From Cloacimonetes bacterium SCGC AAA252-N17 (lineage in GTDB: Bacteria > Cloacimonadota > Cloacimonadia > JGIOTU-2): 64,000 nt of DNA. The stretch spans positions 4,047 through 68,046 of the forward strand of contig ASNI01000004.1 of NCBI GenBank assembly GCA_000404785.1, read 5' to 3'. How positions within the stretch are numbered: position 1 is the stretch's first letter; every line of letters begins with the position of its first letter. Shown here piece after piece: positions 1 through 64,000 of the stretch. The position numbers were made by a program, and so were the translations under genes. The notes beneath the pieces were generated by a model that was given only the letters and a program-made list of their open reading frames with translations, was not told where the DNA came from and ran no database searches.

Positions 1-325
1 AAATAGCCAGAACGGATGGATGTGACACGGTTGAGCAAATGAAATGCTTTCCCTTTTCTTTATTCGCCTGCAGTATGCCCTGAATGGCGATATTATTCGC
101 ATCGGTTCCGCCGGAAGTAAAAGTTATCTCTTCCGATTTTGCATTCATTGAATGTGCAACTGTTTCCTGCCCCTGCTCGATCACTTCTGCGATCTCGGTT
201 CCAATGCTTGTAAATGATCCTGGATACCAATATTTATCTGTCAAATAGGGCATCATTGCGTGTAATACTTCAGGCGCCATGCGAGATGTTTTACAGCTGT
301 CGAGATAAACTTCCTTACCGCTCAT
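1..325 (-). CDS. nifS: Cysteine desulfurase NifS/IscS; N-terminal part only, the gene continues beyond the window start
   Basis: Minus-strand translation from the ATG at 325..323 gives MSGKEVYLDSCKTSRMAPEVLHAMMPYLTDKYW...FTSGGTDANNIAIQG, the typical class V aminotransferase / NifS N-terminus. It lies directly downstream of the Rrf2 (IscR-like) regulator gene on the same strand. Confidence 0.8.
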   Translation of the reverse strand, partial: MSGKEVYLDSCKTSRMAPEVLHAMMPYLTDKYWYPGSFTSIGTEIAEVIEQGQETVAHSMNAKSEEITFTSGGTDANNIAIQGILQANKEKGKHFICSTVSHPSVLAI

Positions 326-336
326 CGAACACTCAG

Positions 337-768
337 TTATTTTTCTTTTTCAAGAAAGTCAGCAAGTGTGTAGGATTCAAGAAAGTCATTAATATGAGTA
401 TTAAAATTATTCCAGAAATCCTGGAAAGAGCAATCGTCAATAAACTCACAGAGCTTCTCTGTTTTGCGTTCGGTACAGCTATGAATATTAGTTCTGCCGT
501 CAACCGCTTTGATGATATCTTTAGTAGTTATCTTATCAGGATCGCGGGTAAGCATATAGCCACCTGTGCGTCCCTTTACAGATTTAACGATCCCGCCTAT
601 TCTCATTCTTCTGAAAAGCTTCTCGAGATATTTGTTAGGAATTTTCCTCTTGGTTGCTATCTTTACAATAGAATAAGGTGCCTCCCTATCCTGGTATGCA
701 AGTTCCTGAAGAGCTCGCAAACAGTAGTCGGTATCAATCGATATTTTCATTATGACCTCCATGATCAT
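337..768 (-). CDS. Rrf2 family transcriptional regulator (IscR-like)
   Basis: 143 aa. Has an N-terminal winged helix-turn-helix (MKISIDTDYCLRALQELA...PYSIVKIATKRKIPNKYLEKLFRRMRIGGIVKSVKGRTGGYML) and several Cys residues in the C-terminal half. Sits immediately upstream of nifS. An alternative start is the internal MKIS at position 750. Confidence 0.8.
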   Translation of the reverse strand: MIMEVIMKISIDTDYCLRALQELAYQDREAPYSIVKIATKRKIPNKYLEKLFRRMRIGGIVKSVKGRTGGYMLTRDPDKITTKDIIKAVDGRTNIHSCTERKTEKLCEFIDDCSFQDFWNNFNTHINDFLESYTLADFLEKEK

Positions 769-794
769 ATTTTACTAAAACATACAAATCCAGT

Positions 795-1607
795 ATGCGA
801 ACGTCAATAAAAATGATAAAAACTTCAAATTTAAAATATTCATACTCCGAGAAACCTGTTCTGGATAATATTTCATTCACTGTGAACAGTAATGATTTTG
901 TTGGCTTGATCGGACCGAATGGCTCCGGCAAGTCAACTCTCATTAAGTGCCTGTGTGGTTACATAAGTGACTATCAGGGAGATATTTACCTTCATAATAT
1001 TCCGCTTTCTGATTACTCGGATATTGAACGTGCACGTAAGGTTTCGGTTGTGGTACAGCAACCACACTTTGAGTTCGATTTTACCGTTCGGGATGTCGTG
1101 CTGATGGGAAAATATCCCTATCTCGGTTTTTGGCAAAATTACACAAATAAGCAAATTGTCCAAACCGAAAACATCCTAAATGAACTCAATATCCATCATC
1201 TTTCCGGTCGCCATATCAGTGAACTGAGCGGTGGAGAGTTTCAACTTATCATGATCGCCATGGCGCTTAATCAGAACACGGATATTCTTCTTTTTGATGA
1301 GCCGGCATCCCATCTTGATATTCATCATCAGATAGGAATTTTCTCACTCTTGCAAAAACAAAATAAGGAACAGAACAAAACTATTTTAGCAGTTTCTCAT
1401 AATATCAATCTCGCTGCAGAATTTTGTAATAAGATACTCATTCTGGATAATGGGCACATTGTTGCTTATGGCAAAACTGAGGATGTTCTGAAAAAAGAAG
1501 AATTAAAAAATGTATTTCACGTTCCGATCGAAGTTACAAGAAATCCATTCACGGGAAAGCCGAATATACTTTATAATTATGCTCAAAATGAAAGTCCTGA
1601 TGAGTAA
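795..1607 (+). CDS. ABC transporter ATP-binding protein (iron-siderophore / cobalamin FepC/BtuD-like)
   Basis: Walker A motif GPNGSGKST, ABC signature LSGGEFQL, and Walker B motif ILLFDEP. An alternative start is at 813. Confidence 0.85.
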   Translation: MRTSIKMIKTSNLKYSYSEKPVLDNISFTVNSNDFVGLIGPNGSGKSTLIKCLCGYISDYQGDIYLHNIPLSDYSDIERARKVSVVVQQPHFEFDFTVRDVVLMGKYPYLGFWQNYTNKQIVQTENILNELNIHHLSGRHISELSGGEFQLIMIAMALNQNTDILLFDEPASHLDIHHQIGIFSLLQKQNKEQNKTILAVSHNINLAAEFCNKILILDNGHIVAYGKTEDVLKKEELKNVFHVPIEVTRNPFTGKPNILYNYAQNESPDE

Positions 1608-3717
1608 ATTATTTATTGTCATTTCTATTCTTTTCATACTACCTACACTTGTTTTAGCAGATATTCAGGGGCGCGTCCTCAGCGGAAAAACAGGCAAGCC
1701 GATACAGTATGCGTTAGTAAAAACTGCTCATGCCGATCATATTACACTTTCAGATAATAATGGCATGTTCTTATTGCCCAGCTGCGAAATTCCATGTAGA
1801 ATAATTATATCATCACAAGGTTATGAGACAAGAGAATTTACTGTTAACGACCCAAAAGGCAATATCATTTATCTTTCAATTGACCCCATTAGAATACAGG
1901 GATTGAATGTAAGCACAGAAAAAGCAACTTCGCTCAAATTATCCTCTACAGATGTTGAAATACTCACTCCCGAAAATCTCGGACAAATTGGCACACAGGA
2001 ATTTGTTTTATCTCATCCTGGATTACTTCTAAAAGAAAGTGCAACCGGTGAGAAGCAACTGCAGCTTCATGCTTATGAACCGCGTCATTGTGTCTATCTT
2101 ATAGACGGCATGAAAACAGACAATTCAGCTGGAAACACAGTTACCTCAATTCCCATAAACTTGATCGATCACGTAGAAGTTATCTCTCATAATGCAGGTA
2201 GCACATCCGGGGAATCGGCAATCGGTGGTATTGTGAACATAGTGCTGAAAAAATCCCGCTCACATCTTCACAATCATGATCTCACCTTTCATTCCGGAAA
2301 TTGGGCAAATTATTCACTAAATTATCAAAACAATCTTGCTTTTGGAAATTCTTCCGTGTTATGCAATCTTTATGGTCATAGAGCAAAAAACAATTTCAGC
2401 TATTATAATGAACAGGAAGAAAAAACGGTCAGACGAACAAACAATGATATTACTGATGGCTCTCTTGCTTTTCAATTCCGGACAAACCTGAAAGAGAACC
2501 TCACTTCTGACTTTTCTCTGCTTTATTATAAAGCCAATAAAGGTATTCCCGGGCAGTCCACCGATTATGTGTGGTTCGAAAACGCACGAGCAAGGGCAGA
2601 TAGGGTACATATTAAAAATGAATTACACCTCCCGTTTGGGAAAAACGATTTCACGAGTTCTCTCTTTTATCAATTTAACAAAAGCAATTATGAAAATGAT
2701 ACTGAAAATCCCTTTTATGCATACAACTCGGCAAATACAACTTCTGCATTTGAAGCTCAAATAAAATTGAACACAAAAGGTTCTATTCTGTTTTCGATCT
2801 CAAATTGTGGTTTGCGATATGAAACTTACAAATATGATGACCATCTCCATCCTGAAAGTTCGATATCTCAAAAAGATAGAACTTTCCTCTATCTATCAAA
2901 CGAAACTTCATGTCCATTTTCTCTTGGACCGCAGGAATTTTCACTCATTCCTTCCCTTCGTGCTGACTATTTTATCGATGATGATGTCTATCTGTCATCT
3001 CACCTTACGCTTGAATATCCAGCACAATCTGGGATTTTTCAGATGAGTATTTCAGGAGGAAACTCTTTTGCAATGCCGGAATTCAGCTCACTTTTCTGGA
3101 AAGGTGACTCACGCGTGCAGGGAAACCCCGATCTTGATCCTGAACGTTCCTATGGCATGAGCAGCAATGCAAAAATGAAGGTTGGCACATTAATACTTGC
3201 TGGTGAAACATATTTCAACCGCATTGAAAATCTCATCTATTGGTATAGAAGCGCACTTGGAGTGTGGAAGCCGGAAAATCTTGCCGATGCTGAACTCTAT
3301 GGCTTTTCGGGTTCTCTGAACTGGGAGGTTTTTAAGAATTTTGAAATTGAATGTGACGGTTCAAGAAACTACCCTGTCAACAAGACAACATCTTCCGATC
3401 ATTATGATAAATATCTTACGAATAAACCGCTTCATAAAGTGCAGGGAAAGGTATCATACTCATTTATGAATATTAAACTCTTTGCATCAATCCTCGATGT
3501 CGGCAAACAATATGATAATTTTAGCAATACCGTTGTAATTGATGGTTATACCACTTATGATGCGGGTTTGCATTTAACATCTCAAATAGGCAAAAAAATC
3601 AACGCTTCGATAACTTTTCGCATAAATAATATCTTTAATGTACAATACGAAACTTCAAGAAATGTTCCCTCGCCTGGAATAAATTATGAACTATCCTGCA
3701 TAATATCTTACAGATAG
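1588..3717 (+). CDS. TonB-dependent outer-membrane receptor with an N-terminal carboxypeptidase-regulatory-like domain
   Basis: Signal peptide MKVLMSKLFIVISILFILPTLVLA. Has a CarbopepD_reg-like DIQGRVLSGKTGKPIQYALV motif followed by plug and barrel regions. The C-terminus ends in an aromatic-rich beta-barrel stretch. Its start overlaps the end of the ABC ATPase gene. Confidence 0.75.
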   Translation: MKVLMSKLFIVISILFILPTLVLADIQGRVLSGKTGKPIQYALVKTAHADHITLSDNNGMFLLPSCEIPCRIIISSQGYETREFTVNDPKGNIIYLSIDPIRIQGLNVSTEKATSLKLSSTDVEILTPENLGQIGTQEFVLSHPGLLLKESATGEKQLQLHAYEPRHCVYLIDGMKTDNSAGNTVTSIPINLIDHVEVISHNAGSTSGESAIGGIVNIVLKKSRSHLHNHDLTFHSGNWANYSLNYQNNLAFGNSSVLCNLYGHRAKNNFSYYNEQEEKTVRRTNNDITDGSLAFQFRTNLKENLTSDFSLLYYKANKGIPGQSTDYVWFENARARADRVHIKNELHLPFGKNDFTSSLFYQFNKSNYENDTENPFYAYNSANTTSAFEAQIKLNTKGSILFSISNCGLRYETYKYDDHLHPESSISQKDRTFLYLSNETSCPFSLGPQEFSLIPSLRADYFIDDDVYLSSHLTLEYPAQSGIFQMSISGGNSFAMPEFSSLFWKGDSRVQGNPDLDPERSYGMSSNAKMKVGTLILAGETYFNRIENLIYWYRSALGVWKPENLADAELYGFSGSLNWEVFKNFEIECDGSRNYPVNKTTSSDHYDKYLTNKPLHKVQGKVSYSFMNIKLFASILDVGKQYDNFSNTVVIDGYTTYDAGLHLTSQIGKKINASITFRINNIFNVQYETSRNVPSPGINYELSCIISYR

Positions 3718-3728
3718 AAAGGAAAAAA

Positions 3729-5093
3729 ATGAAAAAAAATCTACTTCTTATTAGTCTGCTTGGTATGCTAGTTTTGTTTTCACCTCTTTGTGGTCATGAT
3801 GTGTATATTGTGAACAGCAATGACGAAACGCTTTCGCATTATGATACGGTCACACAGATTTTAGAAAATCACATACTCCAACTCGGGCAGTATGCTAATC
3901 AAATTATCGTTCAGGACAGCATAGCATACGTGGTGAATTCAGGAGTGCACAACATACAGATCATCGATCTTGAAACCGAGACGACTCTTGATCACATCCA
4001 GTGTCCAAATGGCTCAAATCCTTACTGGATGGTACTGCATCCCAACGGCGATAAGGCATATGTGAGCGGTCTTTTTACTAATACTGTGTATGTTGTCGAT
4101 CTCATTGAAAAATCTATTGTAAATTCCCTGTCAGTTGGATCGGCGCCCGAAGGAATGGTTGTGTATGATGATAAATTATATGTTATGAATACTACTTACG
4201 GCTCATCTCAAGGAAGTGTAACTGTTATAGACACGAATAATGACTCTGTTATTGATCAGATTACTGTTGGGAACAATCCACAGTTTGGTGCGGTCGATGC
4301 AATGGGAAGATTGCATGTTGTATGTACCGGGAATTACGGCTACGGCAGTCCCCCAGTTTGGGGAAAAATTTACATAATAAATACTACAAATCATGAAGTA
4401 ATCACAACCATGGAAATCGGTGACTCGCCGACCAAAATTGCCATCCATCCAAACGGCACTGCTTATCTTGCAGATGGATTTGGACTCGGATATATGGCGT
4501 ATAATTCAATTGATCTTTCAATTATTCATTCCTCAACCGAGCTATGGGCTAGCGGTGGGAGCTTCATTCATTTTGACGAGAACAGCATACTCTATCTTGG
4601 TGATTCTGTTGACTGGGTCAATAATGGAAAAGTATATATCTATTCTGAAAACGAGGAGCTTCTTCACACACTTACAGTCGGTGTCAATCCGCAAGATGCG
4701 GGATTTTACTATCCGGGAACAGGCGTAGATATTCCTCATCATGAAAGTGTTACTGCCTACAATTATCCCAATCCATTCTCGAACTCGACCACAATATACT
4801 TCAATCTAACCACCCGGCTTCACTGCGCTACGCCGTGGCAGGCAGAGAGCACTCCGATACAGTCATTCTTCCTTACGGGGCAGGCAGAGAACACAGAGAT
4901 TAATATCTTCAACTTAAAGGGACAACTTGTGCGCGAACTTCTCCCCATCTCACCCTCGCCAGATCTCTCTATCTCAGTTACGTGGGATTGTACAGACAAT
5001 AACGGTAAAAAAGTTCCAGGCGGAGTTTATCTTTACAAAATTATTTCTGATGAAATAGAAACGACATTTCAAAAAATGATCTATCTGAAATAA
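3729..5093 (+). CDS. Secreted YVTN-type beta-propeller repeat protein with a T9SS C-terminal sorting domain
   Basis: Signal peptide MKKNLLLISLLGMLVLFSPLCG. Contains repeated roughly 40-aa YVTN-like units (KAYVSGLFTNTVYVVDL, KLYVMNTTY...VTVIDT). The C-terminal block YPNPFSNSTTIYF...GVYLYKI...KMIYLK is a type-A T9SS sorting domain. Confidence 0.75.
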   Translation: MKKNLLLISLLGMLVLFSPLCGHDVYIVNSNDETLSHYDTVTQILENHILQLGQYANQIIVQDSIAYVVNSGVHNIQIIDLETETTLDHIQCPNGSNPYWMVLHPNGDKAYVSGLFTNTVYVVDLIEKSIVNSLSVGSAPEGMVVYDDKLYVMNTTYGSSQGSVTVIDTNNDSVIDQITVGNNPQFGAVDAMGRLHVVCTGNYGYGSPPVWGKIYIINTTNHEVITTMEIGDSPTKIAIHPNGTAYLADGFGLGYMAYNSIDLSIIHSSTELWASGGSFIHFDENSILYLGDSVDWVNNGKVYIYSENEELLHTLTVGVNPQDAGFYYPGTGVDIPHHESVTAYNYPNPFSNSTTIYFNLTTRLHCATPWQAESTPIQSFFLTGQAENTEINIFNLKGQLVRELLPISPSPDLSISVTWDCTDNNGKKVPGGVYLYKIISDEIETTFQKMIYLK

Positions 5094-5094
5094 T

Positions 5095-6384
5095 ATGAAC
5101 TATACGGAATTTCTAAAAGAAATATTTGCAAAAACTGCAATAGACAGGAAAATTGAACTCACAAGGATAAAAAAATTCCTCGATGAGATCGGCAATCCGG
5201 AAAAGAAAATACAGGGAATTCATGTTGCCGGAACGAACGGTAAAGGTTCCACGTGTGCTGCAGTTGAGTCAATTTTACATGCTCATGATTTCTCAGTTGG
5301 ACTCAATACATCGCCACATCTTGTTGATTACAAAGAACGTTTCCGCATCAATAAGAAAGAAATTATTCCCGAAGAACTGCTCGAATTGTATCTCAAGAGA
5401 AAGGAAGCCCACGAAAGATGCGATACCACCTATTTTGAGATTTCAACTGCAATTGCCTTTGAACTGTTTTATCAAAAAGGAATTGATTTCTCTATTATGG
5501 AGGTCGGGCTCGGCGGACGGCTAGATGCGAGTGTTTTGCTTCATGCAGTTATAACTGTCATTACAAATATCGAATATGACCATACAAAATCGTTGGGTAA
5601 AACTTTGCCGAAGATAGCAATCGAAAAAGCAGGAATTCTAAAAAGCAGAATACCACTTGTTCTTGGTGCAACACGCCCCTCAGCGCGAAAGGCAATTCTG
5701 CAAAAAGCAAAATATCTCCATTGCCCGGTCACAGAGTATTCTAAAACAGTTACTATATCTCATGAAAGATATAATGAAAATGGTATTTTTTATAACATCT
5801 CGATTCCATCATACGATATAAACTGTTCGCACATACACTGCAATCTTGCGGGAGCGCATCAGGTTGGAAATACTGCTCTAGCGGTTCTCACGTGTGCTGT
5901 GCTTTCAAAAATGTATGGATTTCAACTTGATGAGGATAAAACAAGGAATGCACTGCACTCTGTTGTCTGGAATGGGCGCTTGCAAAAGATTGGAAAAAAT
6001 CCTACAATCATTCTAGACGGAGCTCATAATCCTGCAGGAATGAGACAGCTCGTTCAGAACATCAAATCAATATATAAATACAAACGGCTCATAGTTATTC
6101 TGGGTATTCTGTATGATAAAAATATCAAGAAAATGGTCAGCATAATTTCCGAGATCGCAGATATTATTGTCATCAGCAAATCCCAATCCCACAGAGCTGC
6201 TGCGGTTGAAACTCTTGAGAAAGAAGTTAAGAAAACAGGTGTCTGTTACTATAAAGAGCCGGACAGCATTTCTGCCTTTGAACATGCAAAACGAATCGCA
6301 GATAAGGATGATCTCATCTGTGTGAGTGGTTCTTTATATACGATTGGTGAGGTGCTGGCATATCATCAGAAAGAGTTTATCTGA
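5095..6384 (+). CDS. folC: Bifunctional folylpolyglutamate synthase / dihydrofolate synthase
   Basis: Mur-ligase family P-loop GIHVAGTNGKGST. Its 429-aa length is typical of FolC, and it retains the Mur-ligase C-terminal domain. Confidence 0.85.
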   Translation: MNYTEFLKEIFAKTAIDRKIELTRIKKFLDEIGNPEKKIQGIHVAGTNGKGSTCAAVESILHAHDFSVGLNTSPHLVDYKERFRINKKEIIPEELLELYLKRKEAHERCDTTYFEISTAIAFELFYQKGIDFSIMEVGLGGRLDASVLLHAVITVITNIEYDHTKSLGKTLPKIAIEKAGILKSRIPLVLGATRPSARKAILQKAKYLHCPVTEYSKTVTISHERYNENGIFYNISIPSYDINCSHIHCNLAGAHQVGNTALAVLTCAVLSKMYGFQLDEDKTRNALHSVVWNGRLQKIGKNPTIILDGAHNPAGMRQLVQNIKSIYKYKRLIVILGILYDKNIKKMVSIISEIADIIVISKSQSHRAAAVETLEKEVKKTGVCYYKEPDSISAFEHAKRIADKDDLICVSGSLYTIGEVLAYHQKEFI

Positions 6385-6414
6385 CTAATTCAAATTCTTT
6401 GCCTGATTTTCCTT
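6350..6414. repeat. Direct repeat copy 1, covering the folC 3' end and stop codon
   Basis: The sequence tatcatcagaaagagtttatctgactaattcaaattctttgcctgattttcctt recurs with 3 mismatches at 6783..6845. Confidence 0.8.
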
Positions 6415-6782
6415 CATGTGGGGGTCGAGTATCCTTTTAAAATCTTTGCCCGTAATACTTTTGTAAATTCCTTCAATTAAGAATGATATGAACTCTCAAC
6501 GAAGGATGAATCTGCATCTACACAGTTTTTATTATAACCATTGTCATTCTTGAGCACATTCGCTTTACTCAGTATAAACTACGCGAAGAATCTATTTTTT
6601 ATAGATAGAGACCGTTTTGGGAGTGTTATTCTCACGGAAACGGGAATCTAGCTGATTGCTTTTCTGGATTCCCAATCAAGTTGGGAATGACATTCCTTTT
6701 TGATTTGGAGTTGACGACTATGTCGTCTTACAATGAGTAAACAACTAAACTCAACTCGAGTTTTCAAATATACTATTTGTGA

Positions 6783-6845
6783 AGTACTTGCCTATCATCA
6801 AAAGAGTTTATCCGATTAATTCAAATTCTTTGCCTGATTTTCCTT
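6783..6845. repeat. Direct repeat copy 2, a degenerate duplicate of the folC 3' end
   Basis: The sequence tatcatcaaaagagtttatccgattaattcaaattctttgcctgattttcctt. It is separated from copy 1 by about 380 bp of non-coding DNA. Confidence 0.8.
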
Positions 6846-6850
6846 ACATT

Positions 6851-7648
6851 TTATATCATTTTTCTTTTAACGAACTGATAAATAAAAAACGAACTTATCA
6901 AAGAAACAATAAATGAAATCATTGTTCCCCAGAGCAATCCCACACTCCCATAAAGATATCGCACTGCAACTGCATAAGCTAGCACATTCACCGGACCGCT
7001 TACGGTTATTATTTTGAGGACTGCGATAGAAAAATTGGTTCCATGAGAAAAATACGTAATGATCATTGTAGATAACATCACAGCGGGAAATGCAGAAAAC
7101 ATACCGCCCACAAGAGGTCCGGCGACCTTTGCCATCAGTACTGCAAATGTTATGATAGAGCCACTCAAAATTCCTCTTATGAGTAAGATCGGCGCAGTAT
7201 GTTTCGTATGTTTTTTCGATTCAGAAGGAAAGGTGTTTCGTTTTTCTAATATGTAAAATGAAAGTGCTACAAGCACAACGAAACCAATCAATGAAATCAA
7301 GAAATTATTGAATCTTACTAATGCAAGAATTAATGACGCAACCGCCCAGAAAAGAAGCGCACCGCCGAGCGCAACATAAAAATGTCTATTTCTAAGAAGT
7401 GCATACACAACCACAAAAAGTGCATCGATTCCCATAATAATTGGCACGACAGTTGTTGCCTTGGATGCAATTATCGGAGACTGTGTCCACCCGATGAAGA
7501 AAAGAGAGATTATGACGGTGCTTGGAATTCCCGCAATAACTCCACCGAGCTTTGAACCAAACCTCTCTGCAATGATCGTTGCAAAGGTAATCCAGATCCC
7601 TCCGATAATAAAACTCAGCAGAATCTTAAGCAGAAAAGTATGATCCAT
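6851..7648 (-). CDS. Integral membrane protein with about 8 TM helices and an internally duplicated (tandem DUF3147-like) organisation; function unknown
   Basis: 265 aa and almost entirely hydrophobic helices. The two halves resemble each other (…GIPSTVIISLFFIGW… and …AFPAVMLSTMIITYF…). Confidence 0.6.
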   Translation of the reverse strand: MDHTFLLKILLSFIIGGIWITFATIIAERFGSKLGGVIAGIPSTVIISLFFIGWTQSPIIASKATTVVPIIMGIDALFVVVYALLRNRHFYVALGGALLFWAVASLILALVRFNNFLISLIGFVVLVALSFYILEKRNTFPSESKKHTKHTAPILLIRGILSGSIITFAVLMAKVAGPLVGGMFSAFPAVMLSTMIITYFSHGTNFSIAVLKIITVSGPVNVLAYAVAVRYLYGSVGLLWGTMISFIVSLISSFFIYQFVKRKMI

Positions 7649-7675
7649 AAACTTTTAGACTATAGCACCTCGAAT

Positions 7676-9331
7676 TTATTGAATATTATAGATAAAGCGT
7701 TTTATCTTTTTAGTCGGTGTCTTTTCAAACTCTTCAGGGTAAAGCTCAAATTTGGAGATGAAGCTGTAGGCAGGAAATATCTGGTTGATGTCTTTTCTGT
7801 TCTGCTCCATTATGTCTTCGATCTGCGTTTCAGAAGTGTGCTCTGAATCTATCTTTTCAAAGTCTGCATACACGAGTGCTACAAGTTTTCCGTTTTTCTC
7901 AATAACAAGAGATTCCTGAACATAAGGTAGGTTGTTTATTTTTGCTTCCAGTTCTTCGGGATATATATTCTGTCCTGCTGAGCTGAGCATCATACTTTTT
8001 GCACGACCTTTAATAAAGATGAAATTGTCTTCGTCTATCAAACCGAGATCTCCAGTATGTAACCAGCCATCTTCATCAATTGCAGCAGATGTCGCTTCTG
8101 CGTTTTTGTAATAGCCATCCATTACGACCTCACCTCGAACAAGAATTTCTCCTACAATATTTTTGGGATCTTCAGAATCAATTTTGGCTTCCAGGAAATT
8201 TATTGTCTGTCCGCAGGAACCAGCTTTGTGGATTTTCCAGTCTGAATAGCTAATGAGCGGTCCGCACTCAGTCATACCGTAACCAATAGTAATAGGAAAT
8301 TTGATGTTTTGGAAAAAAGCTTCGGATTCTTCATTCAATGCTGCACCGCCGACTACGATTTCGTAGAAATTATCACCAAATGCAGTAACCAGTTTTTTTT
8401 TGATCTTATTTTTGATCACGGATTTCAATCCGGGTAGTGCCAACAGCACTTTCATGCTTCCTTTATCAAGAACCGGCTTAACCTGTTTGCGATATATTTT
8501 CTCAATTATGAGCGGCACTGAGAGAATAAGATGAGGTTTCACATCTGAAAATGCTTTCATGATGATCTTTGGGGAAGGTAGTTTTGTAAGAAATGTAATA
8601 TGACAACCAAGTGTGAAAGGGAATAGAAATTCAAAAGCACAACCGTATGCGTGAGCGAGCGGCAGGAAGGAGAGAATGCGTTCTCCGGCTTTGAGCGGCA
8701 TGTGCTCATGAGCATACACGATATTCCCGATCAAGCTGTTATGTGAGAGCATCACACCCTTTGAAAAACCAGTCGTGCCTGAAGTATATACAATGGCTGC
8801 CAGTTTGTCATTTGCGATTTTTTCAAACGTGAAAGAGCTTGGTGTAAGATTTTGTGCAAATTCAGTATCCCATTGAATTGCCGCTTTTGTGATGTTTTCT
8901 TTGAGAGATTTGTGCTTTTGGTAGAGAATTGAGAAATCTTCCAGTGCAAAAATGACATTGATGTTCGGAATTTTATTTTCATCAATATCCTCATAAAGCC
9001 CATCTCCTACAAACAGCATTTCAGAATCTGAGTGATTTAGAATATGGTGAATATCATCAGCTTTGAAATCCGCAAGGATCGGCACAATAACTGTACCGTA
9101 TGTGACCGCAGCAAGATACGTAATTGCCCAGTTCGTTGAGTTTTTTCCCAGCACTGCGATCTTAGTTCCTTTTTTCAGGTCAAGTGCCTTGAATATATGA
9201 TGAAGCTTCAGTACCTCGCTTGCGGTTTGCCCGTAGGTGAGTGTGCTCCCCCCGTAATTTGTAAATGCCTTTAGATCCCAATTCTCTTTGATCCCCTTCT
9301 CAATATAATCAATAAGGTTTTCTTTTAACAT
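7676..9331 (-). CDS. AMP-forming long-chain fatty acid--CoA ligase
   Basis: AMP-binding motif YTSGTTGFSKGVMLSH, the motif GYGMTECG, and a C-terminal PTKKIKR lysine motif. Confidence 0.85.
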   Translation of the reverse strand: MLKENLIDYIEKGIKENWDLKAFTNYGGSTLTYGQTASEVLKLHHIFKALDLKKGTKIAVLGKNSTNWAITYLAAVTYGTVIVPILADFKADDIHHILNHSDSEMLFVGDGLYEDIDENKIPNINVIFALEDFSILYQKHKSLKENITKAAIQWDTEFAQNLTPSSFTFEKIANDKLAAIVYTSGTTGFSKGVMLSHNSLIGNIVYAHEHMPLKAGERILSFLPLAHAYGCAFEFLFPFTLGCHITFLTKLPSPKIIMKAFSDVKPHLILSVPLIIEKIYRKQVKPVLDKGSMKVLLALPGLKSVIKNKIKKKLVTAFGDNFYEIVVGGAALNEESEAFFQNIKFPITIGYGMTECGPLISYSDWKIHKAGSCGQTINFLEAKIDSEDPKNIVGEILVRGEVVMDGYYKNAEATSAAIDEDGWLHTGDLGLIDEDNFIFIKGRAKSMMLSSAGQNIYPEELEAKINNLPYVQESLVIEKNGKLVALVYADFEKIDSEHTSETQIEDIMEQNRKDINQIFPAYSFISKFELYPEEFEKTPTKKIKRFIYNIQ

Positions 9332-9362
9332 GGCTACTCCTTCTTACTTTTCTGCTAAAAAA

Positions 9363-10850
9363 TTATACGGACAATTCCCTCTCGTGATCTTTGACCACGT
9401 ATTCAAAAAGCTCTTTTCCAAAATCCGAAACCACAGTCACTTTTTCAAAGTCGATATCAACATTGTTGAGATATTGTAATCTTAGAACATCTCCGTCAAA
9501 CATTTCAGGAATAATACCAGCAAAGAAAAAACCTTTCATTTCCAGAGGTGCACAAATACGCTGCACCATCGGGTGGTTGAGAGGAAGATCAACGTAGATG
9601 CAATCGATCTTTTGTAAGCATAGTTCGCGTAGCCGAAATCCGATGAGTTCCACAACATCTTTACCGAATTGCGAAACTTTCATAAACGCTCTGCCGGGTT
9701 CAGTTTGTACTTTTACATCAATCTGTGATTTTTCATCAATATTCTGTGAAATATTCTTCTCTGTTGCTTTTTCTATCTTCCTATTCAATCCACTCATTTC
9801 ATATATCTTTTTTATCATTGCTTTATGATGAAAGGGCAGATACACTTTTTTCTGCTCTTCTTCTTTCAGCTTGAGATAGAAGAGAACTGTTGTCTGGCGT
9901 TTGGTTCTTTGCTGCTTTTCGATTTTTTTGAAAAACATAGTCGATGGAGTGAACCCGATCAGAAAACCTGTTTCATGAGCGCCAAGTGAGATATTCCCTT
10001 TTTGTGTATAGGGATGAACTGCAACCGCTTCACTGTACATGCCCGCCATATTTCTTTTCTTTGCATAATCAATAAGGAAGAGTTTTGTTTTTTTGAATAT
10101 CCCATGTCCTCGATACCTGGGATCGACGACAGCCATTCCTGTTTCACCGATCTTTGCTTTTGGGGAATCCAGCATCATTGCAAGATGACCAACCAACTCT
10201 CCCTCGGGATTTAAAACTACGCAGGAATGAAGTAATTTACTTTTGATGAGCTCCTTTACTTTCCCCGGATAATAAACAAAATCATTACCATAAGAATATC
10301 CGTATGACCGATACATACATTGAGCCATTGGCACAGCATCATCAGCGGTCATCAAGCGGTAGGTGAGTTCGACTTCTTTTTTATCTGATGGAGCTTCCTC
10401 TTTTTCTTCCCGAAATTCGTCGAATTCAGTGATATTTTTATAGGGAAGATTTTTTACTAATACTACTTCTTTGCCGTCACGACCGAGATTGACAAAATGA
10501 ATTTCGTCGGCAAATGCCTTCATCAGGACCATACCCAATCCCGAATTTTCGCCTGGTTTTATTTTTTGGAAATCAAAAGGAAGTCCTTTATCTCTGATGG
10601 AAATTACTAGCTGTCCCGGCTTGCGGATTATAATGATCTCGAAATTCCCTTTTTCATCTTCATCAAAAGCATGTTCGATGACGTTCAAGCTCGCTTCTTC
10701 CACGATAAGTTCGAGTTTTTGGGCATCTTCTTTTGGCAGTCCAACAACGGTCGCAATATCCTGAATGAAATCCATTGCAAGTGGTAAATATTTCTTATCA
10801 GCGACGAGGGTTAACTTTGCCAGTTGTGTTTCATAAGAAAGTTTTTCCAT
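9363..10850 (-). CDS. Fusion protein: an RsbW-like anti-sigma regulatory factor / HATPase domain joined to a GNAT acetyltransferase domain and a C-terminal domain of unknown function
   Basis: The N-terminal roughly 135 aa resemble serine-kinase anti-sigma factors (LELIVEEASLNVIEHAF...GLGMVLMKAFADEIHF). The middle region has a GNAT core (VVLNPEGELVGHLAMM...VVDPRYRGHGIFKK). The gene is co-oriented and co-transcribed, by position, with the acyl-CoA ligase. Confidence 0.6.
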   Translation of the reverse strand: MEKLSYETQLAKLTLVADKKYLPLAMDFIQDIATVVGLPKEDAQKLELIVEEASLNVIEHAFDEDEKGNFEIIIIRKPGQLVISIRDKGLPFDFQKIKPGENSGLGMVLMKAFADEIHFVNLGRDGKEVVLVKNLPYKNITEFDEFREEKEEAPSDKKEVELTYRLMTADDAVPMAQCMYRSYGYSYGNDFVYYPGKVKELIKSKLLHSCVVLNPEGELVGHLAMMLDSPKAKIGETGMAVVDPRYRGHGIFKKTKLFLIDYAKKRNMAGMYSEAVAVHPYTQKGNISLGAHETGFLIGFTPSTMFFKKIEKQQRTKRQTTVLFYLKLKEEEQKKVYLPFHHKAMIKKIYEMSGLNRKIEKATEKNISQNIDEKSQIDVKVQTEPGRAFMKVSQFGKDVVELIGFRLRELCLQKIDCIYVDLPLNHPMVQRICAPLEMKGFFFAGIIPEMFDGDVLRLQYLNNVDIDFEKVTVVSDFGKELFEYVVKDHERELSV

Positions 10851-10962
10851 GTGCGTCCTTATGTGATTTTTAGAAAGCGTGTAAATTATTGCTCAATAGG
10901 GAGGTAGCGCGTCAAGAAAATCCGATAATTAAAATAAATCTCAATTCCGCAAACCAATATCC

Positions 10963-11139
10963 CTAATTCTTTTTCTTTCTATTCGTCTGAAATCCTGCCG
11001 CAGTTCCGATCAAAGCTCCAATAACTACGGGGCTGGCAAACGCATCCTGCCGGTCCGGTCCAATAAATATCTTAGCGATAATTGCTCCGACAATAAGCCC
11101 GGAAATCAGACCAATAAAAATACTTAAAACTCTTTTCAT
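10963..11139 (-). CDS. Small hypothetical membrane protein (58 aa)
   Basis: This ORF is below the track's size cutoff. Minus-strand translation gives MKRVLSIFIGLISGLIVGAIIAKIFIGPDRQDAFASPVVIGALIGTAAGFQTNRKKKN, which has two hydrophobic segments and a basic tail. Confidence 0.35.
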   Translation of the reverse strand: MKRVLSIFIGLISGLIVGAIIAKIFIGPDRQDAFASPVVIGALIGTAAGFQTNRKKKN

Positions 11140-11402
11140 TTTTGCCCCTTTTGAATATTCAATAATTTTTTTACTTCACCCGCTGCCTTATAAAATTTTT
11201 TCGGCATTTTAATGCGCCAATCCTTCATTCCATCGAGAAGAATAATAGCGACCCTTTTTGCAGATATTATTTTGATGAAATCACCATATTCGATCTGGCT
11301 TGTATATCTCACAGAGCTGTTATTATCCTAAGAAACCAGAGATTCTACCAGAGATGGTGCAACCACAGTAGTGTCATTAAGCACGAAATAAAGCAACAGT
11401 TC

Positions 11403-11696
11403 TTAATTAAAGGGTTCATTCTTTTCTAGAGTATAAATGAAACTTACTGGATCATTTGGTTGTGCTTTCCTGCTGGTTCGTACGATGAAATCTATGCTTA
11501 ATTTAATTCCATCATCTTTCCACTCGATCGGATGCACAGAATACTGATTTGTATTTTCAGAGAGAAAGAAAACTTCAACGTATTTTCCAGTAGTAACGCC
11601 GGGTATTAAACTTGTTCTTGAAGCGCATTGGGTGAGTACAAATATGCTGATCAATACTAATAAAACTAAAAAAAGTTTTGAAGAATTGATTTGCAT
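11403..11696 (-). CDS. Hypothetical lipoprotein
   Basis: Signal peptide with a lipobox: MQINSSKLFLVLLVLISIFVLTQC. Confidence 0.5.
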   Translation of the reverse strand: MQINSSKLFLVLLVLISIFVLTQCASRTSLIPGVTTGKYVEVFFLSENTNQYSVHPIEWKDDGIKLSIDFIVRTSRKAQPNDPVSFIYTLEKNEPFN

Positions 11697-11748
11697 TTAT
11701 TTTTATTTGAAATTGTATACAGGAAGCGTCAAGAAATTTATGAAGGAG

Positions 11749-13056
11749 TTATTTTGTAAAATCCTCAAGCGCCTTCCATGTAGCATCATAATTTGCACCG
11801 GCATTCCAGAAAAGGAATCCTGCCTTCAGTCCTGCATCCTTTACCGCCTGCATCTGCGCAGAAATAGTAAAAGGATCAACTGAATCATGATACAATGAAA
11901 AGGATTCAAGATAGGGAATGATCTTGCTATCGTCCTCGATTTCATCTTTTAGCACACTACACATTCTATAAATGAAATAATATGGCTCTTTCCCCGGATT
12001 TGCTTTTCCCCAGAATTCCCCATAAAAATGTGACGGATAGATCATGGGATGAATTCTATCCAAATAGGGCATTATCATTCTAATATCCTGTCCCGTATTC
12101 TGCACATCTTCAGGATGCTGGAGCGCTACTATTCCAAAAATATCAGCGGAGAGCTTAACTCCTTCCTGCCGGGTGATCTCATAAACTTTTGAAATAAAAT
12201 TAGTGATTACATCCTGCTTTGTCAACGAATCAGGAATACCATAATCCGCATCGAGCAGATGTCGCTCAGTCGGGAAGCGTACATAATCAAGCTGTATCTC
12301 ATCCACTCCAAGTGAGATGATCTCTTTTATTATATCAATTTTGTATTGCTGGACTTCGTGATTATTGGGGTTCAACCAGTGCTCTTCATACTTTTTTATA
12401 GATGAAAGGGTGTCTGTTGAATCAGATATAATAACAGGTCGCCATTCAGGATAGTTGTGTGTAAGTGTCGTATCTTTGAAAATCGTAACCCGCGCTATAA
12501 GTTCAATATCGTGTTTATGAAGGAGATTTGCAAGCTTGTGAGGATGGCTGATAATGGGAGTTATCAAACCACTCTCGCGTGCTATTTTATTTTGGGATGA
12601 ATAAAAAAGCGTGCCTGTCACATTTGAAAAATCAACCACCAGCGCATTGCATCCAAGTGTATCAAATTTATTAATGATCCGTTGTAAATTATTTTCATTC
12701 AGGGAATATGTGTTCAGATAAATTCCGCACAGAGAATCATGATGAATTACTTCATTTCTAATAAGTTGAGAACTTGAGGTTGGAATGAGTAAAACCTGAT
12801 TAACATAGATAATATTGGAATCAGAAATACCGTTTGCTCTCTTTATCTGCTCTACAAATTTATTAAGAAAGAGAGTGGGGGATTTATCCAAATATTGTCT
12901 GGCGATCTTGTACAGATTCTCACCTGATCGGACTCTGTGTTCAATGTATGACGTATCTTCTCCTTCTGCAAACAATGTATTATAAAATAGCATCGAGAGA
13001 AAAAGTAATAAGATTATGAATATCGGTTTTTGTTTTTTCAAATTTATCACCTGCAC
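11749..13056 (-). CDS. Secreted LysM-domain protein with a glycoside-hydrolase-like TIM-barrel domain (DUF4015/GHL-type)
   Basis: Signal peptide present. A LysM-like segment (YIEHRVRSGENLYKIARQY) is followed by a roughly 330-aa domain rich in aromatic residues (LDRIHPMIYPSHFYGEFWGK). Confidence 0.5.
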   Translation of the reverse strand: MQVINLKKQKPIFIILLLFLSMLFYNTLFAEGEDTSYIEHRVRSGENLYKIARQYLDKSPTLFLNKFVEQIKRANGISDSNIIYVNQVLLIPTSSSQLIRNEVIHHDSLCGIYLNTYSLNENNLQRIINKFDTLGCNALVVDFSNVTGTLFYSSQNKIARESGLITPIISHPHKLANLLHKHDIELIARVTIFKDTTLTHNYPEWRPVIISDSTDTLSSIKKYEEHWLNPNNHEVQQYKIDIIKEIISLGVDEIQLDYVRFPTERHLLDADYGIPDSLTKQDVITNFISKVYEITRQEGVKLSADIFGIVALQHPEDVQNTGQDIRMIMPYLDRIHPMIYPSHFYGEFWGKANPGKEPYYFIYRMCSVLKDEIEDDSKIIPYLESFSLYHDSVDPFTISAQMQAVKDAGLKAGFLFWNAGANYDATWKALEDFTK

Positions 13057-13067
13057 AAAAAAATAGC

Positions 13068-13104
13068 TATACTCACATATAGCTATTCAAAATTTCTGCG
13101 TCAA
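13068..13104 (-). terminator. Rho-independent terminator of the atp operon
   Basis: On the minus strand the hairpin atagctatatgtgagtatagctat is followed by ttttttt, immediately downstream of the atpC stop codon. Confidence 0.7.
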
Positions 13105-13113
13105 CGAAATCAA

Positions 13114-13533
13114 TTAATGAAATCCTTCTTCGCTAAGCTGAATACGTGCAATTGATCTTTTCAACGCTGCTCCTGCACGGCGAAGATCGGTATCCTCTTT
13201 TTTCTCCTGCAAACGTTTCTCTGCCCGTTCCTTTGCGCGCTCAGCTCTGTTTTGATCAATATCTTCAGGACGCTCGATTATTTCAGTAAAAATTCTTACC
13301 TTATCGACATCAACCATCACAAATCCATTCATTAATGAATAAAGATCCGGTTTTTCATTTCTGTAAATTTTCAAAATGCCTGGTCTTACTGATGATATAA
13401 ATGGGGTGTGCCCGATCAATACGCCGAAATCGCCATCTTTTCCGGGAGCAACAAGCTCGCTTACATCATCCTCAATGAAAATGCCCTTAGGCGTGACGAT
13501 CTTCAGATGGAGCAATTGTGAATTATTAGCCAT
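13114..13533 (-). CDS. atpC: F1 ATP synthase epsilon subunit
   Basis: 139 aa. N-terminal beta-sandwich (LHLKIVTPKGIF...) and a C-terminal helical hairpin. It is the last gene of the atp operon. Confidence 0.9.
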   Translation of the reverse strand: MANNSQLLHLKIVTPKGIFIEDDVSELVAPGKDGDFGVLIGHTPFISSVRPGILKIYRNEKPDLYSLMNGFVMVDVDKVRIFTEIIERPEDIDQNRAERAKERAEKRLQEKKEDTDLRRAGAALKRSIARIQLSEEGFH

Positions 13534-13539
13534 TATTTT

Positions 13540-15918
<2,379 letters not shown>

Positions 15919-15919
<1 letters not shown>

Positions 15920-17637
15920 TACTTACTTTCAACTCCCGCTGAAAGAACCTCATCTTCTTCAATTATTTCTTCGACAATAAGCTGGTGCTCGAAAATTTCT
16001 TTTACTTTCTTTGATAATTCGTGAAGCTTTTTCTCGACTTCTTCGGTCACACCTTTGGGTTTGACCAGTTCTTCCTGTAGCTTTTGGTATTCTTTATCCA
16101 TCAGTTCGAAAAGCTCTGTTTGCACATCCTGGATAATATCAACCGGTAGATTATCGAGGTATCCTTCATAGCCCATGAAAATAATTGCGATCTGCTTGGC
16201 TACAGGAATTGGTTTGTACTGTCCCTGTTTTAGGATCTCAACATATCGATATCCGCGATTGAGTTGATCTTGGGTATCTTTATCAAGTTCTGCTCCAAAT
16301 TTTGCGAAAGCTTCCAGTTCTCTGAATTGTGCAAGTTCGATACGAAGTCTCCCTGCAACCTGCTTCATTGCTTTTATCTGTGCATTACCTCCAACCCTGG
16401 AAACCGAAAGACCTGCATTGATCGCAGGACGCACCCCAGAGTAAAACAGCTTTGATTCAAGATATATCTGACCATCCGTAATTGAAATCACATTTGTAGG
16501 AATGTAGGCAGAAATATCGCTTGCCTGGGTTTCAATTATTGGTAACGCAGTGAGTGAACCACCTGTTTCCGGCAGCTTATACAGCTTATACTTATCTTCA
16601 CCCAATTCTTTGAGATCTTTTTTTAGCTCTTCTGCACTCGATTTGATATGCAGCCGATATTCCTTTTTGTTCACGCCTTCTTTTGCACTCTTTTCATTTT
16701 TAGGTATAATAATATAAACTTCTTCAAGTTTAGATGCTCTCTCCAAAAGTCGTGAATGCAGATAGAATACATCTCCCGGATATGCTTCACGTCCGGGAGG
16801 TCTGCGAAGTAGGAGTGAAATCTGGCGATAGGCAACAGCATGTTTGGAAAGGTCATCATAAACGACAAGAACGTGTTTCCCTCTATCGCGGAAATATTCG
16901 CCTATAGTTACACCGGAGTAAGGAGCAATATATTGGATAGCAGCAGGGTCAGATGCAGTTGCAGAAACAATAATAGTATAGTCCAGCGCACCGTGCTCTT
17001 TCAATGCCTTAACGACATGGGCAACCGATGATCTCTTCTGACCAATTGCTACATAGATACAATAGACATTGGTATCTTTTTGATTTATTATCGTATCAAC
17101 TGCAAGGGCTGTCTTTCCTGTTTGTCTGTCACCAATAATTAGTTCGCGCTGCCCGCGACCAATTGGGATCATTGAATCGATCGCTTTCAGCCCGGACTGC
17201 AACGGTTCTTTCACCGGTTGACGGGCAACCACACCGAGCGCTTTTCTTTCAACAGGCATACTCAGCTTTGTTTTGATCGGCTCTTTTCCATCAAGCGGCA
17301 CGCCAAGCGGATTGACCACTCGTCCAAGCATCGCTTCACCAACAGGAACCTGCACGATCTTCTTAGTCCGTTTGACAATATCACCTTCTTTGATCTTATC
17401 GCCCTCTCCAAGAATGATGCATCCGACGTTATCCTCTTCCAGATTCAGTGCCATACCGTATATTTTATCATTGAAAAGGACGAGTTCCGATGCCATGATA
17501 TCCTGCAAACCATACACACGTGCAATGCCGTCACCGACCTCGATAACTCTGCCGACTTCATCAATATCAACTTTATAGTTATACTTTTCAATTTTTTCTT
17601 TGATTATTCTACTGATTTCATCGGGTTGTATTTTCAT
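15919..17637 (-). CDS. atpA: F1 ATP synthase alpha subunit, with a roughly 60-aa charged C-terminal extension
   Basis: P-loop GDRQTGKT, and 572 aa in length. Confidence 0.92.
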
Positions 17638-17666
17638 AATACTCCTAAAATGATCTGCTTCATATA

Positions 17667-18197
17667 TTAAAACTTCCTTCTCATCGCTTCCAGATTGTTT
17701 CTGACCGATGCATTGATCGCCAGGTTATCATTGTAGGCGAAAAAGCCACCCCTGATGTGCGGATCGATCTTATGCTGAAAAAGTACTTTCCCATCAACAT
17801 ATTTTGAAATAAAAATTTTAATGTTTTCAAGAGTTTTTTCATCAACCTCATGGGCAGTTACAAGTTCAAAATCGAAGATGCCAAGCTTCTGATGTATCTG
17901 TCTGATTATTTCCTTTAGAATGTCTGATATAAAGAAAATTCTTTCCTTCTCGACAAGTACATTCAGAAAATTATGCAGTATATCAGAAGCTTCGAGCTCT
18001 TCAGCAATAAGAGCAATAATCTCCGTTTTATGCTCACCCTCTACAATTGGTGAAACCAAAAATTCTTCAATCTCCGGTTCATCTCTCAGAATGGTTTGCA
18101 AGGCAACGATCTCATTCTCAAAATGTGTTATATCATCCTTCTTAATAAGCTCAAGAATCGCTGATGAGTACCGTCTTGCAATGATATTCTTAATCAA
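17667..18197 (-). CDS. atpH: F1 ATP synthase delta subunit (OSCP)
   Basis: 176 aa and in the expected operon position. N-terminal [16 protein letters not shown], typical of delta subunits. Confidence 0.8.
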
Positions 18198-18690
18198 CAG
18201 ACGACTCCTTTTTGATGCTCTCTTCTTTTATCATATCGTTAATGAGCTTTATATCTTCATCCTCGGTAAGCTTCTTGCCGATTATTTTATCGGTCAGTTC
18301 GACGACGAAATCTCCGATCTGCGATTGAATGCTTTCTTTTGCTTTATTCACTTCGACATCGATCATTTCCTGGGATTCCTGAATGATAAGGTCCCGCTGC
18401 TCTGCTGCATCATGAAGAATTTGCTCACTCTGTATTTTCGCACTCTTTGTTGCTTCATCACGTATATCTCTGGCTTCCTCTTTTGCTTTTCTGAGTAATT
18501 TTTTTTGCTCTTCAAGAATTTTTTCAGATTTGTCTTTATGCTTTTTTGCGCTCTTGAGATCATTACGTATCTGAGATTCTCTTTTTTGAATAAAATCCAT
18601 GAGCGGCTTATATAAGAGCTTTTTCAGGATAATCAGCAAAATAATGAAATTCACGATCACCAGAATAATCGTATAATCAATACTAACCAT
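18190..18690 (-). CDS. atpF: Fo ATP synthase b subunit
   Basis: An N-terminal TM helix is followed by a long charged coiled coil. Its start overlaps atpH. Confidence 0.85.
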   Translation of the reverse strand: MVSIDYTIILVIVNFIILLIILKKLLYKPLMDFIQKRESQIRNDLKSAKKHKDKSEKILEEQKKLLRKAKEEARDIRDEATKSAKIQSEQILHDAAEQRDLIIQESQEMIDVEVNKAKESIQSQIGDFVVELTDKIIGKKLTEDEDIKLINDMIKEESIKKESSVD

Positions 18691-18723
18691 ACTTAAGACT
18701 CCTTCCCGATATTTCGGGAACGC

Positions 18724-18960
18724 TTACACTGCAAAAATAAGTAACAGGGAAATGACCAGTGAATAAATACCTGTTGATTCGGACACTGCCTGACCTACAA
18801 GCATTGTTCTTGTGATAAGTCCCGCATTTTCTGGAGAACGCGCGATGCCTTCGCATGCCTTTCCTGCAGTAAATCCTTCTCCCAAACCAGGTCCTAAAGC
18901 ACCCATACCCATACAAAGTCCTGCTCCTAAAAGAGCAGCTGCTCTAACGATTTCTGACAT
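18724..18960 (-). CDS. atpE: Fo ATP synthase c subunit (single hairpin) with a Na+-binding signature
   Basis: 78 aa. It has [13 protein letters not shown] in helix 1 and [16 protein letters not shown] in helix 2. This ESTxxY motif plus a helix-1 Glu matches the two-carboxylate Na+ site described for Ilyobacter and Fusobacterium c-rings. Confidence 0.88.
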
Positions 18961-18981
18961 TTTTCCTCCTATTAAATATGA

Positions 18982-19713
18982 TTATGCCACAAAAATTAAT
19001 AAAAATGCTATAACTAATGAATATATTGATGTTGATTCTGCAACAGCAGCACCCACAAACATTGTTCTTGTTAATAATGGAGATTGTTTAGGAAATTTAC
19101 TTATTGCTTCAACTGCTTTAGCAGCAACCATACCGATCCCAAGTCCAGGACCAAATGTCCCAAAGCCCATAGATAACGCAGCGCCTACCAATGCAAAGGA
19201 TTTTACTATACTATTCCCAGTAGGTGTAGAATATAATAATATCATAGAAATTACCAACGCAAAAATTGCGGATGTTTGAGATAATGCCTGGCCTATTAAC
19301 ATATTTGCAGTAAGCAAATTGGCTTCTCTGGGTTGTCTGCCTATTCCTTTACAAGTTTGTCCACCCGTGTAGCCATTTCCTAAAGCCGGTCCAAGACTTC
19401 CTAGTCCTACTACTAGTCCGGCACCAAAGAGTGATGCAACCATCTGCCATCCACCATCGGAATTAGTTATACCACCAAATAAAAGTAGCATTGCAACAAC
19501 AAGAGAAAAAATAGCACCAGTTTCGGTAAGTGCTTGCCCAATAAGCATAGTTTTCAATAAACTTTCGCTTGCTTTTGGTTGTTGCATTAATGCTTGGGAA
19601 GTATTTGCAGCAATAAACCCTTCACCAACTCCTGCCCCGATCGACGAGATGCCGACTGCGAGACCTGCGCCGAGATAAGCTGCTACGTGTACTAAGCTAA
19701 AAGTATCAAACAT
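18982..19713 (-). CDS. atpE: Fo ATP synthase c subunit in a triplicated, fused form (three hairpins, six TM helices)
   Basis: 243 aa, made of three tandem roughly 80-aa c-subunit repeats. Each has a GxGxGxAxxKA helix 1, a polar loop (QQPKAS, RQPREA, KFPKQS), and a helix 2. The helix-2 carboxylate is present in hairpin 1 (TETG) and hairpin 3 (AESTSIY), but is replaced by Gln in hairpin 2 (LSQTSAIF). Confidence 0.8.
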   Translation of the reverse strand: MFDTFSLVHVAAYLGAGLAVGISSIGAGVGEGFIAANTSQALMQQPKASESLLKTMLIGQALTETGAIFSLVVAMLLLFGGITNSDGGWQMVASLFGAGLVVGLGSLGPALGNGYTGGQTCKGIGRQPREANLLTANMLIGQALSQTSAIFALVISMILLYSTPTGNSIVKSFALVGAALSMGFGTFGPGLGIGMVAAKAVEAISKFPKQSPLLTRTMFVGAAVAESTSIYSLVIAFLLIFVA

Positions 19714-19718
19714 AAGCG

Positions 19719-20555
19719 TTATTTAATTGCTACTGCGGTATATGACAGCACAAGCATTGTGAACACAAATGCCTGAACTGTTCCGATGAACAGGCCAAAA
19801 AACAGATTAAGACCAACCGGAATGAGAATAAAACGTGTGAGATTAGACACAACAAGGATGATGATCGCTCCGCCGAGAATATTTCCGAAAAGACGGAAGG
19901 AGAGTGAAATTCCTTTTGCGAACTCTCCAACAATATTTATGGGCAACATAAAAGCGATCGGTGCTGCAAACTCCTTGAGATATAGACAAATACCCTTTTC
20001 TTTAATGGCTGAATAATGCACAACAATAAGCGCCATTAATCCAAGTCCAAGCGGAACATTCAAATTTCTGGTTGGTTCAAGATTTCCCGGAATGGGAATC
20101 ATACCTACTATATTACACAGCCAAATAAAAACGAAAATTGTAAAAATATATGGGGTGAAATATTTCTTTTTCTCGCCGACCGTTTCAATTACAAGACTGG
20201 AGAAGAAAGAGTATATCATCTCTGCAACAATTTGTAATTTGCCTGGTATGAGGTGCATTTTACGTCTTACGAGTGCTGCGAATAATATCAGGAAAAGATC
20301 AACGAAAAGAATAACGCGCAGGACACTCCAATTTATGGTAAATTTCCCGAAAAGTTTTACCATATGATAGTGCTGGAATTCGTGATTTATCTGCTCCTGA
20401 ATAGATTTTTTGCTCTCGATTGTCCTGATAATGAGTTTGCCGTTATCAAATCCAATCTGCAACTCATGATTAATTCCAATAGATACAATACCCTCAATGA
20501 TGATAATTGCTAAAATGATGAGAAGAATTTTTTTGGACTTTTTTTTCATATACAA
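19719..20555 (-). CDS. atpB: Fo ATP synthase a subunit
   Basis: Has the conserved a-subunit stator-arginine motif GISLSFRLFGNILGG. Polytopic membrane protein. Confidence 0.88.
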   Translation of the reverse strand: MYMKKKSKKILLIILAIIIIEGIVSIGINHELQIGFDNGKLIIRTIESKKSIQEQINHEFQHYHMVKLFGKFTINWSVLRVILFVDLFLILFAALVRRKMHLIPGKLQIVAEMIYSFFSSLVIETVGEKKKYFTPYIFTIFVFIWLCNIVGMIPIPGNLEPTRNLNVPLGLGLMALIVVHYSAIKEKGICLYLKEFAAPIAFMLPINIVGEFAKGISLSFRLFGNILGGAIIILVVSNLTRFILIPVGLNLFFGLFIGTVQAFVFTMLVLSYTAVAIK

Positions 20556-20564
20556 ATTTTAAGA

Positions 20565-20993
20565 TTATTCAGATTCCTGATTATTTTTTCCAGCAAGAAT
20601 ACCATCGATGAGAACGATAGCTGGAGCGATCAGCAAACCCGCAAGAAGAGAAAAGATATTCACTTCTAAAAATTTCACAAAAACTACTACAAATAAAACC
20701 AATATCAAATAGCGGATATAGAAATTCTTGAAAACGCTTAATTTTGCACCTGAGGGGCTGAGACCCACTCGATTTTCTGCACCCTTTGCCTGAAAATAAA
20801 AATTCAAACTTGAAAGAATTGAGCCAAGAAAATAGCCCAACCAAAGCTTCAAGTTTTGTGTGATAAGCAAAAGAGCCGGAATCTCTGTCAAGAAAATTAT
20901 CCCCAAAATATGGTACACGTACTTACGAAAACTACTTGTCTGAATTTTCATTCTTTTTAATGAGTTGATAGCATGAAATTGCGCCCGAAACAA
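20565..20993 (-). CDS. atpI: ATP synthase protein I (AtpI-like); an alternative start is at 20951
   Basis: About 130-140 aa with four hydrophobic segments, located directly upstream of atpB. Confidence 0.6.
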   Translation of the reverse strand: MFRAQFHAINSLKRMKIQTSSFRKYVYHILGIIFLTEIPALLLITQNLKLWLGYFLGSILSSLNFYFQAKGAENRVGLSPSGAKLSVFKNFYIRYLILVLFVVVFVKFLEVNIFSLLAGLLIAPAIVLIDGILAGKNNQESE

Positions 20994-21168
20994 CTCCGCA
21001 AAAGACCCCGATCATTATTGGAATTCCTCCAAGATGCCACTTTTTATCTATAAACAAACCGATAAAGAAAAATATAAGAATGTTGATCACCATTGTGAGA
21101 CCGAGCTGTGCTACAAGCCCGAGCCCTTCAAAAACCTCCTTATAATAGCCCTTATTCTTCAACGACAT
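20932..21168 (-). CDS. atpZ: AtpZ/AtpI-family small membrane protein
   Basis: 78 aa with two TM helices. It is the first gene of the atp cluster. Confidence 0.55.
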   Translation of the reverse strand: MSLKNKGYYKEVFEGLGLVAQLGLTMVINILIFFFIGLFIDKKWHLGGIPIMIGVFCGVVSGAISCYQLIKKNENSDK

Positions 21169-21173
21169 AGAGT

Positions 21174-21563
21174 TTATTTTTCTTTAGCTTTTTTGGTGCT
21201 TTTGGCAGTTTCGACCTGTTTGACACTACAATTCCCGCTGATCTGTGTTCCCGATTCCATAGTAAGGATCTTGGCAATAATGTCACCATTAATTAGCGCT
21301 GAACTTTTTAGTTCTAATTTTTTTTCTATCGTGATATTCCCCTCAACCTTACCTGAAATTACCGCTTCATTGGATTGAATGTCTGCTTTTACGTTTGCCT
21401 TTTCTCCTATAAGTAAAAAGCCATCGCAGATTATCTTTCCATCTACTTCGCCATCAATACGAACGCCACCTTCAGAATGAATTTCTCCATTGAACTTCGT
21501 ATGTTCTCCAATAATAGTATCCAAGTTATTTTCTCCGTTTTTCACCAAAAACCTCCATCTCAT
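21174..21563 (-). CDS. Bactofilin (polymer-forming cytoskeletal protein, CcmA-like)
   Basis: Has the repetitive beta-helical G-x-I/V pattern (GEIHSEGGVRIDGEVDGKIICDG...ISGKVEGNITIEKKLELKSSALINGDI) and a Lys-rich tail. Confidence 0.75.
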   Translation of the reverse strand: MRWRFLVKNGENNLDTIIGEHTKFNGEIHSEGGVRIDGEVDGKIICDGFLLIGEKANVKADIQSNEAVISGKVEGNITIEKKLELKSSALINGDIIAKILTMESGTQISGNCSVKQVETAKSTKKAKEK

Positions 21564-22216
21564 TTTATTTTTGATTCCGGATCGACATTTTTATTATGAT
21601 ATAAAATTTCAAAGTGCAGATGCGGAGCTGAGCTGATACCCGTGTTTCCCACTTCGGCTATCTGCTCACCTTTGCGCACAAACGTTCCTAACTCAACGTT
21701 TATAAAAGAGTTGTGCCCATATTTTGTTTTATAACCATTCAGGTGATCCAATACAATGATCTTCCCGTAGATATCATCATCAAGATCAATTGATTCAACC
21801 ACTCCGGATGCCGCAGCATAAACTGGCTCACCAACTTTACCCGCAAGGTCAATACCGTAGTGATTTCTCTTTGGCAAATATGGTTTTGTTAGTATCAATT
21901 CAGCAAGAGGGCAGAAATTTGGAATATATTGCTGGTAATTGATAAAATTTTCTGTCGCATCCTCAAGCTCTTTCTCGTGCAAATCAATATTTCCCAAATC
22001 TCTTGAAGGAATTACCGGACTTTTTGTTACTGTGGGCATTGAAGCGATAACATCTTCGAGCTGCTTGACTTTGAGGTCCAAGCCCTGCTTCTCCTGTCTC
22101 AAAATATCGTTCTTTGAAGTCAGATCGTTGATAAGATATAATGATACGACAATATATGACCCGACCACAATAATAATTATTATTGATAGATATACGACTA
22201 ATCTTTTATGTTTCAT
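21560..22216 (-). CDS. M23 family metallopeptidase with an N-terminal TM helix and a coiled coil
   Basis: HxxxD-type motif GIDLAGKVGEPVYAAASGVV…HLHFEI. It overlaps the bactofilin gene start by 4 bp. Confidence 0.8.
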   Translation of the reverse strand: MKHKRLVVYLSIIIIIVVGSYIVVSLYLINDLTSKNDILRQEKQGLDLKVKQLEDVIASMPTVTKSPVIPSRDLGNIDLHEKELEDATENFINYQQYIPNFCPLAELILTKPYLPKRNHYGIDLAGKVGEPVYAAASGVVESIDLDDDIYGKIIVLDHLNGYKTKYGHNSFINVELGTFVRKGEQIAEVGNTGISSAPHLHFEILYHNKNVDPESKIK

Positions 22217-23042
22217 TTTTATAAAGTATCATATTGAGGATCTTTTCAAATTCATCCTCAGAATGGTAATATATTTCAAATTTACCCTTTTTATAGCCCT
22301 TTATTTTCACCCTTGTTCCAAACCTCTTTTCAAGATCATGTTCAAGAGCTACTAAATGAATATCCCTTCTTGCCGGTTTTTTCTCCTTCTTCAGATTCTC
22401 AAACCGCTTTGATAATTCTTCTGCATTGTGTACGGAAATTTCGTGTTTCACAATGTATTTTGCAAAATCTATTTGAAGGGCTGGATCAACCTGTAGAATT
22501 GCGCGTGCATGTCCTGCAGATAGAATATCCTCTTTTATCATTTCGATAATGGAATTTGGTAATTTCAGAATTCTTAATGCATTGGTTATCGTTACACGAC
22601 TTTTGCCGACAATACCAGAAATCTTTTCATGTGTGTATTTGAACTCATCAACAAACCTCTGATATGCCATTGCTTCATCAACGGCATTGAGATTCTCTCT
22701 CTGTATATTTTCCACAAGTGCGAGTGAGAGCATTTCCTGATCTTTTGCTGTTCGGACTATTGCGGGCACTTTTGTGAATCCGGCTATCAGTGCAGCTGTA
22801 ATCCTTCGCTGACCGGCAATCAGTTCATATTTATCTTTTTCTGCTTTTCGAACAACAACCGGCTGAATTATACCGTTTTCAGAAATAGAATCTGCCAGTT
22901 CTTGCAGCTGTTTTTTATTGATGGATTTTCTCGGCTGAAAGGGATTGAAAGAGATATTTTCAATTGCGATCAGCTTTACGCCTGTCTTATCATCTTCATC
23001 AATTTGAACAAGCGCTTCCAAACCTTTTCCAAGTCTACTCAT
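22206..23042 (-). CDS. parB: Chromosome partitioning protein ParB
   Basis: ParB box GQRRITAA and an HTH (SQEMLSLALVENIQRENL). Located downstream of parA. Confidence 0.9.
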   Translation of the reverse strand: MSRLGKGLEALVQIDEDDKTGVKLIAIENISFNPFQPRKSINKKQLQELADSISENGIIQPVVVRKAEKDKYELIAGQRRITAALIAGFTKVPAIVRTAKDQEMLSLALVENIQRENLNAVDEAMAYQRFVDEFKYTHEKISGIVGKSRVTITNALRILKLPNSIIEMIKEDILSAGHARAILQVDPALQIDFAKYIVKHEISVHNAEELSKRFENLKKEKKPARRDIHLVALEHDLEKRFGTRVKIKGYKKGKFEIYYHSEDEFEKILNMILYKNET

Positions 23043-23815
23043 GCAATTTCCTTTCCATCTTTTTTTAATACTTCCAGTGCAAGATGTAAATAATTCTGTG
23101 CTCCTCGCGAGCTTATATCATAGGTCAAGATCGGCTTGCCATAACTCGGCGCTTCACTCAATTTCACATTTCGGTCAATTATTGTATCAAAAACAATATT
23201 CTTAAAATACCTTCGAACTTCTTTTGCAACCTGCTCAGATAATATCGTTCTTCTATCATACATAGTAATAACAATTCCAAAAATGGAAAGATCGGGATTT
23301 AGTTTTCTCTTGATGAGCTGAATTGTTTTAAGTAGGTGCGCGATTCCCTCGAGTGCATAATATTCTGATTGTATCGGAATAAGCAGATCGTTGCTCGCGA
23401 CCATTGCGTTCACAGTCAAAATATTCAGAGAGGGTGGACAATCTATAATAATGTAATCAAATTTTCCATCAATATTTGAAAGCACTCTTTTCAACCGTTG
23501 CTCTTTCTTATCTGCTGTCAGAAGCTCCACTTCACAGCCAATGAGATCTATCGAAGATGGAATGATGCGCAGGTTGGCTATGCTTGTTTCATGTATTGAA
23601 TCATAAACATTTGAATCTCCAAGCAGAAGATCGTATATCTGTCCATCGACAGTATGTTTATCTATTCCAATTCCAGTTGTGCAGTTTGCTTGGGGATCCA
23701 AGTCAACAAGCAGCACTTTTTGTCCATATGATGCCAGTGAAGCAGCCAGATTAATGGCTGTTGTGGTCTTGCCGACCCCGCCTTTCTGGTTCGTGATCGC
23801 GAGTGCTTTAGTCAT
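23039..23815 (-). CDS. parA: Chromosome partitioning ATPase ParA/Soj
   Basis: Deviant Walker A motif KGGVGKTTTAINLA. Confidence 0.92.
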   Translation of the reverse strand: MTKALAITNQKGGVGKTTTAINLAASLASYGQKVLLVDLDPQANCTTGIGIDKHTVDGQIYDLLLGDSNVYDSIHETSIANLRIIPSSIDLIGCEVELLTADKKEQRLKRVLSNIDGKFDYIIIDCPPSLNILTVNAMVASNDLLIPIQSEYYALEGIAHLLKTIQLIKRKLNPDLSIFGIVITMYDRRTILSEQVAKEVRRYFKNIVFDTIIDRNVKLSEAPSYGKPILTYDISSRGAQNYLHLALEVLKKDGKEIA

Positions 23816-24446
23816 GTTTCTTTACTATGATAAAGGCTCTTTTGCCGAGCCCGGAATACTCTTTTCTGATTATTTCTATTTTATCACAATCAGCATAGTA
23901 GTTTATCTTGTCAACTTCATCATTATTAAGAGCAGATTTATACAATATGAGTTTCCCCGAAGGTTTCAGAAGCTCAAATGCCTTCATAAAATATTCGTCA
24001 TTCATTTTTACTGCACGCACAACAATGTAATCAAAACTGCCTTTAATATTATGATCCAATTCTTCGAATCGCGAGTGGATTATATTCGTTTCCGACAGGT
24101 TAAGCTCTTGTTTTATCAATCTAAGAAACAATACTTTTTTTCTGATTGATTCTACACAGTAAAGTTCCATCGTAGGATAAAATATTTTGAGAGGTATACC
24201 CGGGAACCCACCACCGCTTCCAAAATCCAGAACTCGAGAATTGCTAAAATCAAGAAAATCAGTAATAAGAATTGAATCAAGAAAATGTGTGAGCCAGATA
24301 TTTTCAAGAGATCTTTCTGAAACCAGATTTATTTTTTTGTTTCTTTCTCGTAGGATTTTTTCATACAAAACAAACAAGTTGTAAGCACCGTCTGGAATGC
24401 AGTGATTTTTCAGAAAATTATACAACTGTTTTGAATTATTTTGCAT
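23808..24446 (-). CDS. rsmG: 16S rRNA m7G527 methyltransferase RsmG (GidB)
   Basis: SAM-binding motif DFGSGGGFPGIPL. Located downstream of mnmG. Confidence 0.88.
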   Translation of the reverse strand: MQNNSKQLYNFLKNHCIPDGAYNLFVLYEKILRERNKKINLVSERSLENIWLTHFLDSILITDFLDFSNSRVLDFGSGGGFPGIPLKIFYPTMELYCVESIRKKVLFLRLIKQELNLSETNIIHSRFEELDHNIKGSFDYIVVRAVKMNDEYFMKAFELLKPSGKLILYKSALNNDEVDKINYYADCDKIEIIRKEYSGLGKRAFIIVKKHD

Positions 24447-26265
24447 CGAGGGTCTTTAATTTTATTAGAAGTGCAGACACATCGGCAAAAGTTACACCTG
24501 GAATTCGCGCTGCCTGTCCCACAGAAAGAGGTTTGACTTTTGTGAGCTTTTCTCTTGCTTCATAGGAAATAGTTTCAAATTCCATATAGTTGAAATCTGC
24601 TGGAATTGATTTATTCTCAAGATAATTAAATCGTTCAATTTCCTGCTTCTGGCGTTTGATGTAACCCTCATATTTTACTTCAAGAGATATTTTATCCTTG
24701 ATCAGATCAGTTACACCCTTTTCAATTTTGTATCCAAACCTAACCAGATCATCATAAGCAATTTTAGGTCTTCGGAGAATATCAATCATTTTGTATGCTT
24801 TGTCTGAATCCGTTTTTGCATTGGTCTTTTGTAATTTTTTTATTTCTCTAATTTTGATTGTTAATGCTTCAGTAAATTTCTTATATCTTGCTGTATCAAT
24901 CAGTCCCAATTTGTACCCCAAAGGCATAAGGCGTTCATCGGCGTTATCCTGTCGTAGGTGAAGGCGATATTCTGCACGTGCAGTGAACATTCGATAGGGC
25001 TCATCTACTCCTTTTGTGACGAGGTCATCTATCAGCACTCCAATATAGGAATTATCTCTATGCATAACTATCGGTTCTTTTTTCATCACATAATTCACAG
25101 CATTGATACCTGCGATTATACCCTGTGCTGCGGCTTCTTCGTAACCGGAAGTGCCGTTTATCTGACCTGCAAAAAAAAGCCCTTTTATCAACTTTGTTTC
25201 CAGACTATATTGAATATATTCAGTTGGAATACAGTCATACTCGATTGCATATCCATAACGCATTAGTTTAGCATTTTTAAGACCTTCAACAGAATGGATC
25301 ATATCCATTTGAACCTGCGGAGGAAAGCTTGTAGGCAGTCCGTTAGCATACATCTCGAAGGTATTAAGTCCTTCTGGCTCTATAAAAACTTGATGCCTGT
25401 CCTTCTCCGGAAATTTCTTTATCTTATCTTCAATCGAGGGACAATACCGCGCACCAATTCCAGTGATATTTCCGCTGTATAATGAAGATTCTGTCATATG
25501 ATCCGCTATTATCTTGTGCGTTCTTTTATTTGTATAGGTGAGAAAACAGCTTACATAATTCTTTGGCTCAATATCAGTATAATAAGAAAATTTTGGCGGT
25601 GGTTCATCGGGTTTTTGTTCTTCCAGTTTTGCATAATCAAGTGAGCGAGAATCAAGGCGTGCAGGAGTTCCGGTTTTGAATCTTACCAATGGGAAACCAT
25701 GCTCTTTCAAAGAATCTGAAAGTTTTAAAGAAGCAAATTCGCCTGCTCTTCCTGCAGAATATTTATTCTTGCCAATATGAATTGTTCCATTGAGAAAAGT
25801 ACCCGCAGCAATGATCACGGTTTTCCCAAAATATTTTTGTCCATACTGTGTCTTAACTCCTTTTATCTGCCTTTTTTCAACAATGAGTTCTTCAACGAGT
25901 GATTCTTTTATCTCCAGATTTTCCTGATGTTCCACGACAGAACGCATTTCCATCTGATATTTCATTCTATCTGCTTGCGCACGGGGTGCCCACACAGCGG
26001 GACCTTTGCTCTTATTAAGCATCCGAAAATGTATCCCAGTTCTATCTATGACCTGTCCAATTGCACCACCAAGTGCATCAACTTCACGCGTAAGATGTCC
26101 TTTTGCCAAACCTCCCACCGCTGGATTGCATGACATACGTCCTATCGTTTCGAGTTTTATCACGAACATTAGTGTATCGGCACCCATTTGGGCAGCTGCC
26201 AGTGCAGCTTCACAGCCGGCATGGCCAGCGCCAACAACGATCACATCATAGATTTTGGAATGCAT
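24436..26265 (-). CDS. mnmG: tRNA uridine-5-carboxymethylaminomethyl synthesis enzyme MnmG (GidA)
   Basis: FAD-binding motif VIVVGAGHAGCEAA, and the 609-aa length fits MnmG. Confidence 0.92.
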   Translation of the reverse strand: MHSKIYDVIVVGAGHAGCEAALAAAQMGADTLMFVIKLETIGRMSCNPAVGGLAKGHLTREVDALGGAIGQVIDRTGIHFRMLNKSKGPAVWAPRAQADRMKYQMEMRSVVEHQENLEIKESLVEELIVEKRQIKGVKTQYGQKYFGKTVIIAAGTFLNGTIHIGKNKYSAGRAGEFASLKLSDSLKEHGFPLVRFKTGTPARLDSRSLDYAKLEEQKPDEPPPKFSYYTDIEPKNYVSCFLTYTNKRTHKIIADHMTESSLYSGNITGIGARYCPSIEDKIKKFPEKDRHQVFIEPEGLNTFEMYANGLPTSFPPQVQMDMIHSVEGLKNAKLMRYGYAIEYDCIPTEYIQYSLETKLIKGLFFAGQINGTSGYEEAAAQGIIAGINAVNYVMKKEPIVMHRDNSYIGVLIDDLVTKGVDEPYRMFTARAEYRLHLRQDNADERLMPLGYKLGLIDTARYKKFTEALTIKIREIKKLQKTNAKTDSDKAYKMIDILRRPKIAYDDLVRFGYKIEKGVTDLIKDKISLEVKYEGYIKRQKQEIERFNYLENKSIPADFNYMEFETISYEAREKLTKVKPLSVGQAARIPGVTFADVSALLIKLKTLDAK

Positions 26266-26432
26266 TGCTTATAAACTTCCTAATTTACTGTGTAACAGAG
26301 TTTGTCAGTTTCGTGATTTTCGTCAACTATTATGAGCAATGAATCTTTCTTTTGTTCTCATCATAATTTATGAGTAAAAGCAAAAAACTTGACGTAACAT
26401 AGATATAAAATCCTAAGTTCGTTTATTAAAAT

Positions 26433-27689
26433 TTGGTGAAAAATATGCTCAAAAAAATAGACACAGCCCAATTGGATGCGCTTCTCAAGATTATACGGAC
26501 AATTAATTCCCATCTTAATCTTGATAAAGTGTTGGAATCCGTAATGGATGTCACTACTCAAGCAATACAAGTGGAAGCATCCTCCCTTGTTCTTATCGAT
26601 GAAGAAACGAATGAGCTCCTTTTCCATGTGACAGAAGGTGAAAAAGCAAAGATCATCAAAACGATACGGATGAAAGCGGGTGAAGGTATTGTCGGATGGG
26701 TCATAAAAGAAGAAAAAGCCGTGCTTGTTAATGATGTATCAAAAGACAAACGTTTTTACAAAGCTGCTGATAAAAAAAGTGGATTCATTACAAAATCAAT
26801 CCTCTGCGTACCTATGTGCACCGCTGATAAATGCCTTGGTGCAATTGAAGTTATAAATAAAATGAATAACGAAGATTTTGATGATGCAGATAGAATTTTT
26901 CTTGAAGCGATCTCTTCTCAGGCAGCTATTGCCATAGAAAATGCAAAACTCCACGAGCGTATCGTGAAAAATGAACGGCTTGCAGCTATCGGGCAAACAG
27001 TCTCCGGGCTTGCACATTGCATAAAAAACATACTTAATGGAATCCAGGGCGGGTCTTATATTCTGGATCTCGGAATAAAGAAGGAAAAATTCTCAAATAT
27101 TGATAAGGGCTGGGGTATCATAAAAAAGAATAACGAATTCATGAAGGAACTCGTGCTTGACATGCTATCATATTCCAAGGAGCGAGAACCTGAATACTGT
27201 ACTGTTGATGTGAACGAACTTGTTAAAAGTGTCTGCGAGCTAATGGAGCAAAAGGGAAAAGAGAAGAATGTTTCAATGCAATTTCTGCCGGAAGAATCTC
27301 TCAATGAAGTTGAGATCGACACCAAAGGAGTAAAGCGCTGTGTTTTGAATCTCATTTCCAATGCCATCGATGCTTGTGAAGAAGTAGACGGGGGCTCTGT
27401 CGATGTATCCGTACAAAATACAAAAGGCAAGATCTTCCGAATTCATGTTGCCGATTCAGGTATTGGTATGTCGTCGGAAACGCAGGCGAAACTATTCCAG
27501 GTTTTTTTCAGCACAAAGGGCTCAAAAGGTACAGGACTAGGACTTGCCGTGTCCTATAAGATCATTAAAGAGCATGGAGGAAATATTTCTGTTGACTCAA
27601 AAAAGGGGAAGGGCACAAAATTTACAATAACGTTACCAAAGAAACGAAAAAATAACTTATTGCTGGAGGTAAGCAATGGCAGAGAATAA
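26433..27689 (+). CDS. GAF-domain sensor histidine kinase
   Basis: N-terminal GAF domain, then a HisKA H-box (GLAHCIKNILNGI) and an HATPase_c domain (GIGM...GTGLGLAVS). Confidence 0.85.
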   Translation: MVKNMLKKIDTAQLDALLKIIRTINSHLNLDKVLESVMDVTTQAIQVEASSLVLIDEETNELLFHVTEGEKAKIIKTIRMKAGEGIVGWVIKEEKAVLVNDVSKDKRFYKAADKKSGFITKSILCVPMCTADKCLGAIEVINKMNNEDFDDADRIFLEAISSQAAIAIENAKLHERIVKNERLAAIGQTVSGLAHCIKNILNGIQGGSYILDLGIKKEKFSNIDKGWGIIKKNNEFMKELVLDMLSYSKEREPEYCTVDVNELVKSVCELMEQKGKEKNVSMQFLPEESLNEVEIDTKGVKRCVLNLISNAIDACEEVDGGSVDVSVQNTKGKIFRIHVADSGIGMSSETQAKLFQVFFSTKGSKGTGLGLAVSYKIIKEHGGNISVDSKKGKGTKFTITLPKKRKNNLLLEVSNGRE

Positions 27690-28074
27690 AAAGATACTTA
27701 TTATTGATGACGAGCCGGACGCAATTGCGTTTTCAGAAGCAATGCTTTCTGAGCTCGGAGAATTTGACATTGAGACTGCTATTAATGGTCTCGAAGGATT
27801 GCAGAAAGCCGAAATGATAAAACCCGATCTAATCATTTTGGATATCCAAATGCCTGTCATGAATGGTTTTCAAGTTTTTAAAGAACTTAAGAAGAAGGAA
27901 GCAACAGATACTATTCCTGTTATCATGCTTACAGGAATTGCATCAACAACAGGGCTTCGATACGATGCAAAAGATATGGGCATTACTCTCGGCTCAGAAC
28001 CTGATGCCTATATTGATAAACCCATTGAGCCCGAAGAGTTTCAAAAAACCGTCAGCTCTATTCTCGGACTGTAA
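27676..28074 (+). CDS. Stand-alone CheY-like response regulator receiver protein
   Basis: Has the ILIIDDEPD motif, …DLIILDIQMP, and the conserved Lys region. Confidence 0.85.
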   Translation: MAENKKILIIDDEPDAIAFSEAMLSELGEFDIETAINGLEGLQKAEMIKPDLIILDIQMPVMNGFQVFKELKKKEATDTIPVIMLTGIASTTGLRYDAKDMGITLGSEPDAYIDKPIEPEEFQKTVSSILGL

Positions 28075-28142
28075 TTAATTCATTGGCCTATTTATTAAGA
28101 TAAAAAATTTTTGTATAAGCATAAAAATTTTGTCATAATCTA

Positions 28143-30266
28143 ATGAAAAAGAAAAAACGAGGACTACAAAAGCAAATTCTAGTTCTCTATTTTTTATTCA
28201 CCTTCTCCCTTGTATTCATTCTGATCTTCAGTGTCTGGCAGCTTACCAAGCTCGGTATTTCAGAATTTGAATATGAGAGAATTTCCCGTTTGCTTACAAA
28301 TCTGAAAACACTTCAACGCGATTATACAAACAAACTAAATAATTTTACCTCTGAAATCGCAAATAACCCGGCTCTTGTTGCTTCTGTAGAAAGTCAAGAC
28401 TTTGAATCTATTCATTCAATACTTAATTCCTATGACGACCATTCTCTTGCAAGCTACATGGCTATCTTTGATGCTAAAGGCACTATACTTTATGGCGAAC
28501 AATGGGAACTTGTCGAATCTTTTCTGCCGGAAATGCTCTCCTTAGCAAAACAGAATACAACTCAAGGTTTTTCTGCAAGTTTTTCAAACAAGATATTCTA
28601 CTTCTCTTACACTCCTCTTTATTCTGAAAATGATCAAGAGAAAACATTTTTAGGGCTTTTTATCAATGTAAATCAGATATCCCCTTCTGAAATTGGAGCA
28701 GCTCAGGATCCCCACATATTTCTTTTGCCTTTTTCTGTGCCACTCAATCCAGAGCAGGAGATCCTTAAAAAAATTATTCCCGAACTCGACAAAAAACTTC
28801 CAGCTGTTTTAAAAACTAAAAATCGCGAATCTGTTTTACGCTTGAATGTGGAAACTGCTGTTGGGTTGCTTGTCAATTATAATATATTCCGCGAACCTGC
28901 CTCACTCACTGTTTATATTTATGATCGCGAATTCAATAAATTTTATCGTCAAAGTATAGTCTTCTTCTTCCTTATCCTGGTTGCATCAAGCTTGGTTATT
29001 GTCAGTTTTTTAAGCAACTGGTTCAGCAAAAAAATAATGCAGCCCATAAAACAGGTAAGTGAAAAAATGCAGAGGATCGAGAAAAATCCTCTTGCCATTG
29101 AACATATTGAAGATGAATATGGCGGTGAGTTGAGCGATATGATTTCTGCATTCAGCTCGATGAACAGGTCGATTGTCGAATATAATAAATCTTTGCTCGA
29201 GTATAAAGTCCTTACTGATAATATTGACATCGGAGTGCTGTGGATGGACTCAAAGATGAATATCCTTATTTGTAATCCAAGTGCTATGGGCATTTTTGAG
29301 CTTATTTCTCTCGATGAGATCATCGGCAAGAATCTGTCCGAATTCATTCATCTTGATGAAGATCTATTATCCAAAGCCCATGAAGACAGCGTGACAATTC
29401 CTCAGCTCGAAATTAGTCTTCCCGGCAAAAAGAAGTTTGTAAAATTTGTTATCCTGAATATCAAAGCTGTTGATGATACGGTCGGCTTGCGCATGGTTGC
29501 AACTATAACCGACATAACACAAAAAATTAATGAAAAAAGAGCCCGTGAAACTCTTGAAAAAGCCCGTGAAGCTCTCGAAATGGAAGTCATAAAGAGTAAC
29601 AAATTCTCCGAGATCGGAAGAAGGGTCGAAGGTGTGGTGCACAATATGAACTCTCCGCTTAATTCTATCCTCGGGTATGCACAGCTTGTGAAAAAAGAAT
29701 ATCCTAATAATGACGATGTAGATAAGATTATTGAGGCAGCTAAAAATATTTCACAATCCATAAAAACCTTGTTACGAAAAGTGCAACAAGATAATATATC
29801 TATGATGCGACCAATTGACATTAACCAGCTTATTGAGCAGGAACTCGAACTTTTAAAACACAATCTTTTCTTCAAGCATTATGTTGTGTTAGAAAAAAGT
29901 CTTTTTAAAGATCTTCCAACCGTGAAAGCAGTATATAGCGATATAAGCCAGAGTTTTACTAACCTTGTAAATAATGCCATAGAGGCAATGCGGGATAGTA
30001 AAGAGCGCAATATTTGGGTGCGCACATATCAAACTTCTGACTTTATCGCAATAGAAGTACGCGATAGTGGAGAAGGAATTGAAGAGAGATATCATTCCAC
30101 GATATTTGAACCTTATTTTACATCGAAAAAGGAAAAAGAACAAGGCGGTTTTGGTCTTGGTCTTGCGATCTGTAAAAATGTTGTAGATCGCTATGGCGGT
30201 TATATTACAGTGCGCTCAGAACCGGGTAAAGGAAGCACATTTACAGTATTTCTTCCCTATGAATAA
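28143..30266 (+). CDS. Membrane sensor histidine kinase (PilS-like by context), with two TM helices flanking an extracytoplasmic sensor domain plus PAS, HisKA and HATPase domains
   Basis: TM helix 1 near the N-terminus, and TM helix 2 at about residue 280 (IVFFFLILVASSLVIVSF). PAS domain (ILICNPSAMGIFEL). H-box VHNMNSPLNSILGY. C-terminal G1/G2 boxes (DSGEGIEE…GGFGLGLAICK). Confidence 0.85.
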   Translation: MKKKKRGLQKQILVLYFLFTFSLVFILIFSVWQLTKLGISEFEYERISRLLTNLKTLQRDYTNKLNNFTSEIANNPALVASVESQDFESIHSILNSYDDHSLASYMAIFDAKGTILYGEQWELVESFLPEMLSLAKQNTTQGFSASFSNKIFYFSYTPLYSENDQEKTFLGLFINVNQISPSEIGAAQDPHIFLLPFSVPLNPEQEILKKIIPELDKKLPAVLKTKNRESVLRLNVETAVGLLVNYNIFREPASLTVYIYDREFNKFYRQSIVFFFLILVASSLVIVSFLSNWFSKKIMQPIKQVSEKMQRIEKNPLAIEHIEDEYGGELSDMISAFSSMNRSIVEYNKSLLEYKVLTDNIDIGVLWMDSKMNILICNPSAMGIFELISLDEIIGKNLSEFIHLDEDLLSKAHEDSVTIPQLEISLPGKKKFVKFVILNIKAVDDTVGLRMVATITDITQKINEKRARETLEKAREALEMEVIKSNKFSEIGRRVEGVVHNMNSPLNSILGYAQLVKKEYPNNDDVDKIIEAAKNISQSIKTLLRKVQQDNISMMRPIDINQLIEQELELLKHNLFFKHYVVLEKSLFKDLPTVKAVYSDISQSFTNLVNNAIEAMRDSKERNIWVRTYQTSDFIAIEVRDSGEGIEERYHSTIFEPYFTSKKEKEQGGFGLGLAICKNVVDRYGGYITVRSEPGKGSTFTVFLPYE

Positions 30267-30281
30267 AAGTGAAATAAAACC

Positions 30282-31712
30282 ATGAAAAATGATATAACCC
30301 AGACAGAATTCTTCAAACAAAATGCTAAAATTCTCATTGTAGATGATGAACAGGACACATTGGATATTTTTCGCCGTCATCTTGAGGATGAATACGATAT
30401 TGATACAGCCCGTTCTGCCGAAGAAGCACTTGAAAAGTTAGAGAGTAATACCTATCATATTGCAATGACTGATATGGTGATGCCGGGCACAGACGGTATC
30501 GAGCTTCTCACACATATAAAGAAGCGCTGGCCCCATGTTGCAGTGGTTATGATAAGTGGAAAAGCTACAATAGGAATGGCTGTCGAAGCCATGAAAACCG
30601 GGGCTGAAGAATTTATAGAAAAACCGGTAGAAGATCTCGATCTGCTGAAGATCATCATAAAAAAAATACTCAAAACAAAATGGCAGCATGAAGAAATTAA
30701 GCGACTGAGAAGCATACTTGCACACGAATTTGATAGAACACAGATCACCGGAAACAGTCTTATCATTCAAAAGGTTATGGAAAAAGTAAAAAGAATTGCC
30801 CCACTCGACACTACTGTTCTTATAACCGGCGAAACAGGCGTTGGTAAAGATATATTTGCCGATCTTATATATCTTAATAGTAAAAGAAAAACGCAAAAAT
30901 TTGTTGCGGTCAACTGCGGTAGTCTTCCTGAGAATCTTCTTGAAAGTATGCTTTTTGGTCATAAAAAGGGCTCCTTCACCGACGCGATAAGGGATAAAGT
31001 CGGCTACTTTCAGGAAGCAGACGGGGGTACGCTTTTCCTTGATGAAATAACAGAAACCAACAAAACCTTTCAGGTAAAACTTCTGCGCGTTCTTGAGAAA
31101 GGTGTGGTCAGACCGGTCGGTGGTGATATTGATATTGAAGTTAATGTGCGCATTATCACCTCTACAAATAAGGACATTGAAAAGGAAGTAAAATATGGCA
31201 ATTTCCGTCAGGATCTTTACTACCGCCTTAATGTAATTCACCTTCATATCCCACCTCTTCGTGAAAGGAGGGAGGATATTCCACTCCTCACCAACGTATT
31301 TGTTCGCGAATTTAGAGAGAAATATGATAAGCCAAACCTTGAAATATCAGATACTGTTATGTCTGTCCTTATCTCTCAAGAATGGGAAGGAAATGTTCGG
31401 GAGCTGAAAAATGCAATCGAGCATGCAGTTGCAATGGCTGCTCATAATAAAATTATTCCAGAGGATCTACCTGACCATATCTATCAAACTAGAATTTCTT
31501 CAAAAAATATGTCTGCACAAAATTTTATGCACCTGCCATTTGCTGAAGCAAAAGAAGAGTTTGAAAAATCGTACATCGAGGGATTAATAAAAAACTGTAA
31601 CGGTGATGTTACTAAAGCTGCAAATATTTCGCAGATAAAAAGACAAAATATTTACGATAAATTTAAAAAATATCATATTGATATTAACAGGTATAGAAAA
31701 AATAATAGTTAG
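30282..31712 (+). CDS. Sigma54-dependent response regulator (NtrC/PilR family enhancer-binding protein)
   Basis: REC domain (ILIVDDEQD…DMVMPG), an AAA+ sigma54-interaction domain (GETGVGKD…ESMLFGHKKGSFTDA…) with a GAFTGA-like loop, and a C-terminal HTH. Confidence 0.9.
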   Translation: MKNDITQTEFFKQNAKILIVDDEQDTLDIFRRHLEDEYDIDTARSAEEALEKLESNTYHIAMTDMVMPGTDGIELLTHIKKRWPHVAVVMISGKATIGMAVEAMKTGAEEFIEKPVEDLDLLKIIIKKILKTKWQHEEIKRLRSILAHEFDRTQITGNSLIIQKVMEKVKRIAPLDTTVLITGETGVGKDIFADLIYLNSKRKTQKFVAVNCGSLPENLLESMLFGHKKGSFTDAIRDKVGYFQEADGGTLFLDEITETNKTFQVKLLRVLEKGVVRPVGGDIDIEVNVRIITSTNKDIEKEVKYGNFRQDLYYRLNVIHLHIPPLRERREDIPLLTNVFVREFREKYDKPNLEISDTVMSVLISQEWEGNVRELKNAIEHAVAMAAHNKIIPEDLPDHIYQTRISSKNMSAQNFMHLPFAEAKEEFEKSYIEGLIKNCNGDVTKAANISQIKRQNIYDKFKKYHIDINRYRKNNS

Positions 31713-32402
31713 AGTTGTTGCAATCGTTGCGATTCAGTTACAATGGTGTATAAATACCAAATTACAAATATCAAATATCAAATAAAATTTCAAATTTCAA
31801 ATCAACATTTCTTAGAAGTCAGAAAATCGATTCTTAATATTGTAAAAATACAAGCACAAATTTGAATTGGATACATTGAATATTTGGACATTTTGGTTTT
31901 TTACCCCGTGAGATAAGCCTTTATCTAATTTTGGTTATTATTAATTCATATTTACCCCTGTTAGATAATTATATATAATGTTTTTGAAACAAGCTATAGA
32001 ATATCTATCTAACAGGGTTTATCTAACGGGGTGAATTTTATTTGAAATTAGTAATTCGTCCCCGCGTCTGCAGGGATAGAAATTATAGAATTTATTCTCT
32101 ACGAACATTAGCGTCATAAATATATGACATACATCCCTAATATGTAATTATTTTATGACAGAATATCATCCTAAAAATCTTAATGCATTCCAAACGAAGG
32201 CGTTGGGAATGAGTATAAAATAGTTTATTCCCGTTCTGGAGAACGGGAATCCAGATGGCTATATTTAGAGTGCAAAATGTGGAGTACTTCTCTCCTGAGA
32301 AGGTTATAATAAACCTTTGTATTATTTTCAAACAGGTTTACTTAAAAAAATAAAATTGATCTTGACAGAAAAAAAAATTTTTAAAAAAGTCAAATAAAAA
32401 TT

Positions 32403-32419
32403 TGGCATATAATTTGCAT
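32403..32419 (+). promoter_or_regulatory. Sigma54 (RpoN) -24/-12 promoter upstream of the pilin-like gene
   Basis: TGGCAT-N5-TTGCAT has exactly the consensus spacing (GG at 32404-05, GC at 32416-17). It lies about 80 nt upstream of the start codon and downstream of the gene for a sigma54-dependent activator. Confidence 0.8.
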
Positions 32420-32500
32420 TATATATTTATATTAATAAAAGATGTGAAAATTCCCCAATTCCCGTTTTTTACGGGAAAAAAATAATGTTAGGAGGATAAC

Positions 32501-32944
32501 ATGGGAATGCAACAAATACTGCTCATTGTATTGAGCGTAATTATCGTAGGTGCAGCTGTCGCTGTTGGTATTACGATGTTCAGTACCCAGGCTGTGAACG
32601 CAAACCGCTCGGCAGTTCTTATGGACCTGAACACCTTTGGTGCAGCAGCTATAGCATATTATAAGACACCTACTGACCAGGGCGGTGGCGGCCACTCTTT
32701 TGAGGCTTCTTGCGACTCAGTTGGATACTACCTCGCTAATAACTATAGTACGACTGGCAAAACAATTACCAATGATAATGGTGATGTCTATACGTTATCA
32801 ATTGACGGTGATAATCTAAAAATAGTTGGTGTGGGAACTGAAAAAGGAAGAAGCACGGTGGTTGGCTGTGGCGACAGAGTTGGTGGCACAATGACTATTG
32901 ACCCTGAGGCATCTGACCCGCTTGTTCTAACCCTTACTAATTGA
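32501..32944 (+). CDS. Small pilin-like protein (candidate major filament subunit). It has an N-terminal roughly 25-residue hydrophobic helix but no canonical prepilin leader.
   Basis: N-terminus MGMQQILLIVLSVIIVGAAVAVGITMF, followed by a small Gly/Thr-rich globular part. The RBS is AGGAGG at 32490-95. It is driven by the sigma54 promoter and followed by a strong terminator. It sits at the head of the pilC-pilB cluster. Confidence 0.55.
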   Translation: MGMQQILLIVLSVIIVGAAVAVGITMFSTQAVNANRSAVLMDLNTFGAAAIAYYKTPTDQGGGGHSFEASCDSVGYYLANNYSTTGKTITNDNGDVYTLSIDGDNLKIVGVGTEKGRSTVVGCGDRVGGTMTIDPEASDPLVLTLTN

Positions 32945-32986
32945 CAAGTAAGACAGCAGATAGTAAAAATCGCTGTTTGTAAAATT

Positions 32987-33029
32987 ATATGGGAGGTTGG
33001 AATTGATGCCTGCCTCCCATATTTTTCTT
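32987..33029 (+). terminator. Rho-independent terminator downstream of the pilin-like gene
   Basis: A 10-bp stem (atatgggagg … cctcccatat) followed by TTTTTCTT. Confidence 0.8.
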
Positions 33030-33091
33030 ATTTACAGATTCCATGACAGAATGGACCGTAACAACCATAGGTTAATAAAAAGTAAGTAGCT

Positions 33092-34444
33092 ATGTTAAAA
33101 GAATATCGCTATCAAGGTATATCACTTAGTGGTAAAACCATACAAGGTATAGTATTAGCACATAACAATTCAAAATCTAAAGAGTTAATTAAAGGGCTTG
33201 CTTCCAAACATAGATTACGAATCAATTCCATACTTCCTAAGAAAAAATTTATTTATGTAGTAAAGCTGCCAAATGGGAAGAAGATAAGAGGTAGGCAGGC
33301 AGCATTTACCAAGCAGGAAGTAGCAGATGCCCTTGCAAAGATTGGATATCATAATGCAAAAATCCAACCCGTTCTTTTTGATATAAAACGCAAGCCATCT
33401 TCTGCAGATATAATGATGTTTGTTAATCTTAGTTCATTCCTGTTAAAAGAAAAGATGGCGTATGACAAGATTCTTCGTATGTTGGCAGACGAAGAATCAA
33501 ATCCTACATTAAAGGAAACCCTAAAGAAGATTGAAAGCCAGTTAAAATCTGGCAAAGAAGGTTCAGAAGTTTTTGCACGCTTTTCTGATATTTTTGGGAA
33601 ATTCCCTGCTTATATGCTTGGCTTGGCAACCAAAAGTGGTAATATGGCAGAAGTCTACGATGCTACTGCAAAGTTCATGGAACGTGATCAGGAATATAAA
33701 AAAAGTATGAAACAAGCATTGATTGCTCCAGCTCTCACAGTATTGGCTACAATAGCAGCATGCGTATGGTATATTGTTTCTATTTTCCCGGCAACTGCAA
33801 ATCTATTTATCAAATTTAATATAGAAGTTCCCCCTATGACAGCAGCAACCTTAAGAATGAGTAATTATTTAGGGGCTAATTGGTGGCGGATGCTTCTTCT
33901 TATTATTATACCTGTAATGATAATTTTGCGATGGTGGAAAACTCCAAAAGGGATGGTATGGAGAGATAGGTTTTTAATTAAGTTACCAATTGTAGGACAT
34001 CTTTTGCATAAATCAAGCATTGAGATATTTTTTAGAGTTTTTTCTGCTATCTATGCAGGAGCGGCTGATAATATAGCGACATTACAAGCTTCTGCAGAAG
34101 CTTGCAGGAATGCTTACATGGAAAAAGGGGTTAAGGAGATAACAATTCCACTTATGCTGAAAGAAGGTATGTCATTAGTGCCAGCCCTTGCAACTGCCGA
34201 TGTTTTTAACAGAACCACATTAAGCAGGTTGAGAACAGGAGTAGAGACAGGGAATGTTCTGCAAGCTGCCCAGCAGATTGCCCTATTCTATGAAAAAGAA
34301 ACAACATACAAGATAAAGAATATAATTCAATATGTTCAGACTATAGTTGGTGCTTTTATAGCACTGGCAATTACCATCTTAACCATAGTTTCCGCAGAAG
34401 TTGCCTTTGTATCACCTCCCATACCGGGAATAAGTGGAATGTAA
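33092..34444 (+). CDS. pilC: Type IV pilus / type II secretion platform protein (PilC/GspF family)
   Basis: Two T2SS-F repeats, each followed by TM segments (…PAYMLGLATKSGNMAEVYD…, …LQASAEACRNAYMEKG…). Confidence 0.85.
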   Translation: MLKEYRYQGISLSGKTIQGIVLAHNNSKSKELIKGLASKHRLRINSILPKKKFIYVVKLPNGKKIRGRQAAFTKQEVADALAKIGYHNAKIQPVLFDIKRKPSSADIMMFVNLSSFLLKEKMAYDKILRMLADEESNPTLKETLKKIESQLKSGKEGSEVFARFSDIFGKFPAYMLGLATKSGNMAEVYDATAKFMERDQEYKKSMKQALIAPALTVLATIAACVWYIVSIFPATANLFIKFNIEVPPMTAATLRMSNYLGANWWRMLLLIIIPVMIILRWWKTPKGMVWRDRFLIKLPIVGHLLHKSSIEIFFRVFSAIYAGAADNIATLQASAEACRNAYMEKGVKEITIPLMLKEGMSLVPALATADVFNRTTLSRLRTGVETGNVLQAAQQIALFYEKETTYKIKNIIQYVQTIVGAFIALAITILTIVSAEVAFVSPPIPGISGM

Positions 34445-34567
34445 ATTAAGTCATTTGTAATTTGTAATTTATCCTCGTTCCCAATCCCCAATTGAATTGG
34501 GGATTGGGAACGAAGTGAATGGGTTACCAAACTGGATTTGGTAACCAGAAATGTAAAAAAGAAAAAT

Positions 34568-36352
34568 ATGTTAGGAAAATCAAGATTAGGTCAAGTTCTC
34601 ATTGAACGAGGAATAGTTGATAAAGAAACGCTTAATAAAGCATTTCTAATTCAAGCTGATGAGGATCCGGAAAATCCAAGAAGGTTAGAAGAGATTTTAG
34701 TTTCTGACCTCAAAGTAGACCATGATGCTATCTTTGGCTTATTAGCAGACCTTTATGCCTTCCGAACTATAAATATTGACCCCGAACAGGTAGATACGAA
34801 GCAGATAAAAAATACAAAAGAGATACTATCAAAATTTCCCGAAGATTTTAAAAGAGAACTAATATATAAAAAGGTTTTACCATATCAAATATCTTATGGT
34901 CGCAGGGATAAACTCCTGGTCTTATCTGCAAATCCTACTGAAAAAATTGTGGAAAAAATCCCTTTACTCACTGAGTTCAAAAAATATGAAGTAGTTTATT
35001 GTCGACTAAGGACTTTAGAGGAACTTATTGACCTGATAGCTCCGCAACAAAATGAGTTTCTAGAACTTTTAGAAGAGGCAAGCGAACAGATAGAAGAGGT
35101 AAGGGAGCCAGGACGCATAACAGGAATTGATGAATATGCATTAGATGACGAAATCAACAAAAGTCTTTTAGTAAATCTTTATGAAGGCTGCCTTATAGAA
35201 GCGGTACGAAAAGATGCGAGTGATATCCATATCATTCCATTTCAAAGGTCCAATGTAGATATCTATTTTAGGATTGATGGCAAGCTCCATCTCTGGCATC
35301 GTCAGGAAAATACCGAACCAGAAGCTATGGCAGCTGTAGTAAAAGACCGCACCACAGGGATTGATAGATTTGAAAGGGATACAGCACAGGATGGCTTTGC
35401 ACAACGAATCGTAGATGACCACCTGATTCGCTTCCGTGTCTCTGTACTGCCAATGATATCTCAAGAATACGAAAGAAGATTTGAGAGCATTGCAATCAGG
35501 GTGGTAGATGACAGGAAAGTTATCACAGATTTAAAAGAATTAGGATTTCAAAAACAAGCAGAAAAGGATTTTCTTAAAGCAATAAATACATCCAAGGGGA
35601 TTGTAATAGTTACAGGACCAACAGGTAGTGGAAAGAGTACAACCTTAATGGCTGCACTTTATCATGTGTTAGACCCCTCAAAAAATGTACTTACATGCGA
35701 AGACCCTGTAGAATATGTGATTAGAGGGGCAAGGCAGTTAAAAATTGGACATAAGCTTAGCTTTGAAAACGCAGTTCGTTCTATTCTAAGACATGACCCT
35801 GATATCGTTATGGTCGGTGAAATCAGAGATAAAATTACCGCTGATGTTGCGGTTAAACTTGCTAACACAGGTCATCTGACATTTTCTACACTTCATACCA
35901 ATGATGCACCAAGTGCCATATCAAGACTCTATAAAATGGGAGTAGAACCATTCCTCCTGGCTTATGCTATAAATATTATAGTAGCACAAAGACTCGTAAG
36001 AAAACTATGTCCACACTGCAAGAAACCATTATCTAAAGAAAAGTATCAAGCAGCTCTTGATTTAGGATTAACAGAAGAGGACTTAAAATCTGGTAAAATC
36101 TTTGAAGCTGGTAAAGGATGTAAAAAGTGCACAGAAGGATATAGGGGAAGAATCAATATCTGTGAAGCATTATATTTTAGCCCTGAGATAAGAAAATCTA
36201 TTGTGAAAGCTGGAACTGAGATTTATGAGGAAAAGATAAGACAAATTGCAGAAAGCCAGGGAATGTTATCACTTCGCCAATCTGGATTAGAAAGAATTAG
36301 AGAAGGGCTCACTACTATATCAGAAGTGGCTTATGCTACCTCAGAGGATTAA
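34568..36352 (+). CDS. pilB: Type IV pilus assembly / secretion ATPase (PilB/GspE family) with an N-terminal MshEN-like domain
   Basis: Walker A motif GPTGSGKSTT, the His box TLHTNDAPSAISRL, and a tetracysteine motif CPHC…CKKC. The N-terminus carries RLGQVLIERGIVDKETLNKAFLIQ (an MshEN RLGxxLxxxG motif). The ORF track starts at a TTG at 34538, but the ATG at 34568 is preferred. Confidence 0.9.
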   Translation: MLGKSRLGQVLIERGIVDKETLNKAFLIQADEDPENPRRLEEILVSDLKVDHDAIFGLLADLYAFRTINIDPEQVDTKQIKNTKEILSKFPEDFKRELIYKKVLPYQISYGRRDKLLVLSANPTEKIVEKIPLLTEFKKYEVVYCRLRTLEELIDLIAPQQNEFLELLEEASEQIEEVREPGRITGIDEYALDDEINKSLLVNLYEGCLIEAVRKDASDIHIIPFQRSNVDIYFRIDGKLHLWHRQENTEPEAMAAVVKDRTTGIDRFERDTAQDGFAQRIVDDHLIRFRVSVLPMISQEYERRFESIAIRVVDDRKVITDLKELGFQKQAEKDFLKAINTSKGIVIVTGPTGSGKSTTLMAALYHVLDPSKNVLTCEDPVEYVIRGARQLKIGHKLSFENAVRSILRHDPDIVMVGEIRDKITADVAVKLANTGHLTFSTLHTNDAPSAISRLYKMGVEPFLLAYAINIIVAQRLVRKLCPHCKKPLSKEKYQAALDLGLTEEDLKSGKIFEAGKGCKKCTEGYRGRINICEALYFSPEIRKSIVKAGTEIYEEKIRQIAESQGMLSLRQSGLERIREGLTTISEVAYATSED

Positions 36353-36355
36353 ATA

Positions 36356-36766
36356 ATGAATACAGGTCAGATGCTTGCTCTCATTTTTGCGATTGCACTT
36401 TTTGCCACTATTGTGATGACTGTAAACTACTCTCTGCTCAGTCAATCCGAACTGGTTTATAGGGGAATGTATATAACCCAGGGACAAAACATATCGGAGA
36501 AATACTTTGATAAAATAGAAGCGGAAGCTATAGTATCAAATCCACCAATAGTTCCATTTGATTTCATTGGAGCTAGTTATCCTAATACAACTGTTTCTCT
36601 GGGTAGTGTTAATTATGAAGTATATATCTCTACTCAATATACAGATTCATTAGGAACACCAATGGGATTTCCCACAGATTTTCAACGAGTAGATATTAAG
36701 ATATATTGTGTTGGATTACTCGACACAATAAGGTTCAACAGATTGTTTGGTAAGGTAGATTTATAG
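36356..36766 (+). CDS. Small pilin-like protein (candidate minor filament subunit) lacking a class III leader
   Basis: N-terminus MNTGQMLALIFAIALFATIVMTV. 136 aa. Translationally coupled 3 bp after pilB. Confidence 0.45.
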   Translation: MNTGQMLALIFAIALFATIVMTVNYSLLSQSELVYRGMYITQGQNISEKYFDKIEAEAIVSNPPIVPFDFIGASYPNTTVSLGSVNYEVYISTQYTDSLGTPMGFPTDFQRVDIKIYCVGLLDTIRFNRLFGKVDL

Positions 36767-36773
36767 GTGAGAG

Positions 36774-37346
36774 ATGAGTAGTTTATTAGATGCTATTGGT
36801 GCTGTGGCTATCGGTGGATTATTCTTGGTTACTATGTTTACCACCCTTTTTAATGTGCAGGTTACAGGTCAGAATATCGGTTTACAGGTAACACTTAATC
36901 AATGTGCTGATGTAATATGTGACGAACTGGATAATTATTTGGGAAAAGTTTGCATTGATGTGACTGGTTCCGGGTCTGATACAATAATGGTTGCTGCATC
37001 TGACTCTTTTAAGTTTTGCTCTAACTGGGATGTATTTGCTGATATTACTACCTCAAGTGAAAATGTAATAAAAATTGCTCTGGGAGATAGTACGCATATT
37101 GGCTACCCAATGGAAGTTACTCAAAATGGTATTTTAGTATCAGGTACTGATATACCACTCTGGTTGAAAAGTATGAAATTTACTTATTATGATGTGGATG
37201 AGAATGAAACATTTATCCTAAAGGACATCCGTTCTGTTAAAGTGGAGATGGAATTTTTCCATGAGGGCTCTTTAGTTGGGCCTGGCGAAAGAAATATAAA
37301 TACAAAAATTATCTTCTGGAAATATTTTAAAAATTTGTATCCATGA
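36774..37346 (+). CDS. Small pilin-like protein (candidate minor filament subunit)
   Basis: N-terminal single hydrophobic helix AIGAVAIGGLFLVTMFTTLF. 190 aa. Confidence 0.45.
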   Translation: MSSLLDAIGAVAIGGLFLVTMFTTLFNVQVTGQNIGLQVTLNQCADVICDELDNYLGKVCIDVTGSGSDTIMVAASDSFKFCSNWDVFADITTSSENVIKIALGDSTHIGYPMEVTQNGILVSGTDIPLWLKSMKFTYYDVDENETFILKDIRSVKVEMEFFHEGSLVGPGERNINTKIIFWKYFKNLYP

Positions 37347-37635
37347 TAAAGCAATTAACAATCAATCAATTAAAAGATTGACATAAATTTGGTAATTTTT
37401 ATCTATGTAGAGTTATTAGGCTAGGTTCGAGCTTATCCCGAACCCACGAAAATTAAAAGATGAACAGGATAAATTTGTTGGTGAATAATGTTTAAGAACC
37501 CAAAAGTATATTTAGTGTTTGTCCGTAAAATAAAAACCTTGGTATCCCAATATGTCGGGATGCAATGGTTGATTTGTTCATTATTTATTCCCTATATATC
37601 AGGGATAAATCTGATACAGCGAATAGGAGGATAAA

Positions 37636-38538
37636 ATGGGAAAGTCTTTATTTATAGGCGTCTTGGTACTTACAGTCATTTTTGCAGCAATTACTATCAC
37701 TGTACAAAGACATTCAAGTAAAGTTCCAGAAATGCTATCTGTGAACCTGGCTGAGCAGCAGGCAGCAAACCTTGCTGCTTATGCCTTAGGTTATGGTATA
37801 AATAAGCTTCTTGATGGTAATGTCACTTTTTGCGATAGTATAAATGGATATATTGATGATTTTACTCCATTAGAAGTTTTGGATGGTTCAATTGATAGCA
37901 TCAAATTTACTAATGAATCAGATGGTTCAATTCGTATTAACTCGTATGTAACTTATAATATCAATGATAAAACTGTTAATCACCAGAGTGAAGCAAATTT
38001 TTCATTCATTATTGATGATGAAGCTGAATCAAATATTACATCTGCTCTTGTTTATGGTGGCTCTATTACTATCCATGCAAAAGCTGTTATTACGGGAGAA
38101 TTAACTGAAACTACAGAATTTAATTTTGAAGAAGTGTTTGGACTAACTGAACAGGAAGTTAAGGATGAAGCAATAAGTAATGATGCATTTATTATAAATC
38201 CAGAAAATAATACACCAATGCCAGACAGCCTTACATGGATAGAATTTGAGGGGGGTGACAGCCTCTTCAAAATTACAAATGATTGGACTGGTGCTGGCAT
38301 ATTAATTATTAAGGGAAATCTAAAGTGTACGGCACACACAACTTTTAATGGCATTCTGGTTGTCTTTGGTACATTAGACATTACAGCACATTCAAATATT
38401 ACTGGTTCTGTGTTTGTCGTGGGTGATACCAGTTTGGGAGCTCATGCTACTATTACTTTTGATGGTGATATAGTGGCTACAGCTTTGGAAAGTTTACCGT
38501 TTAATGTTTCTTGCAAGATTATCAGCTGGAAAGAATAA
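37636..38538 (+). CDS. Pilin-like or secreted protein with an N-terminal hydrophobic helix (a larger candidate minor pilin or tip protein)
   Basis: N-terminus MGKSLFIGVLVLTVIFAAITITV. 300 aa. RBS AGGAGG. Confidence 0.45.
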   Translation: MGKSLFIGVLVLTVIFAAITITVQRHSSKVPEMLSVNLAEQQAANLAAYALGYGINKLLDGNVTFCDSINGYIDDFTPLEVLDGSIDSIKFTNESDGSIRINSYVTYNINDKTVNHQSEANFSFIIDDEAESNITSALVYGGSITIHAKAVITGELTETTEFNFEEVFGLTEQEVKDEAISNDAFIINPENNTPMPDSLTWIEFEGGDSLFKITNDWTGAGILIIKGNLKCTAHTTFNGILVVFGTLDITAHSNITGSVFVVGDTSLGAHATITFDGDIVATALESLPFNVSCKIISWKE

Positions 38539-38644
38539 TAAAAAATTTTATTCCCTTATAAGCTTATTGAATTCGTAATACGGGTTGGTGCAGAATGTTG
38601 TGATAACCTATAATATTAATAATAGTATATTAAAGAGGAAAAAA

Positions 38645-39556
38645 ATGGATAAATTACAATTTACTGAAACAGAAAAAAGTATGTACAATTGGTGGTCAAA
38701 AATCCGCTGGTTTATGGTAATTATCCTTTTTGCCATAGGTGTTTTGCGGGTTCAGCAAACTCCACAGACCTATCCGATTATTATCTTTGTTATTGTATTT
38801 TTGGGAATATGTATCTTAAATCTTCTTTTTCATTTGCAAATTATTAAGACCACTAACATTATTGGAGCGTTTCAAATCGTTCTGGATATTGTATTTGCTA
38901 CCATGGTTGTTCATTTGACTGGTGGGCTTGAAAGTTCTTTTGTATGGATTTACCTAATAGGAGTGATTACTGCCAGTTTGGCATTAACAAAATCGGGCGG
39001 CTTTATCGCAGCCTCGATAGGTGGTATGTGTCTATTGGTGTTGATTCTTTTTTATAATTTTAAATGGCTGATTCCAGTTAATGGTTCGGCTTTTGATGTT
39101 GATATATCGTCACAGACCATCTTTCTGATTTCCTATGTAGGTCTTTTTACTACCATAGCCTTTATTGCGAATTTTATTAGTGATATGGTAAGAAACCTTT
39201 CATGGGAAGTTCGGACTAATGAGGAGAAATTTAGCCAGCAAGAAAATACACTATTGGAAATGCAAAAAGAAATCGTTGAAAATAAGAAAGACATTGGAAA
39301 GTATAAAGAAGTTGTTAAAACAGCCGCTTCACTCGCTGGCATAGACCATGACATAAATAATCCCCTTAGTGTTATTTCTTTGTCATTAAGCAGGGTAAAA
39401 AAAGCTGCTGCGGAATATGAGGACGAAAAACTTGCTAAGACTGGCAATCAAATAACAGAAGCTATCAATAGAATAAATAGTATACTAACAAGATTGCAAG
39501 AGTTAAAAAAGTTAGAATTAATTAAAGAGGAAAGAAAAAAGCAAAAACAGGATTAA
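38645..39556 (+). CDS. Six-TM membrane sensor with a HisKA phosphoacceptor domain but no catalytic HATPase domain
   Basis: Six hydrophobic helices and then IDHDINNPLSVISLSL (an H-box). The protein ends in a coiled coil with no N/G1/G2 boxes. The start is taken at MDKLQF, which has an RBS. Confidence 0.6.
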   Translation: MDKLQFTETEKSMYNWWSKIRWFMVIILFAIGVLRVQQTPQTYPIIIFVIVFLGICILNLLFHLQIIKTTNIIGAFQIVLDIVFATMVVHLTGGLESSFVWIYLIGVITASLALTKSGGFIAASIGGMCLLVLILFYNFKWLIPVNGSAFDVDISSQTIFLISYVGLFTTIAFIANFISDMVRNLSWEVRTNEEKFSQQENTLLEMQKEIVENKKDIGKYKEVVKTAASLAGIDHDINNPLSVISLSLSRVKKAAAEYEDEKLAKTGNQITEAINRINSILTRLQELKKLELIKEERKKQKQD

Positions 39557-39560
39557 TACT

Positions 39561-40415
39561 ATGAAAAAAAATATTTTAATCGTTGATGATGAACAAAATA
39601 TAAGAGAACTTTGTAAAGAGTTTCTTGAGGAAGAGGGATATAAGGTTTCGCTTGCTGTTGATGGTCAAGACGCTTTAGATAAAATGGAATATGATGATTT
39701 TGATCTATTTCTTGTTGATATGGCTATGCCCCGTATGGGTGGATTTGAATTAATGAAGATGATTAAGAAGAAACAACCCTTTGCGGTGATAATTATATTG
39801 ACCGGCTTTCCCAGTATTGAGGATGCGGTCAGGACGATCCGTGCTGGTGCATTTCACTACATAACCAAGCCTACTAATGCAGAGGAACTTCTTGAGGTTG
39901 TTAAAAAAGGATTAGAATATTCAGAAGATTTATATGGTCCTCTTCAAAAAGTCTTTGAACCTTTGTCAGAAACCGTCCACAAAAGAGGCCCAATTATATT
40001 GCATGGATTTTCTCCTGAAGATAAAACAGATTTTCTATCCTTGGGCAGCCTGTGTGAATATGATGTTGGCGTAAACATTCCTATAGGTGATAAAAAATCT
40101 GGTTCAATTATTTTAGTTGATCGCGGTGAAGTCTCAGTTTGGCTTAATAATACAATTGTAGATTATCTCCAAAAATGGGATACATATGGTGAGGAACGCC
40201 TTATTTTAGCTGAATCTTTAATTACTAAACTTCGTGCTGAAACTGCTGTTAGGGTTAGATATTTTGACCGTAAAAAGATGTTAGATTTCTTTGCATACAA
40301 AGGTGAAAAATTGATGAAAAGATTTATGATTAATCTTATAAATTGTACATTTTCCAAATGGCGTAAATCCATTCAAAGAATTGTTATGCTGAAACTTGTT
40401 ACTGGAGAAAAGTGA
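39561..40415 (+). CDS. Response regulator whose receiver domain is fused to a C-terminal domain of unknown function (possibly PilZ-like)
   Basis: REC domain ILIVDDEQN…DLFLVDMAMP…ITKP. The C-terminal roughly 150 aa show no clear motif. Confidence 0.7.
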   Translation: MKKNILIVDDEQNIRELCKEFLEEEGYKVSLAVDGQDALDKMEYDDFDLFLVDMAMPRMGGFELMKMIKKKQPFAVIIILTGFPSIEDAVRTIRAGAFHYITKPTNAEELLEVVKKGLEYSEDLYGPLQKVFEPLSETVHKRGPIILHGFSPEDKTDFLSLGSLCEYDVGVNIPIGDKKSGSIILVDRGEVSVWLNNTIVDYLQKWDTYGEERLILAESLITKLRAETAVRVRYFDRKKMLDFFAYKGEKLMKRFMINLINCTFSKWRKSIQRIVMLKLVTGEK

Positions 40416-40418
40416 AGA

Positions 40419-40506
40419 ATATCGTATATCGTCAATCGGTTGGGCAACTCGAAACGGTTGACGGATACCGGAAAACGGCACGTCTGCCGATTGACGCAAG
40501 ACGATT
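40419..40506. repeat. Direct repeat copy 1 flanking the four-helix-bundle gene; GC-rich, with an internal 10-bp inverted repeat (cgtcaatcgg / ccgattgacg)
   Basis: About 94% identical to 40946..41032. Confidence 0.85.
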
Positions 40507-40538
40507 CGACCTACGCAACTGAATAACGAAAGGAAGAT

Positions 40539-40946
40539 ATGGAAAAGAAGCCAATAAGAAGTTTTCACGACTTGGATGTTTACCAAAACTCTTATGAAGC
40601 GATGCGTTCTGTGTTTAACGAAATATTACCAAAACTGCCTGCAGAAGAAAAATATGATTTGGTAGATCAATTACGGAGATCAAGCAAGGCAATTCCTCGC
40701 CTTATTGCAGAAGGGCATTCAAAAAGGCATCAGAATCCCGATATATCGGGACAAAAATATATTGATGATGCAATGGGAGAATCTAATGAAACGATAGTAT
40801 CTCTCTCTCAGACAAAGGACTTATATGCCAAACATATAGATATTGAAGTATGCAAAAGGTTAATGGATACTTATGATAAAATTAGCAGGCAGTTATATAA
40901 TTTAGCATTAGTGTGGACAAAATTTGGTGAAAAAGATAAATTGTGA
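40539..40946 (+). CDS. Four-helix-bundle protein (TIGR02436; the '23S rRNA intervening sequence protein' family)
   Basis: Has the diagnostic N-terminus FHDLDVYQNSYEAMRSVFNEILPKLPAEEKYDLVDQLRRSSKAIPRLIAEG. Confidence 0.8.
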   Translation: MEKKPIRSFHDLDVYQNSYEAMRSVFNEILPKLPAEEKYDLVDQLRRSSKAIPRLIAEGHSKRHQNPDISGQKYIDDAMGESNETIVSLSQTKDLYAKHIDIEVCKRLMDTYDKISRQLYNLALVWTKFGEKDKL

Positions 40947-41032
40947 TATCGTATATCGTCAATTGGTTGGGCAACTCGAAACGGTTGACGGATACCGGAA
41001 AACGACACGTCTGGCGATTTACGCAAGACGAT
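40946..41032. repeat. Direct repeat copy 2, slightly degenerate
   Basis: The sequence atatcgtatatcgtcaattggttgggcaactcgaaacggttgacggataccggaaaacgacacgtctggcgatttacgcaagacgatt. Confidence 0.85.
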
Positions 41033-41088
41033 TTCCCGATTTATCGGGACAACCGTCCACCGTATAACGAAATATTTATAGGAGAACA

Positions 41089-42306
41089 ATGAGCCTATCT
41101 TTTACCCCTGAAATGTTAGTAGGATTACCAGAATATTTAACTGGCACAAGTAGATTCCAGAACATTAACAAAATTATTACTTATAATGCAACCTGGAGAA
41201 AAGAAGCTTACGACAACCTAAAAAAATTACTCAAGCATATGCGAGAAATAAACGCCTCTGATATAGATTTAGGCGGACCTGGCGCAAAGAGACAAATCTG
41301 GTATAGAGTCTATGGGAAAAAATCTCCACATCAGGATATGCCTTCATACACTAATGATGAAGTTACCGCTATATTATTAAGTGTATTGTCCGATGAACAG
41401 AAAATAACACTTTTCAAAAACAAAAATGTAGACCTCTCTGTAGGAATGGTATTAGAAAAGGGGGAAGAACCCAGCCGGTTCCGTAGCGATATCTATTATG
41501 AAAGTAATGTTTTAGTAGCAAACTTCAGACGCATCAACCAAGAACTATTTACAATACAATCTTTAAACTTTCCCGAATCAATTATCAAAAGATTAGACCT
41601 CCAATATGAAAAATCTGGTCTAATTTTAGTAACAGGAATCACAGGCTCAGGAAAAAGTTGCACATTAGACTCTATTATAGATATGAATAATCACAACAAT
41701 AACTCCCATATTGTAATTATTGGAAATCCAATTGAATATATCCACCAATCAGATAAATGTATTATTAGACATAGGGAAGTTGGTGAAGATGTATTAAATT
41801 TTAGAGAAGGAACAATACAAGCATTAAGACAGGACCCTGATATAATTGTTGTTGGAGAAATGCGAGACCCTGAAACAATTGCTACAGTTCTTGAAGCCAC
41901 TGATAGCGGTCATAAGTGTTTTACTACCTTACATACAAGTTCAGCAGTTGATAGTATGCATAGAATTATTGCTGAATTTCCTCCAAACGAGCAAGATAGA
42001 ATAAGGATAAGACTGGCAGATACCTTGAAAGTGATTATCTCTCAAAAATTAGTTCCAAATAAGCAAGGCAAGCTAACATTAGCAAAAGAGATTCTTTCTG
42101 TAGATGCATCTGTGTCCGCTGCAATAAGAAATAAAAATATCAACGAAATATATCAGATGATTACTGAAGGTAAAAGAAAAGGTATGATAACCCTTGAACA
42201 AGACCTATTTAATCTATGTAAAACCAATATAATAACAAAAGAAACAGCTATGAACTTTTCAAATAACAGAAAGAGAATGGAGCAGTTGTTAACTTACTCA
42301 AAATAG
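41089..42306 (+). CDS. pilT: Type IV pilus retraction ATPase (PilT/PilU family) with an N-terminal extension of about 60 aa
   Basis: Walker A motif GITGSGKSCT, the motif VGEMRDPETI, and the His box TLHTSSAVDSMHRIIAEFP. Confidence 0.85.
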   Translation: MSLSFTPEMLVGLPEYLTGTSRFQNINKIITYNATWRKEAYDNLKKLLKHMREINASDIDLGGPGAKRQIWYRVYGKKSPHQDMPSYTNDEVTAILLSVLSDEQKITLFKNKNVDLSVGMVLEKGEEPSRFRSDIYYESNVLVANFRRINQELFTIQSLNFPESIIKRLDLQYEKSGLILVTGITGSGKSCTLDSIIDMNNHNNNSHIVIIGNPIEYIHQSDKCIIRHREVGEDVLNFREGTIQALRQDPDIIVVGEMRDPETIATVLEATDSGHKCFTTLHTSSAVDSMHRIIAEFPPNEQDRIRIRLADTLKVIISQKLVPNKQGKLTLAKEILSVDASVSAAIRNKNINEIYQMITEGKRKGMITLEQDLFNLCKTNIITKETAMNFSNNRKRMEQLLTYSK

Positions 42307-42317
42307 ATTCCTAAATA

Positions 42318-44399
42318 ATGAAATTTAAAAAAGAGAAATTAGCATTTGGTATTTCCCAGGATGGATTATCAATTAAAGTTGCTCAACTTGCTTTAGAAAA
42401 TGGTAAAATAAAGATACAGCGTTTAGAAGAGACTGAACTTTCATGTTCTCTATACCCAAAAGAAATCACTGAAGAAGAAAAGAAATCCGCATTAAAAGAA
42501 TCAGAGTTTACTGACTTAGAAGAGGAAGAGCTAAATATTCCGGAAATCTCAGAATTTGATGAAAAAGAAAGTTTTGAAGAAATTGAAAAAGAAAAAGCAA
42601 TATCAGGGCAAAATGACTTACAAAAATTACTTCTTAAATTTCCTATAGAAAAAGGCAAGATTGCCCTCAATGCAAACGAAGAACAAATTTCATATAAGCA
42701 ATTTGATGAAATACCTACAGCAAAGATAAAAAAGAGAATCAAATCAGAATTTTTATCCAAAGAAGAAATCCAATCCAAAGATTATGAGTTAAGTTATATA
42801 TTAAATCCTGATAAAACTATTCTGGCTTTTGTGCATCGTGGTAAGTTTGAACTTCTTAATGCCTTGCAGGATATTAATCTTGTTATTTCAAAAAGGAAAT
42901 TCTTTTATAGCTTTATAGATACAAATGAAATCTCACTAATGAATTTAGTCAGAACTTGCTATGACTTTCCTCCAGAGGATTATGTGTTGATTTTGTACAT
43001 TGGTATTGATTATAGAGTGGGAATTGTAATGAAAGGTGGCAGCTATGTAAAAACCTTTCCAATTATTGTTACGCAAACTGATTTAGAGGGAATTAAGAAG
43101 GCAATTTATTCAAAAGTTATATTGGAACAGGATGTATCGGGCATTCCAATAACTCAGCATTTAGTCATGGCTGGGAAAAACATACTTGATGAAGATGTTG
43201 AATATTTTAAGAAAAATCTAAAACCTAAATCAACAGTTTGCCGTTTAGATTTAAAGAATATTGATATTTCGGAAATCAAGAGTGATGAGCAACTATCAAA
43301 AAAAATTGCAAGATTTGCAATACCAATTGCACTTGCATGGAAGACATTAGAACCAAAAAATAAAGATTTTTTCCCAAGCAATCTTCTTCTATCAAAGATA
43401 ATTGAAAGGCAAAAGCATTTTAAAATTTCCTGGCACGGATTGCTTGTATTAGCAGCTATTTTCTATTTTTCACTAACTGGCACTATTAAACATCAGGATC
43501 TCAGCCAGAAAATCATTGAAGCTAGAACACAGAACTATAATATAGAGGTAGAACTTCGGAAAAACAGAAATATACTTGCAAAACTAAATGAAGTCAAAAA
43601 TCAAATATCTACTTTGCAACAGAATGAAGGAAAAACCGAGAGGATAATTGGCAACAAAAATCAATGGTATTATATATTAAATACGCTTTCAAACTTTCTA
43701 TTAGAAAATAAAATAAGCTGGATAACAAGCTTGAATAGTAGAGAAGATAATTTTCAAATCTCAGGCTATACAACTCAAAGGAGAAATATTATTGGCTTTT
43801 CAGAACTATTCCCTAATGGCAGAATTATTGAAGTTACAAGTTATTTAATACAGGAATTTCCCATCTGGAAATTTGTTATGGTCTTTTCGTATCCAAATCC
43901 TGAAGATACTAAAAAAGAAGAAGAAAATTTATCTAAAATTTACATAGCTGAAGTAACGGAAAAACCATCAGAACCAGAACCTGTAACCAAAGAACCAATT
44001 AAACCTGAGATTTATAAAGAAGATTCTAAAAAAGATAAATTAAAAATTTATAACTCTATTACAAAATTATATTTTGCAAGTAATTTAAAAGAAGCATACG
44101 AAAGGTTTAAAGAATTTGTTTTAGAATACCCTGAGTATAAATATTCTTATAATGCTAACTATCTTATGGGGGAATGCTTGTATCTAATGGGTAAAATATC
44201 AGAAGCAAAAGCAATTTTTGAAAGAACTCTTACACTTGGAGGAACAAAAACTCCTGATGCACTTATGATGCTGGGAAACTCATATAAAAAAGAAAATAAT
44301 ATAGAAAAAGCAAATCATTACTGGAACCAGCTAATAAAGAATTTTCCCAATAATAGATTAGCTAAAATCGCAAAAAACAAAATCATAGAGAATATGTAA
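42318..44399 (+). CDS. PilM-like (actin-fold) and PilN-like (TM plus coiled coil) fusion protein with a C-terminal TPR domain
   Basis: N-terminus KLAFGISQDGLSIKVAQLALENGKIKI, typical of PilM. A single TM helix at about residue 370 is followed by a coiled coil. The C-terminus has TPR repeats (YNANYLMGECLYLMGKISEAKAIFERTL…). Confidence 0.55.
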   Translation: MKFKKEKLAFGISQDGLSIKVAQLALENGKIKIQRLEETELSCSLYPKEITEEEKKSALKESEFTDLEEEELNIPEISEFDEKESFEEIEKEKAISGQNDLQKLLLKFPIEKGKIALNANEEQISYKQFDEIPTAKIKKRIKSEFLSKEEIQSKDYELSYILNPDKTILAFVHRGKFELLNALQDINLVISKRKFFYSFIDTNEISLMNLVRTCYDFPPEDYVLILYIGIDYRVGIVMKGGSYVKTFPIIVTQTDLEGIKKAIYSKVILEQDVSGIPITQHLVMAGKNILDEDVEYFKKNLKPKSTVCRLDLKNIDISEIKSDEQLSKKIARFAIPIALAWKTLEPKNKDFFPSNLLLSKIIERQKHFKISWHGLLVLAAIFYFSLTGTIKHQDLSQKIIEARTQNYNIEVELRKNRNILAKLNEVKNQISTLQQNEGKTERIIGNKNQWYYILNTLSNFLLENKISWITSLNSREDNFQISGYTTQRRNIIGFSELFPNGRIIEVTSYLIQEFPIWKFVMVFSYPNPEDTKKEEENLSKIYIAEVTEKPSEPEPVTKEPIKPEIYKEDSKKDKLKIYNSITKLYFASNLKEAYERFKEFVLEYPEYKYSYNANYLMGECLYLMGKISEAKAIFERTLTLGGTKTPDALMMLGNSYKKENNIEKANHYWNQLIKNFPNNRLAKIAKNKIIENM

Positions 44400-44401
44400 T
44401 T

Positions 44402-45274
44402 ATGCCATATGTAATTAGAAATACAATCGTTTTAGCAGTTTTACTGTTAATTGTTTTATTTGTAAGTATTATCGGAAATGCAAATTCGGTAAGAAAATTT
44501 GAAGAGGCAAAGAAATCATACAATGAGAAAGTAAAAATGTTAGAAACCCTCAAGAGAACCGATCCTGATATAAAAGATGAAGCTCGAATTATAAAAGAGC
44601 TTGAGAATATGCAAAAAAAAGCACTTGAAAGCAATAAAGTTATACTGAAAGATGATAATCCGACTCTTTCATATCAATATTTGATTGGTATTTGTGATAA
44701 TTTTTGCCCTGATGTTAATTTTAACTTCCGAACTGCAGGTTCAGGCCAAATGGAAGACATTTCTTTCAATACATATAACATCTCTGGAGATGCTAATATA
44801 GAATCTCTTCATTTTTTTATTTATCAAATTGAATATCAGCCCCCACTTTATACAGTTGAATCTATCAAGCTTTCTGAACAATCGGTAGCTATGGCTGATA
44901 CAGTAAATTTTATGCTTGTTTTACGAGCATATTTTAATGACAATGGAACTAAATTAAAAGATATACCAATGAGAAGTTTTAGATTTACAAATCTAACATA
45001 TAACCCATTTTATTCCAGAATTCACGAGCCTATATTAAATATGGAAGAGGAAAAATATCTTAATGTGTATACAGCATCAATGATAGGTTTAACTCCGAAT
45101 AGAGTATTTTTGCGCGATGAAAATGGAAAAATTAATACTCTCACTCCGGGATACAAAGTTGCTTATGGCTATCTGGATCATATCAACTGGAATAAACAAG
45201 CTGCTGTATTTAAGATAAATCGTATCGGAATCTCAGAGAAAAAAATTATATATATCGAGGGTGATACACAATGA
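44402..45274 (+). CDS. PilO/PilN-like inner-membrane pilus alignment protein
   Basis: N-terminal TM helix (IVLAVLLLIVLFVSIIG), then a coiled coil and a periplasmic domain. Its position between the pilM/N gene and the secretin gene supports the call. Confidence 0.5.
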   Translation: MPYVIRNTIVLAVLLLIVLFVSIIGNANSVRKFEEAKKSYNEKVKMLETLKRTDPDIKDEARIIKELENMQKKALESNKVILKDDNPTLSYQYLIGICDNFCPDVNFNFRTAGSGQMEDISFNTYNISGDANIESLHFFIYQIEYQPPLYTVESIKLSEQSVAMADTVNFMLVLRAYFNDNGTKLKDIPMRSFRFTNLTYNPFYSRIHEPILNMEEEKYLNVYTASMIGLTPNRVFLRDENGKINTLTPGYKVAYGYLDHINWNKQAAVFKINRIGISEKKIIYIEGDTQ

Positions 45275-46482
45275 AAAAATTATTGCTTTTTTTTATTTTA
45301 ATATTTTTGTCTAGCACGCTTTTCTGTCAATGGAAAGAAGAAAAAATCATTTCGCCAGAAGAGTTAATTACAATCTCCCGGGATACAAATTTTCCTGATG
45401 CAATTATAGCACTTGAAACAATGTCTCAAAGATTTGAAGGACGTAAAATAGTTAATATGAGCAGTTTTACCGCACCTATTGGAATTCCAATTAAACAGCT
45501 ATATTGGAAAGATGCTTTAGAGCTTATTATAAACTTTAATAATCTCATTCTTGAAGAACTGCCAGGAATTTATCTAATAAGAGATCGGGTTATAGAAGAA
45601 AAACCACCAGAAGAAGTAATGCTAGAAGAGAAGGAAATTACTCCTGATACTGAGCAGATACGAATCAGTTCAATATTTTTTATTGCTGATAAGTCAGTAT
45701 TAAACAGTATTGGCATAGATTGGTCAACACTTTACAACGGCAAAGTTGTAGCAGCAATAAATTTTTCAGGTGGGAGCCAAGTAATAAGTGATATATTTAA
45801 TGCAAGTGGAACAACAACATTGGAATCAGGTGACATTACAATTGATGTAAATACACTCTTACGAATAATAGAAGCCAACCAAAAAGGAACCATTATCGCC
45901 CGACCAAGTATAGTTGTTATATCAGGCAGAAAAGGATACATACAAGTCGGTAAAGATTTCTCTGTAAAAACCAGAGATGAAGCAGGTAATATTACAGATA
46001 AATTTTTTACAACTGGGGTGATTTTAGAGGCAACCCCCACAATCGTTAAGGATAGTCTTAAGACAGCTATACATCTGGTTGCCAAAGTAGAGAGGAGTTC
46101 TGCTGTGCCAGGAGAAATTAGCACCATTATAAATATGAGTCAATCCACAACTGAAGTGCTTTTATTTAATGGAGAGGAAACGGTTATTGGCGGACTTTAT
46201 AGTACAGAAGACACTAAAGTGAGAACCGGAGTACCGCTTTTAAAAGACCTTCCCTGGTGGGTTTTTGGTCTTCGCTATCTTTTTGGATATAATAAACACG
46301 ATAGAGCAGAGAAAGAAATGATAATAATCTTAAAAGCAGAAATTCTTGAACCTATTGAACAGAGGATGGAAGAAGATATTTCTACCAAAGAAAAAATCCA
46401 GAAGATGCGAGATGCAAAAGCATATATTGATACACTTTTTAACGAAAATAAAAGGGATAAAAATGATAAAAACAAGGAATAA
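45271..46482 (+). CDS. pilQ: Secretin (PilQ/GspD family), a short form
   Basis: Signal peptide / lipoprotein-like N-terminus, then a secretin N-domain (AIIALETMSQ…LYWKDALELII) and the C-terminal secretin motif GVPLLKDLPWWVFGLRYLFG…KEMIIILKAEIL. Confidence 0.8.
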   Translation: MKKLLLFFILIFLSSTLFCQWKEEKIISPEELITISRDTNFPDAIIALETMSQRFEGRKIVNMSSFTAPIGIPIKQLYWKDALELIINFNNLILEELPGIYLIRDRVIEEKPPEEVMLEEKEITPDTEQIRISSIFFIADKSVLNSIGIDWSTLYNGKVVAAINFSGGSQVISDIFNASGTTTLESGDITIDVNTLLRIIEANQKGTIIARPSIVVISGRKGYIQVGKDFSVKTRDEAGNITDKFFTTGVILEATPTIVKDSLKTAIHLVAKVERSSAVPGEISTIINMSQSTTEVLLFNGEETVIGGLYSTEDTKVRTGVPLLKDLPWWVFGLRYLFGYNKHDRAEKEMIIILKAEILEPIEQRMEEDISTKEKIQKMRDAKAYIDTLFNENKRDKNDKNKE

Positions 46483-48289
46483 AAACCCTATTAAGTTTTT
46501 CTGCTTTGCTATACTTGGTATTATATCTTTTTATTTGATAAGTTGTGGCGTAAAGCTAACTTCTCCAGGTAGCCATGATGCTCCTACAGATTTGGAGATA
46601 AAAAAAATAGAGGAAGGTAGAGTTGAACTAAGCTGGAAATATTCTATTTCTACTGATGATACTCTACAATTTGTTATAGCAAAAAGAATTGGTAAAGGCA
46701 CCTGGATCGAGACGTATTCAATTGTAGTTGAATCCCCTTTTAACTTCGTTGATAATATCCTTACAAATGATAGCCTTGCATATGCCTATAAGGTTAAAGT
46801 CCATAATATAGAGACTGATATAACTTCGCAATTCTCTGAAGTTGTTGCCTATCTCTCTCCACAAACTGCCCCAACGGATCTGAATATTGTGCAAACTTCC
46901 CAGGAGAAATTGAAAGTAAGCTGGGAGGACCATTGCGTAGGCGAAGAAGGCTATTATATTGATAAAAAGATAGATAATGGAAGTTGGACTGATAAGTATA
47001 AAATTCTCACTGCCAATACAACCTCTTTGAGTGACTCTACCAATCTTTTTGAAACAGTTTATTATCGTGTTTGGGTGTTTGTTGGGGAATCAAAAAAAGG
47101 TGGGGTTGAGAATTCTATAGTTACCACTTTGCCAGCTCCCAGCAATTTAATCTTGCAAAAACCAGATCCATGTAAAATCAGCCTTTCTTGGAACGACAAT
47201 AGCGATGGGGAAGAAGGATTTTATATTGATAAAAAAATTGGTGAATTAGATTGGATTACGGAGTATGATTCTGTAGCAACTAATACTAATTCTTTTATAG
47301 ATGATATTACGCAACCTTGTGGAACTTTTTACTATCGCGTTAGAGCCTATGCCTATGACTCTACTTATTGTAACACATTTTACTCTGGATATAGTAATGA
47401 AGTCCATATAAATATTAGATTAGAAGAGATTGGTTCTGTGAATACCTCAGGAGATGCCACAGAAGTATTTGTCGCAAACTGGAAAGCCTTTGTGGCTGAT
47501 CAATATAATGGACTTGTGCTTATCGATTGTTCAAATCCAAGTGCACCTAATGAAATCAGCAGTATAAGCTTTAATGATAGAACACTATCAGTTTTTGTTG
47601 ACAATAATTTTGCTTATATAACTAATCACAATGGTGGGTTAAATATAGTCGATGTCAACTCGCTTGTAAAAATAGACAGTTGTGCAACTGCTGGGGTTCC
47701 AAATGATGTATTTGTTTCTGGTGATTTTGCCTATATTGCAATTGGTGAAGATGGAGTTTCAATATTAACTGAAACTGAACCTCTAAGTTTTATGGGAAAT
47801 TGCGGGACTGGTGGAGATGCAAGAAAAGTCTTTGCTTATGAAGACCCCTCTCCTTTTGTTTTTGTAGCTAATGGTCTTGACGGCGGTATTGCTATATTAG
47901 ATGTTTCCGAGCCATCAAATCCCTTATTTGTATCTGACCTTCCAATTGCTGGGCTTGCCCAAGATGTTTATGCACTTGGTAATTATGCCTATCTAGCAAA
48001 TGGTGAGAAAGGATTAGAAATTATTGATATTTCTGATGCAAATTCTCCATTGCCTGTTGCCAATTGCCCAACAGATGGTTTTGCCTATAGTGTCTATGCC
48101 CGAGATAATTATGTCTATTTAGCAGACAAAGAGGAGGGACTGTTCGTAATTGATGTTTCAGATCCTTTGGCTCCTTACATCTTAGGAACATTTGAGATGT
48201 CGACCGAGCCAGTTTCAATTTATCTATATGGCAGTTACGCTTTTCTTGCTGATAATGAAGGACTAAAAATTGTTCAGGTTGCTCCATAA
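46459..48289 (+). CDS. Lipoprotein with four fibronectin-III-like repeats followed by LVIVD beta-propeller repeats
   Basis: Lipobox LISCG. Fn3-like repeats begin with PTDLEI / PTDLNI / PSNLIL motifs. The C-terminal half has LVLIDCSNP…GLNIVDV…GLEIIDIS…GLFVIDVS repeats. Confidence 0.6.
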
Positions 48290-48347
48290 TTAAAATAAGT
48301 AATATAAATGAAATTTGCATTAAAGCAAAAAAAATAAGGAGAAAAAA

Positions 48348-48855
48348 ATGAGAAAATTAATTAAGATTAATGAGGATAAGATGAAAAAAATACTCATTAT
48401 CCTATGTGGTTTGTTACTTTTAACCACAATTGCAATTGCTGATACTCATGTGGATCCTGGAACTGTAAGTGGCATATGGACTCTTGCCAATAGTCCATAT
48501 ATTATTGATGGTGAAATCCTGATTATAGATGTTGATACATTGAGAATTGAACCTGGTGTAGAAGTCCAATTTTCCGGGCATTATAAGTTTAGTGTTTTCG
48601 GCATATCCCAATCCATTTGATAGAATTATTACTTTCGACTTCACAGCTATACATGAAAAAGTTGAGAATCTGTCAATTTATAATATTAAAGGGCGTTTGG
48701 TTAAAAAATTCACCAATAATGACTTCAACAACTCAACTATTTTGAATTGGACAGGATTCGATTCAAATGGAAAATCAATCTCACCTGGAATCTATTTATA
48801 CAAAATTAATACATCTCGCTTCACCACACTTGGAAAGATCGCTTTTGTTCAGTAG
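48348..48855 (+). pseudogene. Frameshifted remnant of a T9SS-secreted protein: signal peptide plus a beta-helix start, fused out of frame to a T9SS C-terminal domain
   Basis: ORF 48348..48620 encodes a signal peptide plus about 60 aa. The overlapping +1 frame (48592..48855) encodes YPNPFDRIITFDF…GIYLYKI, a T9SS sorting domain. The body of the protein is missing. Confidence 0.6.
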
Positions 48856-48909
48856 GAACAGGTTTTGTTATACTAAGCATAAATAATATTTTTTGATCAA
48901 AGGACATAC

Positions 48910-50487
48910 GTGAACAATTCAGATAAAATGAGCCTTCTTGGTAAAGAAGAAGAGTATCTCCAGCTTAAAAAAGCAGTAGAAACAATGAAATTAGGTGTTA
49001 CAATATCAAATACAAAGGGTGAAATACTATACACTAATCCTGCAGATGCGCATATGCATGGCTGGGAGCCAGATGAACTGATTGCCAAAGATGTCCGCAT
49101 TTTTGCAACAATGAAAAAGTTACAGCCGTGGAAAATGGACCAGGTAATGGAATGGAAAGGAATGACTCGGGAAAGTACGAATATTACTAAAACAGGTGTC
49201 CCTTTTCCGGTTCGCCTAATTTCTGATGTTGTTAGAAATGCAGAAGGTATTCCAACTTCTGTTGTAACTCTTTGTGAAAATATTACTGAATCTAAAAAGC
49301 TTGAGCAGGAACTGAAAGAAAGTGAGGAAAAACTTCGCCAGACCCAGAAAATGGAAACTATCGGTCGACTTGCCGGGGGAGTTGCTCATGATTTTAACAA
49401 TCTTCTTACCGCAATCAATGGACGCTGCGATCTTCTCCTTCGTAAGCTTAATGAATCTGATGCAATGTATAATGAACTTAAAGAGATACGCAAGGCGGGT
49501 GGCAGAGCTGCTTCATTGACGAGCCAACTCCTTACCTTTAGCAGGCAGCAAATAATCAAACCAAGAACCCTCAATCTGAATAAAGTAATTGAAGAAGTTC
49601 AAGATATGCTTCAAAGATTGATTGGAGAGGACATAATTTTAAGTACTGAATTCGAAGAAAATATGTTTATAAAAGCAGATGGCAATCAGATTGATCAAAT
49701 TCTAATGAATCTTGCAGTAAATGCGAGAGATGCCATGCTAAGCGGCGGGAAGCTCACTATCAAAACTTACTCTTCTGAAATTCGTGAAATTGATGTTGCA
49801 GGACAGATCGAAGCACTTAGTCCAGGGAATTATGCTGTCATTGATGTGACAGATACAGGTTCCGGTATGAGCAAGGATACTATTTCTCGAATATTTGAGC
49901 CCTTTTTTACTACAAAGAAAGTTGGCAAGGGTACTGGACTTGGACTTGCAACTGTTTATGGGATCATAAAGCAAAGTAATGGTGGAATTGAGGTTGATAG
50001 TCAACTTGGCGAGGGAACTACATTTAAAATATATTTACCACAGATCGAACCTGAAGAAGATCTTCATCTCGAAACAGAAAAGCCTATAAGTAAATCAGTT
50101 TCAGAAACTACCAGCGAAAAGCAGCAAACAGTTCTTCTTGTAGAGGACCAGGATATAGTGCGGGATCTTGTCACAGAAATTCTCGAGGATGAAGGTTTAA
50201 ATGTTATCACTGCTTATAATGGCATAAACGCGTTTGAAGTCACAAAAAATTACACTGAACCAATTGACCTTATGCTTACAGATGTTATTATGCCGGAAAT
50301 GAATGGAAGAGAATTAGCCGAAAAGATGAAAGCTGAAAAGCCCGAGCTTAAAATTCTCTTTATGTCCGGCTACACCGGCGAAGAGATGCGCAATCGTGGT
50401 GTTCTCGAACCTGGAACTAATTTTATTCAAAAGCCCTTCACGCCTGATGCTTTAGTAGAGAAAGTACGGGAAGTTCTTAACAGCTAA
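48910..50487 (+). CDS. Hybrid sensor histidine kinase (PAS, HisKA, HATPase and C-terminal receiver domains)
   Basis: H-box GGVAHDFNNLLTAI, G-boxes DTGSGM / GTGLGLA, and a receiver domain VLLVEDQD…DLMLTDVIMP. The track starts at a GTG. Confidence 0.88.
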   Translation: MNNSDKMSLLGKEEEYLQLKKAVETMKLGVTISNTKGEILYTNPADAHMHGWEPDELIAKDVRIFATMKKLQPWKMDQVMEWKGMTRESTNITKTGVPFPVRLISDVVRNAEGIPTSVVTLCENITESKKLEQELKESEEKLRQTQKMETIGRLAGGVAHDFNNLLTAINGRCDLLLRKLNESDAMYNELKEIRKAGGRAASLTSQLLTFSRQQIIKPRTLNLNKVIEEVQDMLQRLIGEDIILSTEFEENMFIKADGNQIDQILMNLAVNARDAMLSGGKLTIKTYSSEIREIDVAGQIEALSPGNYAVIDVTDTGSGMSKDTISRIFEPFFTTKKVGKGTGLGLATVYGIIKQSNGGIEVDSQLGEGTTFKIYLPQIEPEEDLHLETEKPISKSVSETTSEKQQTVLLVEDQDIVRDLVTEILEDEGLNVITAYNGINAFEVTKNYTEPIDLMLTDVIMPEMNGRELAEKMKAEKPELKILFMSGYTGEEMRNRGVLEPGTNFIQKPFTPDALVEKVREVLNS

Positions 50488-50492
50488 TTCGG

Positions 50493-51833
50493 TTATTTCC
50501 CTATACAAAATCGATCAAATATCGAGTTAATAATATCCTCACTACTTATTTTACCGATTATTTCCTCAAGATATTCACTCGCTTCATGTAGGTCAAAGGC
50601 AATAAATTCAAGCCCCTTTTCTGCTTTTGTCGTTTCTATTGCTTGATCGATTGCTTTCAAGCTTTTTTCTGCAGCCCCGAGCTGTCGAGAGTTGGTAATA
50701 ATGCCACCAGTTAGATCAAATTTCTGTATATCAATATTTTTAATTATTTCTTGCTTCAGCCGGTTTATTCCATCGCCTGTTTTAGCTGAAACATGAATAT
50801 CATGTTCTTTACTGAGTTGATTTCTTTCAATTAAATCAATCTTATTCAAAACTCTCAGTATTTTTATGCCTTTAAGATTCAGTTCTGGTGTTTCACGTGA
50901 AACACTGCAATCCTCTATCCACAAAATCAAATGAGCATTCTTGATTATATTATATGATTTTTCAATGCCATATTTTTCTATTTTGTCTGTGCTCTCTCTT
51001 AATCCTGCTGTATCGAAAAGTCTCACCAAGTAGCCCTCAAGAGCGATATCCTCCTCGATATAATCACGTGTGGTTCCGGGAAATTCGGTTACTATCGCCC
51101 TCTCGTTCTCAATTATTTTATTAAACACACTTGATTTACCTGCATTTGTAGGACCTGCTATCACAACTCTGTAACCATCATGAAGAATCAAGCCCTCATG
51201 GGCAGTTGCGATCAATCTTTCAATCCTTGCTTTAATATCTTTAAGGATATTAAGATAATCTTCATATTTTTTATGCTCTAATCCTTGTTCAGAAAAATCT
51301 ATATCCAGCTCAATTTCAGATCTTATTGAAGATATGTCCTTCAAAATTAAACTAATCGAATGATGTAATTTCCCTTCAAGCTGATATATTGCTGACTGCA
51401 ATGAATGCTTTGTTGAAGCATGAATTAGATCAATAACTGCCTCTGCTTCAGTGAGGTCGATCTTACCATTTAGAAACGCTCTTTTTGTAAATTCACCCTT
51501 TTCAGCATGCCTTGCACCATTTTTTAGAATAGTTTGAAGAACTCGCTGCGTTACAAAAGAACCACCGTGGCAGCTTATTTCTAAGACATCCTCTCCTGTA
51601 AAACTATTTGGCTTTTTGAAAACCGATACAAGGGCTTCATCAATTAATGCTTTCTCATCATAAATTTTCCCATAGTATATATGATGTGATTGCATTTCTT
51701 TTACAGAGAGGTTGGTTTTAAAAATTTTCTTGAGAATTTCAGTACAATCTGACCCGCTTATTCTAATTACAGAAATGCCGCCAATGCCCGGAGGTGTCGA
51801 AACTGCTGCGATCGTATCATTATGATCAATCAT
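50493..51833 (-). CDS. mnmE: tRNA modification GTPase MnmE (TrmE)
   Basis: G-domain motifs GPTNAGKSS / DTAG / NKID. The C-terminal CIGK motif is diagnostic. Confidence 0.92.
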   Translation of the reverse strand: MIDHNDTIAAVSTPPGIGGISVIRISGSDCTEILKKIFKTNLSVKEMQSHHIYYGKIYDEKALIDEALVSVFKKPNSFTGEDVLEISCHGGSFVTQRVLQTILKNGARHAEKGEFTKRAFLNGKIDLTEAEAVIDLIHASTKHSLQSAIYQLEGKLHHSISLILKDISSIRSEIELDIDFSEQGLEHKKYEDYLNILKDIKARIERLIATAHEGLILHDGYRVVIAGPTNAGKSSVFNKIIENERAIVTEFPGTTRDYIEEDIALEGYLVRLFDTAGLRESTDKIEKYGIEKSYNIIKNAHLILWIEDCSVSRETPELNLKGIKILRVLNKIDLIERNQLSKEHDIHVSAKTGDGINRLKQEIIKNIDIQKFDLTGGIITNSRQLGAAEKSLKAIDQAIETTKAEKGLEFIAFDLHEASEYLEEIIGKISSEDIINSIFDRFCIGK

Positions 51834-53698
51834 AATGTGAGTATATATGAATAAATATTTTGTGTTGTAAGACCTATCTTTTCTCTTAAAATATTCGCAT
51901 CACCAAAAGTGACAAATTCATCCGGAAGTCCGAAACGATTAATATTAAAATGGATATTAAGTTCATTACATTTTTCAAGAACTGCTGTACCGAACCCTCC
52001 ATAAAGTGCATTTTCTTCAATAGTAATTAGATTTTTAACCTTTTGCTTGTGCAGTTCTTTTAATATATCCCCATCGATTGGTTTAATAAATCGTGCATTA
52101 ATAAGGAAGGGGTGAACATCCTTCTTCATGAGCTTATTATAAACCTCGAAACCTATCTTAAAACTTGTTCCTGCACATAATATTGCTGTTCTTTGCCCTT
52201 CACATACAACTTCAAATTTACCCAAACGTATTTTCTCTTTTTTTAGGTCATACTCATCAATAACACCCCGCGGATAACGAACCGCAATTGGACCTTTGTC
52301 ATACTTATTCATAAATAGAAGCATTCCTTTAAATTCATCTCCATCTTTTGGTGCCATAATGACCATATTGGGAATACATCGCAAGTAAGAAAGATCAAAA
52401 ACGCCGTGGTGTGTGGGTCCATCCTCTCCGACAAGACCCCCCCTATCTACTGCAAATCTAACCGGTAATTTCTGGAGTGCCACATCGTGTATTATTTGAT
52501 CATAGGCGCGTTGTAGAAATGTAGAATATATTGCAACGTAAGGTTTCAAGCCCTCGGTAGCCATTCCCGCTGCAAAGGTCACAGCATGTTGTTCCGCAAT
52601 TCCAACGTCGTAAAATCTATCAGAAAATTTATCTCTGAAAGCACTAAGACCGGTGCCATCACACATTGCTGCAGTTATCGCAACTACGTCTTTGTCATTT
52701 TCTGCAATCTCTGTTAATGTGTCTCCAAAAAGTTGAGAGTATGAAGGTTTTGTGTGTTTGAATTTTGTTTTATTTATTTCTCCAGTTATGTTGTTGAAGG
52801 ATGAAACGCCATGGAACTTGGTGGCATCATTTTCTGCAAATTCATATCCCTTCCCCTTTTTCGTAATTACGTGTATAAGTGCCGGTTCGCTAATATTATT
52901 ACTCACCTGTTTGAGAATCTTTATTACAGTCGGCAGATCATGTCCGTCGATCGGTCCTACATATCTGAAACCCAGATCCTCGAAGAGACTATTTGGTATG
53001 ACCATATTGAGTATACTCTCTTCAAATCTACGTGCACCGGTTATTATCTTATTTCTAATTATTTTGGGAAGTGTCTGAACCATATTCCATACATCATTTT
53101 TGACTCTGTTGTAATGATGCCCTGAAAGCACATTTGCTAAATAGTGATGTATTCCCCCAACATTCTTTGATATTGACATTGAATTATCGTTCAGGATCAC
53201 AACAATATCTTTTTTCAAACCGCCAATATTATTAAGACCTTCAAATGCTTCTCCGGCAGTGAGAGCACCATCTCCTATCACTACGATTGTTTTTTCGGGT
53301 CTTTGCTTATGCTCTTTTGCGACAGAAATACCCAGAGCAGCCGAGAGTGATGTGCTGCTATGCCCCACGCCAAAAGCATCATACTTACTTTCTGATATCG
53401 AATTAAAACCACTTAAACCGCCATATTGCCGTAAATTATCAAACGCTGTATTTCTTTCTGTTAATATCTTATATGCATAAGATTGATGTCCAACATCCCA
53501 AATAATTCTACTCTTTAGCGGATCAAACACATTTAAAAGAGCAACAGTGAGTTCGACTACTCCGAGACTTGGGGCAAGATGTCCGCCTGTTTTCGACGTA
53601 ACTTCAATAATTCTTTCTCTAATATCTTTGCATAATTCTTTTAATTCAAGTAAATTCAATTTTTTAAGATCTTCGGGATTTTTCACTTTTTCTAACAT
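51830..53698 (-). CDS. dxs: 1-deoxy-D-xylulose-5-phosphate synthase
   Basis: ThDP-binding motif GDGALTAGEAFEGLNN, the segment GHSSTSLSAALG, and a transketolase-like C-terminus. Confidence 0.92.
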   Translation of the reverse strand: MLEKVKNPEDLKKLNLLELKELCKDIRERIIEVTSKTGGHLAPSLGVVELTVALLNVFDPLKSRIIWDVGHQSYAYKILTERNTAFDNLRQYGGLSGFNSISESKYDAFGVGHSSTSLSAALGISVAKEHKQRPEKTIVVIGDGALTAGEAFEGLNNIGGLKKDIVVILNDNSMSISKNVGGIHHYLANVLSGHHYNRVKNDVWNMVQTLPKIIRNKIITGARRFEESILNMVIPNSLFEDLGFRYVGPIDGHDLPTVIKILKQVSNNISEPALIHVITKKGKGYEFAENDATKFHGVSSFNNITGEINKTKFKHTKPSYSQLFGDTLTEIAENDKDVVAITAAMCDGTGLSAFRDKFSDRFYDVGIAEQHAVTFAAGMATEGLKPYVAIYSTFLQRAYDQIIHDVALQKLPVRFAVDRGGLVGEDGPTHHGVFDLSYLRCIPNMVIMAPKDGDEFKGMLLFMNKYDKGPIAVRYPRGVIDEYDLKKEKIRLGKFEVVCEGQRTAILCAGTSFKIGFEVYNKLMKKDVHPFLINARFIKPIDGDILKELHKQKVKNLITIEENALYGGFGTAVLEKCNELNIHFNINRFGLPDEFVTFGDANILREKIGLTTQNIYSYILTL

Positions 53699-54324
53699 GT
53701 AGCATCTCCATTCTTAACTAACGCAGTAATTTGCCCGATCCACTGTAATATTTCTTCTCTACCAATCTTTGATTTTGAAGAAAATCCAATAATTTCGTGA
53801 TGTGGTAATAATAAAAATTGATCTTTTAGCGCCCTTATCTTTATTGCTACTTGAGATTTGCCTAATTTGTCTGCTTTTGTAGGAACAAGCAATATTTCTT
53901 TTCCATGAGACAATATCCATTCTTTTGCATCAATATCTTTTTTATCTGCATCATGCCGTATATCCACTATCAATATAAATCCAAAAAGATTTTTTCTCTT
54001 TGAAATATAATCATCGATAAGTCTTTTCCAATCCTGTTGCATTTTCTCAGATATTTTTGAATAGCCATATCCTGGAAGATCAGCAAAATTAAGCTTCTCT
54101 TTTTGATCACCATATTGGAACGACACCTCGAAAATGTTTATCGTTCGGGTTTTACCGGGTTTCTTGCTGATTTGAGCAAGGTTCTTTCTTTGAAGCAACG
54201 CATTTATAAGTGAAGATTTCCCCACATTAGATCTGCCGATGAATGCTATTTCGGGCAAATCACTTTCTGAAAGATCAGAAAACTTATATGCGCTCTCAAT
54301 AAATTTCGAATCAAGTATTTTCAT
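53692..54324 (-). CDS. engB: Ribosome biogenesis GTP-binding protein EngB/YihA
   Basis: P-loop GRSNVGKSSLINAL. Confidence 0.9.
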   Translation of the reverse strand: MKILDSKFIESAYKFSDLSESDLPEIAFIGRSNVGKSSLINALLQRKNLAQISKKPGKTRTINIFEVSFQYGDQKEKLNFADLPGYGYSKISEKMQQDWKRLIDDYISKRKNLFGFILIVDIRHDADKKDIDAKEWILSHGKEILLVPTKADKLGKSQVAIKIRALKDQFLLLPHHEIIGFSSKSKIGREEILQWIGQITALVKNGDATC

Positions 54325-54697
54325 GAGGTCTATAAATAACAGAATATTTCTCGGATTCGCTTACTTCAATTTCATATACTGAAGTGATTTCACTATTAAA
54401 AACCAATTGAGATTTTTCAAAAATCTTTTGTGCAATTATTTCAGAAGTCGGATTGCAATCGTCGAAACATGCTAAACTATTAAGATTTTCATGGTCAAAT
54501 TCTTTCAACAAATAATTGAATTCCTTCTTCAATATCTTAAAATCAACAGTCATTCCAATCTCGTCAATTTTATTACATATAAGTGCAAGACGAACATTCC
54601 AGTTGTGTCCATGCACATTTGCGCAGTCACCTTTATAGCCCACAATATTATGAGCAGCGCTGAAATTACTTTTAATATTAATTATAAACATAGCCAC
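54311..54697 (-). CDS. queD: 6-carboxy-5,6,7,8-tetrahydropterin synthase (QueD / PTPS family)
   Basis: Motif FSAAHNIVGYKGDCANVHGHNW, with Zn-binding His residues and a catalytic Cys. Confidence 0.85.
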   Translation of the reverse strand: MAMFIINIKSNFSAAHNIVGYKGDCANVHGHNWNVRLALICNKIDEIGMTVDFKILKKEFNYLLKEFDHENLNSLACFDDCNPTSEIIAQKIFEKSQLVFNSEITSVYEIEVSESEKYSVIYRPHENT

Positions 54698-54803
54698 CTC
54701 AACATATGAGCTTATTTATTCTTGTAATTTGTTGTCAAAATATTCTATACTTTCTTGACATCAATATCCTCTTTTCAAGTCTGAGTGCAGTCATGGAGGT
54801 ACA

Positions 54804-56192
54804 ATGATAAAAAAATCAATAATCGAACGCATCCTTCAAAAGGCACTCTCAAATGGGGCAGATTTTTCTGAACTTTTTTTTGAAGATTCCGTCAGCTCTT
54901 CAATTCAGTTGCTTGACAGCAATATCGTCGAGTCAATCAGCGGAAATGATTACGGGGCTGGGATACGAGTTTTTTACGGGCATAAAGCGATCTATGCCTT
55001 TACAAATGATGTTTCAGAAAAGGGACTTCTAACAGCGGCAGAAGCAGTAAGTAAGGCAGAGATTGGAAACAAATCTTTAGAAGCCGTCGATTTGACTGAA
55101 AAATTGTATGATTCTCCACATAAAGTCCTAATACCTTTTGACTCGGTTCATCATCAGGATAAAATTGCATTCATTCATTCAATTGATACTGCATCACGAA
55201 ATTTCTCTGCCTATATTTCACAAGTTAGTATTAATTATATGGAAAAAATCCAAAAGGTCATGATAGCAAACAATGAAGGATTACTTGCCAAGGATCAAAG
55301 AACATATGCACGAATATTTGTAAGCTCAATTGCGAGTAAAGATAACCAGATGCAGACAGGGGGAGAAGGTCCCGGTGCATTAATGGGTTATGAATTCTTC
55401 AATAGTCTCGATCCTGAAGAACTCGGTAGAACAACAGCAGAAAGAGCTGTAAAAATGCTCCTTGCAGATTATGCTCCAAGTGGAAAATTTCCCATCATTA
55501 TTGGAAATGCCTTTGGCGGAGTAATATTTCATGAGGCGTGCGGACATTCTCTTGAGACCACATCTGTTGCAAAAGGGGCTTCTGTATTTTCCGATAAGCT
55601 TGAGAAACAAATTGCCAACTCATGCGTTACTGCGATAGATGACGGAACAATCCCAAACAAATGGGGATCGAGTACAATCGATGATGAAGGCAGTCTCACT
55701 AAGAGAACTGTTCTGATAGACAAAGGTGTTCTCAAGTCCTTTATGATCGACAAACTGGGCGGTTTGAAGATCGGAATGCCTTCCACCGGAAGCGGAAGAA
55801 GACAATCTTACAAATTCGCTCCGACATCTCGAATGAGAAATACTTTTATCAATACTGGAACAGACTCCATTAATGACATGATTTCTTCTGTCGATTTTGG
55901 ATTGTATGCCAAAAAAATGGGTGGAGGTTCTGTTCAACCCGGAACGGGAGATTTCAATTTCGCAGTAGGTGAAGGATATCTTATTGAAAAGGGGAAAGTT
56001 ACAAAACCTGTTCGCGGCGCTACTTTGATCGGTAACGGTCGTGATATTTTAAAAAAGATAAGCATGATAAGCGATGACCTTGAGCTTGCAGAAGGAATGT
56101 GCGGTTCTCAGAGCGGCATCATCCCCACATGCGTTGGACAGCCGACTATCAAAGTTGATGAGATCGTCGTCGGTGGAAGGAAGGAGAAGTAA
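54804..56192 (+). CDS. tldD: Metalloprotease TldD
   Basis: HEACGHSLE metal-binding motif. The 462-aa length and GxGxxG C-terminal region are typical of TldD. Confidence 0.88.
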   Translation: MIKKSIIERILQKALSNGADFSELFFEDSVSSSIQLLDSNIVESISGNDYGAGIRVFYGHKAIYAFTNDVSEKGLLTAAEAVSKAEIGNKSLEAVDLTEKLYDSPHKVLIPFDSVHHQDKIAFIHSIDTASRNFSAYISQVSINYMEKIQKVMIANNEGLLAKDQRTYARIFVSSIASKDNQMQTGGEGPGALMGYEFFNSLDPEELGRTTAERAVKMLLADYAPSGKFPIIIGNAFGGVIFHEACGHSLETTSVAKGASVFSDKLEKQIANSCVTAIDDGTIPNKWGSSTIDDEGSLTKRTVLIDKGVLKSFMIDKLGGLKIGMPSTGSGRRQSYKFAPTSRMRNTFINTGTDSINDMISSVDFGLYAKKMGGGSVQPGTGDFNFAVGEGYLIEKGKVTKPVRGATLIGNGRDILKKISMISDDLELAEGMCGSQSGIIPTCVGQPTIKVDEIVVGGRKEK

Positions 56193-57526
56193 TGTTTGAA
56201 AAAGAATTTCAGCATATACAAAAACTTGCAAAAAAGTATGACATTCAGTATTATGATGTTTATCTCTCGAAATCAAAAGCTTTCTCTGTTAAGATCTTCA
56301 GGCAGGATATTGACAGCTTTAATTATTCAGATTCGACCGGGCTTGGAATTAGAGTTATTCTTGATGATATTACTGGCTATTCTTATACAGAAAAACTAGA
56401 TCGAGAATCATTAGAATCAGCACTTCGCAATGCAAGAGAAAATGCAAAAAGCGTTGATTTCAAGGAAAAAATTGTACTCGATAACTATCCTGCAATCGAC
56501 GAGAATCTCGACATTTACAATAAAGACCTTTCTGGAATTCCAGTTGAAGATAAGATCAAGAAGGCAAAGGAGCTTGAGAAAATTGCACTCGACTATGACA
56601 AAAGGATAGTCAATGTACCTCATGCGCTTATTAGTGATAATGAATCTTTTTTCAAAATTGCAAACTCAAGCGGTTTGAACAAGGAATATTCCACAAATGC
56701 ATGCTATGGCCTTTCTTTTTGTCTTGCAAAAGAAGGAGAGGAAACAAAGTCAGGATACTTTGAAGCACAATCTCGCGATTTCAATGATATTAAACCTCAG
56801 AACATAAGTAATGAAGCAGCCCAAAGAGCACTTGATTTATTAGGTGCACGAGAGATTAAGTCCGATAACTATCCTATCCTTTTTAACAACGAAATGTCCG
56901 CTACTTTATTGAGTACTTTCTGGAGAATATTTTCAGCAAAAACCGTTCAGGAAGGTCAATCACTCCTGAAGGGACAGCTCGGCAAGAATATTGCTCATTC
57001 TATTGTAAATATCATTGATGATGCGCTGCTCAACAATGGTTATAATACTCGTCCTTTCGATGATGAGGGCTATCCTTCTCGGAAGACTGAACTGATTGCT
57101 GATGGTTTGCTGCAATCTTTTCTTCATAACACAATTACAGCACTGAAGGATGGTACTGTTTCAACTGGTAATGCAAGCAGATCATACAAAAGTACAATAA
57201 ATATTTCGCCTTCGAATTTGTACATTAAACCTGGCTTATCTTCCAAAAACGACCTGTATTCTAAATTTCCAAAATGCCTTGAAATCGTCCAATTATCGGG
57301 TATGCACAGTGGATGCAATACAATATCCGGAGATTTTTCAATGGGCGCTCAGGGCTTTTACTGCGAAAATGGAAAAAGAAAATATCCCATACACAACTTT
57401 ACTGTTTCGGGGAATTTCCTCCAACTAATGAAGCAGGTCGTTGGTATTGCCGATGATCTAAAATTTAAGCTTTCTGCAATTGGAGCCCCTTCAATACTGG
57501 TTGAAGATCTTTCGATCAGCGGATAG
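56192..57526 (+). CDS. pmbA: Metalloprotease PmbA/TldE
   Basis: Paralogous to TldD and lacks the HExxxH motif. Translationally coupled to tldD. Confidence 0.85.
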   Translation: MFEKEFQHIQKLAKKYDIQYYDVYLSKSKAFSVKIFRQDIDSFNYSDSTGLGIRVILDDITGYSYTEKLDRESLESALRNARENAKSVDFKEKIVLDNYPAIDENLDIYNKDLSGIPVEDKIKKAKELEKIALDYDKRIVNVPHALISDNESFFKIANSSGLNKEYSTNACYGLSFCLAKEGEETKSGYFEAQSRDFNDIKPQNISNEAAQRALDLLGAREIKSDNYPILFNNEMSATLLSTFWRIFSAKTVQEGQSLLKGQLGKNIAHSIVNIIDDALLNNGYNTRPFDDEGYPSRKTELIADGLLQSFLHNTITALKDGTVSTGNASRSYKSTINISPSNLYIKPGLSSKNDLYSKFPKCLEIVQLSGMHSGCNTISGDFSMGAQGFYCENGKRKYPIHNFTVSGNFLQLMKQVVGIADDLKFKLSAIGAPSILVEDLSISG

Positions 57527-57530
57527 CATC

Positions 57531-58316
57531 ATGCGAGTAGGATTTCTTCAATTCTATCCTGAGCTGTTTCACGAGAAACAGAATCTCGATAAAATATCCT
57601 TGATGTTGCGGAATTGCAATACCGATCTTGTCGTTCTTCCAGAGCTTTGCACAAGTGGTTATTTGTTCGAATCCAAAGAAGAGATGGACCCCTTTTCTTC
57701 AACTGGTAACGGCAGAATTTCTGATTTCTTCAATGATATTACTGTGCGTGAACAAACATCTCTTGTTGCGGGATTTCTTGAAAAAAATGGGGAGCTATTC
57801 TATAATTCGCAAATTCTTATAGATCCTTTTGGAAATCAAACAATTTATCGTAAAACCCATCTATTCTTAAACGAAAAAGATATTTTCGCACCCGGAAATA
57901 CCGGTTTTAAAGTGGCCAAATACAAGAATGCATTTCTTGGGCTTATGGTATGTTTTGACTGGATATTTCCAGAATCTGCCCGCACGCTGTCAGTTATGGG
58001 TGCAGATATACTGTGCCATTCTGCAAATCTTGTAATGCCTTTCTGCCAAAAAGCTATGATCACCCGGTCAATTGAAAATCATGTATATACCATAACAAGT
58101 AATCGTGTCGGGTCTGAAAAAAATAGGGATCAAGCACTTACTTTTACGGGATTGAGCCAGATAACTGATCCATATGGTAATATTTTGATCCAGGCAAATC
58201 AAACTGAAGAAGTGCTCATGAAAGTCGATATTGATCCTGAAATAGCTCGAAATAAAATGATCACAGAAAAGAATCACCTATTCAATGATAGGAGAAAAGA
58301 ATTTTACGATCTATAA
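57531..58316 (+). CDS. Carbon-nitrogen hydrolase family protein (nitrilase superfamily amidohydrolase)
   Basis: Has the VVLPELCTSGY segment with the catalytic Glu-Lys-Cys triad context (…GLMVCFDWIFPE…). The start is taken at MRVGFLQF. Confidence 0.8.
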   Translation: MRVGFLQFYPELFHEKQNLDKISLMLRNCNTDLVVLPELCTSGYLFESKEEMDPFSSTGNGRISDFFNDITVREQTSLVAGFLEKNGELFYNSQILIDPFGNQTIYRKTHLFLNEKDIFAPGNTGFKVAKYKNAFLGLMVCFDWIFPESARTLSVMGADILCHSANLVMPFCQKAMITRSIENHVYTITSNRVGSEKNRDQALTFTGLSQITDPYGNILIQANQTEEVLMKVDIDPEIARNKMITEKNHLFNDRRKEFYDL

Positions 58317-58423
58317 ATATTTCTTACATTACTAACTACTTGTAATTCTAAGACGCCAAAAACTTGACACCAAATCAGGGCTCTCAGAATTGCACATTCT
58401 AAAGTACATCTGGAGGTTTAGCT

Positions 58424-58558
58424 GTGAAAAGAACGTTTCAGCCGCATAATAAACCTAAAAAAAGTTCTCATGGTTTTCGCAAAAGAATGAAAACCAAAGA
58501 TGGTAGAGCGATATTCAAACGTCGTCGTGCAAAACGTCGCAAAAGACTTTCTATATAA
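58424..58558 (+). CDS. rpmH: 50S ribosomal protein L34
   Basis: This ORF is below the track cutoff. It starts at a GTG and encodes [44 protein letters not shown]. It immediately precedes rnpA. Confidence 0.9.
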
Positions 58559-58564
58559 TGACGC

Positions 58565-58885
58565 GTGAAGAGAATTACTTCTCAAGCAGAATTTGATGCA
58601 TTAAAAAAACATGGTAAACGTAAACATACTCCATATTTTGATATTGTCTCATGTTCTATCAATAAAGGCAACGATTTCGGACTTGCCGTTATTGTTTCAA
58701 AAAAAATTGCAAATGCCGTGAAAAGAAATAAGATTAAACGCTGGATTAAGAACTTTGCTCATACTCATAATGACTTATTTCTTATAAATTATGACTATCT
58801 CGTAATAACTAAACATGGTATTTATGAGTTCGGTCGTGACAATATATATAAGGAACTTGAAAAGGTTCTTGAAGAACGTGAATAA
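58565..58885 (+). CDS. rnpA: Ribonuclease P protein component
   Basis: 106 aa and basic, located directly after rpmH. GTG start. Confidence 0.85.
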   Translation: MKRITSQAEFDALKKHGKRKHTPYFDIVSCSINKGNDFGLAVIVSKKIANAVKRNKIKRWIKNFAHTHNDLFLINYDYLVITKHGIYEFGRDNIYKELEKVLEERE

Positions 58886-59099
58886 AATTATAAATCTTTT
58901 TTCCATACTTTTGATAACAATTTATCAAAAATTCATCTCACCAATTTTCCCTGATGCATGCCGCTTTTATCCATCCTGTTCCATCTATGCAAAGAGTGCG
59001 TTTAAGAAATATGGATTTTTAAAAGCGATGTATTTATCTTCCTGGCGCATACTTAGGTGCAATCCCTGGTCAAGAGGAGGATATGATCCACTACCATAA
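58878..59099 (+). CDS. yidD: Membrane protein insertion efficiency factor YidD
   Basis: Motif YQKFISPIFPDACRFYPSCSIYAKSAFKKYG. A GTG start at 58878 overlaps the end of rnpA. The track shows a longer upstream extension. Confidence 0.85.
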   Translation: MNKIINLFSILLITIYQKFISPIFPDACRFYPSCSIYAKSAFKKYGFLKAMYLSSWRILRCNPWSRGGYDPLP

Positions 59100-59113
59100 A
59101 GGACAAGTAAACT

Positions 59114-60754
59114 ATGGATAAAAAAACAATTATTGCCCTTATCTTGATATTTGTTGTATTCTATTTGAGTAGCAAATATTTTTGGAAACAGCCTGCACCC
59201 CCTCAAACACAACAATCCACTACAGAAAGTGTGGATCCTATAAAGAAAACCCCAAAACCTGCTTCATCTGAAACAAAAGAAGATACTGAAATGGATTTAT
59301 CATTATTGGGTATCCAGTCGGAAGTTCCATTGAACGATGCCATCATACTTGAAAACGAAGACATAAAGGTCATTCTCACAAATCGTGGAGGCAATATCAA
59401 ACAGGTTATCCTGAAAAATATCAAAAATGAAACTCGTGAAGATCCAGTGAATCTCTTTATAAAAGAAAAAGGCATGTTCAATACCGTGTTCTATACGAGC
59501 AGTGATACTATCAATTTAGGAAATCATATTTTTAATCGCGATAACTCATATGATGAGTTCACTGCTGCTTTCTATATTGAAAAAGATGGGAAAAGAATTT
59601 TTGAAAAGCGCTATTCCCTGGATATTAACCATACACTGAATGTTACCATAATAGCAAATGATATGGGCTTTATTGATGCTTATGATATTCAGCTCGATGC
59701 CGGCATCTATTATGATCAGCAGGGTGATAAGCGTTTCAGTACCTATATCGATGTTGTATCCTATGTTGATAATAAGATCGATAAGATCAATTTGAAAAAG
59801 GCAGTATCCGGCGCTTCACAATACGGGAATATAACCTGGACTGCGCTTAAATCAAAATATTTCATGGTTGCAACAATTCCTGAGCGAACTGTAAAACTAA
59901 GAGAGATATTTGTTTCTGCAGACAATAACGCAATTATGGAAAATGCAAGAGTCGAAGTGGGAAGAAATTCGATAGACCACTCCTTCCAGCTTTACTGCGG
60001 CCCCGTTGATTATGACCGCCTGCGGGCTTTTAACATCGGCTTGGAAGATTCTATGAATTTCGGATGGAAGCTGCTTCGCCCAATCAGTAAATTAATTCTA
60101 AAATTATTAAAATTCATATATTCTCTCATTCCAAATTACGGTATTGCGATCATTATCCTTTCGGTCATTCTCAAGTTTGTGTTCTATCCGTTGACCCATA
60201 AGAGCTTCACGGCTGCTCAAAAAATGCAGCAGGTTCAGCCAATGCTGAAAGAGGTTCAGGCGAAATATAAGGGAAATCCCCAGAAGCTTCAGAAGGAAAC
60301 CATGAAGCTTTATAAAGAGCATGGGGTCAGTCCGTTAGGTGGATGTTTGCCGCTGCTCATTCAGTTCCCATTCCTTTTTGCTTTATATCCTGTGCTTCAA
60401 TCCACTATCGAGCTTCGTCATGCGGGCTTTATCTTTTGGCTGAAGGATCTTTCAATTCCGGATCCTTATTATATTTTGCCTATTCTCATGGGTATCACCA
60501 TGTTCTTTCAGCAAAAGTTGATGTCCCAGCAACCAACTCCTAATATGGATGAAAAGCAGCTTGCACAACTCAAAACACAGAAATTTATGATGTACGGTAT
60601 GCCGGTTTTCTTTGTGTTCATCTTCAAATCCTTACCTGCAGGACTCGTGCTTTACTGGTTTACATATAACATACTTTCTGTGATCGAGCAGCTTTCAATC
60701 CGAAAAAAAACTCAAACACTTTCACAGGAAATCGTAGTAGATAAAAAGAAATAA
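59114..60754 (+). CDS. yidC: Membrane protein insertase YidC
   Basis: N-terminal TM helix, a periplasmic domain, and a conserved C-terminal five-TM core (…LPLLIQFPFLFALY…). Confidence 0.9.
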   Translation: MDKKTIIALILIFVVFYLSSKYFWKQPAPPQTQQSTTESVDPIKKTPKPASSETKEDTEMDLSLLGIQSEVPLNDAIILENEDIKVILTNRGGNIKQVILKNIKNETREDPVNLFIKEKGMFNTVFYTSSDTINLGNHIFNRDNSYDEFTAAFYIEKDGKRIFEKRYSLDINHTLNVTIIANDMGFIDAYDIQLDAGIYYDQQGDKRFSTYIDVVSYVDNKIDKINLKKAVSGASQYGNITWTALKSKYFMVATIPERTVKLREIFVSADNNAIMENARVEVGRNSIDHSFQLYCGPVDYDRLRAFNIGLEDSMNFGWKLLRPISKLILKLLKFIYSLIPNYGIAIIILSVILKFVFYPLTHKSFTAAQKMQQVQPMLKEVQAKYKGNPQKLQKETMKLYKEHGVSPLGGCLPLLIQFPFLFALYPVLQSTIELRHAGFIFWLKDLSIPDPYYILPILMGITMFFQQKLMSQQPTPNMDEKQLAQLKTQKFMMYGMPVFFVFIFKSLPAGLVLYWFTYNILSVIEQLSIRKKTQTLSQEIVVDKKK

Positions 60755-60764
60755 ATATTAAATA

Positions 60765-61039
60765 GGGTGTGCTAGGCGGGAAGCCAGCGGTGTCCTGTAA
60801 CCTGCAATCCGCTATAGCAGGGCTGAATTCCAATCTGCGAGATTTGATGTCTGTCTGTGTGGTATACAAGTGGCGTTGAGAGTCAAGTCTAACGCAATCG
60901 GGCTCTGCGAATCTTGTCAGGACCGGAAGGTAGCAGCAATAAGCAGTTCGTCTGATGTGCCGTTAGCAATCTTGGCTTGAGCTAACTACATAGTGCCTTT
61001 CAGAATAGAATTTCAACGTGCGGTGCACACCCATTTTTT
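60765..61039 (+). ncRNA. ffs: Signal recognition particle RNA, long Bacillus-type form with an Alu domain
   Basis: The domain IV motif GTCAGGACCGGAAGGTAGCAGCAATAAGCAG matches the SRP RNA helix 8 consensus. The 5' part (GGGTGTGCTAGGCGGGAAGCCAGCGGTGTCCTGTAACCTGCAATCCGCTATAGCAGGGCTGAATTCC) closely matches the Bacillus scRNA Alu domain. The termini pair with each other (gggtgtgc…gtgcacaccc) and are followed by a T-run. Confidence 0.88.
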
Positions 61040-61094
61040 GCTATGAATAATAAAATTTCTATGATTGAAATAGGATTACTTTTTTTGTTTTAAC

Positions 61095-62033
61095 ATGAAA
61101 TACAAACATCTATTTGGACCAGTTCCATCACGCCGGCTCGGCTTATCGCTTGGTATAGACCCTATTCCCTATAAAACCTGCTCTTTTGATTGTGTGTACT
61201 GCGAATGCGGTGCAACAACAAACCTTACAAGCACACGAAAGGAATATATTCCAGTTGATGAAATTATTTCAGAACTCGATTCCTTTCTCTCAAACAATCC
61301 AACACTTGATTATATTACTTTCTCAGGTTCGGGTGAGCCAACGCTGAATATTGGAATAGAAAGAATAATCACATTTCTTAAAAAGAAATTTCCGCAATAT
61401 AAGATCGCAGTGATCACAAACAGTTCTCTTTTTCCTGATCCTGAAGTTCGTAAAGAATTATTGCTTGCCGACGTGATAATGCCTTCTTTAGATGCAGTTT
61501 CTTATAATATTTCTCAAAAAATAAACAGACCTGTTAAGGGGATCATACCAGTTGATATCATTCAAGGACTTATTAGTTTCCGCAGGGAGTTTCCAGGAAA
61601 AATTTGGCTCGAGATATTTATCATACCAGGTATTAATGACACAGATGAAGAAATTGAAAAATTTCATGCTGTCCTGAAGAAAATTAATCCTGACCTGATT
61701 CAGTTGAACTCTATTGACAGACCCGGTACAGAGAATTGGGTCGTTCCTGCTGATGAAGAGACTCTCGTGAAGATTAAGAAGAAATTTGAGTATCTGCCTG
61801 TTGTCACAATTAGTAATTACCAAAAAAGAGAGAAGGTTAAATCCTATAATTTTAAAATCGAAGATGCAATTCTTGCAACCATCTCACGGCGACCCTGTAC
61901 TGCGGATGACCTTTCCGAAATTCTGGATATTCATCTTGCTGAACTGAACAAATATCTTGATGCCTTACATGAAAAAGATATGATCGAAGCAGTGAAAAGA
62001 CCTCGTGGACTGTTCTTCAGAGCAAAGGTATAG
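61095..62033 (+). CDS. Radical SAM protein, specific function unknown
   Basis: The CxxxCxxC motif CSFDCVYCECG follows a conserved PSRRLGLSLGI segment. Confidence 0.7.
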   Translation: MKYKHLFGPVPSRRLGLSLGIDPIPYKTCSFDCVYCECGATTNLTSTRKEYIPVDEIISELDSFLSNNPTLDYITFSGSGEPTLNIGIERIITFLKKKFPQYKIAVITNSSLFPDPEVRKELLLADVIMPSLDAVSYNISQKINRPVKGIIPVDIIQGLISFRREFPGKIWLEIFIIPGINDTDEEIEKFHAVLKKINPDLIQLNSIDRPGTENWVVPADEETLVKIKKKFEYLPVVTISNYQKREKVKSYNFKIEDAILATISRRPCTADDLSEILDIHLAELNKYLDALHEKDMIEAVKRPRGLFFRAKV

Positions 62034-62034
62034 T

Positions 62035-63231
62035 ATGCCAATTCTGCTTATCTGGATTGGTTTCTTCTTTTCGCTGGCTATTATGATACTTATCGCGAGA
62101 AAGAACCTGTGGCTCGGCTTTATAATCGGTGCACTAATATTAGGTTTTATAAATCTCAGACCTGTTGTTATCTTTCAGCAGATTAAAAGCACTATCTTTG
62201 ATCCTGCAATACTTTTACTGGGTGTTGCTGTCGGTATAATACCTCTTATTGGTGGCGTTTTGGAAGAATCCGGATTAATGGAGGGATTGTTCAAAAATTT
62301 ACGTTTGAAGCGTAAGCTATTTCTGATTTTTGGACCTGCTTTTTTGGGAATGCTACCTATGCCCGGTGGTGCACTTCTTTCTGCTCCTCTCGTTCTGAGG
62401 GCGGGTGACGATATTTCCGACAAACAATATACTGCGATCAATGTCTGGTTCCGCCATGCATTGATACTGATCTACCCGCTCGGTGCACTGCTTGTCACAA
62501 GTAAGATGGCTGGCTTATATTTATACAGAGCTTTGCTGTATTTGATACCCGGCTTTGTTCTCATGATACTTCTCGGGTGGATATTCTTACTTAAAGGGAT
62601 CAAGGGCAATCTTCCAACACAAAAACATATTAATTATAAAGCTCTCTTTACACCCATAGGAATTATTATAGCAGCTCCGCTTATCCATCTTCTTTTGATG
62701 ACCCTTTTCCCGGATATTCTTACAGAAATTCCTCTTATTATCTGTGTTTCTGTCAGTCTTGTCCTGGCTATGCTTTTGGGAAAGATGAAACCTCTCGATC
62801 TGATTTCAGTTATTAAAAAGATGAAGCCACTCAAATATTTCCTAATTATTATTGGAATGTTTCTTTTTCTAAACATTTTTAAAGCGTCGAATATTTCTGC
62901 GATAATTGCGGAGATAGCTATCTCAAAGTGCTTTACTATTGTTGTGATCGCTGCATTCCTCGGTTTTGTAACTGGACGAGTTCAAATGCCCTTTGCTATC
63001 GCTCTCCCAATATTTTATTCTCGCTTCGGCATTGATGCTATGTCCTACCTGCTTTTTGCAATTATGTTCTTCTCTACATATATGGGTTATATCGTTTCTC
63101 CTATACATCCATGTGTGTCGGTATCAATTGAATTTTTCGGGTCCAGTCTCAAGGGTTTTTACAAAAAATTATTTTGGCCTGTTTTTATTTCACTGGCAAC
63201 TTCCTTCTTAGTTGCCATTTTATTTGTATAA
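62035..63231 (+). CDS. Polytopic integral membrane protein (DUF401-like)
   Basis: About 10 to 12 TM helices. The start is taken at MPILLIWIGFFF. Confidence 0.6.
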   Translation: MPILLIWIGFFFSLAIMILIARKNLWLGFIIGALILGFINLRPVVIFQQIKSTIFDPAILLLGVAVGIIPLIGGVLEESGLMEGLFKNLRLKRKLFLIFGPAFLGMLPMPGGALLSAPLVLRAGDDISDKQYTAINVWFRHALILIYPLGALLVTSKMAGLYLYRALLYLIPGFVLMILLGWIFLLKGIKGNLPTQKHINYKALFTPIGIIIAAPLIHLLLMTLFPDILTEIPLIICVSVSLVLAMLLGKMKPLDLISVIKKMKPLKYFLIIIGMFLFLNIFKASNISAIIAEIAISKCFTIVVIAAFLGFVTGRVQMPFAIALPIFYSRFGIDAMSYLLFAIMFFSTYMGYIVSPIHPCVSVSIEFFGSSLKGFYKKLFWPVFISLATSFLVAILFV

Positions 63232-63232
63232 G

Positions 63233-63670
63233 ATGAAACAAAAAATAATCGCAGTAATTGGTGGAAATTCGATTGATCAACATTTCTATGATATTGCGTA
63301 TCAGGTTGGAAAACTCATTGCTGCCCATAGCTGCATTATGATTTGTGGGGGACTTGGCGGAGTTATGGAAGCAGCCGCAAAAGGTGCATACGAAAACGAA
63401 GGATTGATTATTGGTATCCTTCCCGGTTTTGAGAAAAAGGACGCTAATCCCTATATTTCCATACCTATTATTACTGGCTTATCAACTGCACGGAATGCAA
63501 TTATTGCGAGAACCTGCGATATTGCAGTTGCTATCGATGGCAAATATGGAACTCTTTCCGAAATTGCATATTGCCTTGATTTTGGTAAAACCGTCCTTGG
63601 TTATCAAACTCATAATATCGATAAAGTAATTCCAATCAAGAAACCTGAAGATATCATCAAATACTTGTAG
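63233..63670 (+). CDS. TIGR00725 / SLOG-family Rossmann-fold nucleotide-binding protein
   Basis: N-terminus MKQKIIAVIGG…CGGLGGVMEAAAKGA…GIIGILPG. Confidence 0.65.
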   Translation: MKQKIIAVIGGNSIDQHFYDIAYQVGKLIAAHSCIMICGGLGGVMEAAAKGAYENEGLIIGILPGFEKKDANPYISIPIITGLSTARNAIIARTCDIAVAIDGKYGTLSEIAYCLDFGKTVLGYQTHNIDKVIPIKKPEDIIKYL

Positions 63671-63708
63671 TCTAAAACTAATATTTATTTGTAATTAGAA
63701 ATTAGGAT

Positions 63709-64000
63709 TTAGAAATTTGCTATTATTCCAATCCTGTGTGAATTCCCCAGATCTGTATGAGTAACGAGCGCATAATTTATCACGAACTGCCTGTAGCGGA
63801 ATCCAAGCCCCGCAGTGAAATGTTCTTCATATAAACCTGACCTGATAGACAATATGTTCTTGTAAGTAATCTCCAATCCAAGATTCTTTGAATACTCATA
63901 CACATCACTCCAGTCAAAAGCGAGTATCATTCTGGAATTGATGAAAGACATCGGTTGCTCAAGCGCAAGTCCCATCCTTGGTGTTGTAATGATCTCGTCA
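63709..64000 (-). CDS. Outer-membrane beta-barrel-like protein; C-terminal part only, the gene continues beyond the window end
   Basis: Alternating hydrophobic beta-strand pattern ending in …HRIGIIANF, with a terminal Phe. The frame stays open to the window edge. Confidence 0.4.
   Translation of the reverse strand, partial: DEIITTPRMGLALEQPMSFINSRMILAFDWSDVYEYSKNLGLEITYKNILSIRSGLYEEHFTAGLGFRYRQFVINYALVTHTDLGNSHRIGIIANF

Follow-up and report, generated by a model that had tools for sequence, protein, structure and literature searches.

The window, meaning the whole stretch of 64,000 nucleotides that was analysed, carries an F-type ATP synthase operon in which the gene of a triple-hairpin c subunit (named c3 here) stands next to the gene of a single-hairpin c subunit. 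With a probability of about two in three, these genes specify a Na+-coupled F-type rotor with a mixed ring, composed of many single c subunits and one or a few copies of c3, which would use fewer ions per ATP. This reading is built on the gene structure, the motifs, their conservation, the covariation across hairpin interfaces and the operon context, all of which are directly observed.

The two c-subunit genes and their operon

The operon is complete and has the canonical order atpZ-I-a-c3-c-b-delta-alpha-gamma-beta-epsilon on the minus strand. Its features are the following, with the evidence in brackets:

20932..21168, minus strand: atpZ, 78 aa, at the head of the operon (PF09527 ATPase_gene1, E 3.5e-10)
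20565..20993, minus strand: atpI, 142 aa in the ORF list, start codon (TTG) uncertain (PF03899 ATP-synt_I, E 1e-8)
19719..20555, minus strand: Fo subunit a, 278 aa (PF00119, E 2e-48)
18982..19713, minus strand: c3, triple-hairpin c subunit, 243 aa, six transmembrane helices (three ATP-synt_C matches, AlphaFold2, conservation)
18965..18970, minus strand: Shine-Dalgarno sequence AGGAGG, 4 nt upstream of the ATG of the single c (junction sequence)
18724..18960, minus strand: single-hairpin c subunit, 78 aa (Pfam; PDB matches; motif)
18190..18690, minus strand: Fo subunit b (PF00430)
17667..18197, minus strand: F1 subunit delta (OSCP) (PF00213)
15919..17637, minus strand: F1 subunit alpha, 572 aa, with a 51-aa insertion at residues 307-357 (Pfam; PDB alignment)
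15053..15919, minus strand: F1 subunit gamma (ORF and operon position)
13540..15072, minus strand: F1 subunit beta, 510 aa, C-terminal tail rich in Lys and Glu (Pfam)
13114..13533, minus strand: F1 subunit epsilon, 139 aa (ORF, position, sequence)

Both the gene set and the gene order are those of an F-type enzyme. The AtpQ and AtpR genes and the N-ATPase gene order are absent from the ATP synthase operon, and its content rules out an N-ATPase or an A/V-type enzyme. AtpZ and AtpI, which the original prediction had placed in the operon, are recovered by their PF09527 and PF03899 matches. No Na+ pump gene was detected in the part of the window scanned with Pfam (up to about 34.5 kb).

Both c ORFs lie where they had been predicted and contain all the motifs quoted for them. 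The c3 gene is one intact ORF, in which the profile scan gives three ATP-synt_C (PF00137) matches (E 1.8e-46), as expected from the predicted triple hairpin; the single c gives one such match (E 1.1e-17). In the PDB, the single c matches 3zk1 (1.4e-21) and 1yce (5.8e-21), with the motif columns aligned. AlphaFold2 models c3 as six long helices, with a pLDDT of 94.2. Of the 21 species-level Cloacimonadota genomes, 19 encode the three hairpins in an intact ORF of 240-250 aa, so that the predicted fusion also holds in the orthologues; of the two other copies, the first is truncated where its contig ends and the second consists of two ORFs. Metagenomes add 87 homologues of 238-256 aa. A single-hairpin c with the residues EVESTY adjoins c3 in 20/21 Cloacimonadota genomes. 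In one genome (L014), alpha directly follows c3 and the genes c, b and delta are absent between them; if this is not an assembly error, c3 could be encoded without an adjacent c.

These data confirm that c3 is a real, conserved gene. The probability that three atpE genes were joined by a frameshift or an assembly error, or that c3 is a decaying pseudogene, is practically nil: only the related MAG L021, where the gene consists of two separate ORFs, points in that direction, against an uninterrupted ORF that recurs with the same short linkers in 19 independent assemblies as well as in 87 clusters from metagenomes, strong conservation and a confident structure prediction. Moreover, identity between the three hairpins is only 30-42%, which makes collapsed tandem copies impossible. 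The conservation across assemblies, the conservation of the hairpins and their divergence from each other thus rule out the artefact.

Within the operon, 21 nt separate c3 from c, and nothing points to a separate regulation of the two genes. The single c is preceded by a GGAG-type Shine-Dalgarno sequence in all 18 Cloacimonadota loci compared. The c3 gene of the window has no equivalent, and its start codon is found 5 nt past the stop codon of subunit a. This asymmetry, with a strong ribosome-binding site on c and none on c3, is kept in close relatives; the distant relatives L017 and L019 have a Shine-Dalgarno sequence before c3. The asymmetry suggests, indirectly, that many c and few c3 would be produced.

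Ion sites of the fused subunit

The key residues were read at the Ilyobacter tartaricus positions 32/63/65/66/67/70 after alignment with the c subunits of I. tartaricus, Fusobacterium nucleatum and Acetobacterium woodii. In this alignment, which had been proposed as a check, the key residues are E-V-E-S-T-Y in the single c, and E-L-E-T-G-F, N-L-Q-T-S-F and I-V-E-S-T-Y in hairpins 1, 2 and 3 of c3, respectively. The hairpins of c3 are delimited as follows:

19468..19713, minus strand: hairpin 1, residues 1-82 (alignment, key residues, interface rule)
19222..19467, minus strand: hairpin 2, residues 83-164 (alignment, key residues; conservation)
18982..19221, minus strand: hairpin 3, residues 165-243 (alignment, key residues, interface rule)

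The ion sites lie between hairpins: hairpin i donates its residues 63/66/67/70 to the site around the carboxylate of hairpin i+1. In known rings, Gln32 and Glu65 are provided by subunit A and Val63, Ser66 and Tyr70 by subunit B (PMC3692424; PMC2359735), and in the fused K subunit of Enterococcus hirae the donors are on hairpin 1 and the acceptors on hairpin 2 (PMC2359735). The same rule is visible in 119 multi-hairpin homologues, where internal hairpins with Tyr70 (15 cases) occur only where the next hairpin has E/Q32 and E65. Tyr70 is found in 0/255 of the other internal pairs (Fisher p = 2e-21, in counts that ignore shared ancestry), and proteins with five and six hairpins follow the rule as well. 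The reverse assignment, with donors from the following hairpin, was rejected: full E/Q32+E65 acceptors are followed by a Tyr70 hairpin in only 8/77 cases (odds ratio 0.07, the opposite of its prediction), and it is at odds with the structure described for E. hirae (PMC2359735). As donors are kept only before a live site, the rule gives a sequence-only count of the functional sites in any fused c subunit.

In the single c, the residues E28, V59, E61, S62, T63 and Y66 form the two-carboxylate motif of the F. nucleatum type (Glu32, Val63 backbone, Glu65, Ser/Thr66, Thr67, Tyr70). The Na+ signature predicted for this subunit thus matches the F. nucleatum Na+ ring at each site residue. The same motif is found at the site of c3 hairpin 1, where the acceptors E31 and E64 are completed by V-S-T-Y of the preceding hairpin, which belongs either to a single c or to hairpin 3 of c3. 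The donors of hairpin 1 (L62, T65, G66 and F69) point to the site of hairpin 2. The motif TETGAIF reported for hairpin 1 is present, and since the sites are interfacial, its changes of Tyr to Phe and of Thr to Gly concern the dead site of hairpin 2, and the site of hairpin 1 itself is not weakened by them.

The loss of the middle carboxylate is borne out: the acceptors of hairpin 2 are N113 and Q146 (codon 19276-19278), with Gln146 in place of Glu, so that this site has no carboxylate, whereas E61 of c and E64 and E226 of c3 are present in the C-terminal helices of the other hairpins. This "dead" hairpin 2 is the most conserved hairpin of c3, with 77% mean column identity in 88 sequences; its RQP loop is invariant, R-x-P being unchanged across the 88 sequences. 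Its donors L144, T147, S148 and F151 face hairpin 3, where the acceptors are I193 and E226 (codon 19036-19038). Two canonical Na+-site residues are missing from this third site, which contains Ile193 for Gln/Glu32 and Phe151 for Tyr70 and does not hold the full set of Na+ ligands. The Ile, located in helix 1 of hairpin 3, is not mentioned in the original prediction. The motif AESTSIY is present in hairpin 3 as described, but the site of this hairpin is not intact, because S, T and Y are donated onward (V224, S227, T228 and Y231 serve the site of the next subunit) and Glu226 sits with Ile193 and Phe151. The I193/E226 site probably carries H+ only, or stays protonated. Counted by the interface rule, c3 would own one full, one dead and one minimal site.

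Arguments for a mixed ring

From the data above we infer the co-assembly of the two subunits, their stoichiometry, the ion specificity and the physiological direction of the enzyme. The homologues whose first hairpin is carboxylate-free are informative in this respect: all of them (41/41) still keep S-T-Y in the last hairpin, while Tyr is found in 0/165 of the internal hairpins that precede a dead site. As the last-hairpin donors are kept despite a dead first hairpin in the same protein, the next hairpin in the ring should be a live one, that is, a single c. Since hairpin 1 of c3 is live in the window, this argument reaches the c3 of the window only by homology. Taken together, the conserved last-hairpin donors, the location of both genes in one operon and a strong ribosome-binding site before c but not before c3 make the predicted hetero-oligomeric ring of c3 and c the best reading.

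Two enzyme populations with different gear ratios would result if c3 and c instead formed alternative homo-oligomeric rings, (c3)n and c(m). The V-S-T-Y of the last hairpin of c3 does fit its own first hairpin (E31/E64) and could give complete sites between hairpin 3 and hairpin 1. However, the two genes share one operon, 21 nt apart and under no apparent separate control, and the strict retention of last-hairpin donors in the 41 relatives with a dead hairpin 1 would be senseless in a homo-oligomer. In addition, A. woodii has the sole characterised F-type operon with two kinds of c genes and makes a mixed ring (PMC9171764). Separate rings are very unlikely on these grounds.

In the mixed ring, many copies of the single-hairpin c would be joined to the six-helix c3, present once or a few times. 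At each interface, position 32 and carboxylate 65 would come from hairpin i+1, and the carbonyl 63, Ser/Thr66, Thr67 and Tyr70 from hairpin i. Each c3 would thus bring three hairpins and one full Na+ site (E31/E64 with V-S-T-Y of the preceding subunit); its second site (N113/Q146 with T/G/F donors) would be ion-free, and its third (I193/E226 with T/S/F donors) would be minimal, probably restricted to H+ or protonated. The last c3 hairpin, with its V-S-T-Y, would complete the Na+ site of the single c next in the ring. A turn of such a ring, which yields 3 ATP, would take fewer coupling ions than a turn of a single-hairpin ring of equal hairpin number, and the effect of c3 would be a gear change, as in the F/V hybrid rotor of A. 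woodii. By its sites, c3 probably lowers the number of ions per ATP.

The Na+ specificity of the enzyme is predicted only from the motif. An H+-coupled or promiscuous enzyme, in which the two-carboxylate sites and the Ile193/Glu226 site carry protons in vivo, would agree with the movement of H+ by Na+ enzymes at low Na+ (PMC2359735), with the lack of Na+ ligands at the site of hairpin 3 and with a promiscuous archaeal enzyme cited in PMC9408878. We give it little probability, because all the Na+-coordinating residues of F. nucleatum are present in the single c and at the hairpin 1 site. Furthermore, Cloacimonadota encode Rnf and have been modelled as running a Na+ cycle (PMC8542988; PMC12590816), and close relatives come from saline habitats. 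The proposed adaptation to a low-energy metabolism is plausible.

The function of c3 could also lie in assembly, with exactly one copy per ring that nucleates or closes it; the change in ion/ATP (in an 11-hairpin ring, about 3.0-3.3 instead of 3.7) would in that case be a minor side effect and not the selected function. Such a keystone role has been argued for c1 of A. woodii, where the ratio is 9:1. Several features of the window fit this idea: c3 starts right behind subunit a, itself present once per complex, it lacks the Shine-Dalgarno sequence that c has (AGGAGG), and the assembly factors AtpI and AtpZ are encoded. It is nevertheless rather unlikely in view of two observations. The carboxylates per fused subunit vary widely in relatives (E-E-E, E-Q-E, Q-Q-E, E-Q-Q, down to one in six hairpins), and the c3-c cassette has been exchanged between lineages. 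The variation and the exchange look like a tuning of the number of sites and not like a fixed structural role, although the keystone and the gear-tuning ideas are not mutually exclusive.

The exchange of the cassette was detected by sliding-window identity, which delimits one tract:

18850..19700, no strand assigned: recombinant tract that spans c3 entirely and c in its 5' half (sliding-window identity)

Identity to the nearest relative (L005) is 62-79% inside the tract versus 94-100% in its flanks; identity to the distant L002 is 78-97% inside versus 37-75% in the flanks. By this pattern, the c3-c segment of the window is foreign to the rest of the operon and was acquired from a distant lineage by a recombinational swap.

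With its relatives of 3-6 hairpins, c3 forms a large protein family that is also present in Desulfobacterota, where relatives with 4-6 hairpins are common in sequence databases. For the 5-hairpin protein P0005 alone, 1973 homologues are listed at E<=1e-20. The live sites per fused subunit range from three in three hairpins down to one in six hairpins in Desulfobacterota relatives. The triple hairpin had been called unusual; this is correct in comparison with the characterised enzymes, but not in sequence databases, where it is the norm for F-type Cloacimonadota. We found no description of an F-type c subunit with at least three hairpins in the searchable full-text literature, though an earlier mention is possible; a match to "triplicated" in a paper on S. 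schinkii was irrelevant.

A wider reading, which we offer tentatively as a possibility, combines the mixed kinds of sites, the evolvable number of sites and the swapping of cassettes into a "geared" F-type rotor representing a large undescribed class. One ring would contain full Na+ sites, ion-free sites and H+-only carboxylate sites, and the motor would be driven by both Na+ and H+ while crossing ion-free arcs. The live sites per fused subunit would act as an evolvable dial, with donors kept only before a live acceptor, and this dial would be reset in nature by the exchange of c3-c cassettes between lineages, as in this window.

Comparison with known rotors

The number of ion sites in the c-ring fixes the ion/ATP ratio, and for an organism close to the thermodynamic limit this ratio determines whether any ATP can be made. 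To our knowledge, a single type of F-type hybrid rotor has been studied, that of A. woodii, with the same arrangement in Clostridium aceticum. The three-hairpin version with three site states is used by Cloacimonadota, an uncultured phylum that is important in anaerobic digesters and anoxic waters. Versions with 3-6 hairpins are widespread among lineages of sulfate reducers, and since these include a named, cultured species, Desulfosarcina variabilis with its 4-hairpin "AtpE4", the question is directly testable. Proteins with five consecutive ion-free hairpins pose a puzzle as to how torque is generated.

The c11 ring of F. nucleatum (PDB 3ZK1) shares Glu32, Val63, Glu65, Ser66, Thr67 and Tyr70 with the single c of the window, and its acceptor half with hairpin 1 of c3. 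In contrast to the proposed ring, it is homo-oligomeric, made of single hairpins without any fused subunit.

The triplicated proteolipid of Methanocaldococcus jannaschii resembles c3 by its three fused hairpins and by having fewer carboxylates than hairpins, as it keeps only two. Multi-hairpin c/K subunits of A/V-type enzymes have 2, 3 or 13 hairpins, and hairpin multiplication is accompanied there by the loss of Na+ ligands (PMC2359735; PMC9171764). Unlike c3, the M. jannaschii and A/V-type subunits are parts of archaeal A1Ao or V-type enzymes with rings that lack a single-hairpin partner; the window has an F-type operon with a separate single c and not an archaeal A1Ao operon whose proteolipid forms the ring alone.

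Hairpin 3 of c3 has Ile at position 32 and a lone carboxylate, as in H+ sites of the Escherichia coli type (Ile28/Asp61); the position of Ile193 (Gln32 of I. tartaricus) is taken here to be that of Ile28 in E. coli. Transport of H+ only is predicted when any Na+ ligand is missing (PMC2359735). In the window, unlike in E. coli, such a site would share a ring with full Na+ sites; no description of a natural ring that mixes Na+ and H+-type sites was found in the literature.

The closest known system is the F/V-hybrid rotor of A. woodii (PDB 4BEM), a ring of nine single-hairpin c (c2/c3) and one two-hairpin c1 with one site (PMC9171764). The A. woodii operon has been expressed in E. coli DK8. Both are F-type Na+ operons in which a carboxylate-depleted, fused c gene lies directly upstream of the gene of a single-hairpin c with a Na+ motif. 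The best sequence and structure match of c3 is c1 of A. woodii (4bem_J, E 9.9e-27); the c3 model superimposes on it with a TM-score of 0.84 (normalised to the length of 4bem_J) and an rmsd of 1.5 Å. The two proteins share Glu in hairpin 1, Gln in hairpin 2 and Phe for Tyr in hairpin 1. They differ in the number of hairpins (two in c1, three in c3), and A. woodii has no counterpart of the third-hairpin carboxylate in its Ile32/Phe70' setting and has Gln32 at the live sites instead of Glu32 (two-carboxylate). Despite the end-to-end alignment, the identities and the hairpin tree (neighbour-joining, ~75 columns, no support values) argue against the same fusion event. A. woodii c1 is 57-71% identical to c2, whereas the hairpins of c3, at 30-42% identity to each other, are old; in the tree, the c1 hairpins group with A. 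woodii c2 and the c3 hairpins group by position with proteins of 3-5 hairpins. This topology is suggestive of a c3 fusion that arose independently of A. woodii c1.

Rotor genes of the operon

The ATP synthase operon encodes two kinds of c subunit: c3, a protein of 243 residues with three separate Pfam ATP-synt_C matches (E 1.8e-46), and the neighbouring c, a protein of 78 residues with a single match. These gene-level facts are secure.

Genes of the ATP synthase operon (coordinates, strand, product)
20932-21168, minus strand: atpZ
20565-20993, minus strand: atpI
19719-20555, minus strand: subunit a
18982-19713, minus strand: c3 (243 aa), three ATP-synt_C matches
18724-18960, minus strand: c (78 aa), one ATP-synt_C match
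18190-18690, minus strand: subunit b
17667-18197, minus strand: delta
15919-17637, minus strand: alpha
15053-15919, minus strand: gamma
13540-15072, minus strand: beta
13114-13533, minus strand: epsilon

Subunit a contains 278 residues, about 55 more than the Desulfobacterota a subunits of the homologous loci L022 and L023. The alpha subunit (572 residues) displays a Lys/Glu-rich insertion of 51 residues at positions 307-357 (16567-16719), between 'ERASKLEE' and 'TGGSLTALP', with no counterpart in any solved alpha subunit in a comparison with PDB chains, and an acidic C-terminal tail of about 23 residues (15922-15990). The beta subunit has a Lys/Glu-rich tail of about 45 residues past the normal C-terminal domain (13543-13677). 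Five sizeable ORFs (21174-26265) directly precede the operon on its strand; the four recognisable ones resemble, as judged by sequence, M23 peptidase, ParB, ParA and MnmG/GidA, a set typical of the chromosome-origin-proximal region.

PDB chain stretches of the I. tartaricus, F. nucleatum and A. woodii c subunits served as references for aligning each hairpin, and the residues at six ion-site positions (I. tartaricus numbering) were extracted with a hairpin HMM. Hairpins 1 to 3 run from the N- to the C-terminus of c3.

Residues at positions 32/63/65/66/67/70
Single c: E V E S T Y
c3 hairpin 1: E L E T G F
c3 hairpin 2: N L Q T S F
c3 hairpin 3: I V E S T Y

All the motifs quoted in the original prediction for c and for the three hairpins of c3 were found, and the loss of the carboxylate in hairpin 2 is confirmed (Q146, with N113 at position 32). 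Hairpin 3 contains the expected AESTSIY, but its position 32 is occupied by an Ile that had been overlooked.

Conservation and probable exchange of c3

The three-hairpin fusion is real. A scan across one genome per species detected 21 loci, all from Cloacimonadota, and the same fusion is present as an intact ORF of 240-250 residues in 19 of them; of the two others, one copy ends at a contig edge and one is represented by two ORFs. Metagenome proteins provide 87 more three-hairpin homologues (52-94% identity). The fusion is thus not a frameshift artefact, nor are the hairpins of c3 collapsed tandem copies, because their pairwise identity is only 30-42%. A single-hairpin c reading EVESTY (the six positions in order) is localized directly downstream of c3 in 20 of the 21 loci.

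In L021 ('Candidatus Cloacimonas sp. 4484_140', 632-1182), the c3 homologue is broken into two overlapping ORFs, the sole case among the 21 loci and probably a frameshift or an assembly error. In L014, a Guaymas Basin Cloacimonadota contig (2390-4786), a c3 of E-Q-Q type (position 65 of each hairpin) is followed by 145 nt and then by alpha, with no gene for the single c, b or delta between the two; the arrangement reflects either misassembly or a genuine exception to the c3 and c pairing. The alpha subunit of L014 (509 residues) is devoid of the 51-residue insertion.

In 88 aligned sequences, the middle hairpin, without carboxylate, is the best conserved of c3 (77% mean column identity) and its R-x-P loop is invariant. 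The AlphaFold2 model of c3, obtained with the homologue alignment as input, displays six long helices (mean pLDDT 94.2, pTM 0.88). Of the solved structures, A. woodii c1 (4bem_J) is the closest, with a TM-score of 0.84 (by 4bem_J length) and an rmsd of 1.5 Å. The match leaves one of the three hairpins uncovered, and the structure search with this model found no PDB chain spanning all six helices.

Sliding-window DNA identity reveals a recombinant patch at about 19700-18850 that covers c3 entirely and c in its 5' half. L005 (Cloacimonadota MAG, JAUWPE010000029), elsewhere the nearest relative, is 62-79% identical in the patch versus 94-100% in the flanks; for the distant L002, the values are 78-97% versus 37-75%. 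At the protein level, L005 is 90-99% identical for the rest of the operon and 77% for c3. The c3 protein shares 94% identity with that of Ca. Celaenobacter antarcticus (L001) and 86% with that of L002, whose alpha and delta subunits share only 74% and 51% with those of the window. Judging from these identities, Cloacimonadota lineages appear to have exchanged the c3-c cassette. Breakpoints may also fall between c3 and c, since the c of L006 is identical, yet its c3 is of E-E-E type and 78% identical. A second divergent patch covers the N-terminal part of subunit a (20380-20545), where DNA identity to every close relative is only 74-84%.

Ion sites at the hairpin interfaces

In published structures, each c-ring ion site is formed at the interface of two hairpins. 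In I. tartaricus, one subunit gives Gln32 and Glu65 and the other Val63 (carbonyl), Ser66 and Tyr70; the ligands of the fused E. hirae K subunit are Leu61, Thr64 and Tyr68 together with Gln110 and Glu139 (PMC2359735, PMC3692424). By residue number, the first three belong to the first hairpin of K and the last two to the second. Residues 63/66/67/70 of one hairpin therefore serve the carboxylate of the next. Among 119 multi-hairpin homologues, Tyr70 is found on an internal hairpin only where the next hairpin has E/Q32 and E65 (15 cases), and in 0 of the 255 other hairpin pairs (Fisher p = 2e-21, on counts that ignore shared phylogeny). The opposite donor assignment was rejected; with it, the association comes out inverse in these homologues. 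The rule is also visible in five- and six-hairpin proteins. In EVESAF SMQTPF SVQTPF NVQSTY EVESTY, the fourth hairpin, though dead, retains S-T-Y, since these residues serve the fifth, which is live.

Read in this way from the sequence, E31/E64 of hairpin 1 and V-S-T-Y of the preceding hairpin would constitute a full two-carboxylate site (site 1), and N113/Q146 with T65/G66/F69 of hairpin 1 a dead site (site 2). TETGAIF, with Phe for Tyr, is indeed present in hairpin 1 as predicted, but this Phe (F69) and the Gly of the motif (G66) belong to site 2, which the donor residues of hairpin 1 face; the dead state of that site accounts for their presence. Site 3 would combine I193/E226 with L144/T147/S148/F151 of hairpin 2, a lone carboxylate without position-32 ligand and without Tyr70. 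Ile193 presumably corresponds to Ile28 of E. coli. In P. modestum, the cQ32I mutant of Kaim et al. (1997) reportedly lost Na+ coupling and retained H+ and Li+ coupling. By the published criterion that a site without any one Na+ ligand is H+-only, site 3 is predicted to be H+-only (PMC2359735). The hairpin HMM detects Gln instead of the third-hairpin carboxylate (IVQSTY) in several Cloacimonadota lineages, and this carboxylate is thus dispensable in some relatives. Recent genome papers on the phylum report Rnf and an F-type ATP synthase that is presumed to be Na+-dependent, with no mention of its c subunits (PMC8542988, PMC12590816).

Probable mixed ring and relationship to known rotors

It is likely that c3 and c assemble into one mixed ring, as inferred from donor residues, ribosome-binding sites and the A. 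woodii analogy. The last hairpin keeps (V/I)-S-T-Y in 41 of 41 homologues whose first hairpin is without carboxylate, and Tyr is present on 0 of 165 internal hairpins facing a dead site; the next hairpin in the ring would therefore be a live E32/E65, i.e. the single c. An AGGAGG ribosome-binding site precedes the ATG of c by 4 nt, and a GGAG-type site before c is common to all 18 Cloacimonadota loci compared. The c3 gene, which starts 5 nt past the subunit a stop codon, is without such a site in the window and close relatives. This asymmetry suggests that c is abundant and c3 scarce. Among F-type operons with two kinds of c gene, only the A. woodii type has been characterised, and its ring is mixed 9:1 (PMC9171764).

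A ring of k c3 and m c would contain 3k+m hairpins, with m+k full sites, k minimal sites (as site 3) and k dead sites. The rings of I. tartaricus, F. nucleatum and A. woodii contain 11 hairpins. Assuming this number and one c3, 9-10 ions would pass per turn, i.e. 3.0-3.3 ions per ATP versus 3.7, and the ratio would fall further with more c3 copies.

Among 1.84 billion cluster representatives searched, 1519 matched at E<=1e-3 and 85 matched at E<=1e-30. Numerous homologues contain 4, 5 or 6 hairpins (about 323, 405 and 482 aa), with Desulfarculus, Desulfobacteraceae, Desulfosarcina variabilis ('AtpE4'), Desulfatibacillaceae and Thermodesulfobacteriota as named sources, and are encoded in atpZ-atpI-a-cN-c-b-b' operons (N fused hairpins), single c included. 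Such Fo operons encode 4- and 5-hairpin c subunits in L022 (8001-9218) and in L023 and L024 (8001-8972); homologues of these proteins (P0158, P0202 and P0211 also belong here) are assigned by name to Desulfobacterota. The lowest carboxylate count in relatives is one per six hairpins. In six-hairpin proteins such as EVESAF SIQTPF SIQTPF SVQTPF GVQTPF NVQSTY, one carboxylate is accompanied by five consecutive ion-free hairpins, which are hard to square with simple torque-generation models. The remote matches P0270 (1139 aa), P0271 (968 aa), P0343 (784 aa) and P0315 (631 aa) contain 14, 12, 10 and 8 nearly identical hairpins, with Glu in each, and may each represent a whole ring in one chain, comparable to the 13-hairpin subunit of Methanopyrus kandleri.

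Reviews describe F-type c subunits as single hairpins and assign the 2-, 3- and 13-hairpin forms to A/V-type enzymes (PMC9171764, PMC2359735). Full-text literature searches gave no description of an F-type c subunit of at least three hairpins; an earlier mention is possible, e.g. in the hybrid-rotor review of Brandt & Müller (2015) or the A. woodii structure paper. We count the window rotor among the hybrid F-type rotors, as a variant. In a neighbour-joining tree (short and without support values), the first, middle and last hairpins of 3-, 4- and 5-hairpin proteins cluster by position and both A. woodii c1 hairpins cluster with A. woodii c2, which suggests one old fusion family, separate from the A. 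woodii duplication. The A. woodii c1 hairpins are 57-71% identical to c2 and to one another, versus 30-42% within the c3 of the window.

Follow-up and report, generated by a model that had tools for sequence, protein, structure and literature searches.

In an uncultured Cloacimonadota bacterium, a cassette under sigma-54 and NtrC-type control probably expresses the main building block of a filament resembling a type IVa pilus. Our reading concerns a 64-kb window (the whole stretch of DNA that was analysed) and 79 related Cloacimonadota loci, which together make 80 family genes; sites and motifs were counted in 828 kb of DNA. The regulatory design is a known one that appears here in a new phylum, and the family it drives is pilin-like but non-canonical.

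A conserved -24/-12 element and its putative activator

The pilin-like gene (32501-32944, plus strand) encodes a protein of 147 aa. Upstream of it lies TGGCAT-ATAAT-TTGCAT (32403-32419, plus strand), which the sequence-only reading had taken for an RpoN -24/-12 promoter with the correct spacing. In sigma-54 promoters, a GG and a GC doublet are separated by 10 bp (11 bp from start to start) within TGGCAC-N5-TTGCW. The element, composed of a -24 half TGGCAT (32403-32408), a 5-nt spacer ATAAT and a -12 half TTGCAT (32414-32419), has one mismatch to this consensus, and its doublets are spaced as required. It lies between genes, in coding-strand orientation, 98 nt 5' of the ATG and 690 nt 3' of a gene for an enhancer-binding protein (EBP).

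Judged from the window alone, this match does not exceed chance: TGGCA-N6-TTGCW occurs once where 0.29 occurrences are expected, at least one match is present in 23 of 100 shuffles, and the consensus at two mismatches gives 30 sites against 27 expected. Its significance comes from its position and its conservation at homologous loci. Within 200 nt upstream of the start codon, 55 of the 80 family genes have a match to TGGCAC-N5-TTGCW with at most one mismatch, compared with 8 of 1494 background windows (0.5%), and in those 55 genes the match sits 63-113 nt 5' of the start codon. By best match in these 200 nt, 19, 36 and 16 of the 80 genes have 0, 1 and 2 mismatches, respectively, the same classes holding 1, 7 and 66 of the 1494 background windows. 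A motif-anchored alignment of 69 promoters retains the GG in 69/69, the TG of TTGC in 69/69 and the C in 61/69, while the spacer is unconserved. Near-consensus sites number 73 in the 828 kb; 48 of them lie 55-120 nt before an indexed family gene and about nine more precede other copies of the family, so that at least 57 of the 73 stand before family genes. These comparisons reveal a footprint across the phylum and support the interpretation of the element as a sigma-54 promoter.

Two features of the window speak against this interpretation: the -24 half has TGGCAT in place of TGGCAC, and the putative spacer contains a perfect TATAAT (32408-32413). One could imagine that the housekeeping sigma factor uses this TATAAT and that the GG/GC match arose by chance around AT-rich spacer DNA, the more so as the sigma-54 match within the window is not significant by itself. 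We consider this highly improbable. There is no acceptable -35 element 16-18 bp upstream of the TATAAT, and consensus sigma-54 sites in the 828 kb are nearly exclusive to the pilin-like family. With no match in our sigma-70 scan, and located in a spacer that varies freely among the 69 loci whereas the GG and TTGC are fixed, the hexamer was rejected as a sigma-70 -10 element.

On the sigma-54 interpretation, the usual geometry of such promoters places the predicted transcription start at 32427-32431 on the plus strand (near 32429), about 12 nt past the GC of the -12 element. The rpoN gene was not seen in the 64-kb window, and a search of the related loci, which provides a lead only, did not find it there either. 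We presume that the genome encodes it because an EBP and a conserved promoter are present.

The EBP gene (30282-31712, plus strand) encodes an NtrC-family response regulator of 476 aa with Response_reg (REC), Sigma54_activat (E 1.7e-65) and HTH_8 domains. A cognate EBP is recognized by its sigma-54 AAA+ domain and GAFTGA loop; here the loop reads GSFTDA, and among 17 orthologues encoded 5' of family genes it takes the form G[AS]FT[GDS]A with invariant F and T. The domain content thus agrees with the enhancer-binding activator suggested earlier from the sequence, and this protein is likely to be the activator of the pilin-like gene. Further upstream, a sensor histidine kinase of 707 aa (28143-30266, plus strand) is presumed to be the kinase of this activator, with which it is syntenic in related loci. 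Two TM segments flank about 235 extracytoplasmic residues and are followed by the domains (Pfam) HAMP, PAS, HisKA and HATPase, and its best NCBIfam match is AtoS, under the cutoff. The gene order kinase-EBP-pilin is found in about 15 related loci.

Palindromes of the form TGTNAT-N6-ATNACA are enriched upstream of the promoter, being present in 28 of 71 loci as opposed to 11 of 1404 background windows. They co-occur with an upstream EBP (12/15 loci with the EBP versus 16/56, p = 6e-4), and we propose them here as candidate enhancer (UAS) sequences. The window has two sites of this class, with no strand assigned: CGTCAT-AAATAT-ATGACA (32112-32129) and TGTAAT-TATTTT-ATGACA (32143-32160), 31 bp apart from centre to centre. 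Eight related loci (L001, L003, L020, L023, L063, L047, L071 and L073) have candidate pairs 29-32 bp apart, mostly 30-31. The palindromes of the relatives are mostly at -116 to -172; those of the window, at -290 and -260, are about 130 bp farther upstream. Another palindrome, ATTCCCGTTCT-GG-AGAACGGGAAT (32227-32250), was rejected as an enhancer: it is missing even in the closest relatives.

In the mechanism that we propose, the membrane sensor kinase would phosphorylate the neighbouring regulator, which would oligomerise on the two palindromes (32112-32160), about 260-290 bp 5' of the promoter. The regulator would then loop to RNA polymerase-sigma54 bound at the -24/-12 element and use ATP for promoter opening, with transcription initiating near 32429.

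Leader and terminator

From the predicted start, the leader would measure about 72 nt, in line with the 5' UTR deduced earlier from the letters. For the 81-nt leader the predicted folding energy is -19.8 kcal/mol (z = -2.9). It contains the predicted stem-loop TTCCCGT-N5-ACGGGAA (32459-32477, plus strand), with a 7-bp stem and a 5-nt loop followed by an A-run, and then the Shine-Dalgarno sequence AGGAGG (32490-32495, plus strand), separated by 5 nt from the ATG at 32501; hairpin and ribosome-binding site had both been pointed out by the same reading. GGAGG or GGAGA occupies the same position in nearly all loci. The stem-loop is lineage-specific rather than family-wide: it is present in the window, in L014 (with one G-U change) and in L055, and the leaders of other clades bear hairpins at different places. 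The palindrome at 32227-32250 has a half-site in common with this hairpin; across the window the enrichment of TTCCCGT is only mild.

A short motif recurs in the family leaders. In the window it is AGATGTGAAAA (32440-32450, plus strand), and its consensus, TAGA(N)GTGAA, is found in 50 of 69 leaders, often twice. The 828 kb hold 54 occurrences, 28 of them within -90 to -20 of family genes. A scan of positions 31600-33150 against Rfam at permissive E-values returned nothing credible. The leader, with its GTGAA motif, stem-loop, A-run and strong AGGAGG, would ensure efficient translation of the 147-aa protein.

Downstream of the gene, folding predicts a first hairpin without U-tract (32956-32980, plus strand), then an intrinsic terminator (32987-33029, plus strand) with a 10-11-bp stem and a 16-nt loop, then TTTTTCTT. 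The stem arms are ATATGGGAGG (32987-32996) and CCTCCCATAT (33013-33022), followed by TTTTTCTTATTT, and the 101-nt terminator region folds at -32.3 kcal/mol (z = -4.9). Our automatic terminator scan missed this element, whose loop exceeds the 8-nt limit of the scan. A terminator with a 10-bp stem had been noticed from the letters at this place, and such an element recurs in the family: a strong hairpin (dG of -14 or lower) with a T-tract lies 3' of 36 of the 80 family genes versus 8 of 434 random windows.

Next on the plus strand come a pilC-like platform gene (33092-34444; T2SSF domain, PilC NCBIfam match) and a pilB-like assembly ATPase gene (34538-36352; T2SSE domain, PilB NCBIfam match). 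Is the terminator a full stop, or does part of the transcription continue into pilC? The hairpin could simply end the transcript or stabilise the 3' end of the mRNA, pilC-pilB being transcribed independently. The strength of the stem, the good T-tract behind it, the 63 nt that separate terminator and pilC in the window and a variant contig, L083, with a two-gene insertion between the two would all fit such an arrangement. However, the 63 nt of the window contain neither a sigma-54 site nor a good sigma-70-like site. In many relatives the pilin-pilC spacer is only 74-98 nt long and is occupied by the hairpin, with pilC starting 10-30 nt past the T-tract; this leaves no room for a promoter of its own and therefore implies read-through. 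We find independent transcription quite unlikely. What stands of the attenuated read-through suggested earlier is its architecture, the recurrent hairpin and the short spacers, which argues for it. The hairpin and U-tract would halt most transcripts, and the share that continues is presumed to feed pilC, pilB and the genes beyond them, at far lower expression.

The pilin-like protein and its place in the pilus cluster

The protein begins with MGMQQILLIVLSVIIVGAAVAVGITMF, followed by a variable head domain. Across the family the N-terminus reads MG-T/M-QQILLIVL, with Q4 and Q5 invariant. Nearly all of the first 27 residues are invariant and N33, N35, R36 and A38 are conserved just past them, while the C-terminal domain is variable. 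The AF2 full-length model (pLDDT 85.6; 92.8 for the head alone) has a helix of 53 residues (3-55), hydrophobic in its first half, and five strands, the helix packing on an antiparallel beta-sheet head. A pilin fold is defined by a long alpha-1 helix that packs against an antiparallel sheet of 4-5 strands.

In sequence, the family is non-canonical and lacks every hallmark of known pilins, as had been stated earlier for the subunit in the window. The class III signal, in which a short basic leader closing with Gly precedes a hydrophobic residue 1 and Glu5, is absent: the leader is "MG" only, with no basic residue, no F/M1 and no Glu5. Homology to canonical pilins was likewise undetectable in our searches. 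Neither PF07963 (N_methyl) nor any other Pfam family matched in 30 members at E-values up to 10, HHalign of the family against 22 pilins with PF07963 and PF00114 gave a probability of 2% over 15 columns, and NCBIfam returned no pilin match. Foldseek found no significant match with the full-length or the head-only model, the pilins 5ihj, 2ope and 5cfv reaching TM scores of 0.37-0.41 only. An exhaustive representative search contained only close relatives among the matches listed, and no bridge to known pilins. The family is large, with 1793 clusters at 50% identity, and its named members are always "hypothetical protein".

The gene context links this family to type IVa pilus machinery. The cluster runs from the pilin-like gene through pilC-pilB-(three small TM proteins)-pilT-pilMNO-pilQ; its PilT scores above the TIGR01420 cutoff, and the cluster also encodes a PilMNO-like fusion and a PilQ secretin. 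Related loci conserve the order pilin-pilC-pilB-three small TM proteins-HK-RR-pilT, and the position of the pilin-like gene directly 5' of pilC/pilB is syntenic phylum-wide. A prepilin peptidase (pilD, Peptidase_A24-like) was not found in the locus DNA examined, by a search that provides a lead only.

The 147-aa protein is likely to be the main subunit of this pilus. Could it instead be a co-regulated, membrane-anchored periplasmic or surface protein, such as a sensor, an adhesin or a pseudopilin-like piston? Its lack of sequence or significant structural likeness to pilins, the missing Glu5, the two-residue leader and the absence of positive charge before the TM segment would all agree with such a role. 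So would the reuse of the head domain, which is also found behind lipoprotein signal peptides, outside a kinase-TM fusion and as a triple repeat. The first two of these contexts indicate that the head is extracytoplasmic. Yet the cluster with PilB, PilC, PilT, PilMNO and PilQ offers no other candidate for a major subunit, and the gene occupies the major-pilin slot throughout the phylum. The conservation pattern is that of a major pilin, in that the N-terminal helix is invariant, the head varies and paralogues stand in tandem (arrays of up to six copies in related loci); in the model, an alpha-1 helix of 53 residues packs against a beta-sheet, and the expression signals of the gene are those of an abundant protein. 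A non-filament role therefore seems unlikely to us. As a pilus subunit, the protein would be anchored in the inner membrane by its invariant hydrophobic helix, its variable head lying outside, and would await polymerisation by PilB/PilC.

Relation to known pilin control systems

In Pseudomonas aeruginosa and Myxococcus xanthus, a two-component kinase, an NtrC-type activator and sigma-54 control the major pilin. The window has the same kinase-activator-pilin order as the pilS-pilR-pilA genes of Myxococcus. The pilA gene of P. aeruginosa is oriented divergently from pilBCD, whereas the Cloacimonadota pilin gene heads a pilC-pilB operon, with a terminator between. Sigma-54/NtrC-type control of a major pilin is known in Proteobacteria and in Myxococcota; the design would extend it to an uncultured phylum of the FCB group, with a testable map of promoter, enhancer and terminator.

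Another parallel is found in Geobacter sulfurreducens, where the EBP gene pilR is immediately 5' of the RpoN-dependent pilA and its -24/-12 promoter (PMC2725144). Geobacter PilA is also a small subunit with a dominant N-terminal helix. It differs in being a canonical prepilin, with a leader to Gly followed by F1 and E5, whereas the Cloacimonadota family has just MG before TQQILL. The Geopilin helix, matched in a profile search of the PDB at E 0.19, is the only sequence link between the two.

The analogy with pilA-pilSR logic, drawn earlier from the sequence, holds for the upstream EBP and the sigma-54 promoter but not for the kinase. PilS has a six-TM domain, which the upstream kinase lacks: it has two TM segments around a periplasmic sensor part, then HAMP and PAS ahead of its HisKA and HATPase domains. 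A protein with 6TM_PilS (PF25323, E 1.4e-9) and HisKA, and no HATPase_c, is encoded separately and downstream (38585-39556, plus strand), 3' of minor-pilin-like genes; its synteny is conserved in related loci, and a REC protein follows it (39561-40415, plus strand). These two proteins may form a pilin-sensing branch.

Canonical type IVa pilins (PF07963 and PF00114) share with the family an alpha-1 of about 53 residues and a sheet head (both only predicted here), a conserved N-terminus with a variable head, and linkage to PilB/C/T/M-Q. They differ in having a basic leader, F/M1 and E5, where the Cloacimonadota family has invariant Q4/Q5 instead. A bolder proposal, which is tentative and rather doubtful, is that Cloacimonadota, and possibly other bacteria of the FCB group, build type IVa pili from subunits with neither class III signal peptide nor Glu5. 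The mature N-terminus would arise by removal of Met or Met-Gly, or be left unprocessed, and Gln-Gln would replace the salt bridge between Glu5 and the N-terminus. Subunits without recognisable homology to known pilins would then be assembled by a canonical PilB/PilC/PilT/PilQ machine, and TAGA(N)GTGAA would be a dedicated post-initiation control site of the pilin mRNA. If polymerisation without prepilin leader and Glu5 is true, two features regarded as near-universal in bacterial type IV filaments would not be obligatory.

Cloacimonadota are often discussed for syntrophy and pilus-mediated interactions in anaerobic digesters. In the literature we found no paper connecting them with sigma-54, and their type IV pilus genes are mentioned only in passing. 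Our analysis flags a large, unannotated family as the probable pilus subunit of this phylum.

Partial intrinsic terminators within operons set the ratio of subunit to machinery. The present cassette has the same layout, a strong hairpin and U-tract directly after the gene of an abundant structural protein and ahead of assembly genes of low abundance; it differs in that partial termination is deduced here from the 74-98-nt spacers of the relatives.

Probable sigma-54 promoter, likely activator and candidate enhancer

The sequence-only reading placed a sigma-54 promoter, TGGCAT-N5-TTGCAT, ahead of the pilin-like gene, and both elements are found there, TGGCAT at 32403-32408 and TTGCAT at 32414-32419, separated by a 5-nt spacer. 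Judged from the window by itself, this match is weak evidence: a relaxed promoter pattern occurs once for 0.29 expected and is matched in 23% of shuffles, and the sigma-54 consensus at two mismatches is at chance level. Searching genomes with the family alignment gave us 79 Cloacimonadota loci for comparison (828 kb in all, 80 family genes including the window's own). In the 200 nt upstream of these genes, the closest fit to TGGCAC-N5-TTGCW has no mismatch in 19 cases, one in 36 and two in 16, against 1, 7 and 66 cases, respectively, in 1494 random 200-nt windows from the same loci. The start codon lies 63-113 nt downstream of the family matches. When 69 motif-anchored promoters are aligned, the GG and the TG of TTGC are invariant (69/69 each), the C is kept in 61/69, a T precedes TGG in 59/69 and the five spacer positions are unconserved; as read from this alignment, the pattern is that of the published sigma-54 consensus. 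Scanning all 828 kb on both strands with at most one mismatch returned 73 sites, 48 of them 55-120 nt before an indexed family gene, and about 9 more precede other family copies or long-leader variants. This retention across Cloacimonadota loci supports a sigma-54-driven pilin-like gene. A sigma-70 alternative, suggested by a TATAAT in the window's spacer, was ruled out because this TATAAT is not conserved.

Another clade (L026, L028, L040, L041, L043, L044, L050, L068 and L070) carries a second TTGGCA(C) ahead of the -24 element, at a distance of about 10-11 nt or one helical turn (cattggcacaatTGGCAC is an example), forming overlapping or duplicated -24 boxes. This copy is absent in the window.

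The upstream regulator (30282-31712, + strand) has a complete NtrC-family architecture, with REC, sigma-54 AAA+ and HTH_8 domains, and its sigma-54 contact loop reads GSFTDA. Among 17 orthologues upstream of family genes the loop is G[AS]FT[GDS]A, F and T being the same in all. A 790-nt spacer (31713-32500) separates the activator from the pilin-like gene. An alignment of the DNA ahead of the gene in close relatives revealed repeated TGTYAT-N6-ATKACA palindromes, which we then formalised as a pattern. Of 71 loci, 28 have such a palindrome in the 400 nt ahead of the promoter, versus 11 of 1404 background windows. Most lie between -116 and -172, often in pairs 29-32 bp apart (mostly 30-31), and they are associated with the presence of an upstream activator gene (12/15 versus 16/56, Fisher p = 6e-4). 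The window has two, CGTCATAAATATATGACA (32112-32129, at -290) and TGTAATTATTTTATGACA (32143-32160, at -260), 31 bp apart and about 130 bp farther out than in most relatives. We propose this pair (32112-32160) as an enhancer, to which the activator would bind.

The DNA between this pair and the promoter holds a non-conserved, perfect 11-bp palindrome at 32227-32250, ATTCCCGTTCT-GG-AGAACGGGAAT, which scores as a minus-strand terminator and whose half-site TTCCCGT is common to the leader hairpin at 32459-32477. Since it is missing from the closest relatives, it is probably a recent insertion, which would have pushed the enhancer some 130 bp from the promoter. Just left of the candidate enhancer, at 31900-32035, the activator-pilin spacer also contains nested inverted repeats, TTTACCCCGTGAGATAAGCC / GGTTTATCTAACGGGGTGAA with inner repeats CCCTGTTAGATAA / TTATCTAACAGGG. 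Tandem TATCTAAC(A/G)GGGT units in this region resemble a MITE or structured RNA; the nest has no Rfam match.

Leader and terminator

With transcription predicted to start about 12 nt past the GC doublet, the leader measures about 72 nt, as had been claimed, and it folds with z = -2.9. It contains the described hairpin, a stem-loop with a 7-bp stem, TTCCCGT-N5-ACGGGAA (32459-32477), and the AGGAGG ribosome-binding site at 32490-32495, 5 nt ahead of the ATG at 32501. Among relatives, only the closest retain this hairpin (L055, and L014 with a G-U change), and leaders of other clades have hairpins of different sequence, often directly at the predicted 5' end. The leader feature conserved across the family is TAGA(N)GTGAA, a short motif that follows the promoter and precedes the ribosome-binding site of most family genes; the window has it as AGATGTGAAAA at 32440-32450. 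In all, 50/69 leaders carry it, often twice and 12-15 nt apart by eye. It occurs 54 times in 828 kb, 28 of these inside the 70-nt window before family genes, and is roughly 300-fold enriched there. Because its distance to the -12 element varies, it does not belong to the promoter; it could act as an operator or as an RNA element.

The predicted terminator is likewise in place, as a hairpin ATATGGGAGG/CCTCCCATAT (32987-33022) followed by TTTTTCTT; a second hairpin lies ahead of it (32956-32980), and the predicted folding energy of the region is -32.3 kcal/mol (z = -4.9). A hairpin with a T-tract, with dG <= -14 kcal/mol and at most 125 nt from the stop codon, follows 36/80 family genes versus 8/434 random windows, and stem sequences vary from clade to clade. 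In many loci the entire pilin-pilC spacer is 74-98 nt, with only 10-30 nt from the T-tract to the pilC start, so that a separate promoter would not fit. The simplest route to pilC-pilB expression would therefore be read-through at a terminator that acts partially, and this architecture argues for the "attenuated read-through" into pilC that had been suggested.

In L083, a metagenome variant contig of the window's own locus, the pilin terminator and pilC are separated by an inserted nucleotidyltransferase gene (NTP_transf_2/Polbeta) and 53-aa ORF (L083 3579-4035). This pair resembles a toxin-antitoxin module.

The pilin-like protein

The gene (32501-32944, + strand) is a 147-aa ORF that ends at 32944. 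An in-frame TAG four codons upstream of the ATG blocks any extension of the frame, so that the N-terminus really is MG. The family is large: a word-indexed search gave 341 matches, and an exhaustive one, with E up to 0.001, gave 1793 clusters at 50% identity; wherever a source names its members, the name is "hypothetical protein". Residues 1-27 are nearly all invariant (MGTQQILLIVLSVIIVGIAVAVGITMF), N33, N35, R36 and A38 are conserved just past them, and the remainder is variable except for a YKTP..HGGGG loop. The subunit had been called non-canonical, and it is: basic leader and Glu5 are both absent, no member tested matches PF07963 or any pilin family, and in an HHalign comparison with 22 bona fide T4a pilins the probability is 2%.

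An AlphaFold2 model (pLDDT 85.6; 92.8 for the head domain modelled separately) has a helix at residues 3-55, a short helix and five beta-strands, a predicted fold with the general pilin architecture. Foldseek found no significant match in the PDB, and its top ranks include pilins at TM 0.37-0.41 only (A. baumannii PilA, N. meningitidis PilX and A. nosocomialis PilA). The head domain is also found behind lipoprotein signal peptides and, in a Ser/Thr kinase protein, on the opposite side of a TM segment that keeps the QQ(V/I)LL motif; these positions argue that it is extracytoplasmic, as required of a pilin head. Overall, the 147-aa protein is very likely to serve as the major pilin, and it cannot be placed in the canonical prepilin family.

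Further reuse of the head domain includes a triple tandem repeat and a position after a zinc-ribbon and TM segment; the proteins that reuse it in one or other of all these ways are P0158, P0167, P0211, P0188, P0223 and P0153. Tandem paralogue arrays occur in L027 (six copies), L005, L034, L046, L049, L052, L059, L061, L069 and L075, usually with a sigma-54 promoter on the first copy; some later copies have their own and others do not. These arrays resemble pilin variant or cassette arrays.

The pilus cluster and its regulatory setting

The genes from 26433 to 46482 listed here are on the + strand. A GAF histidine kinase (26433-27689), a single-domain response regulator (27676-28074) and a TM-HAMP-PAS histidine kinase (28143-30266) precede the activator. 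Downstream of the pilin-like gene come PilC-like (33092-34444) and PilB-like (34538-36352) genes, three small proteins (36356-38538), a 6TM_PilS + HisKA protein (38585-39556), a REC protein (39561-40415), a four-helix-bundle 23S-rRNA-IVP protein (40539-40946), PilT (41089-42306, above the TIGR01420 cutoff), a 693-aa TPR-containing protein (42318-44399) whose position and weak PilM-like NCBIfam match suggest a PilM/N/O-like fusion, a 290-aa protein with no assignment (44402-45274) and a PilQ-like secretin (45271-46482). This is a type IVa pilus cluster, in which the pilin-like gene is the sole major-subunit candidate. The three small proteins (136, 190 and 300 aa) take the minor-pilin slot, each with an N-terminal hydrophobic segment that a Gly directly precedes (MNTG-QML.., ..AIG-AVAIGG.., MG-KSLF..); Glu5 is absent from all three, and none has a Pfam or NCBIfam match. 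A 647-aa LVIVD-repeat/fn3 protein lies downstream of the secretin gene (46346-48289). An identical copy of the locus is present in NCBI contig AWNX01000006.1 (assembly GCA_000493925.1) and in several metagenomes, and all homologues with an organism name are from Candidatus Cloacimonadota.

Every element listed in the sequence-only reading is thus present, its interpretation is supported, and we consider a pilin-like cassette driven by sigma-54 and the activator to be the likely overall mechanism. The design is like that of RpoN/PilR-dependent pilA genes, most closely Geobacter, where pilR is immediately upstream of pilA (PMC2725144). The proposed pilA-pilSR logic fits this design; the upstream kinase is not PilS-like, and the PilS-type six-TM module is separate, downstream, on an ATPase-less HisKA protein. 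The window also differs in that its pilin gene heads a pilC-pilB operon, with a terminator between, and in its non-canonical subunit. In our literature searches, type IV pilus genes of Cloacimonadota were mentioned only briefly, and we found nothing on sigma-54 control in this phylum. The regulation is of a known kind, in a new phylum; the unusual part is the subunit family.

PilS senses pilin. The 38585-39556 protein combines the PilS-type six-TM domain with a HisKA H-box, HDINNPL, and has no catalytic ATPase domain; the REC protein that follows (39561-40415) carries a C-terminal domain of about 160 aa without assignment. By analogy, the ATPase-less protein could be a pilin-responsive phosphatase, forming a sensing branch with the REC protein. 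Many loci retain this pair downstream of the minor-pilin-like genes.

Follow-up and report, generated by a model that had tools for sequence, protein, structure and literature searches.

A type IVa pilus cluster of Cloacimonadota with four pilin-type subunit genes that lack a hydrophilic leader

In this study, we analyzed a stretch of 64,000 nucleotides (the window) from a Cloacimonadota genome, in which four small ORFs lie within a complete type IVa pilus cluster. Probably, these are the subunit genes of a type IVa pilus that is controlled by a sigma-54/PilSR-type system and made without a hydrophilic leader. ORF1 would be the major pilin, while ORF2, ORF3, and ORF4 would form a GspI-, GspJ-, and GspK-like (PilV/W/X-like) priming or tip complex, in which ORF4-type subunits would be modular, with adhesin-type C-terminal modules. 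Canonical type IV pilins bear a hydrophilic, positively charged leader before the hydrophobic alpha1N helix. The initiator Met of the proteins described here lies at the mature +1 position or one residue before it. Leaderless pilins across the phylum raise the question whether these pili need the usual cleavage by a prepilin peptidase. In public databases, all four proteins are annotated as "hypothetical", and no paper describing leaderless pilins of this kind was found.

The gene order along the cluster is ORF1, pilC, pilB, ORF2, ORF3, ORF4 (Table 1), as described in an earlier note on this DNA, and all four ORFs were present with the coordinates and N-termini given there. PilB, PilC, PilT, and PilQ were identified by family models, while the PilMN- and PilO-like genes are putative assignments from weak matches and position; the PilM/PilN-like product gave a weak Amuc_1101 PilM-like match and a YbgF-type TPR match. 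The start of PilB is probably the ATG at 34568, the same call as in public assemblies, and in locus L001 the protein is called as 594 aa.

Table 1. Features of the pilus cluster, with positions in the window.
Coordinates	Strand	Feature	Basis
28143..30266	+	Sensor histidine kinase in PilS position, 5′ of sigma-54 activator	HisKA/HATPase matches; putative role from position
30282..31712	+	Sigma-54-dependent response regulator, PilR-like enhancer-binding protein	NtrC family, E 1e-110; Response_reg + Sigma54_activat + HTH_8
31903..32031	.	13-nt element, four copies, TTATCTAAC(A/G)GGG or complement	Repeat search
32403..32418	+	Sigma-54 -24/-12 promoter-like site, TGGCATATAATTTGCA	83 nt 5′ of ORF1 start
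32501..32944	+	ORF1, 147 aa, major pilin without leader, MGMQQILLIVLSVIIVGAAVAVGITMF..., Q5	Predicted pilin fold
32990..33029	+	Hairpin TGGGAGG...CCTCCCA followed by T-run, 3′ of ORF1	Read from sequence
33092..34444	+	PilC/GspF-family platform protein	T2SSF 6.6e-24; GspF/PilC models
34538..36352	+	PilB extension ATPase	T2SSE 2e-98; best NCBIfam TIGR02538, type IV-A PilB, 5.7e-121
36356..36766	+	ORF2, 136 aa, putative GspI/PilV-class minor pilin without leader, MNTGQMLAL...	Order, size, N-terminus
36774..37346	+	ORF3, 190 aa, GspJ/PilW-class minor pilin without leader, MSSLLDAIGAVAIGG..., D6	Predicted fold
37636..38538	+	ORF4, 300 aa, putative GspK/PilX-like modular minor pilin, MGKSLFIGVLVL...	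Order, size, N-terminus
38585..39556	+	6TM PilS-type sensor, HisKA without ATPase domain	PF25323 6TM_PilS + HisKA; weak histidine-kinase matches
39561..40415	+	Response regulator, receiver domain and uncharacterised C-terminal part	Response_reg matches
41089..42306	+	PilT retraction ATPase	TIGR01420 pilT_fam, 321.4 bits, above cut-off of 319.1
42318..44399	+	PilM/PilN-like alignment protein fused to C-terminal TPR (YbgF-like) domain	TPR matches; putative PilM/N role from position
44402..45274	+	PilO/GspM-like bitopic protein	Weak GspM, E 0.004; putative, from position
45271..46482	+	PilQ secretin	Secretin 1.2e-27; best NCBIfam TIGR02515 PilQ

The sigma-54-like site upstream of ORF1 is the sole match in the window. 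Such a site was found within 250 nt upstream of 70 out of 104 ORF1 homologues, the background frequency being 0.029 per 250 nt. The four 13-nt elements are candidate enhancer sites for the sigma-54 activator. The hairpin 3′ of ORF1 is likely a terminator or attenuator and was missing from the output of the terminator scan because of its long loop.

For analysis of the start codons, 85 loci were used, comprising the window's own locus and relatives (~1.19 Mb in total). In the window, an in-frame TAG (32489-32491) is located three codons 5′ of the ATG of ORF1 at 32501, which is preceded at a distance of 5 nt by a consensus Shine-Dalgarno sequence (AGGAGG; 32490-32495), and an in-frame TGA lies two codons 5′ of the ATG of ORF3. 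Among the distinct homologues of these loci, no possible start (ATG/GTG/TTG) lies between the preceding stop and the conserved Met in 80/91 (ORF1), 42/42 (ORF2), 41/48 (ORF3), and 50/56 (ORF4) cases. Pooled over the four families, the conserved Met is the earliest usable start in 213 of 237, and the median distance from stop to conserved Met is 1-7 codons. The starts of ORF1 to ORF4 are correctly called, and their families truly lack a hydrophilic leader throughout the lineage. This bears out the claim of the earlier note that no charged leader precedes the hydrophobic helix and also answers its concern that relatives might carry a normal class III signal. Mis-called starts of proteins with a normal leader might be suspected from a few N-terminally extended database entries (e.g. 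P0003 and P0164); however, these extensions are not conserved, and the in-frame stops, the first-start count, and the Shine-Dalgarno sequence of ORF1 contradict this explanation. It was rejected as having next to no probability.

None of ORF1 to ORF4 matched the prepilin models of Pfam and NCBIfam. A canonical motif of the G↓F-T-L-I-E type was absent from the window, and the ~1.19 Mb of the 85 loci gave spurious internal matches only. The hydrophobic segments of ~22 residues begin at residue 5-6, have no positively charged n-region, and are far better conserved than the remainder of each protein. Positive charge is absent from the N-termini except for K/R3 of ORF4, which counts against an enforced N-in topology. 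A polar residue is located 4-6 residues in, namely Q in ORF1, E/Q in ORF2, and D/E in ORF3, and none in ORF4. In the window, ORF1 and ORF2 carry Q5 and ORF3 carries D6; ORF2 of other clades carries E5. The claimed lack of a Gly at -1 does not hold strictly, as the near-invariant Gly2 of ORF1 and ORF4 and the Gly4 before Q5 in ORF2 of the window's clade could formally occupy the -1 position, with leaders of 2-4 residues. These glycines fit a vestigial leader with Gly at -1 and argue against the leaderless reading.

Structure prediction, a check suggested in the earlier note, gave pilin folds for ORF1 and ORF3, the two proteins which this result covers. In the predicted ORF1 structure, a lollipop, the alpha1 helix spans ~53 residues and the sheet has 4-5 strands, the head being a full globular domain of ~90 residues. 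The first 27 residues of ORF1 do not vary, whereas identity in the head falls to ~50%, which is the conservation pattern of pilins. The N-terminus reads MG[TM]QQILLIV family-wide, and relatives carry tandem paralogues with highly variable heads. A profile search with ORF1 yielded 1,799 clusters at E ≤ 0.001; among the 150 of these listed, nearly all matches start at residue 1.

The series of 136, 190, and 300 aa 3′ of pilB mirrors GspI-J-K/PilV-W-X, and from order, size, and N-termini ORF2 and ORF4 are putatively assigned to the GspI-like and GspK/PilX-like classes. ORF2 homologues (48/85 loci) start with MNMMEM or MNTGQM (alignment pattern M-x-x-x-[E/Q]-M-[VLI]-L) and lie between PilB and the ORF3 homologue wherever inspected. 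In hhalign, Met1 and Q5 of ORF2 fall on Met1 and Q5 of ORF1, at low probability. ORF3 homologues (54/85 loci) start with MSSLLD or MAAILE, and the ORF2-ORF3 block is located directly 3′ of pilB wherever inspected. Among known structures, predicted ORF3 is best matched by a minor pilin of the Thermus pilus; GspJ/XcpW/EpsJ also match. The ORF4 family is represented in 47 loci, frequently by 2-3 paralogues in tandem, and its members start with MG[KR], with G2 invariant and K/R3 nearly so. ORF4 has a beta-helix-like C-terminal part and weakly matches bactofilin, DUF2572, DUF7305, and PilX_N, while two family members weakly match Pilin_N and, in longer paralogues, a Laminin_G_3 lectin domain scores above the Pfam cut-off. 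ORF2, ORF3, and ORF4 had no pilin match in Pfam, NCBIfam, or PDB sequences, and profiles of ORF2 and ORF4 also found no pilin among PDB sequences, which counts against our main reading.

The missing sequence matches to pilins, and the lack of ORF4 in some related clusters (e.g. L005), would suit an alternative close to that of the earlier note, which named unrelated small membrane proteins. In this reading, all four proteins, or at least ORF2 and ORF4, would be small and unrelated, either bitopic in the membrane or secreted by means of ordinary Sec signal peptides, and placed in the cluster incidentally. We regard this as very improbable, since the predicted folds of ORF1 and ORF3, the steady position of ORF2 and ORF3 next to pilB, and the conserved E5/Q5 of ORF2 all argue against it, and the highly conserved hydrophobic segments are unlike cleavable signal peptides. 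Somewhat less remote, yet still improbable, is that the proteins belong to a type II secretion-like system as pseudopilins and form a short periplasmic piston rather than a surface pilus. The platform protein indeed scores slightly higher on GspF than on PilC models, and ORF3 matches GspJ/XcpW/EpsJ; however, GspIJK and PilVWX are homologous sets, so this match does not discriminate between pilus and type II secretion, and the Thermus pilin matches better. PilT above its family cut-off, the best matches of extension ATPase and secretin to type IV-A PilB and PilQ, and the variable ORF1 head with tandem paralogues, like surface-exposed major pilins, also point to a pilus.

More serious, though in our view still doubtful, is the explanation that these are ordinary prepilins with an extremely short, minimal class III signal, in which an unlinked PilD cuts after Gly2 (ORF1 and ORF4, with loss of fMet-Gly) or Gly4 (ORF2) and then methylates the new N-terminus, so that the pili would still depend on the peptidase. 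In line with the earlier note, no pilD was found in the window (no GxGD(xK) aspartyl-peptidase motif in stop-to-stop frames of at least 100 aa), and across the 85 loci no A24-like ORF carried this motif, i.e. a peptidase gene is linked to 0/85 loci. However, of 558 Cloacimonadota genomes, 451-475 have an annotated pilD (KO K02654; 71-93% per habitat group), while pilA annotation amounts to 0% in two habitat groups and that of gspG to ~1% (supplement, ISME J 2026 wrag055). Therefore, a prepilin peptidase is usually encoded elsewhere in the genome and retained, presumably with substrates, which speaks against our main reading; with canonical pilA and gspG nearly absent in several groups, the proteins described here would be the obvious substrates. 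The (near-)invariant Gly2 of ORF1 and ORF4 would also agree with a leader that "invariably ends with Gly or Ala" (PMC10191384). On the other hand, many homologues of ORF2 (MNIQML, MNMMEM) and ORF3 (MSSLLD, MNILID, MITLLE) lack Gly or Ala at a usable position. A cut after Gly2 or Gly4 would place the conserved Q/E at +1 to +3, while the uncut proteins, with Q/E5 (ORF1, ORF2) and D/E6 (ORF3), resemble mature pilins. Finally, an uncharged leader of two residues would provide neither a positive-inside signal nor a block of premature assembly. An unlinked PilD may act on these pilins by methylation or by trimming after Gly2. Of the former claim that pilin-type subunits insert without leader processing, the pilin type and the missing leader stand, but independence from PilD is unproven because pilD is annotated in most genomes.

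For the favored leaderless pilus, membrane topology, processing state, and filament formation can be proposed from sequence. The subunits would enter the membrane via SRP/Sec as N-in signal anchors and be "mature" from the outset, and processing would be limited to deformylation and Met excision. PilB/PilC would then pull them from the membrane and polymerize them through PilQ, the fiber being primed by an ORF2-ORF3-ORF4 complex and retracted by PilT. The PilD homologue that most genomes of the phylum have at another site might serve as N-methyltransferase, perform Met-Gly trimming at most, or act on other substrates.

With type IVa major pilins (PilA/PilE; Thermus thermophilus PilA4/PilA5, P. 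aeruginosa PilA, N. gonorrhoeae PilE), ORF1 shares the predicted lollipop fold, the invariant hydrophobic alpha1N with variable head, the sigma-54/PilSR-type control, the pilC/pilB neighborhood, and, among its relatives, tandem paralogues. It differs by its MG[TM]QQ start without hydrophilic leader, by Gln in place of Glu5, and by the absence of matches to prepilin N-terminal models and of an adjoining pilD. Reviews suggest e-pili in Cloacimonetes (PMC8892533). The ORF1 profile weakly matches alpha1 of the Geobacter PilA-N "e-pilin" (E 0.28-0.75), from which ORF1 differs by its globular head and non-canonical N-terminus; the present data have no bearing on conductivity. ORF3 resembles GspJ/XcpW/EpsJ/PilW/Thermus TTHA1219 in length (~190 aa) and in its location, with the gene of a small, GspI-size subunit on one side and that of a large, GspK-size subunit on the other, but has no detectable sequence similarity to them, no leader, and Asp/Glu at position 6 from Met1. 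The major subunits of archaeal type IV pili and archaella also lack Glu5, and the Pilin_N matches in the ORF4 family are a further, weak likeness; however, archaeal subunits are made with a charged leader, which PibD, FlaK, or EppA removes, and the machinery found here is that of a bacterial type IVa pilus with PilQ and PilT. S. sanguinis PilB and PilC are modular pilins with adhesin or lectin modules, and ORF4 paralogues likewise carry ConA-like lectin modules. The cap subunit (GspK/PilX) has no acidic residue near its N-terminus (PMC10191384), nor has ORF4, which is likewise the largest subunit and last gene of its set; ORF4 of the window differs from cap and modular pilins by its beta-helix-like C-terminal region and its leaderless MGK start.

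By fold, context and regulation, the region at 26.4-46.5 kb of the window, a single plus-strand gene cluster, is predicted to encode a type IVa pilus whose minor pilin set is GspIJK-like. The components of a type IVa pilus machine (PilB, PilC, PilT, PilQ and PilMNO) are all present, with PilM/N/O assigned by weak matches or by position. PilB and PilQ had their best scores on T4aP models, yet both remained under the equivalog cut-offs.

Features of the type IVa pilus gene cluster in the order of the window, followed by ORF4 paralogues at related loci (L-numbers denote single loci among the 85 compared)
Feature	Position	Strand	Remark
Two-component genes	start of cluster	+	by gene order
Histidine kinase	28143-30266	+	
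Sigma-54-dependent response regulator	30282-31712	+	
ORF1	32501-32944	+	
PilC/GspF platform protein	after ORF1	+	
PilB ATPase	after PilC	+	top NCBIfam match type IV-A PilB, 5.7e-121
ORF2	36356-36766	+	
ORF3	36774-37346	+	
ORF4	37636-38538	+	
PilS-type 6TM sensor, HisKA domain, without HATPase domain	38585-39556	+	within pilus cluster
Response regulator, C-terminal domain uncharacterised	next to 6TM sensor	+	
23S-rRNA-IVS-family gene (four-helix-bundle)	40539-40946	+	between response regulator and pilT
PilT	after 23S-rRNA-IVS-family gene	+	score exceeds curated cut-off
PilM/N-like protein, TPR fusion	42318-44399	+	weak matches or position
PilO/GspM-like protein	after PilM/N-like protein	+	weak or by position
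PilQ secretin	last of cluster	+	
ORF4 paralogue, MG[KR] module and Laminin_G_3 above Pfam cut-off	L064:16737-19135		
ORF4 paralogue, same architecture	L080:6641-7840		
ORF4 paralogue, same architecture	L045:14914-16101		
ORF4 paralogue, same architecture	L011:15723-16895		

The 6TM sensor comes on top of the complete upstream pair of kinase and sigma-54 activator. The 23S rRNA-intervening-sequence-family gene was found at the same place in the other assemblies with this locus. The PilM/N-like protein carries a C-terminal YbgF/CpoB-like TPR domain (TIGR02795, 3.9e-20) and has a weak match to the Akkermansia Amuc_1101 PilM-like family.

The major pilin-type protein ORF1 and the minor pilin-type proteins ORF2, ORF3 and ORF4 had been described in the earlier note as lacking a prepilin leader, and the N-termini quoted there agree exactly with the sequence. 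The ATG of ORF1 is preceded at three codons by an in-frame TAG and at 5 nt by AGGAGG; in ORF3, a TGA is found two codons upstream of the start. The comparison drew on 85 loci. Six came from looking up exact proteins and comprise other assemblies' copies of the window's own locus plus a single relative; a scan with one genome for each species added the other 79. The longest possible ORFs were extracted from these loci and distinct homologues were counted. The conserved Met was the first possible start after the stop in 80 of the 91 distinct homologues of ORF1, in all 42 of ORF2, in 41/48 of ORF3 and in 50/56 of ORF4, and the median gap from stop to Met in the four families was 1-7 codons. This gap is too small for a leader, and the homologues therefore do not carry a normal class III signal; such signals, named beforehand as the mark of mis-called starts, did not appear in the 85 loci. 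Mis-called starts are ruled out by the upstream in-frame stops together with the first-start counts in the homologues.

According to the definition of a type IV prepilin, its class III signal (SPIII) consists of a hydrophilic leader ending in G/A and a hydrophobic stretch, and cleavage of type IV pilins by a dedicated peptidase is regarded as the obligatory first assembly step (PMC10191384). In all four proteins, the hydrophobic stretch starts at residue 5-6, and the only prefix consists of 1-4 uncharged residues (Gly2 in ORF1 and ORF4, Gly4 in ORF2). As had been claimed, a hydrophilic leader ending in Gly/Ala is absent, and in-frame stops exclude longer ORFs. The highly conserved alpha1N segment of 20-25 hydrophobic residues is present. 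The family N-termini are M-G-[T/M]-Q-Q-I-L-L-I-V for ORF1 (polar residue Q5), M-N-M-M-E-M-V-L, M-N-T-G-Q-M-L-A or M-N-I-Q-M-L-L for ORF2 (E5, Q5 or Q4), M-S-S-L-L-D-A-I-G or M-A-A-I-L-E for ORF3 (D/E6), and M-G-[K/R]-x-x-L-I for ORF4 (no polar residue). The reported lack of Glu5 thus holds for the window itself (Q5 in ORF1 and ORF2, D6 in ORF3, none in ORF4), but not for other clades of the ORF2 family, which have E5 (MNMMEM). Compared with canonical mature F-T-L-I-E-L-M-I-V, the N-termini look like those of mature pilins in which the initiator Met occupies +1; the Met of ORF3 would occupy -1, or else +1, in which case the acidic residue falls at +6. Alignment of the four families with hhalign gave N-terminal alignments of low probability only, which were uninformative beyond one register, in which Met1 and Q5 of ORF2 were placed on Met1 and Q5 of ORF1, also with low probability.

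Searches for prepilin signatures were negative as well. The four proteins had no Pfam/NCBIfam match to the prepilin N-terminal HMMs (IPR012902 / TIGR02532 / PF07963) at E values up to 1-10. No prepilin site of the G|[F..]-x-[LIV]-x-E type was found when the window was scanned with a regular expression, and the same expression applied to ~1.19 Mb of the 85 loci gave spurious internal matches only. These subunits therefore fall outside the formal prepilin definition with respect to the leader, the HMMs and, largely, Glu5. A Sec (type I) signal peptide was considered and rejected, as the hydrophobic segment is too long and too conserved and pilin folds were obtained for ORF1 and ORF3; judged by eye, the n-region of ORF1-3 is uncharged, as against the 7-15 residues of a Sec h-region the segment comprises ~22, and conservation is extreme.

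ORF1 is a pilin. In its predicted structure, as in that of ORF3, the lollipop-shaped pilin fold proposed as a check was obtained, i.e. a long N-terminal helix on an antiparallel beta-sheet. Matches of ORF1 included GspK (7.7), PilE (7.6), gonococcal pilin (6.7) and PAO1 PilA (6.5), also TTHA1222 and a Shewanella pilin, and pilins or pseudopilins made up ~30 of the best 60 matches. A search of the ORF1 profile against PDB sequences gave only weak Geobacter PilA matches and one match to RavD, which was taken as chance. A word-indexed search yielded 341 matches, and an exhaustive profile search gave, at E <= 0.001, 1,799 clusters of 50% identity (1,071 at E <= 1e-10), the profile matches beginning at residue 1 in nearly all cases among the 150 listed. 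When 36 members were aligned, residues 4-17, 19, 22-24 and 26-27 were invariant (MG[TM]QQILLIVLSVIIVG.A..VGI.MF), and beyond these N-terminal 27 residues the mean identity to the window's protein was ~50%. As judged from this alignment, an invariant N-terminus with a divergent remainder corresponds to the classic pilin pattern.

Signals at the ORF1 gene were also analyzed. Its sigma-54 site, TGGCATATAATTTGCA, is the sole such site in the window, and a sigma-54 site was found at most 250 nt upstream in 70 of the 104 ORF1 homologues (median 76 nt before the start; background 0.029 per 250 nt). A hairpin with a T-run lies directly 3' of ORF1. At one related locus, L005:9532-10913 on a 1.88-Mb contig, three 147-aa ORF1 paralogues are arranged in tandem and the ORF4 gene is absent. 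Together, sigma-54 site, hairpin with T-run and tandem paralogues in one relative are sequence signals expected of a major pilin. The DNA upstream of these paralogues carries transposase genes of the IS21 family along with five DUF559 genes. A 13-nt element, TTATCTAAC(A/G)GGG or its complement, occurs four times at window positions 31903-32031, ~370-500 nt upstream of the ORF1 sigma-54 promoter; the adjacent PilR-like activator might use these elements as enhancer sites.

Of the 85 loci, 48 had homologues of ORF2, 54 of ORF3 and 47 of ORF4, and these were located downstream of pilB in every locus with inspected gene order, in agreement with the placement emphasized in the earlier note. The sizes in gene order, 136, 190 and 300 aa, parallel GspI-GspJ-GspK and PilV-PilW-PilX. 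With a pilin alpha1 helix and a two-sheet GspJ-type head in its predicted structure, ORF3 is assigned by its model to the GspJ/PilW class of minor pilins; ORF2 and ORF4, we infer, are likewise minor pilin-class proteins. Profiles of ORF2, ORF3 and ORF4 found no pilin among PDB sequences, and a Pfam scan that covered every member of the ORF2 family returned nothing but noise. ORF4 is a candidate GspK/PilX cap: it is the last and largest of the set and, like the cap subunit (PMC10191384), lacks acidic residues close to its N-terminus, and its matches to PilX_N and DUF7305 were sub-threshold only. The ORF4 family shares an N-terminal module of ~120 residues starting with MG[KR]. Longer paralogues have an added ConA-like Laminin_G_3 domain with up to 47 bits (cut-off 27.6), an architecture shared with known modular adhesive pilins, and this domain content suggests glycan-binding tip pilins. 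The C-terminal part of the window's ORF4 is beta-helix-like (weak bactofilin and DUF2572 matches).

The absence of pilD nearby was confirmed for the 64-kb window and extends to all 85 loci: the GxGD(xK) motif was found in no long frame of the window and in no A24-like ORF of the 85 loci, and none of the pilin loci had a Cloacimonadota PilD sequence within a distance of 10 kb. In the KO table of a published supplement (ISME J 2026, wrag055), K02654 pilD is assigned to 451-475 of 558 Cloacimonadota genomes, i.e. 71-93% per habitat group; this is a third-party annotation across the phylum and not of the window's own genome. In the same supplement, K02650 pilA stands at 0% in two habitat groups and K02456 gspG at ~1% of genomes, pilE, pilV and pilW were not found in the part covered here, and the parts examined contained neither the Tad/Com components cpaA, tadV and comGC nor pilO, this last result being a weak negative. 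By these annotations, a prepilin peptidase is thus usually present, while canonical annotated substrates are almost lacking. The window's lack of pilD, from which missing leader processing had been deduced, is real, but with K02654 assigned to most genomes across the phylum it does not by itself show that processing is missing.

A common pilD with nearly no canonical substrates supports two readings. PilD could act on these pilins by cutting a minimal leader after Gly2 or Gly4, a reading which accords with the near-invariant Gly2 in ORF1 and ORF4. However, in many homologues of ORF2 and ORF3 no usable position is occupied by Gly/Ala, cleavage would shift the conserved Q/E away from position 5, and an uncharged leader of two residues could not serve the roles that leaders are thought to have, so that we regard this reading as slightly less favoured. 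Gly2 is the best context for Met excision. Slightly favoured is the absence of cleavage, with PilD merely methylating these pilins or serving unannotated substrates. If the subunits are indeed not cleaved, the initiator Met would replace residue +1, with the membrane topology of leaderless subunits being assumed; Gln5 would stand in place of Glu5 in the major pilin, possibly because no free charged N-terminal amine needs to be neutralised; and the retained PilD would be repurposed, e.g. as a methyltransferase only. We tentatively propose, as a possibility somewhat short of probable, that the type IV pili of Cloacimonadota, and of a few related FCB-group lineages, are made of subunits translated 'mature', without a class III leader and without proteolysis by a prepilin peptidase.

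If this is true, such pili would be the first type IV filaments in nature with subunits that skip the defining processing step. The purpose of the leader, of N-methylation and of the salt bridge from Glu5 to the N-terminus are long-standing questions. An entirely leaderless pilin set with Gln5 in the major subunit, spread over a family of 1,799 clusters, would be a natural experiment, and the roles of leader, Glu5 and N-methylation become testable in this system. All four proteins are annotated as 'hypothetical protein' in NCBI, IMG and UniParc and escape pilin detection of the PilFind/InterPro type; consequently, pilus inventories of Cloacimonadota overlook the subunits, which bears on arguments about 'e-pili' and direct interspecies electron transfer (DIET) within anaerobic digesters. 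Text searches of the literature, both for the N-terminal motif and for pilins that are leaderless or independent of the peptidase, gave no relevant result, and in papers on Cloacimonadota type IV pilus genes are named and e-pili are a matter of speculation, with no remark on leaderless subunits. Within the scope of these searches and of the annotations in the three databases, the apparent novelty is the leaderless pilin set in an otherwise known type IVa pilus system.

Where the source names an organism, ORF1 homologues always came from Candidatus Cloacimonadota or Cloacimonetes, and the identical protein is present in three NCBI assemblies (GCA_000493925.1, GCA_000397825.1 and GCA_000397905.1). 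Single MAGs labelled Latescibacterota, Neomarinimicrobiota and Calditrichaeota (loci L049, L055 and L083) also contain ORF1-family genes, and L055 carries ORF2-4 homologues in addition; this could reflect a wider distribution in the FCB group or mis-binning. In some matches of the profile search, the ORF1-type head is attached to a different N-terminal part: in P0173, a 462-aa Ser/Thr-kinase-like protein precedes a 'QQVLLALMGIVIVGV' membrane segment and the head, P0169 and P0178 represent lipoprotein-like fusions, and P0237 has three heads in tandem. Such forms could reflect true domain shuffling or fused gene calls.

The gap between ORF3 and ORF4 (window 37347-37635) comprises 289 non-coding nt with a short inverted repeat, GGTTCGAGCTTATCCCGAACC, at ~37424-37444, and a strong RBS precedes ORF4, which may be transcribed separately. 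An Rfam scan gave no RNA element near the pilus cluster; a bacterial large SRP RNA was found at window positions 60767-61030 (168.6 bits).
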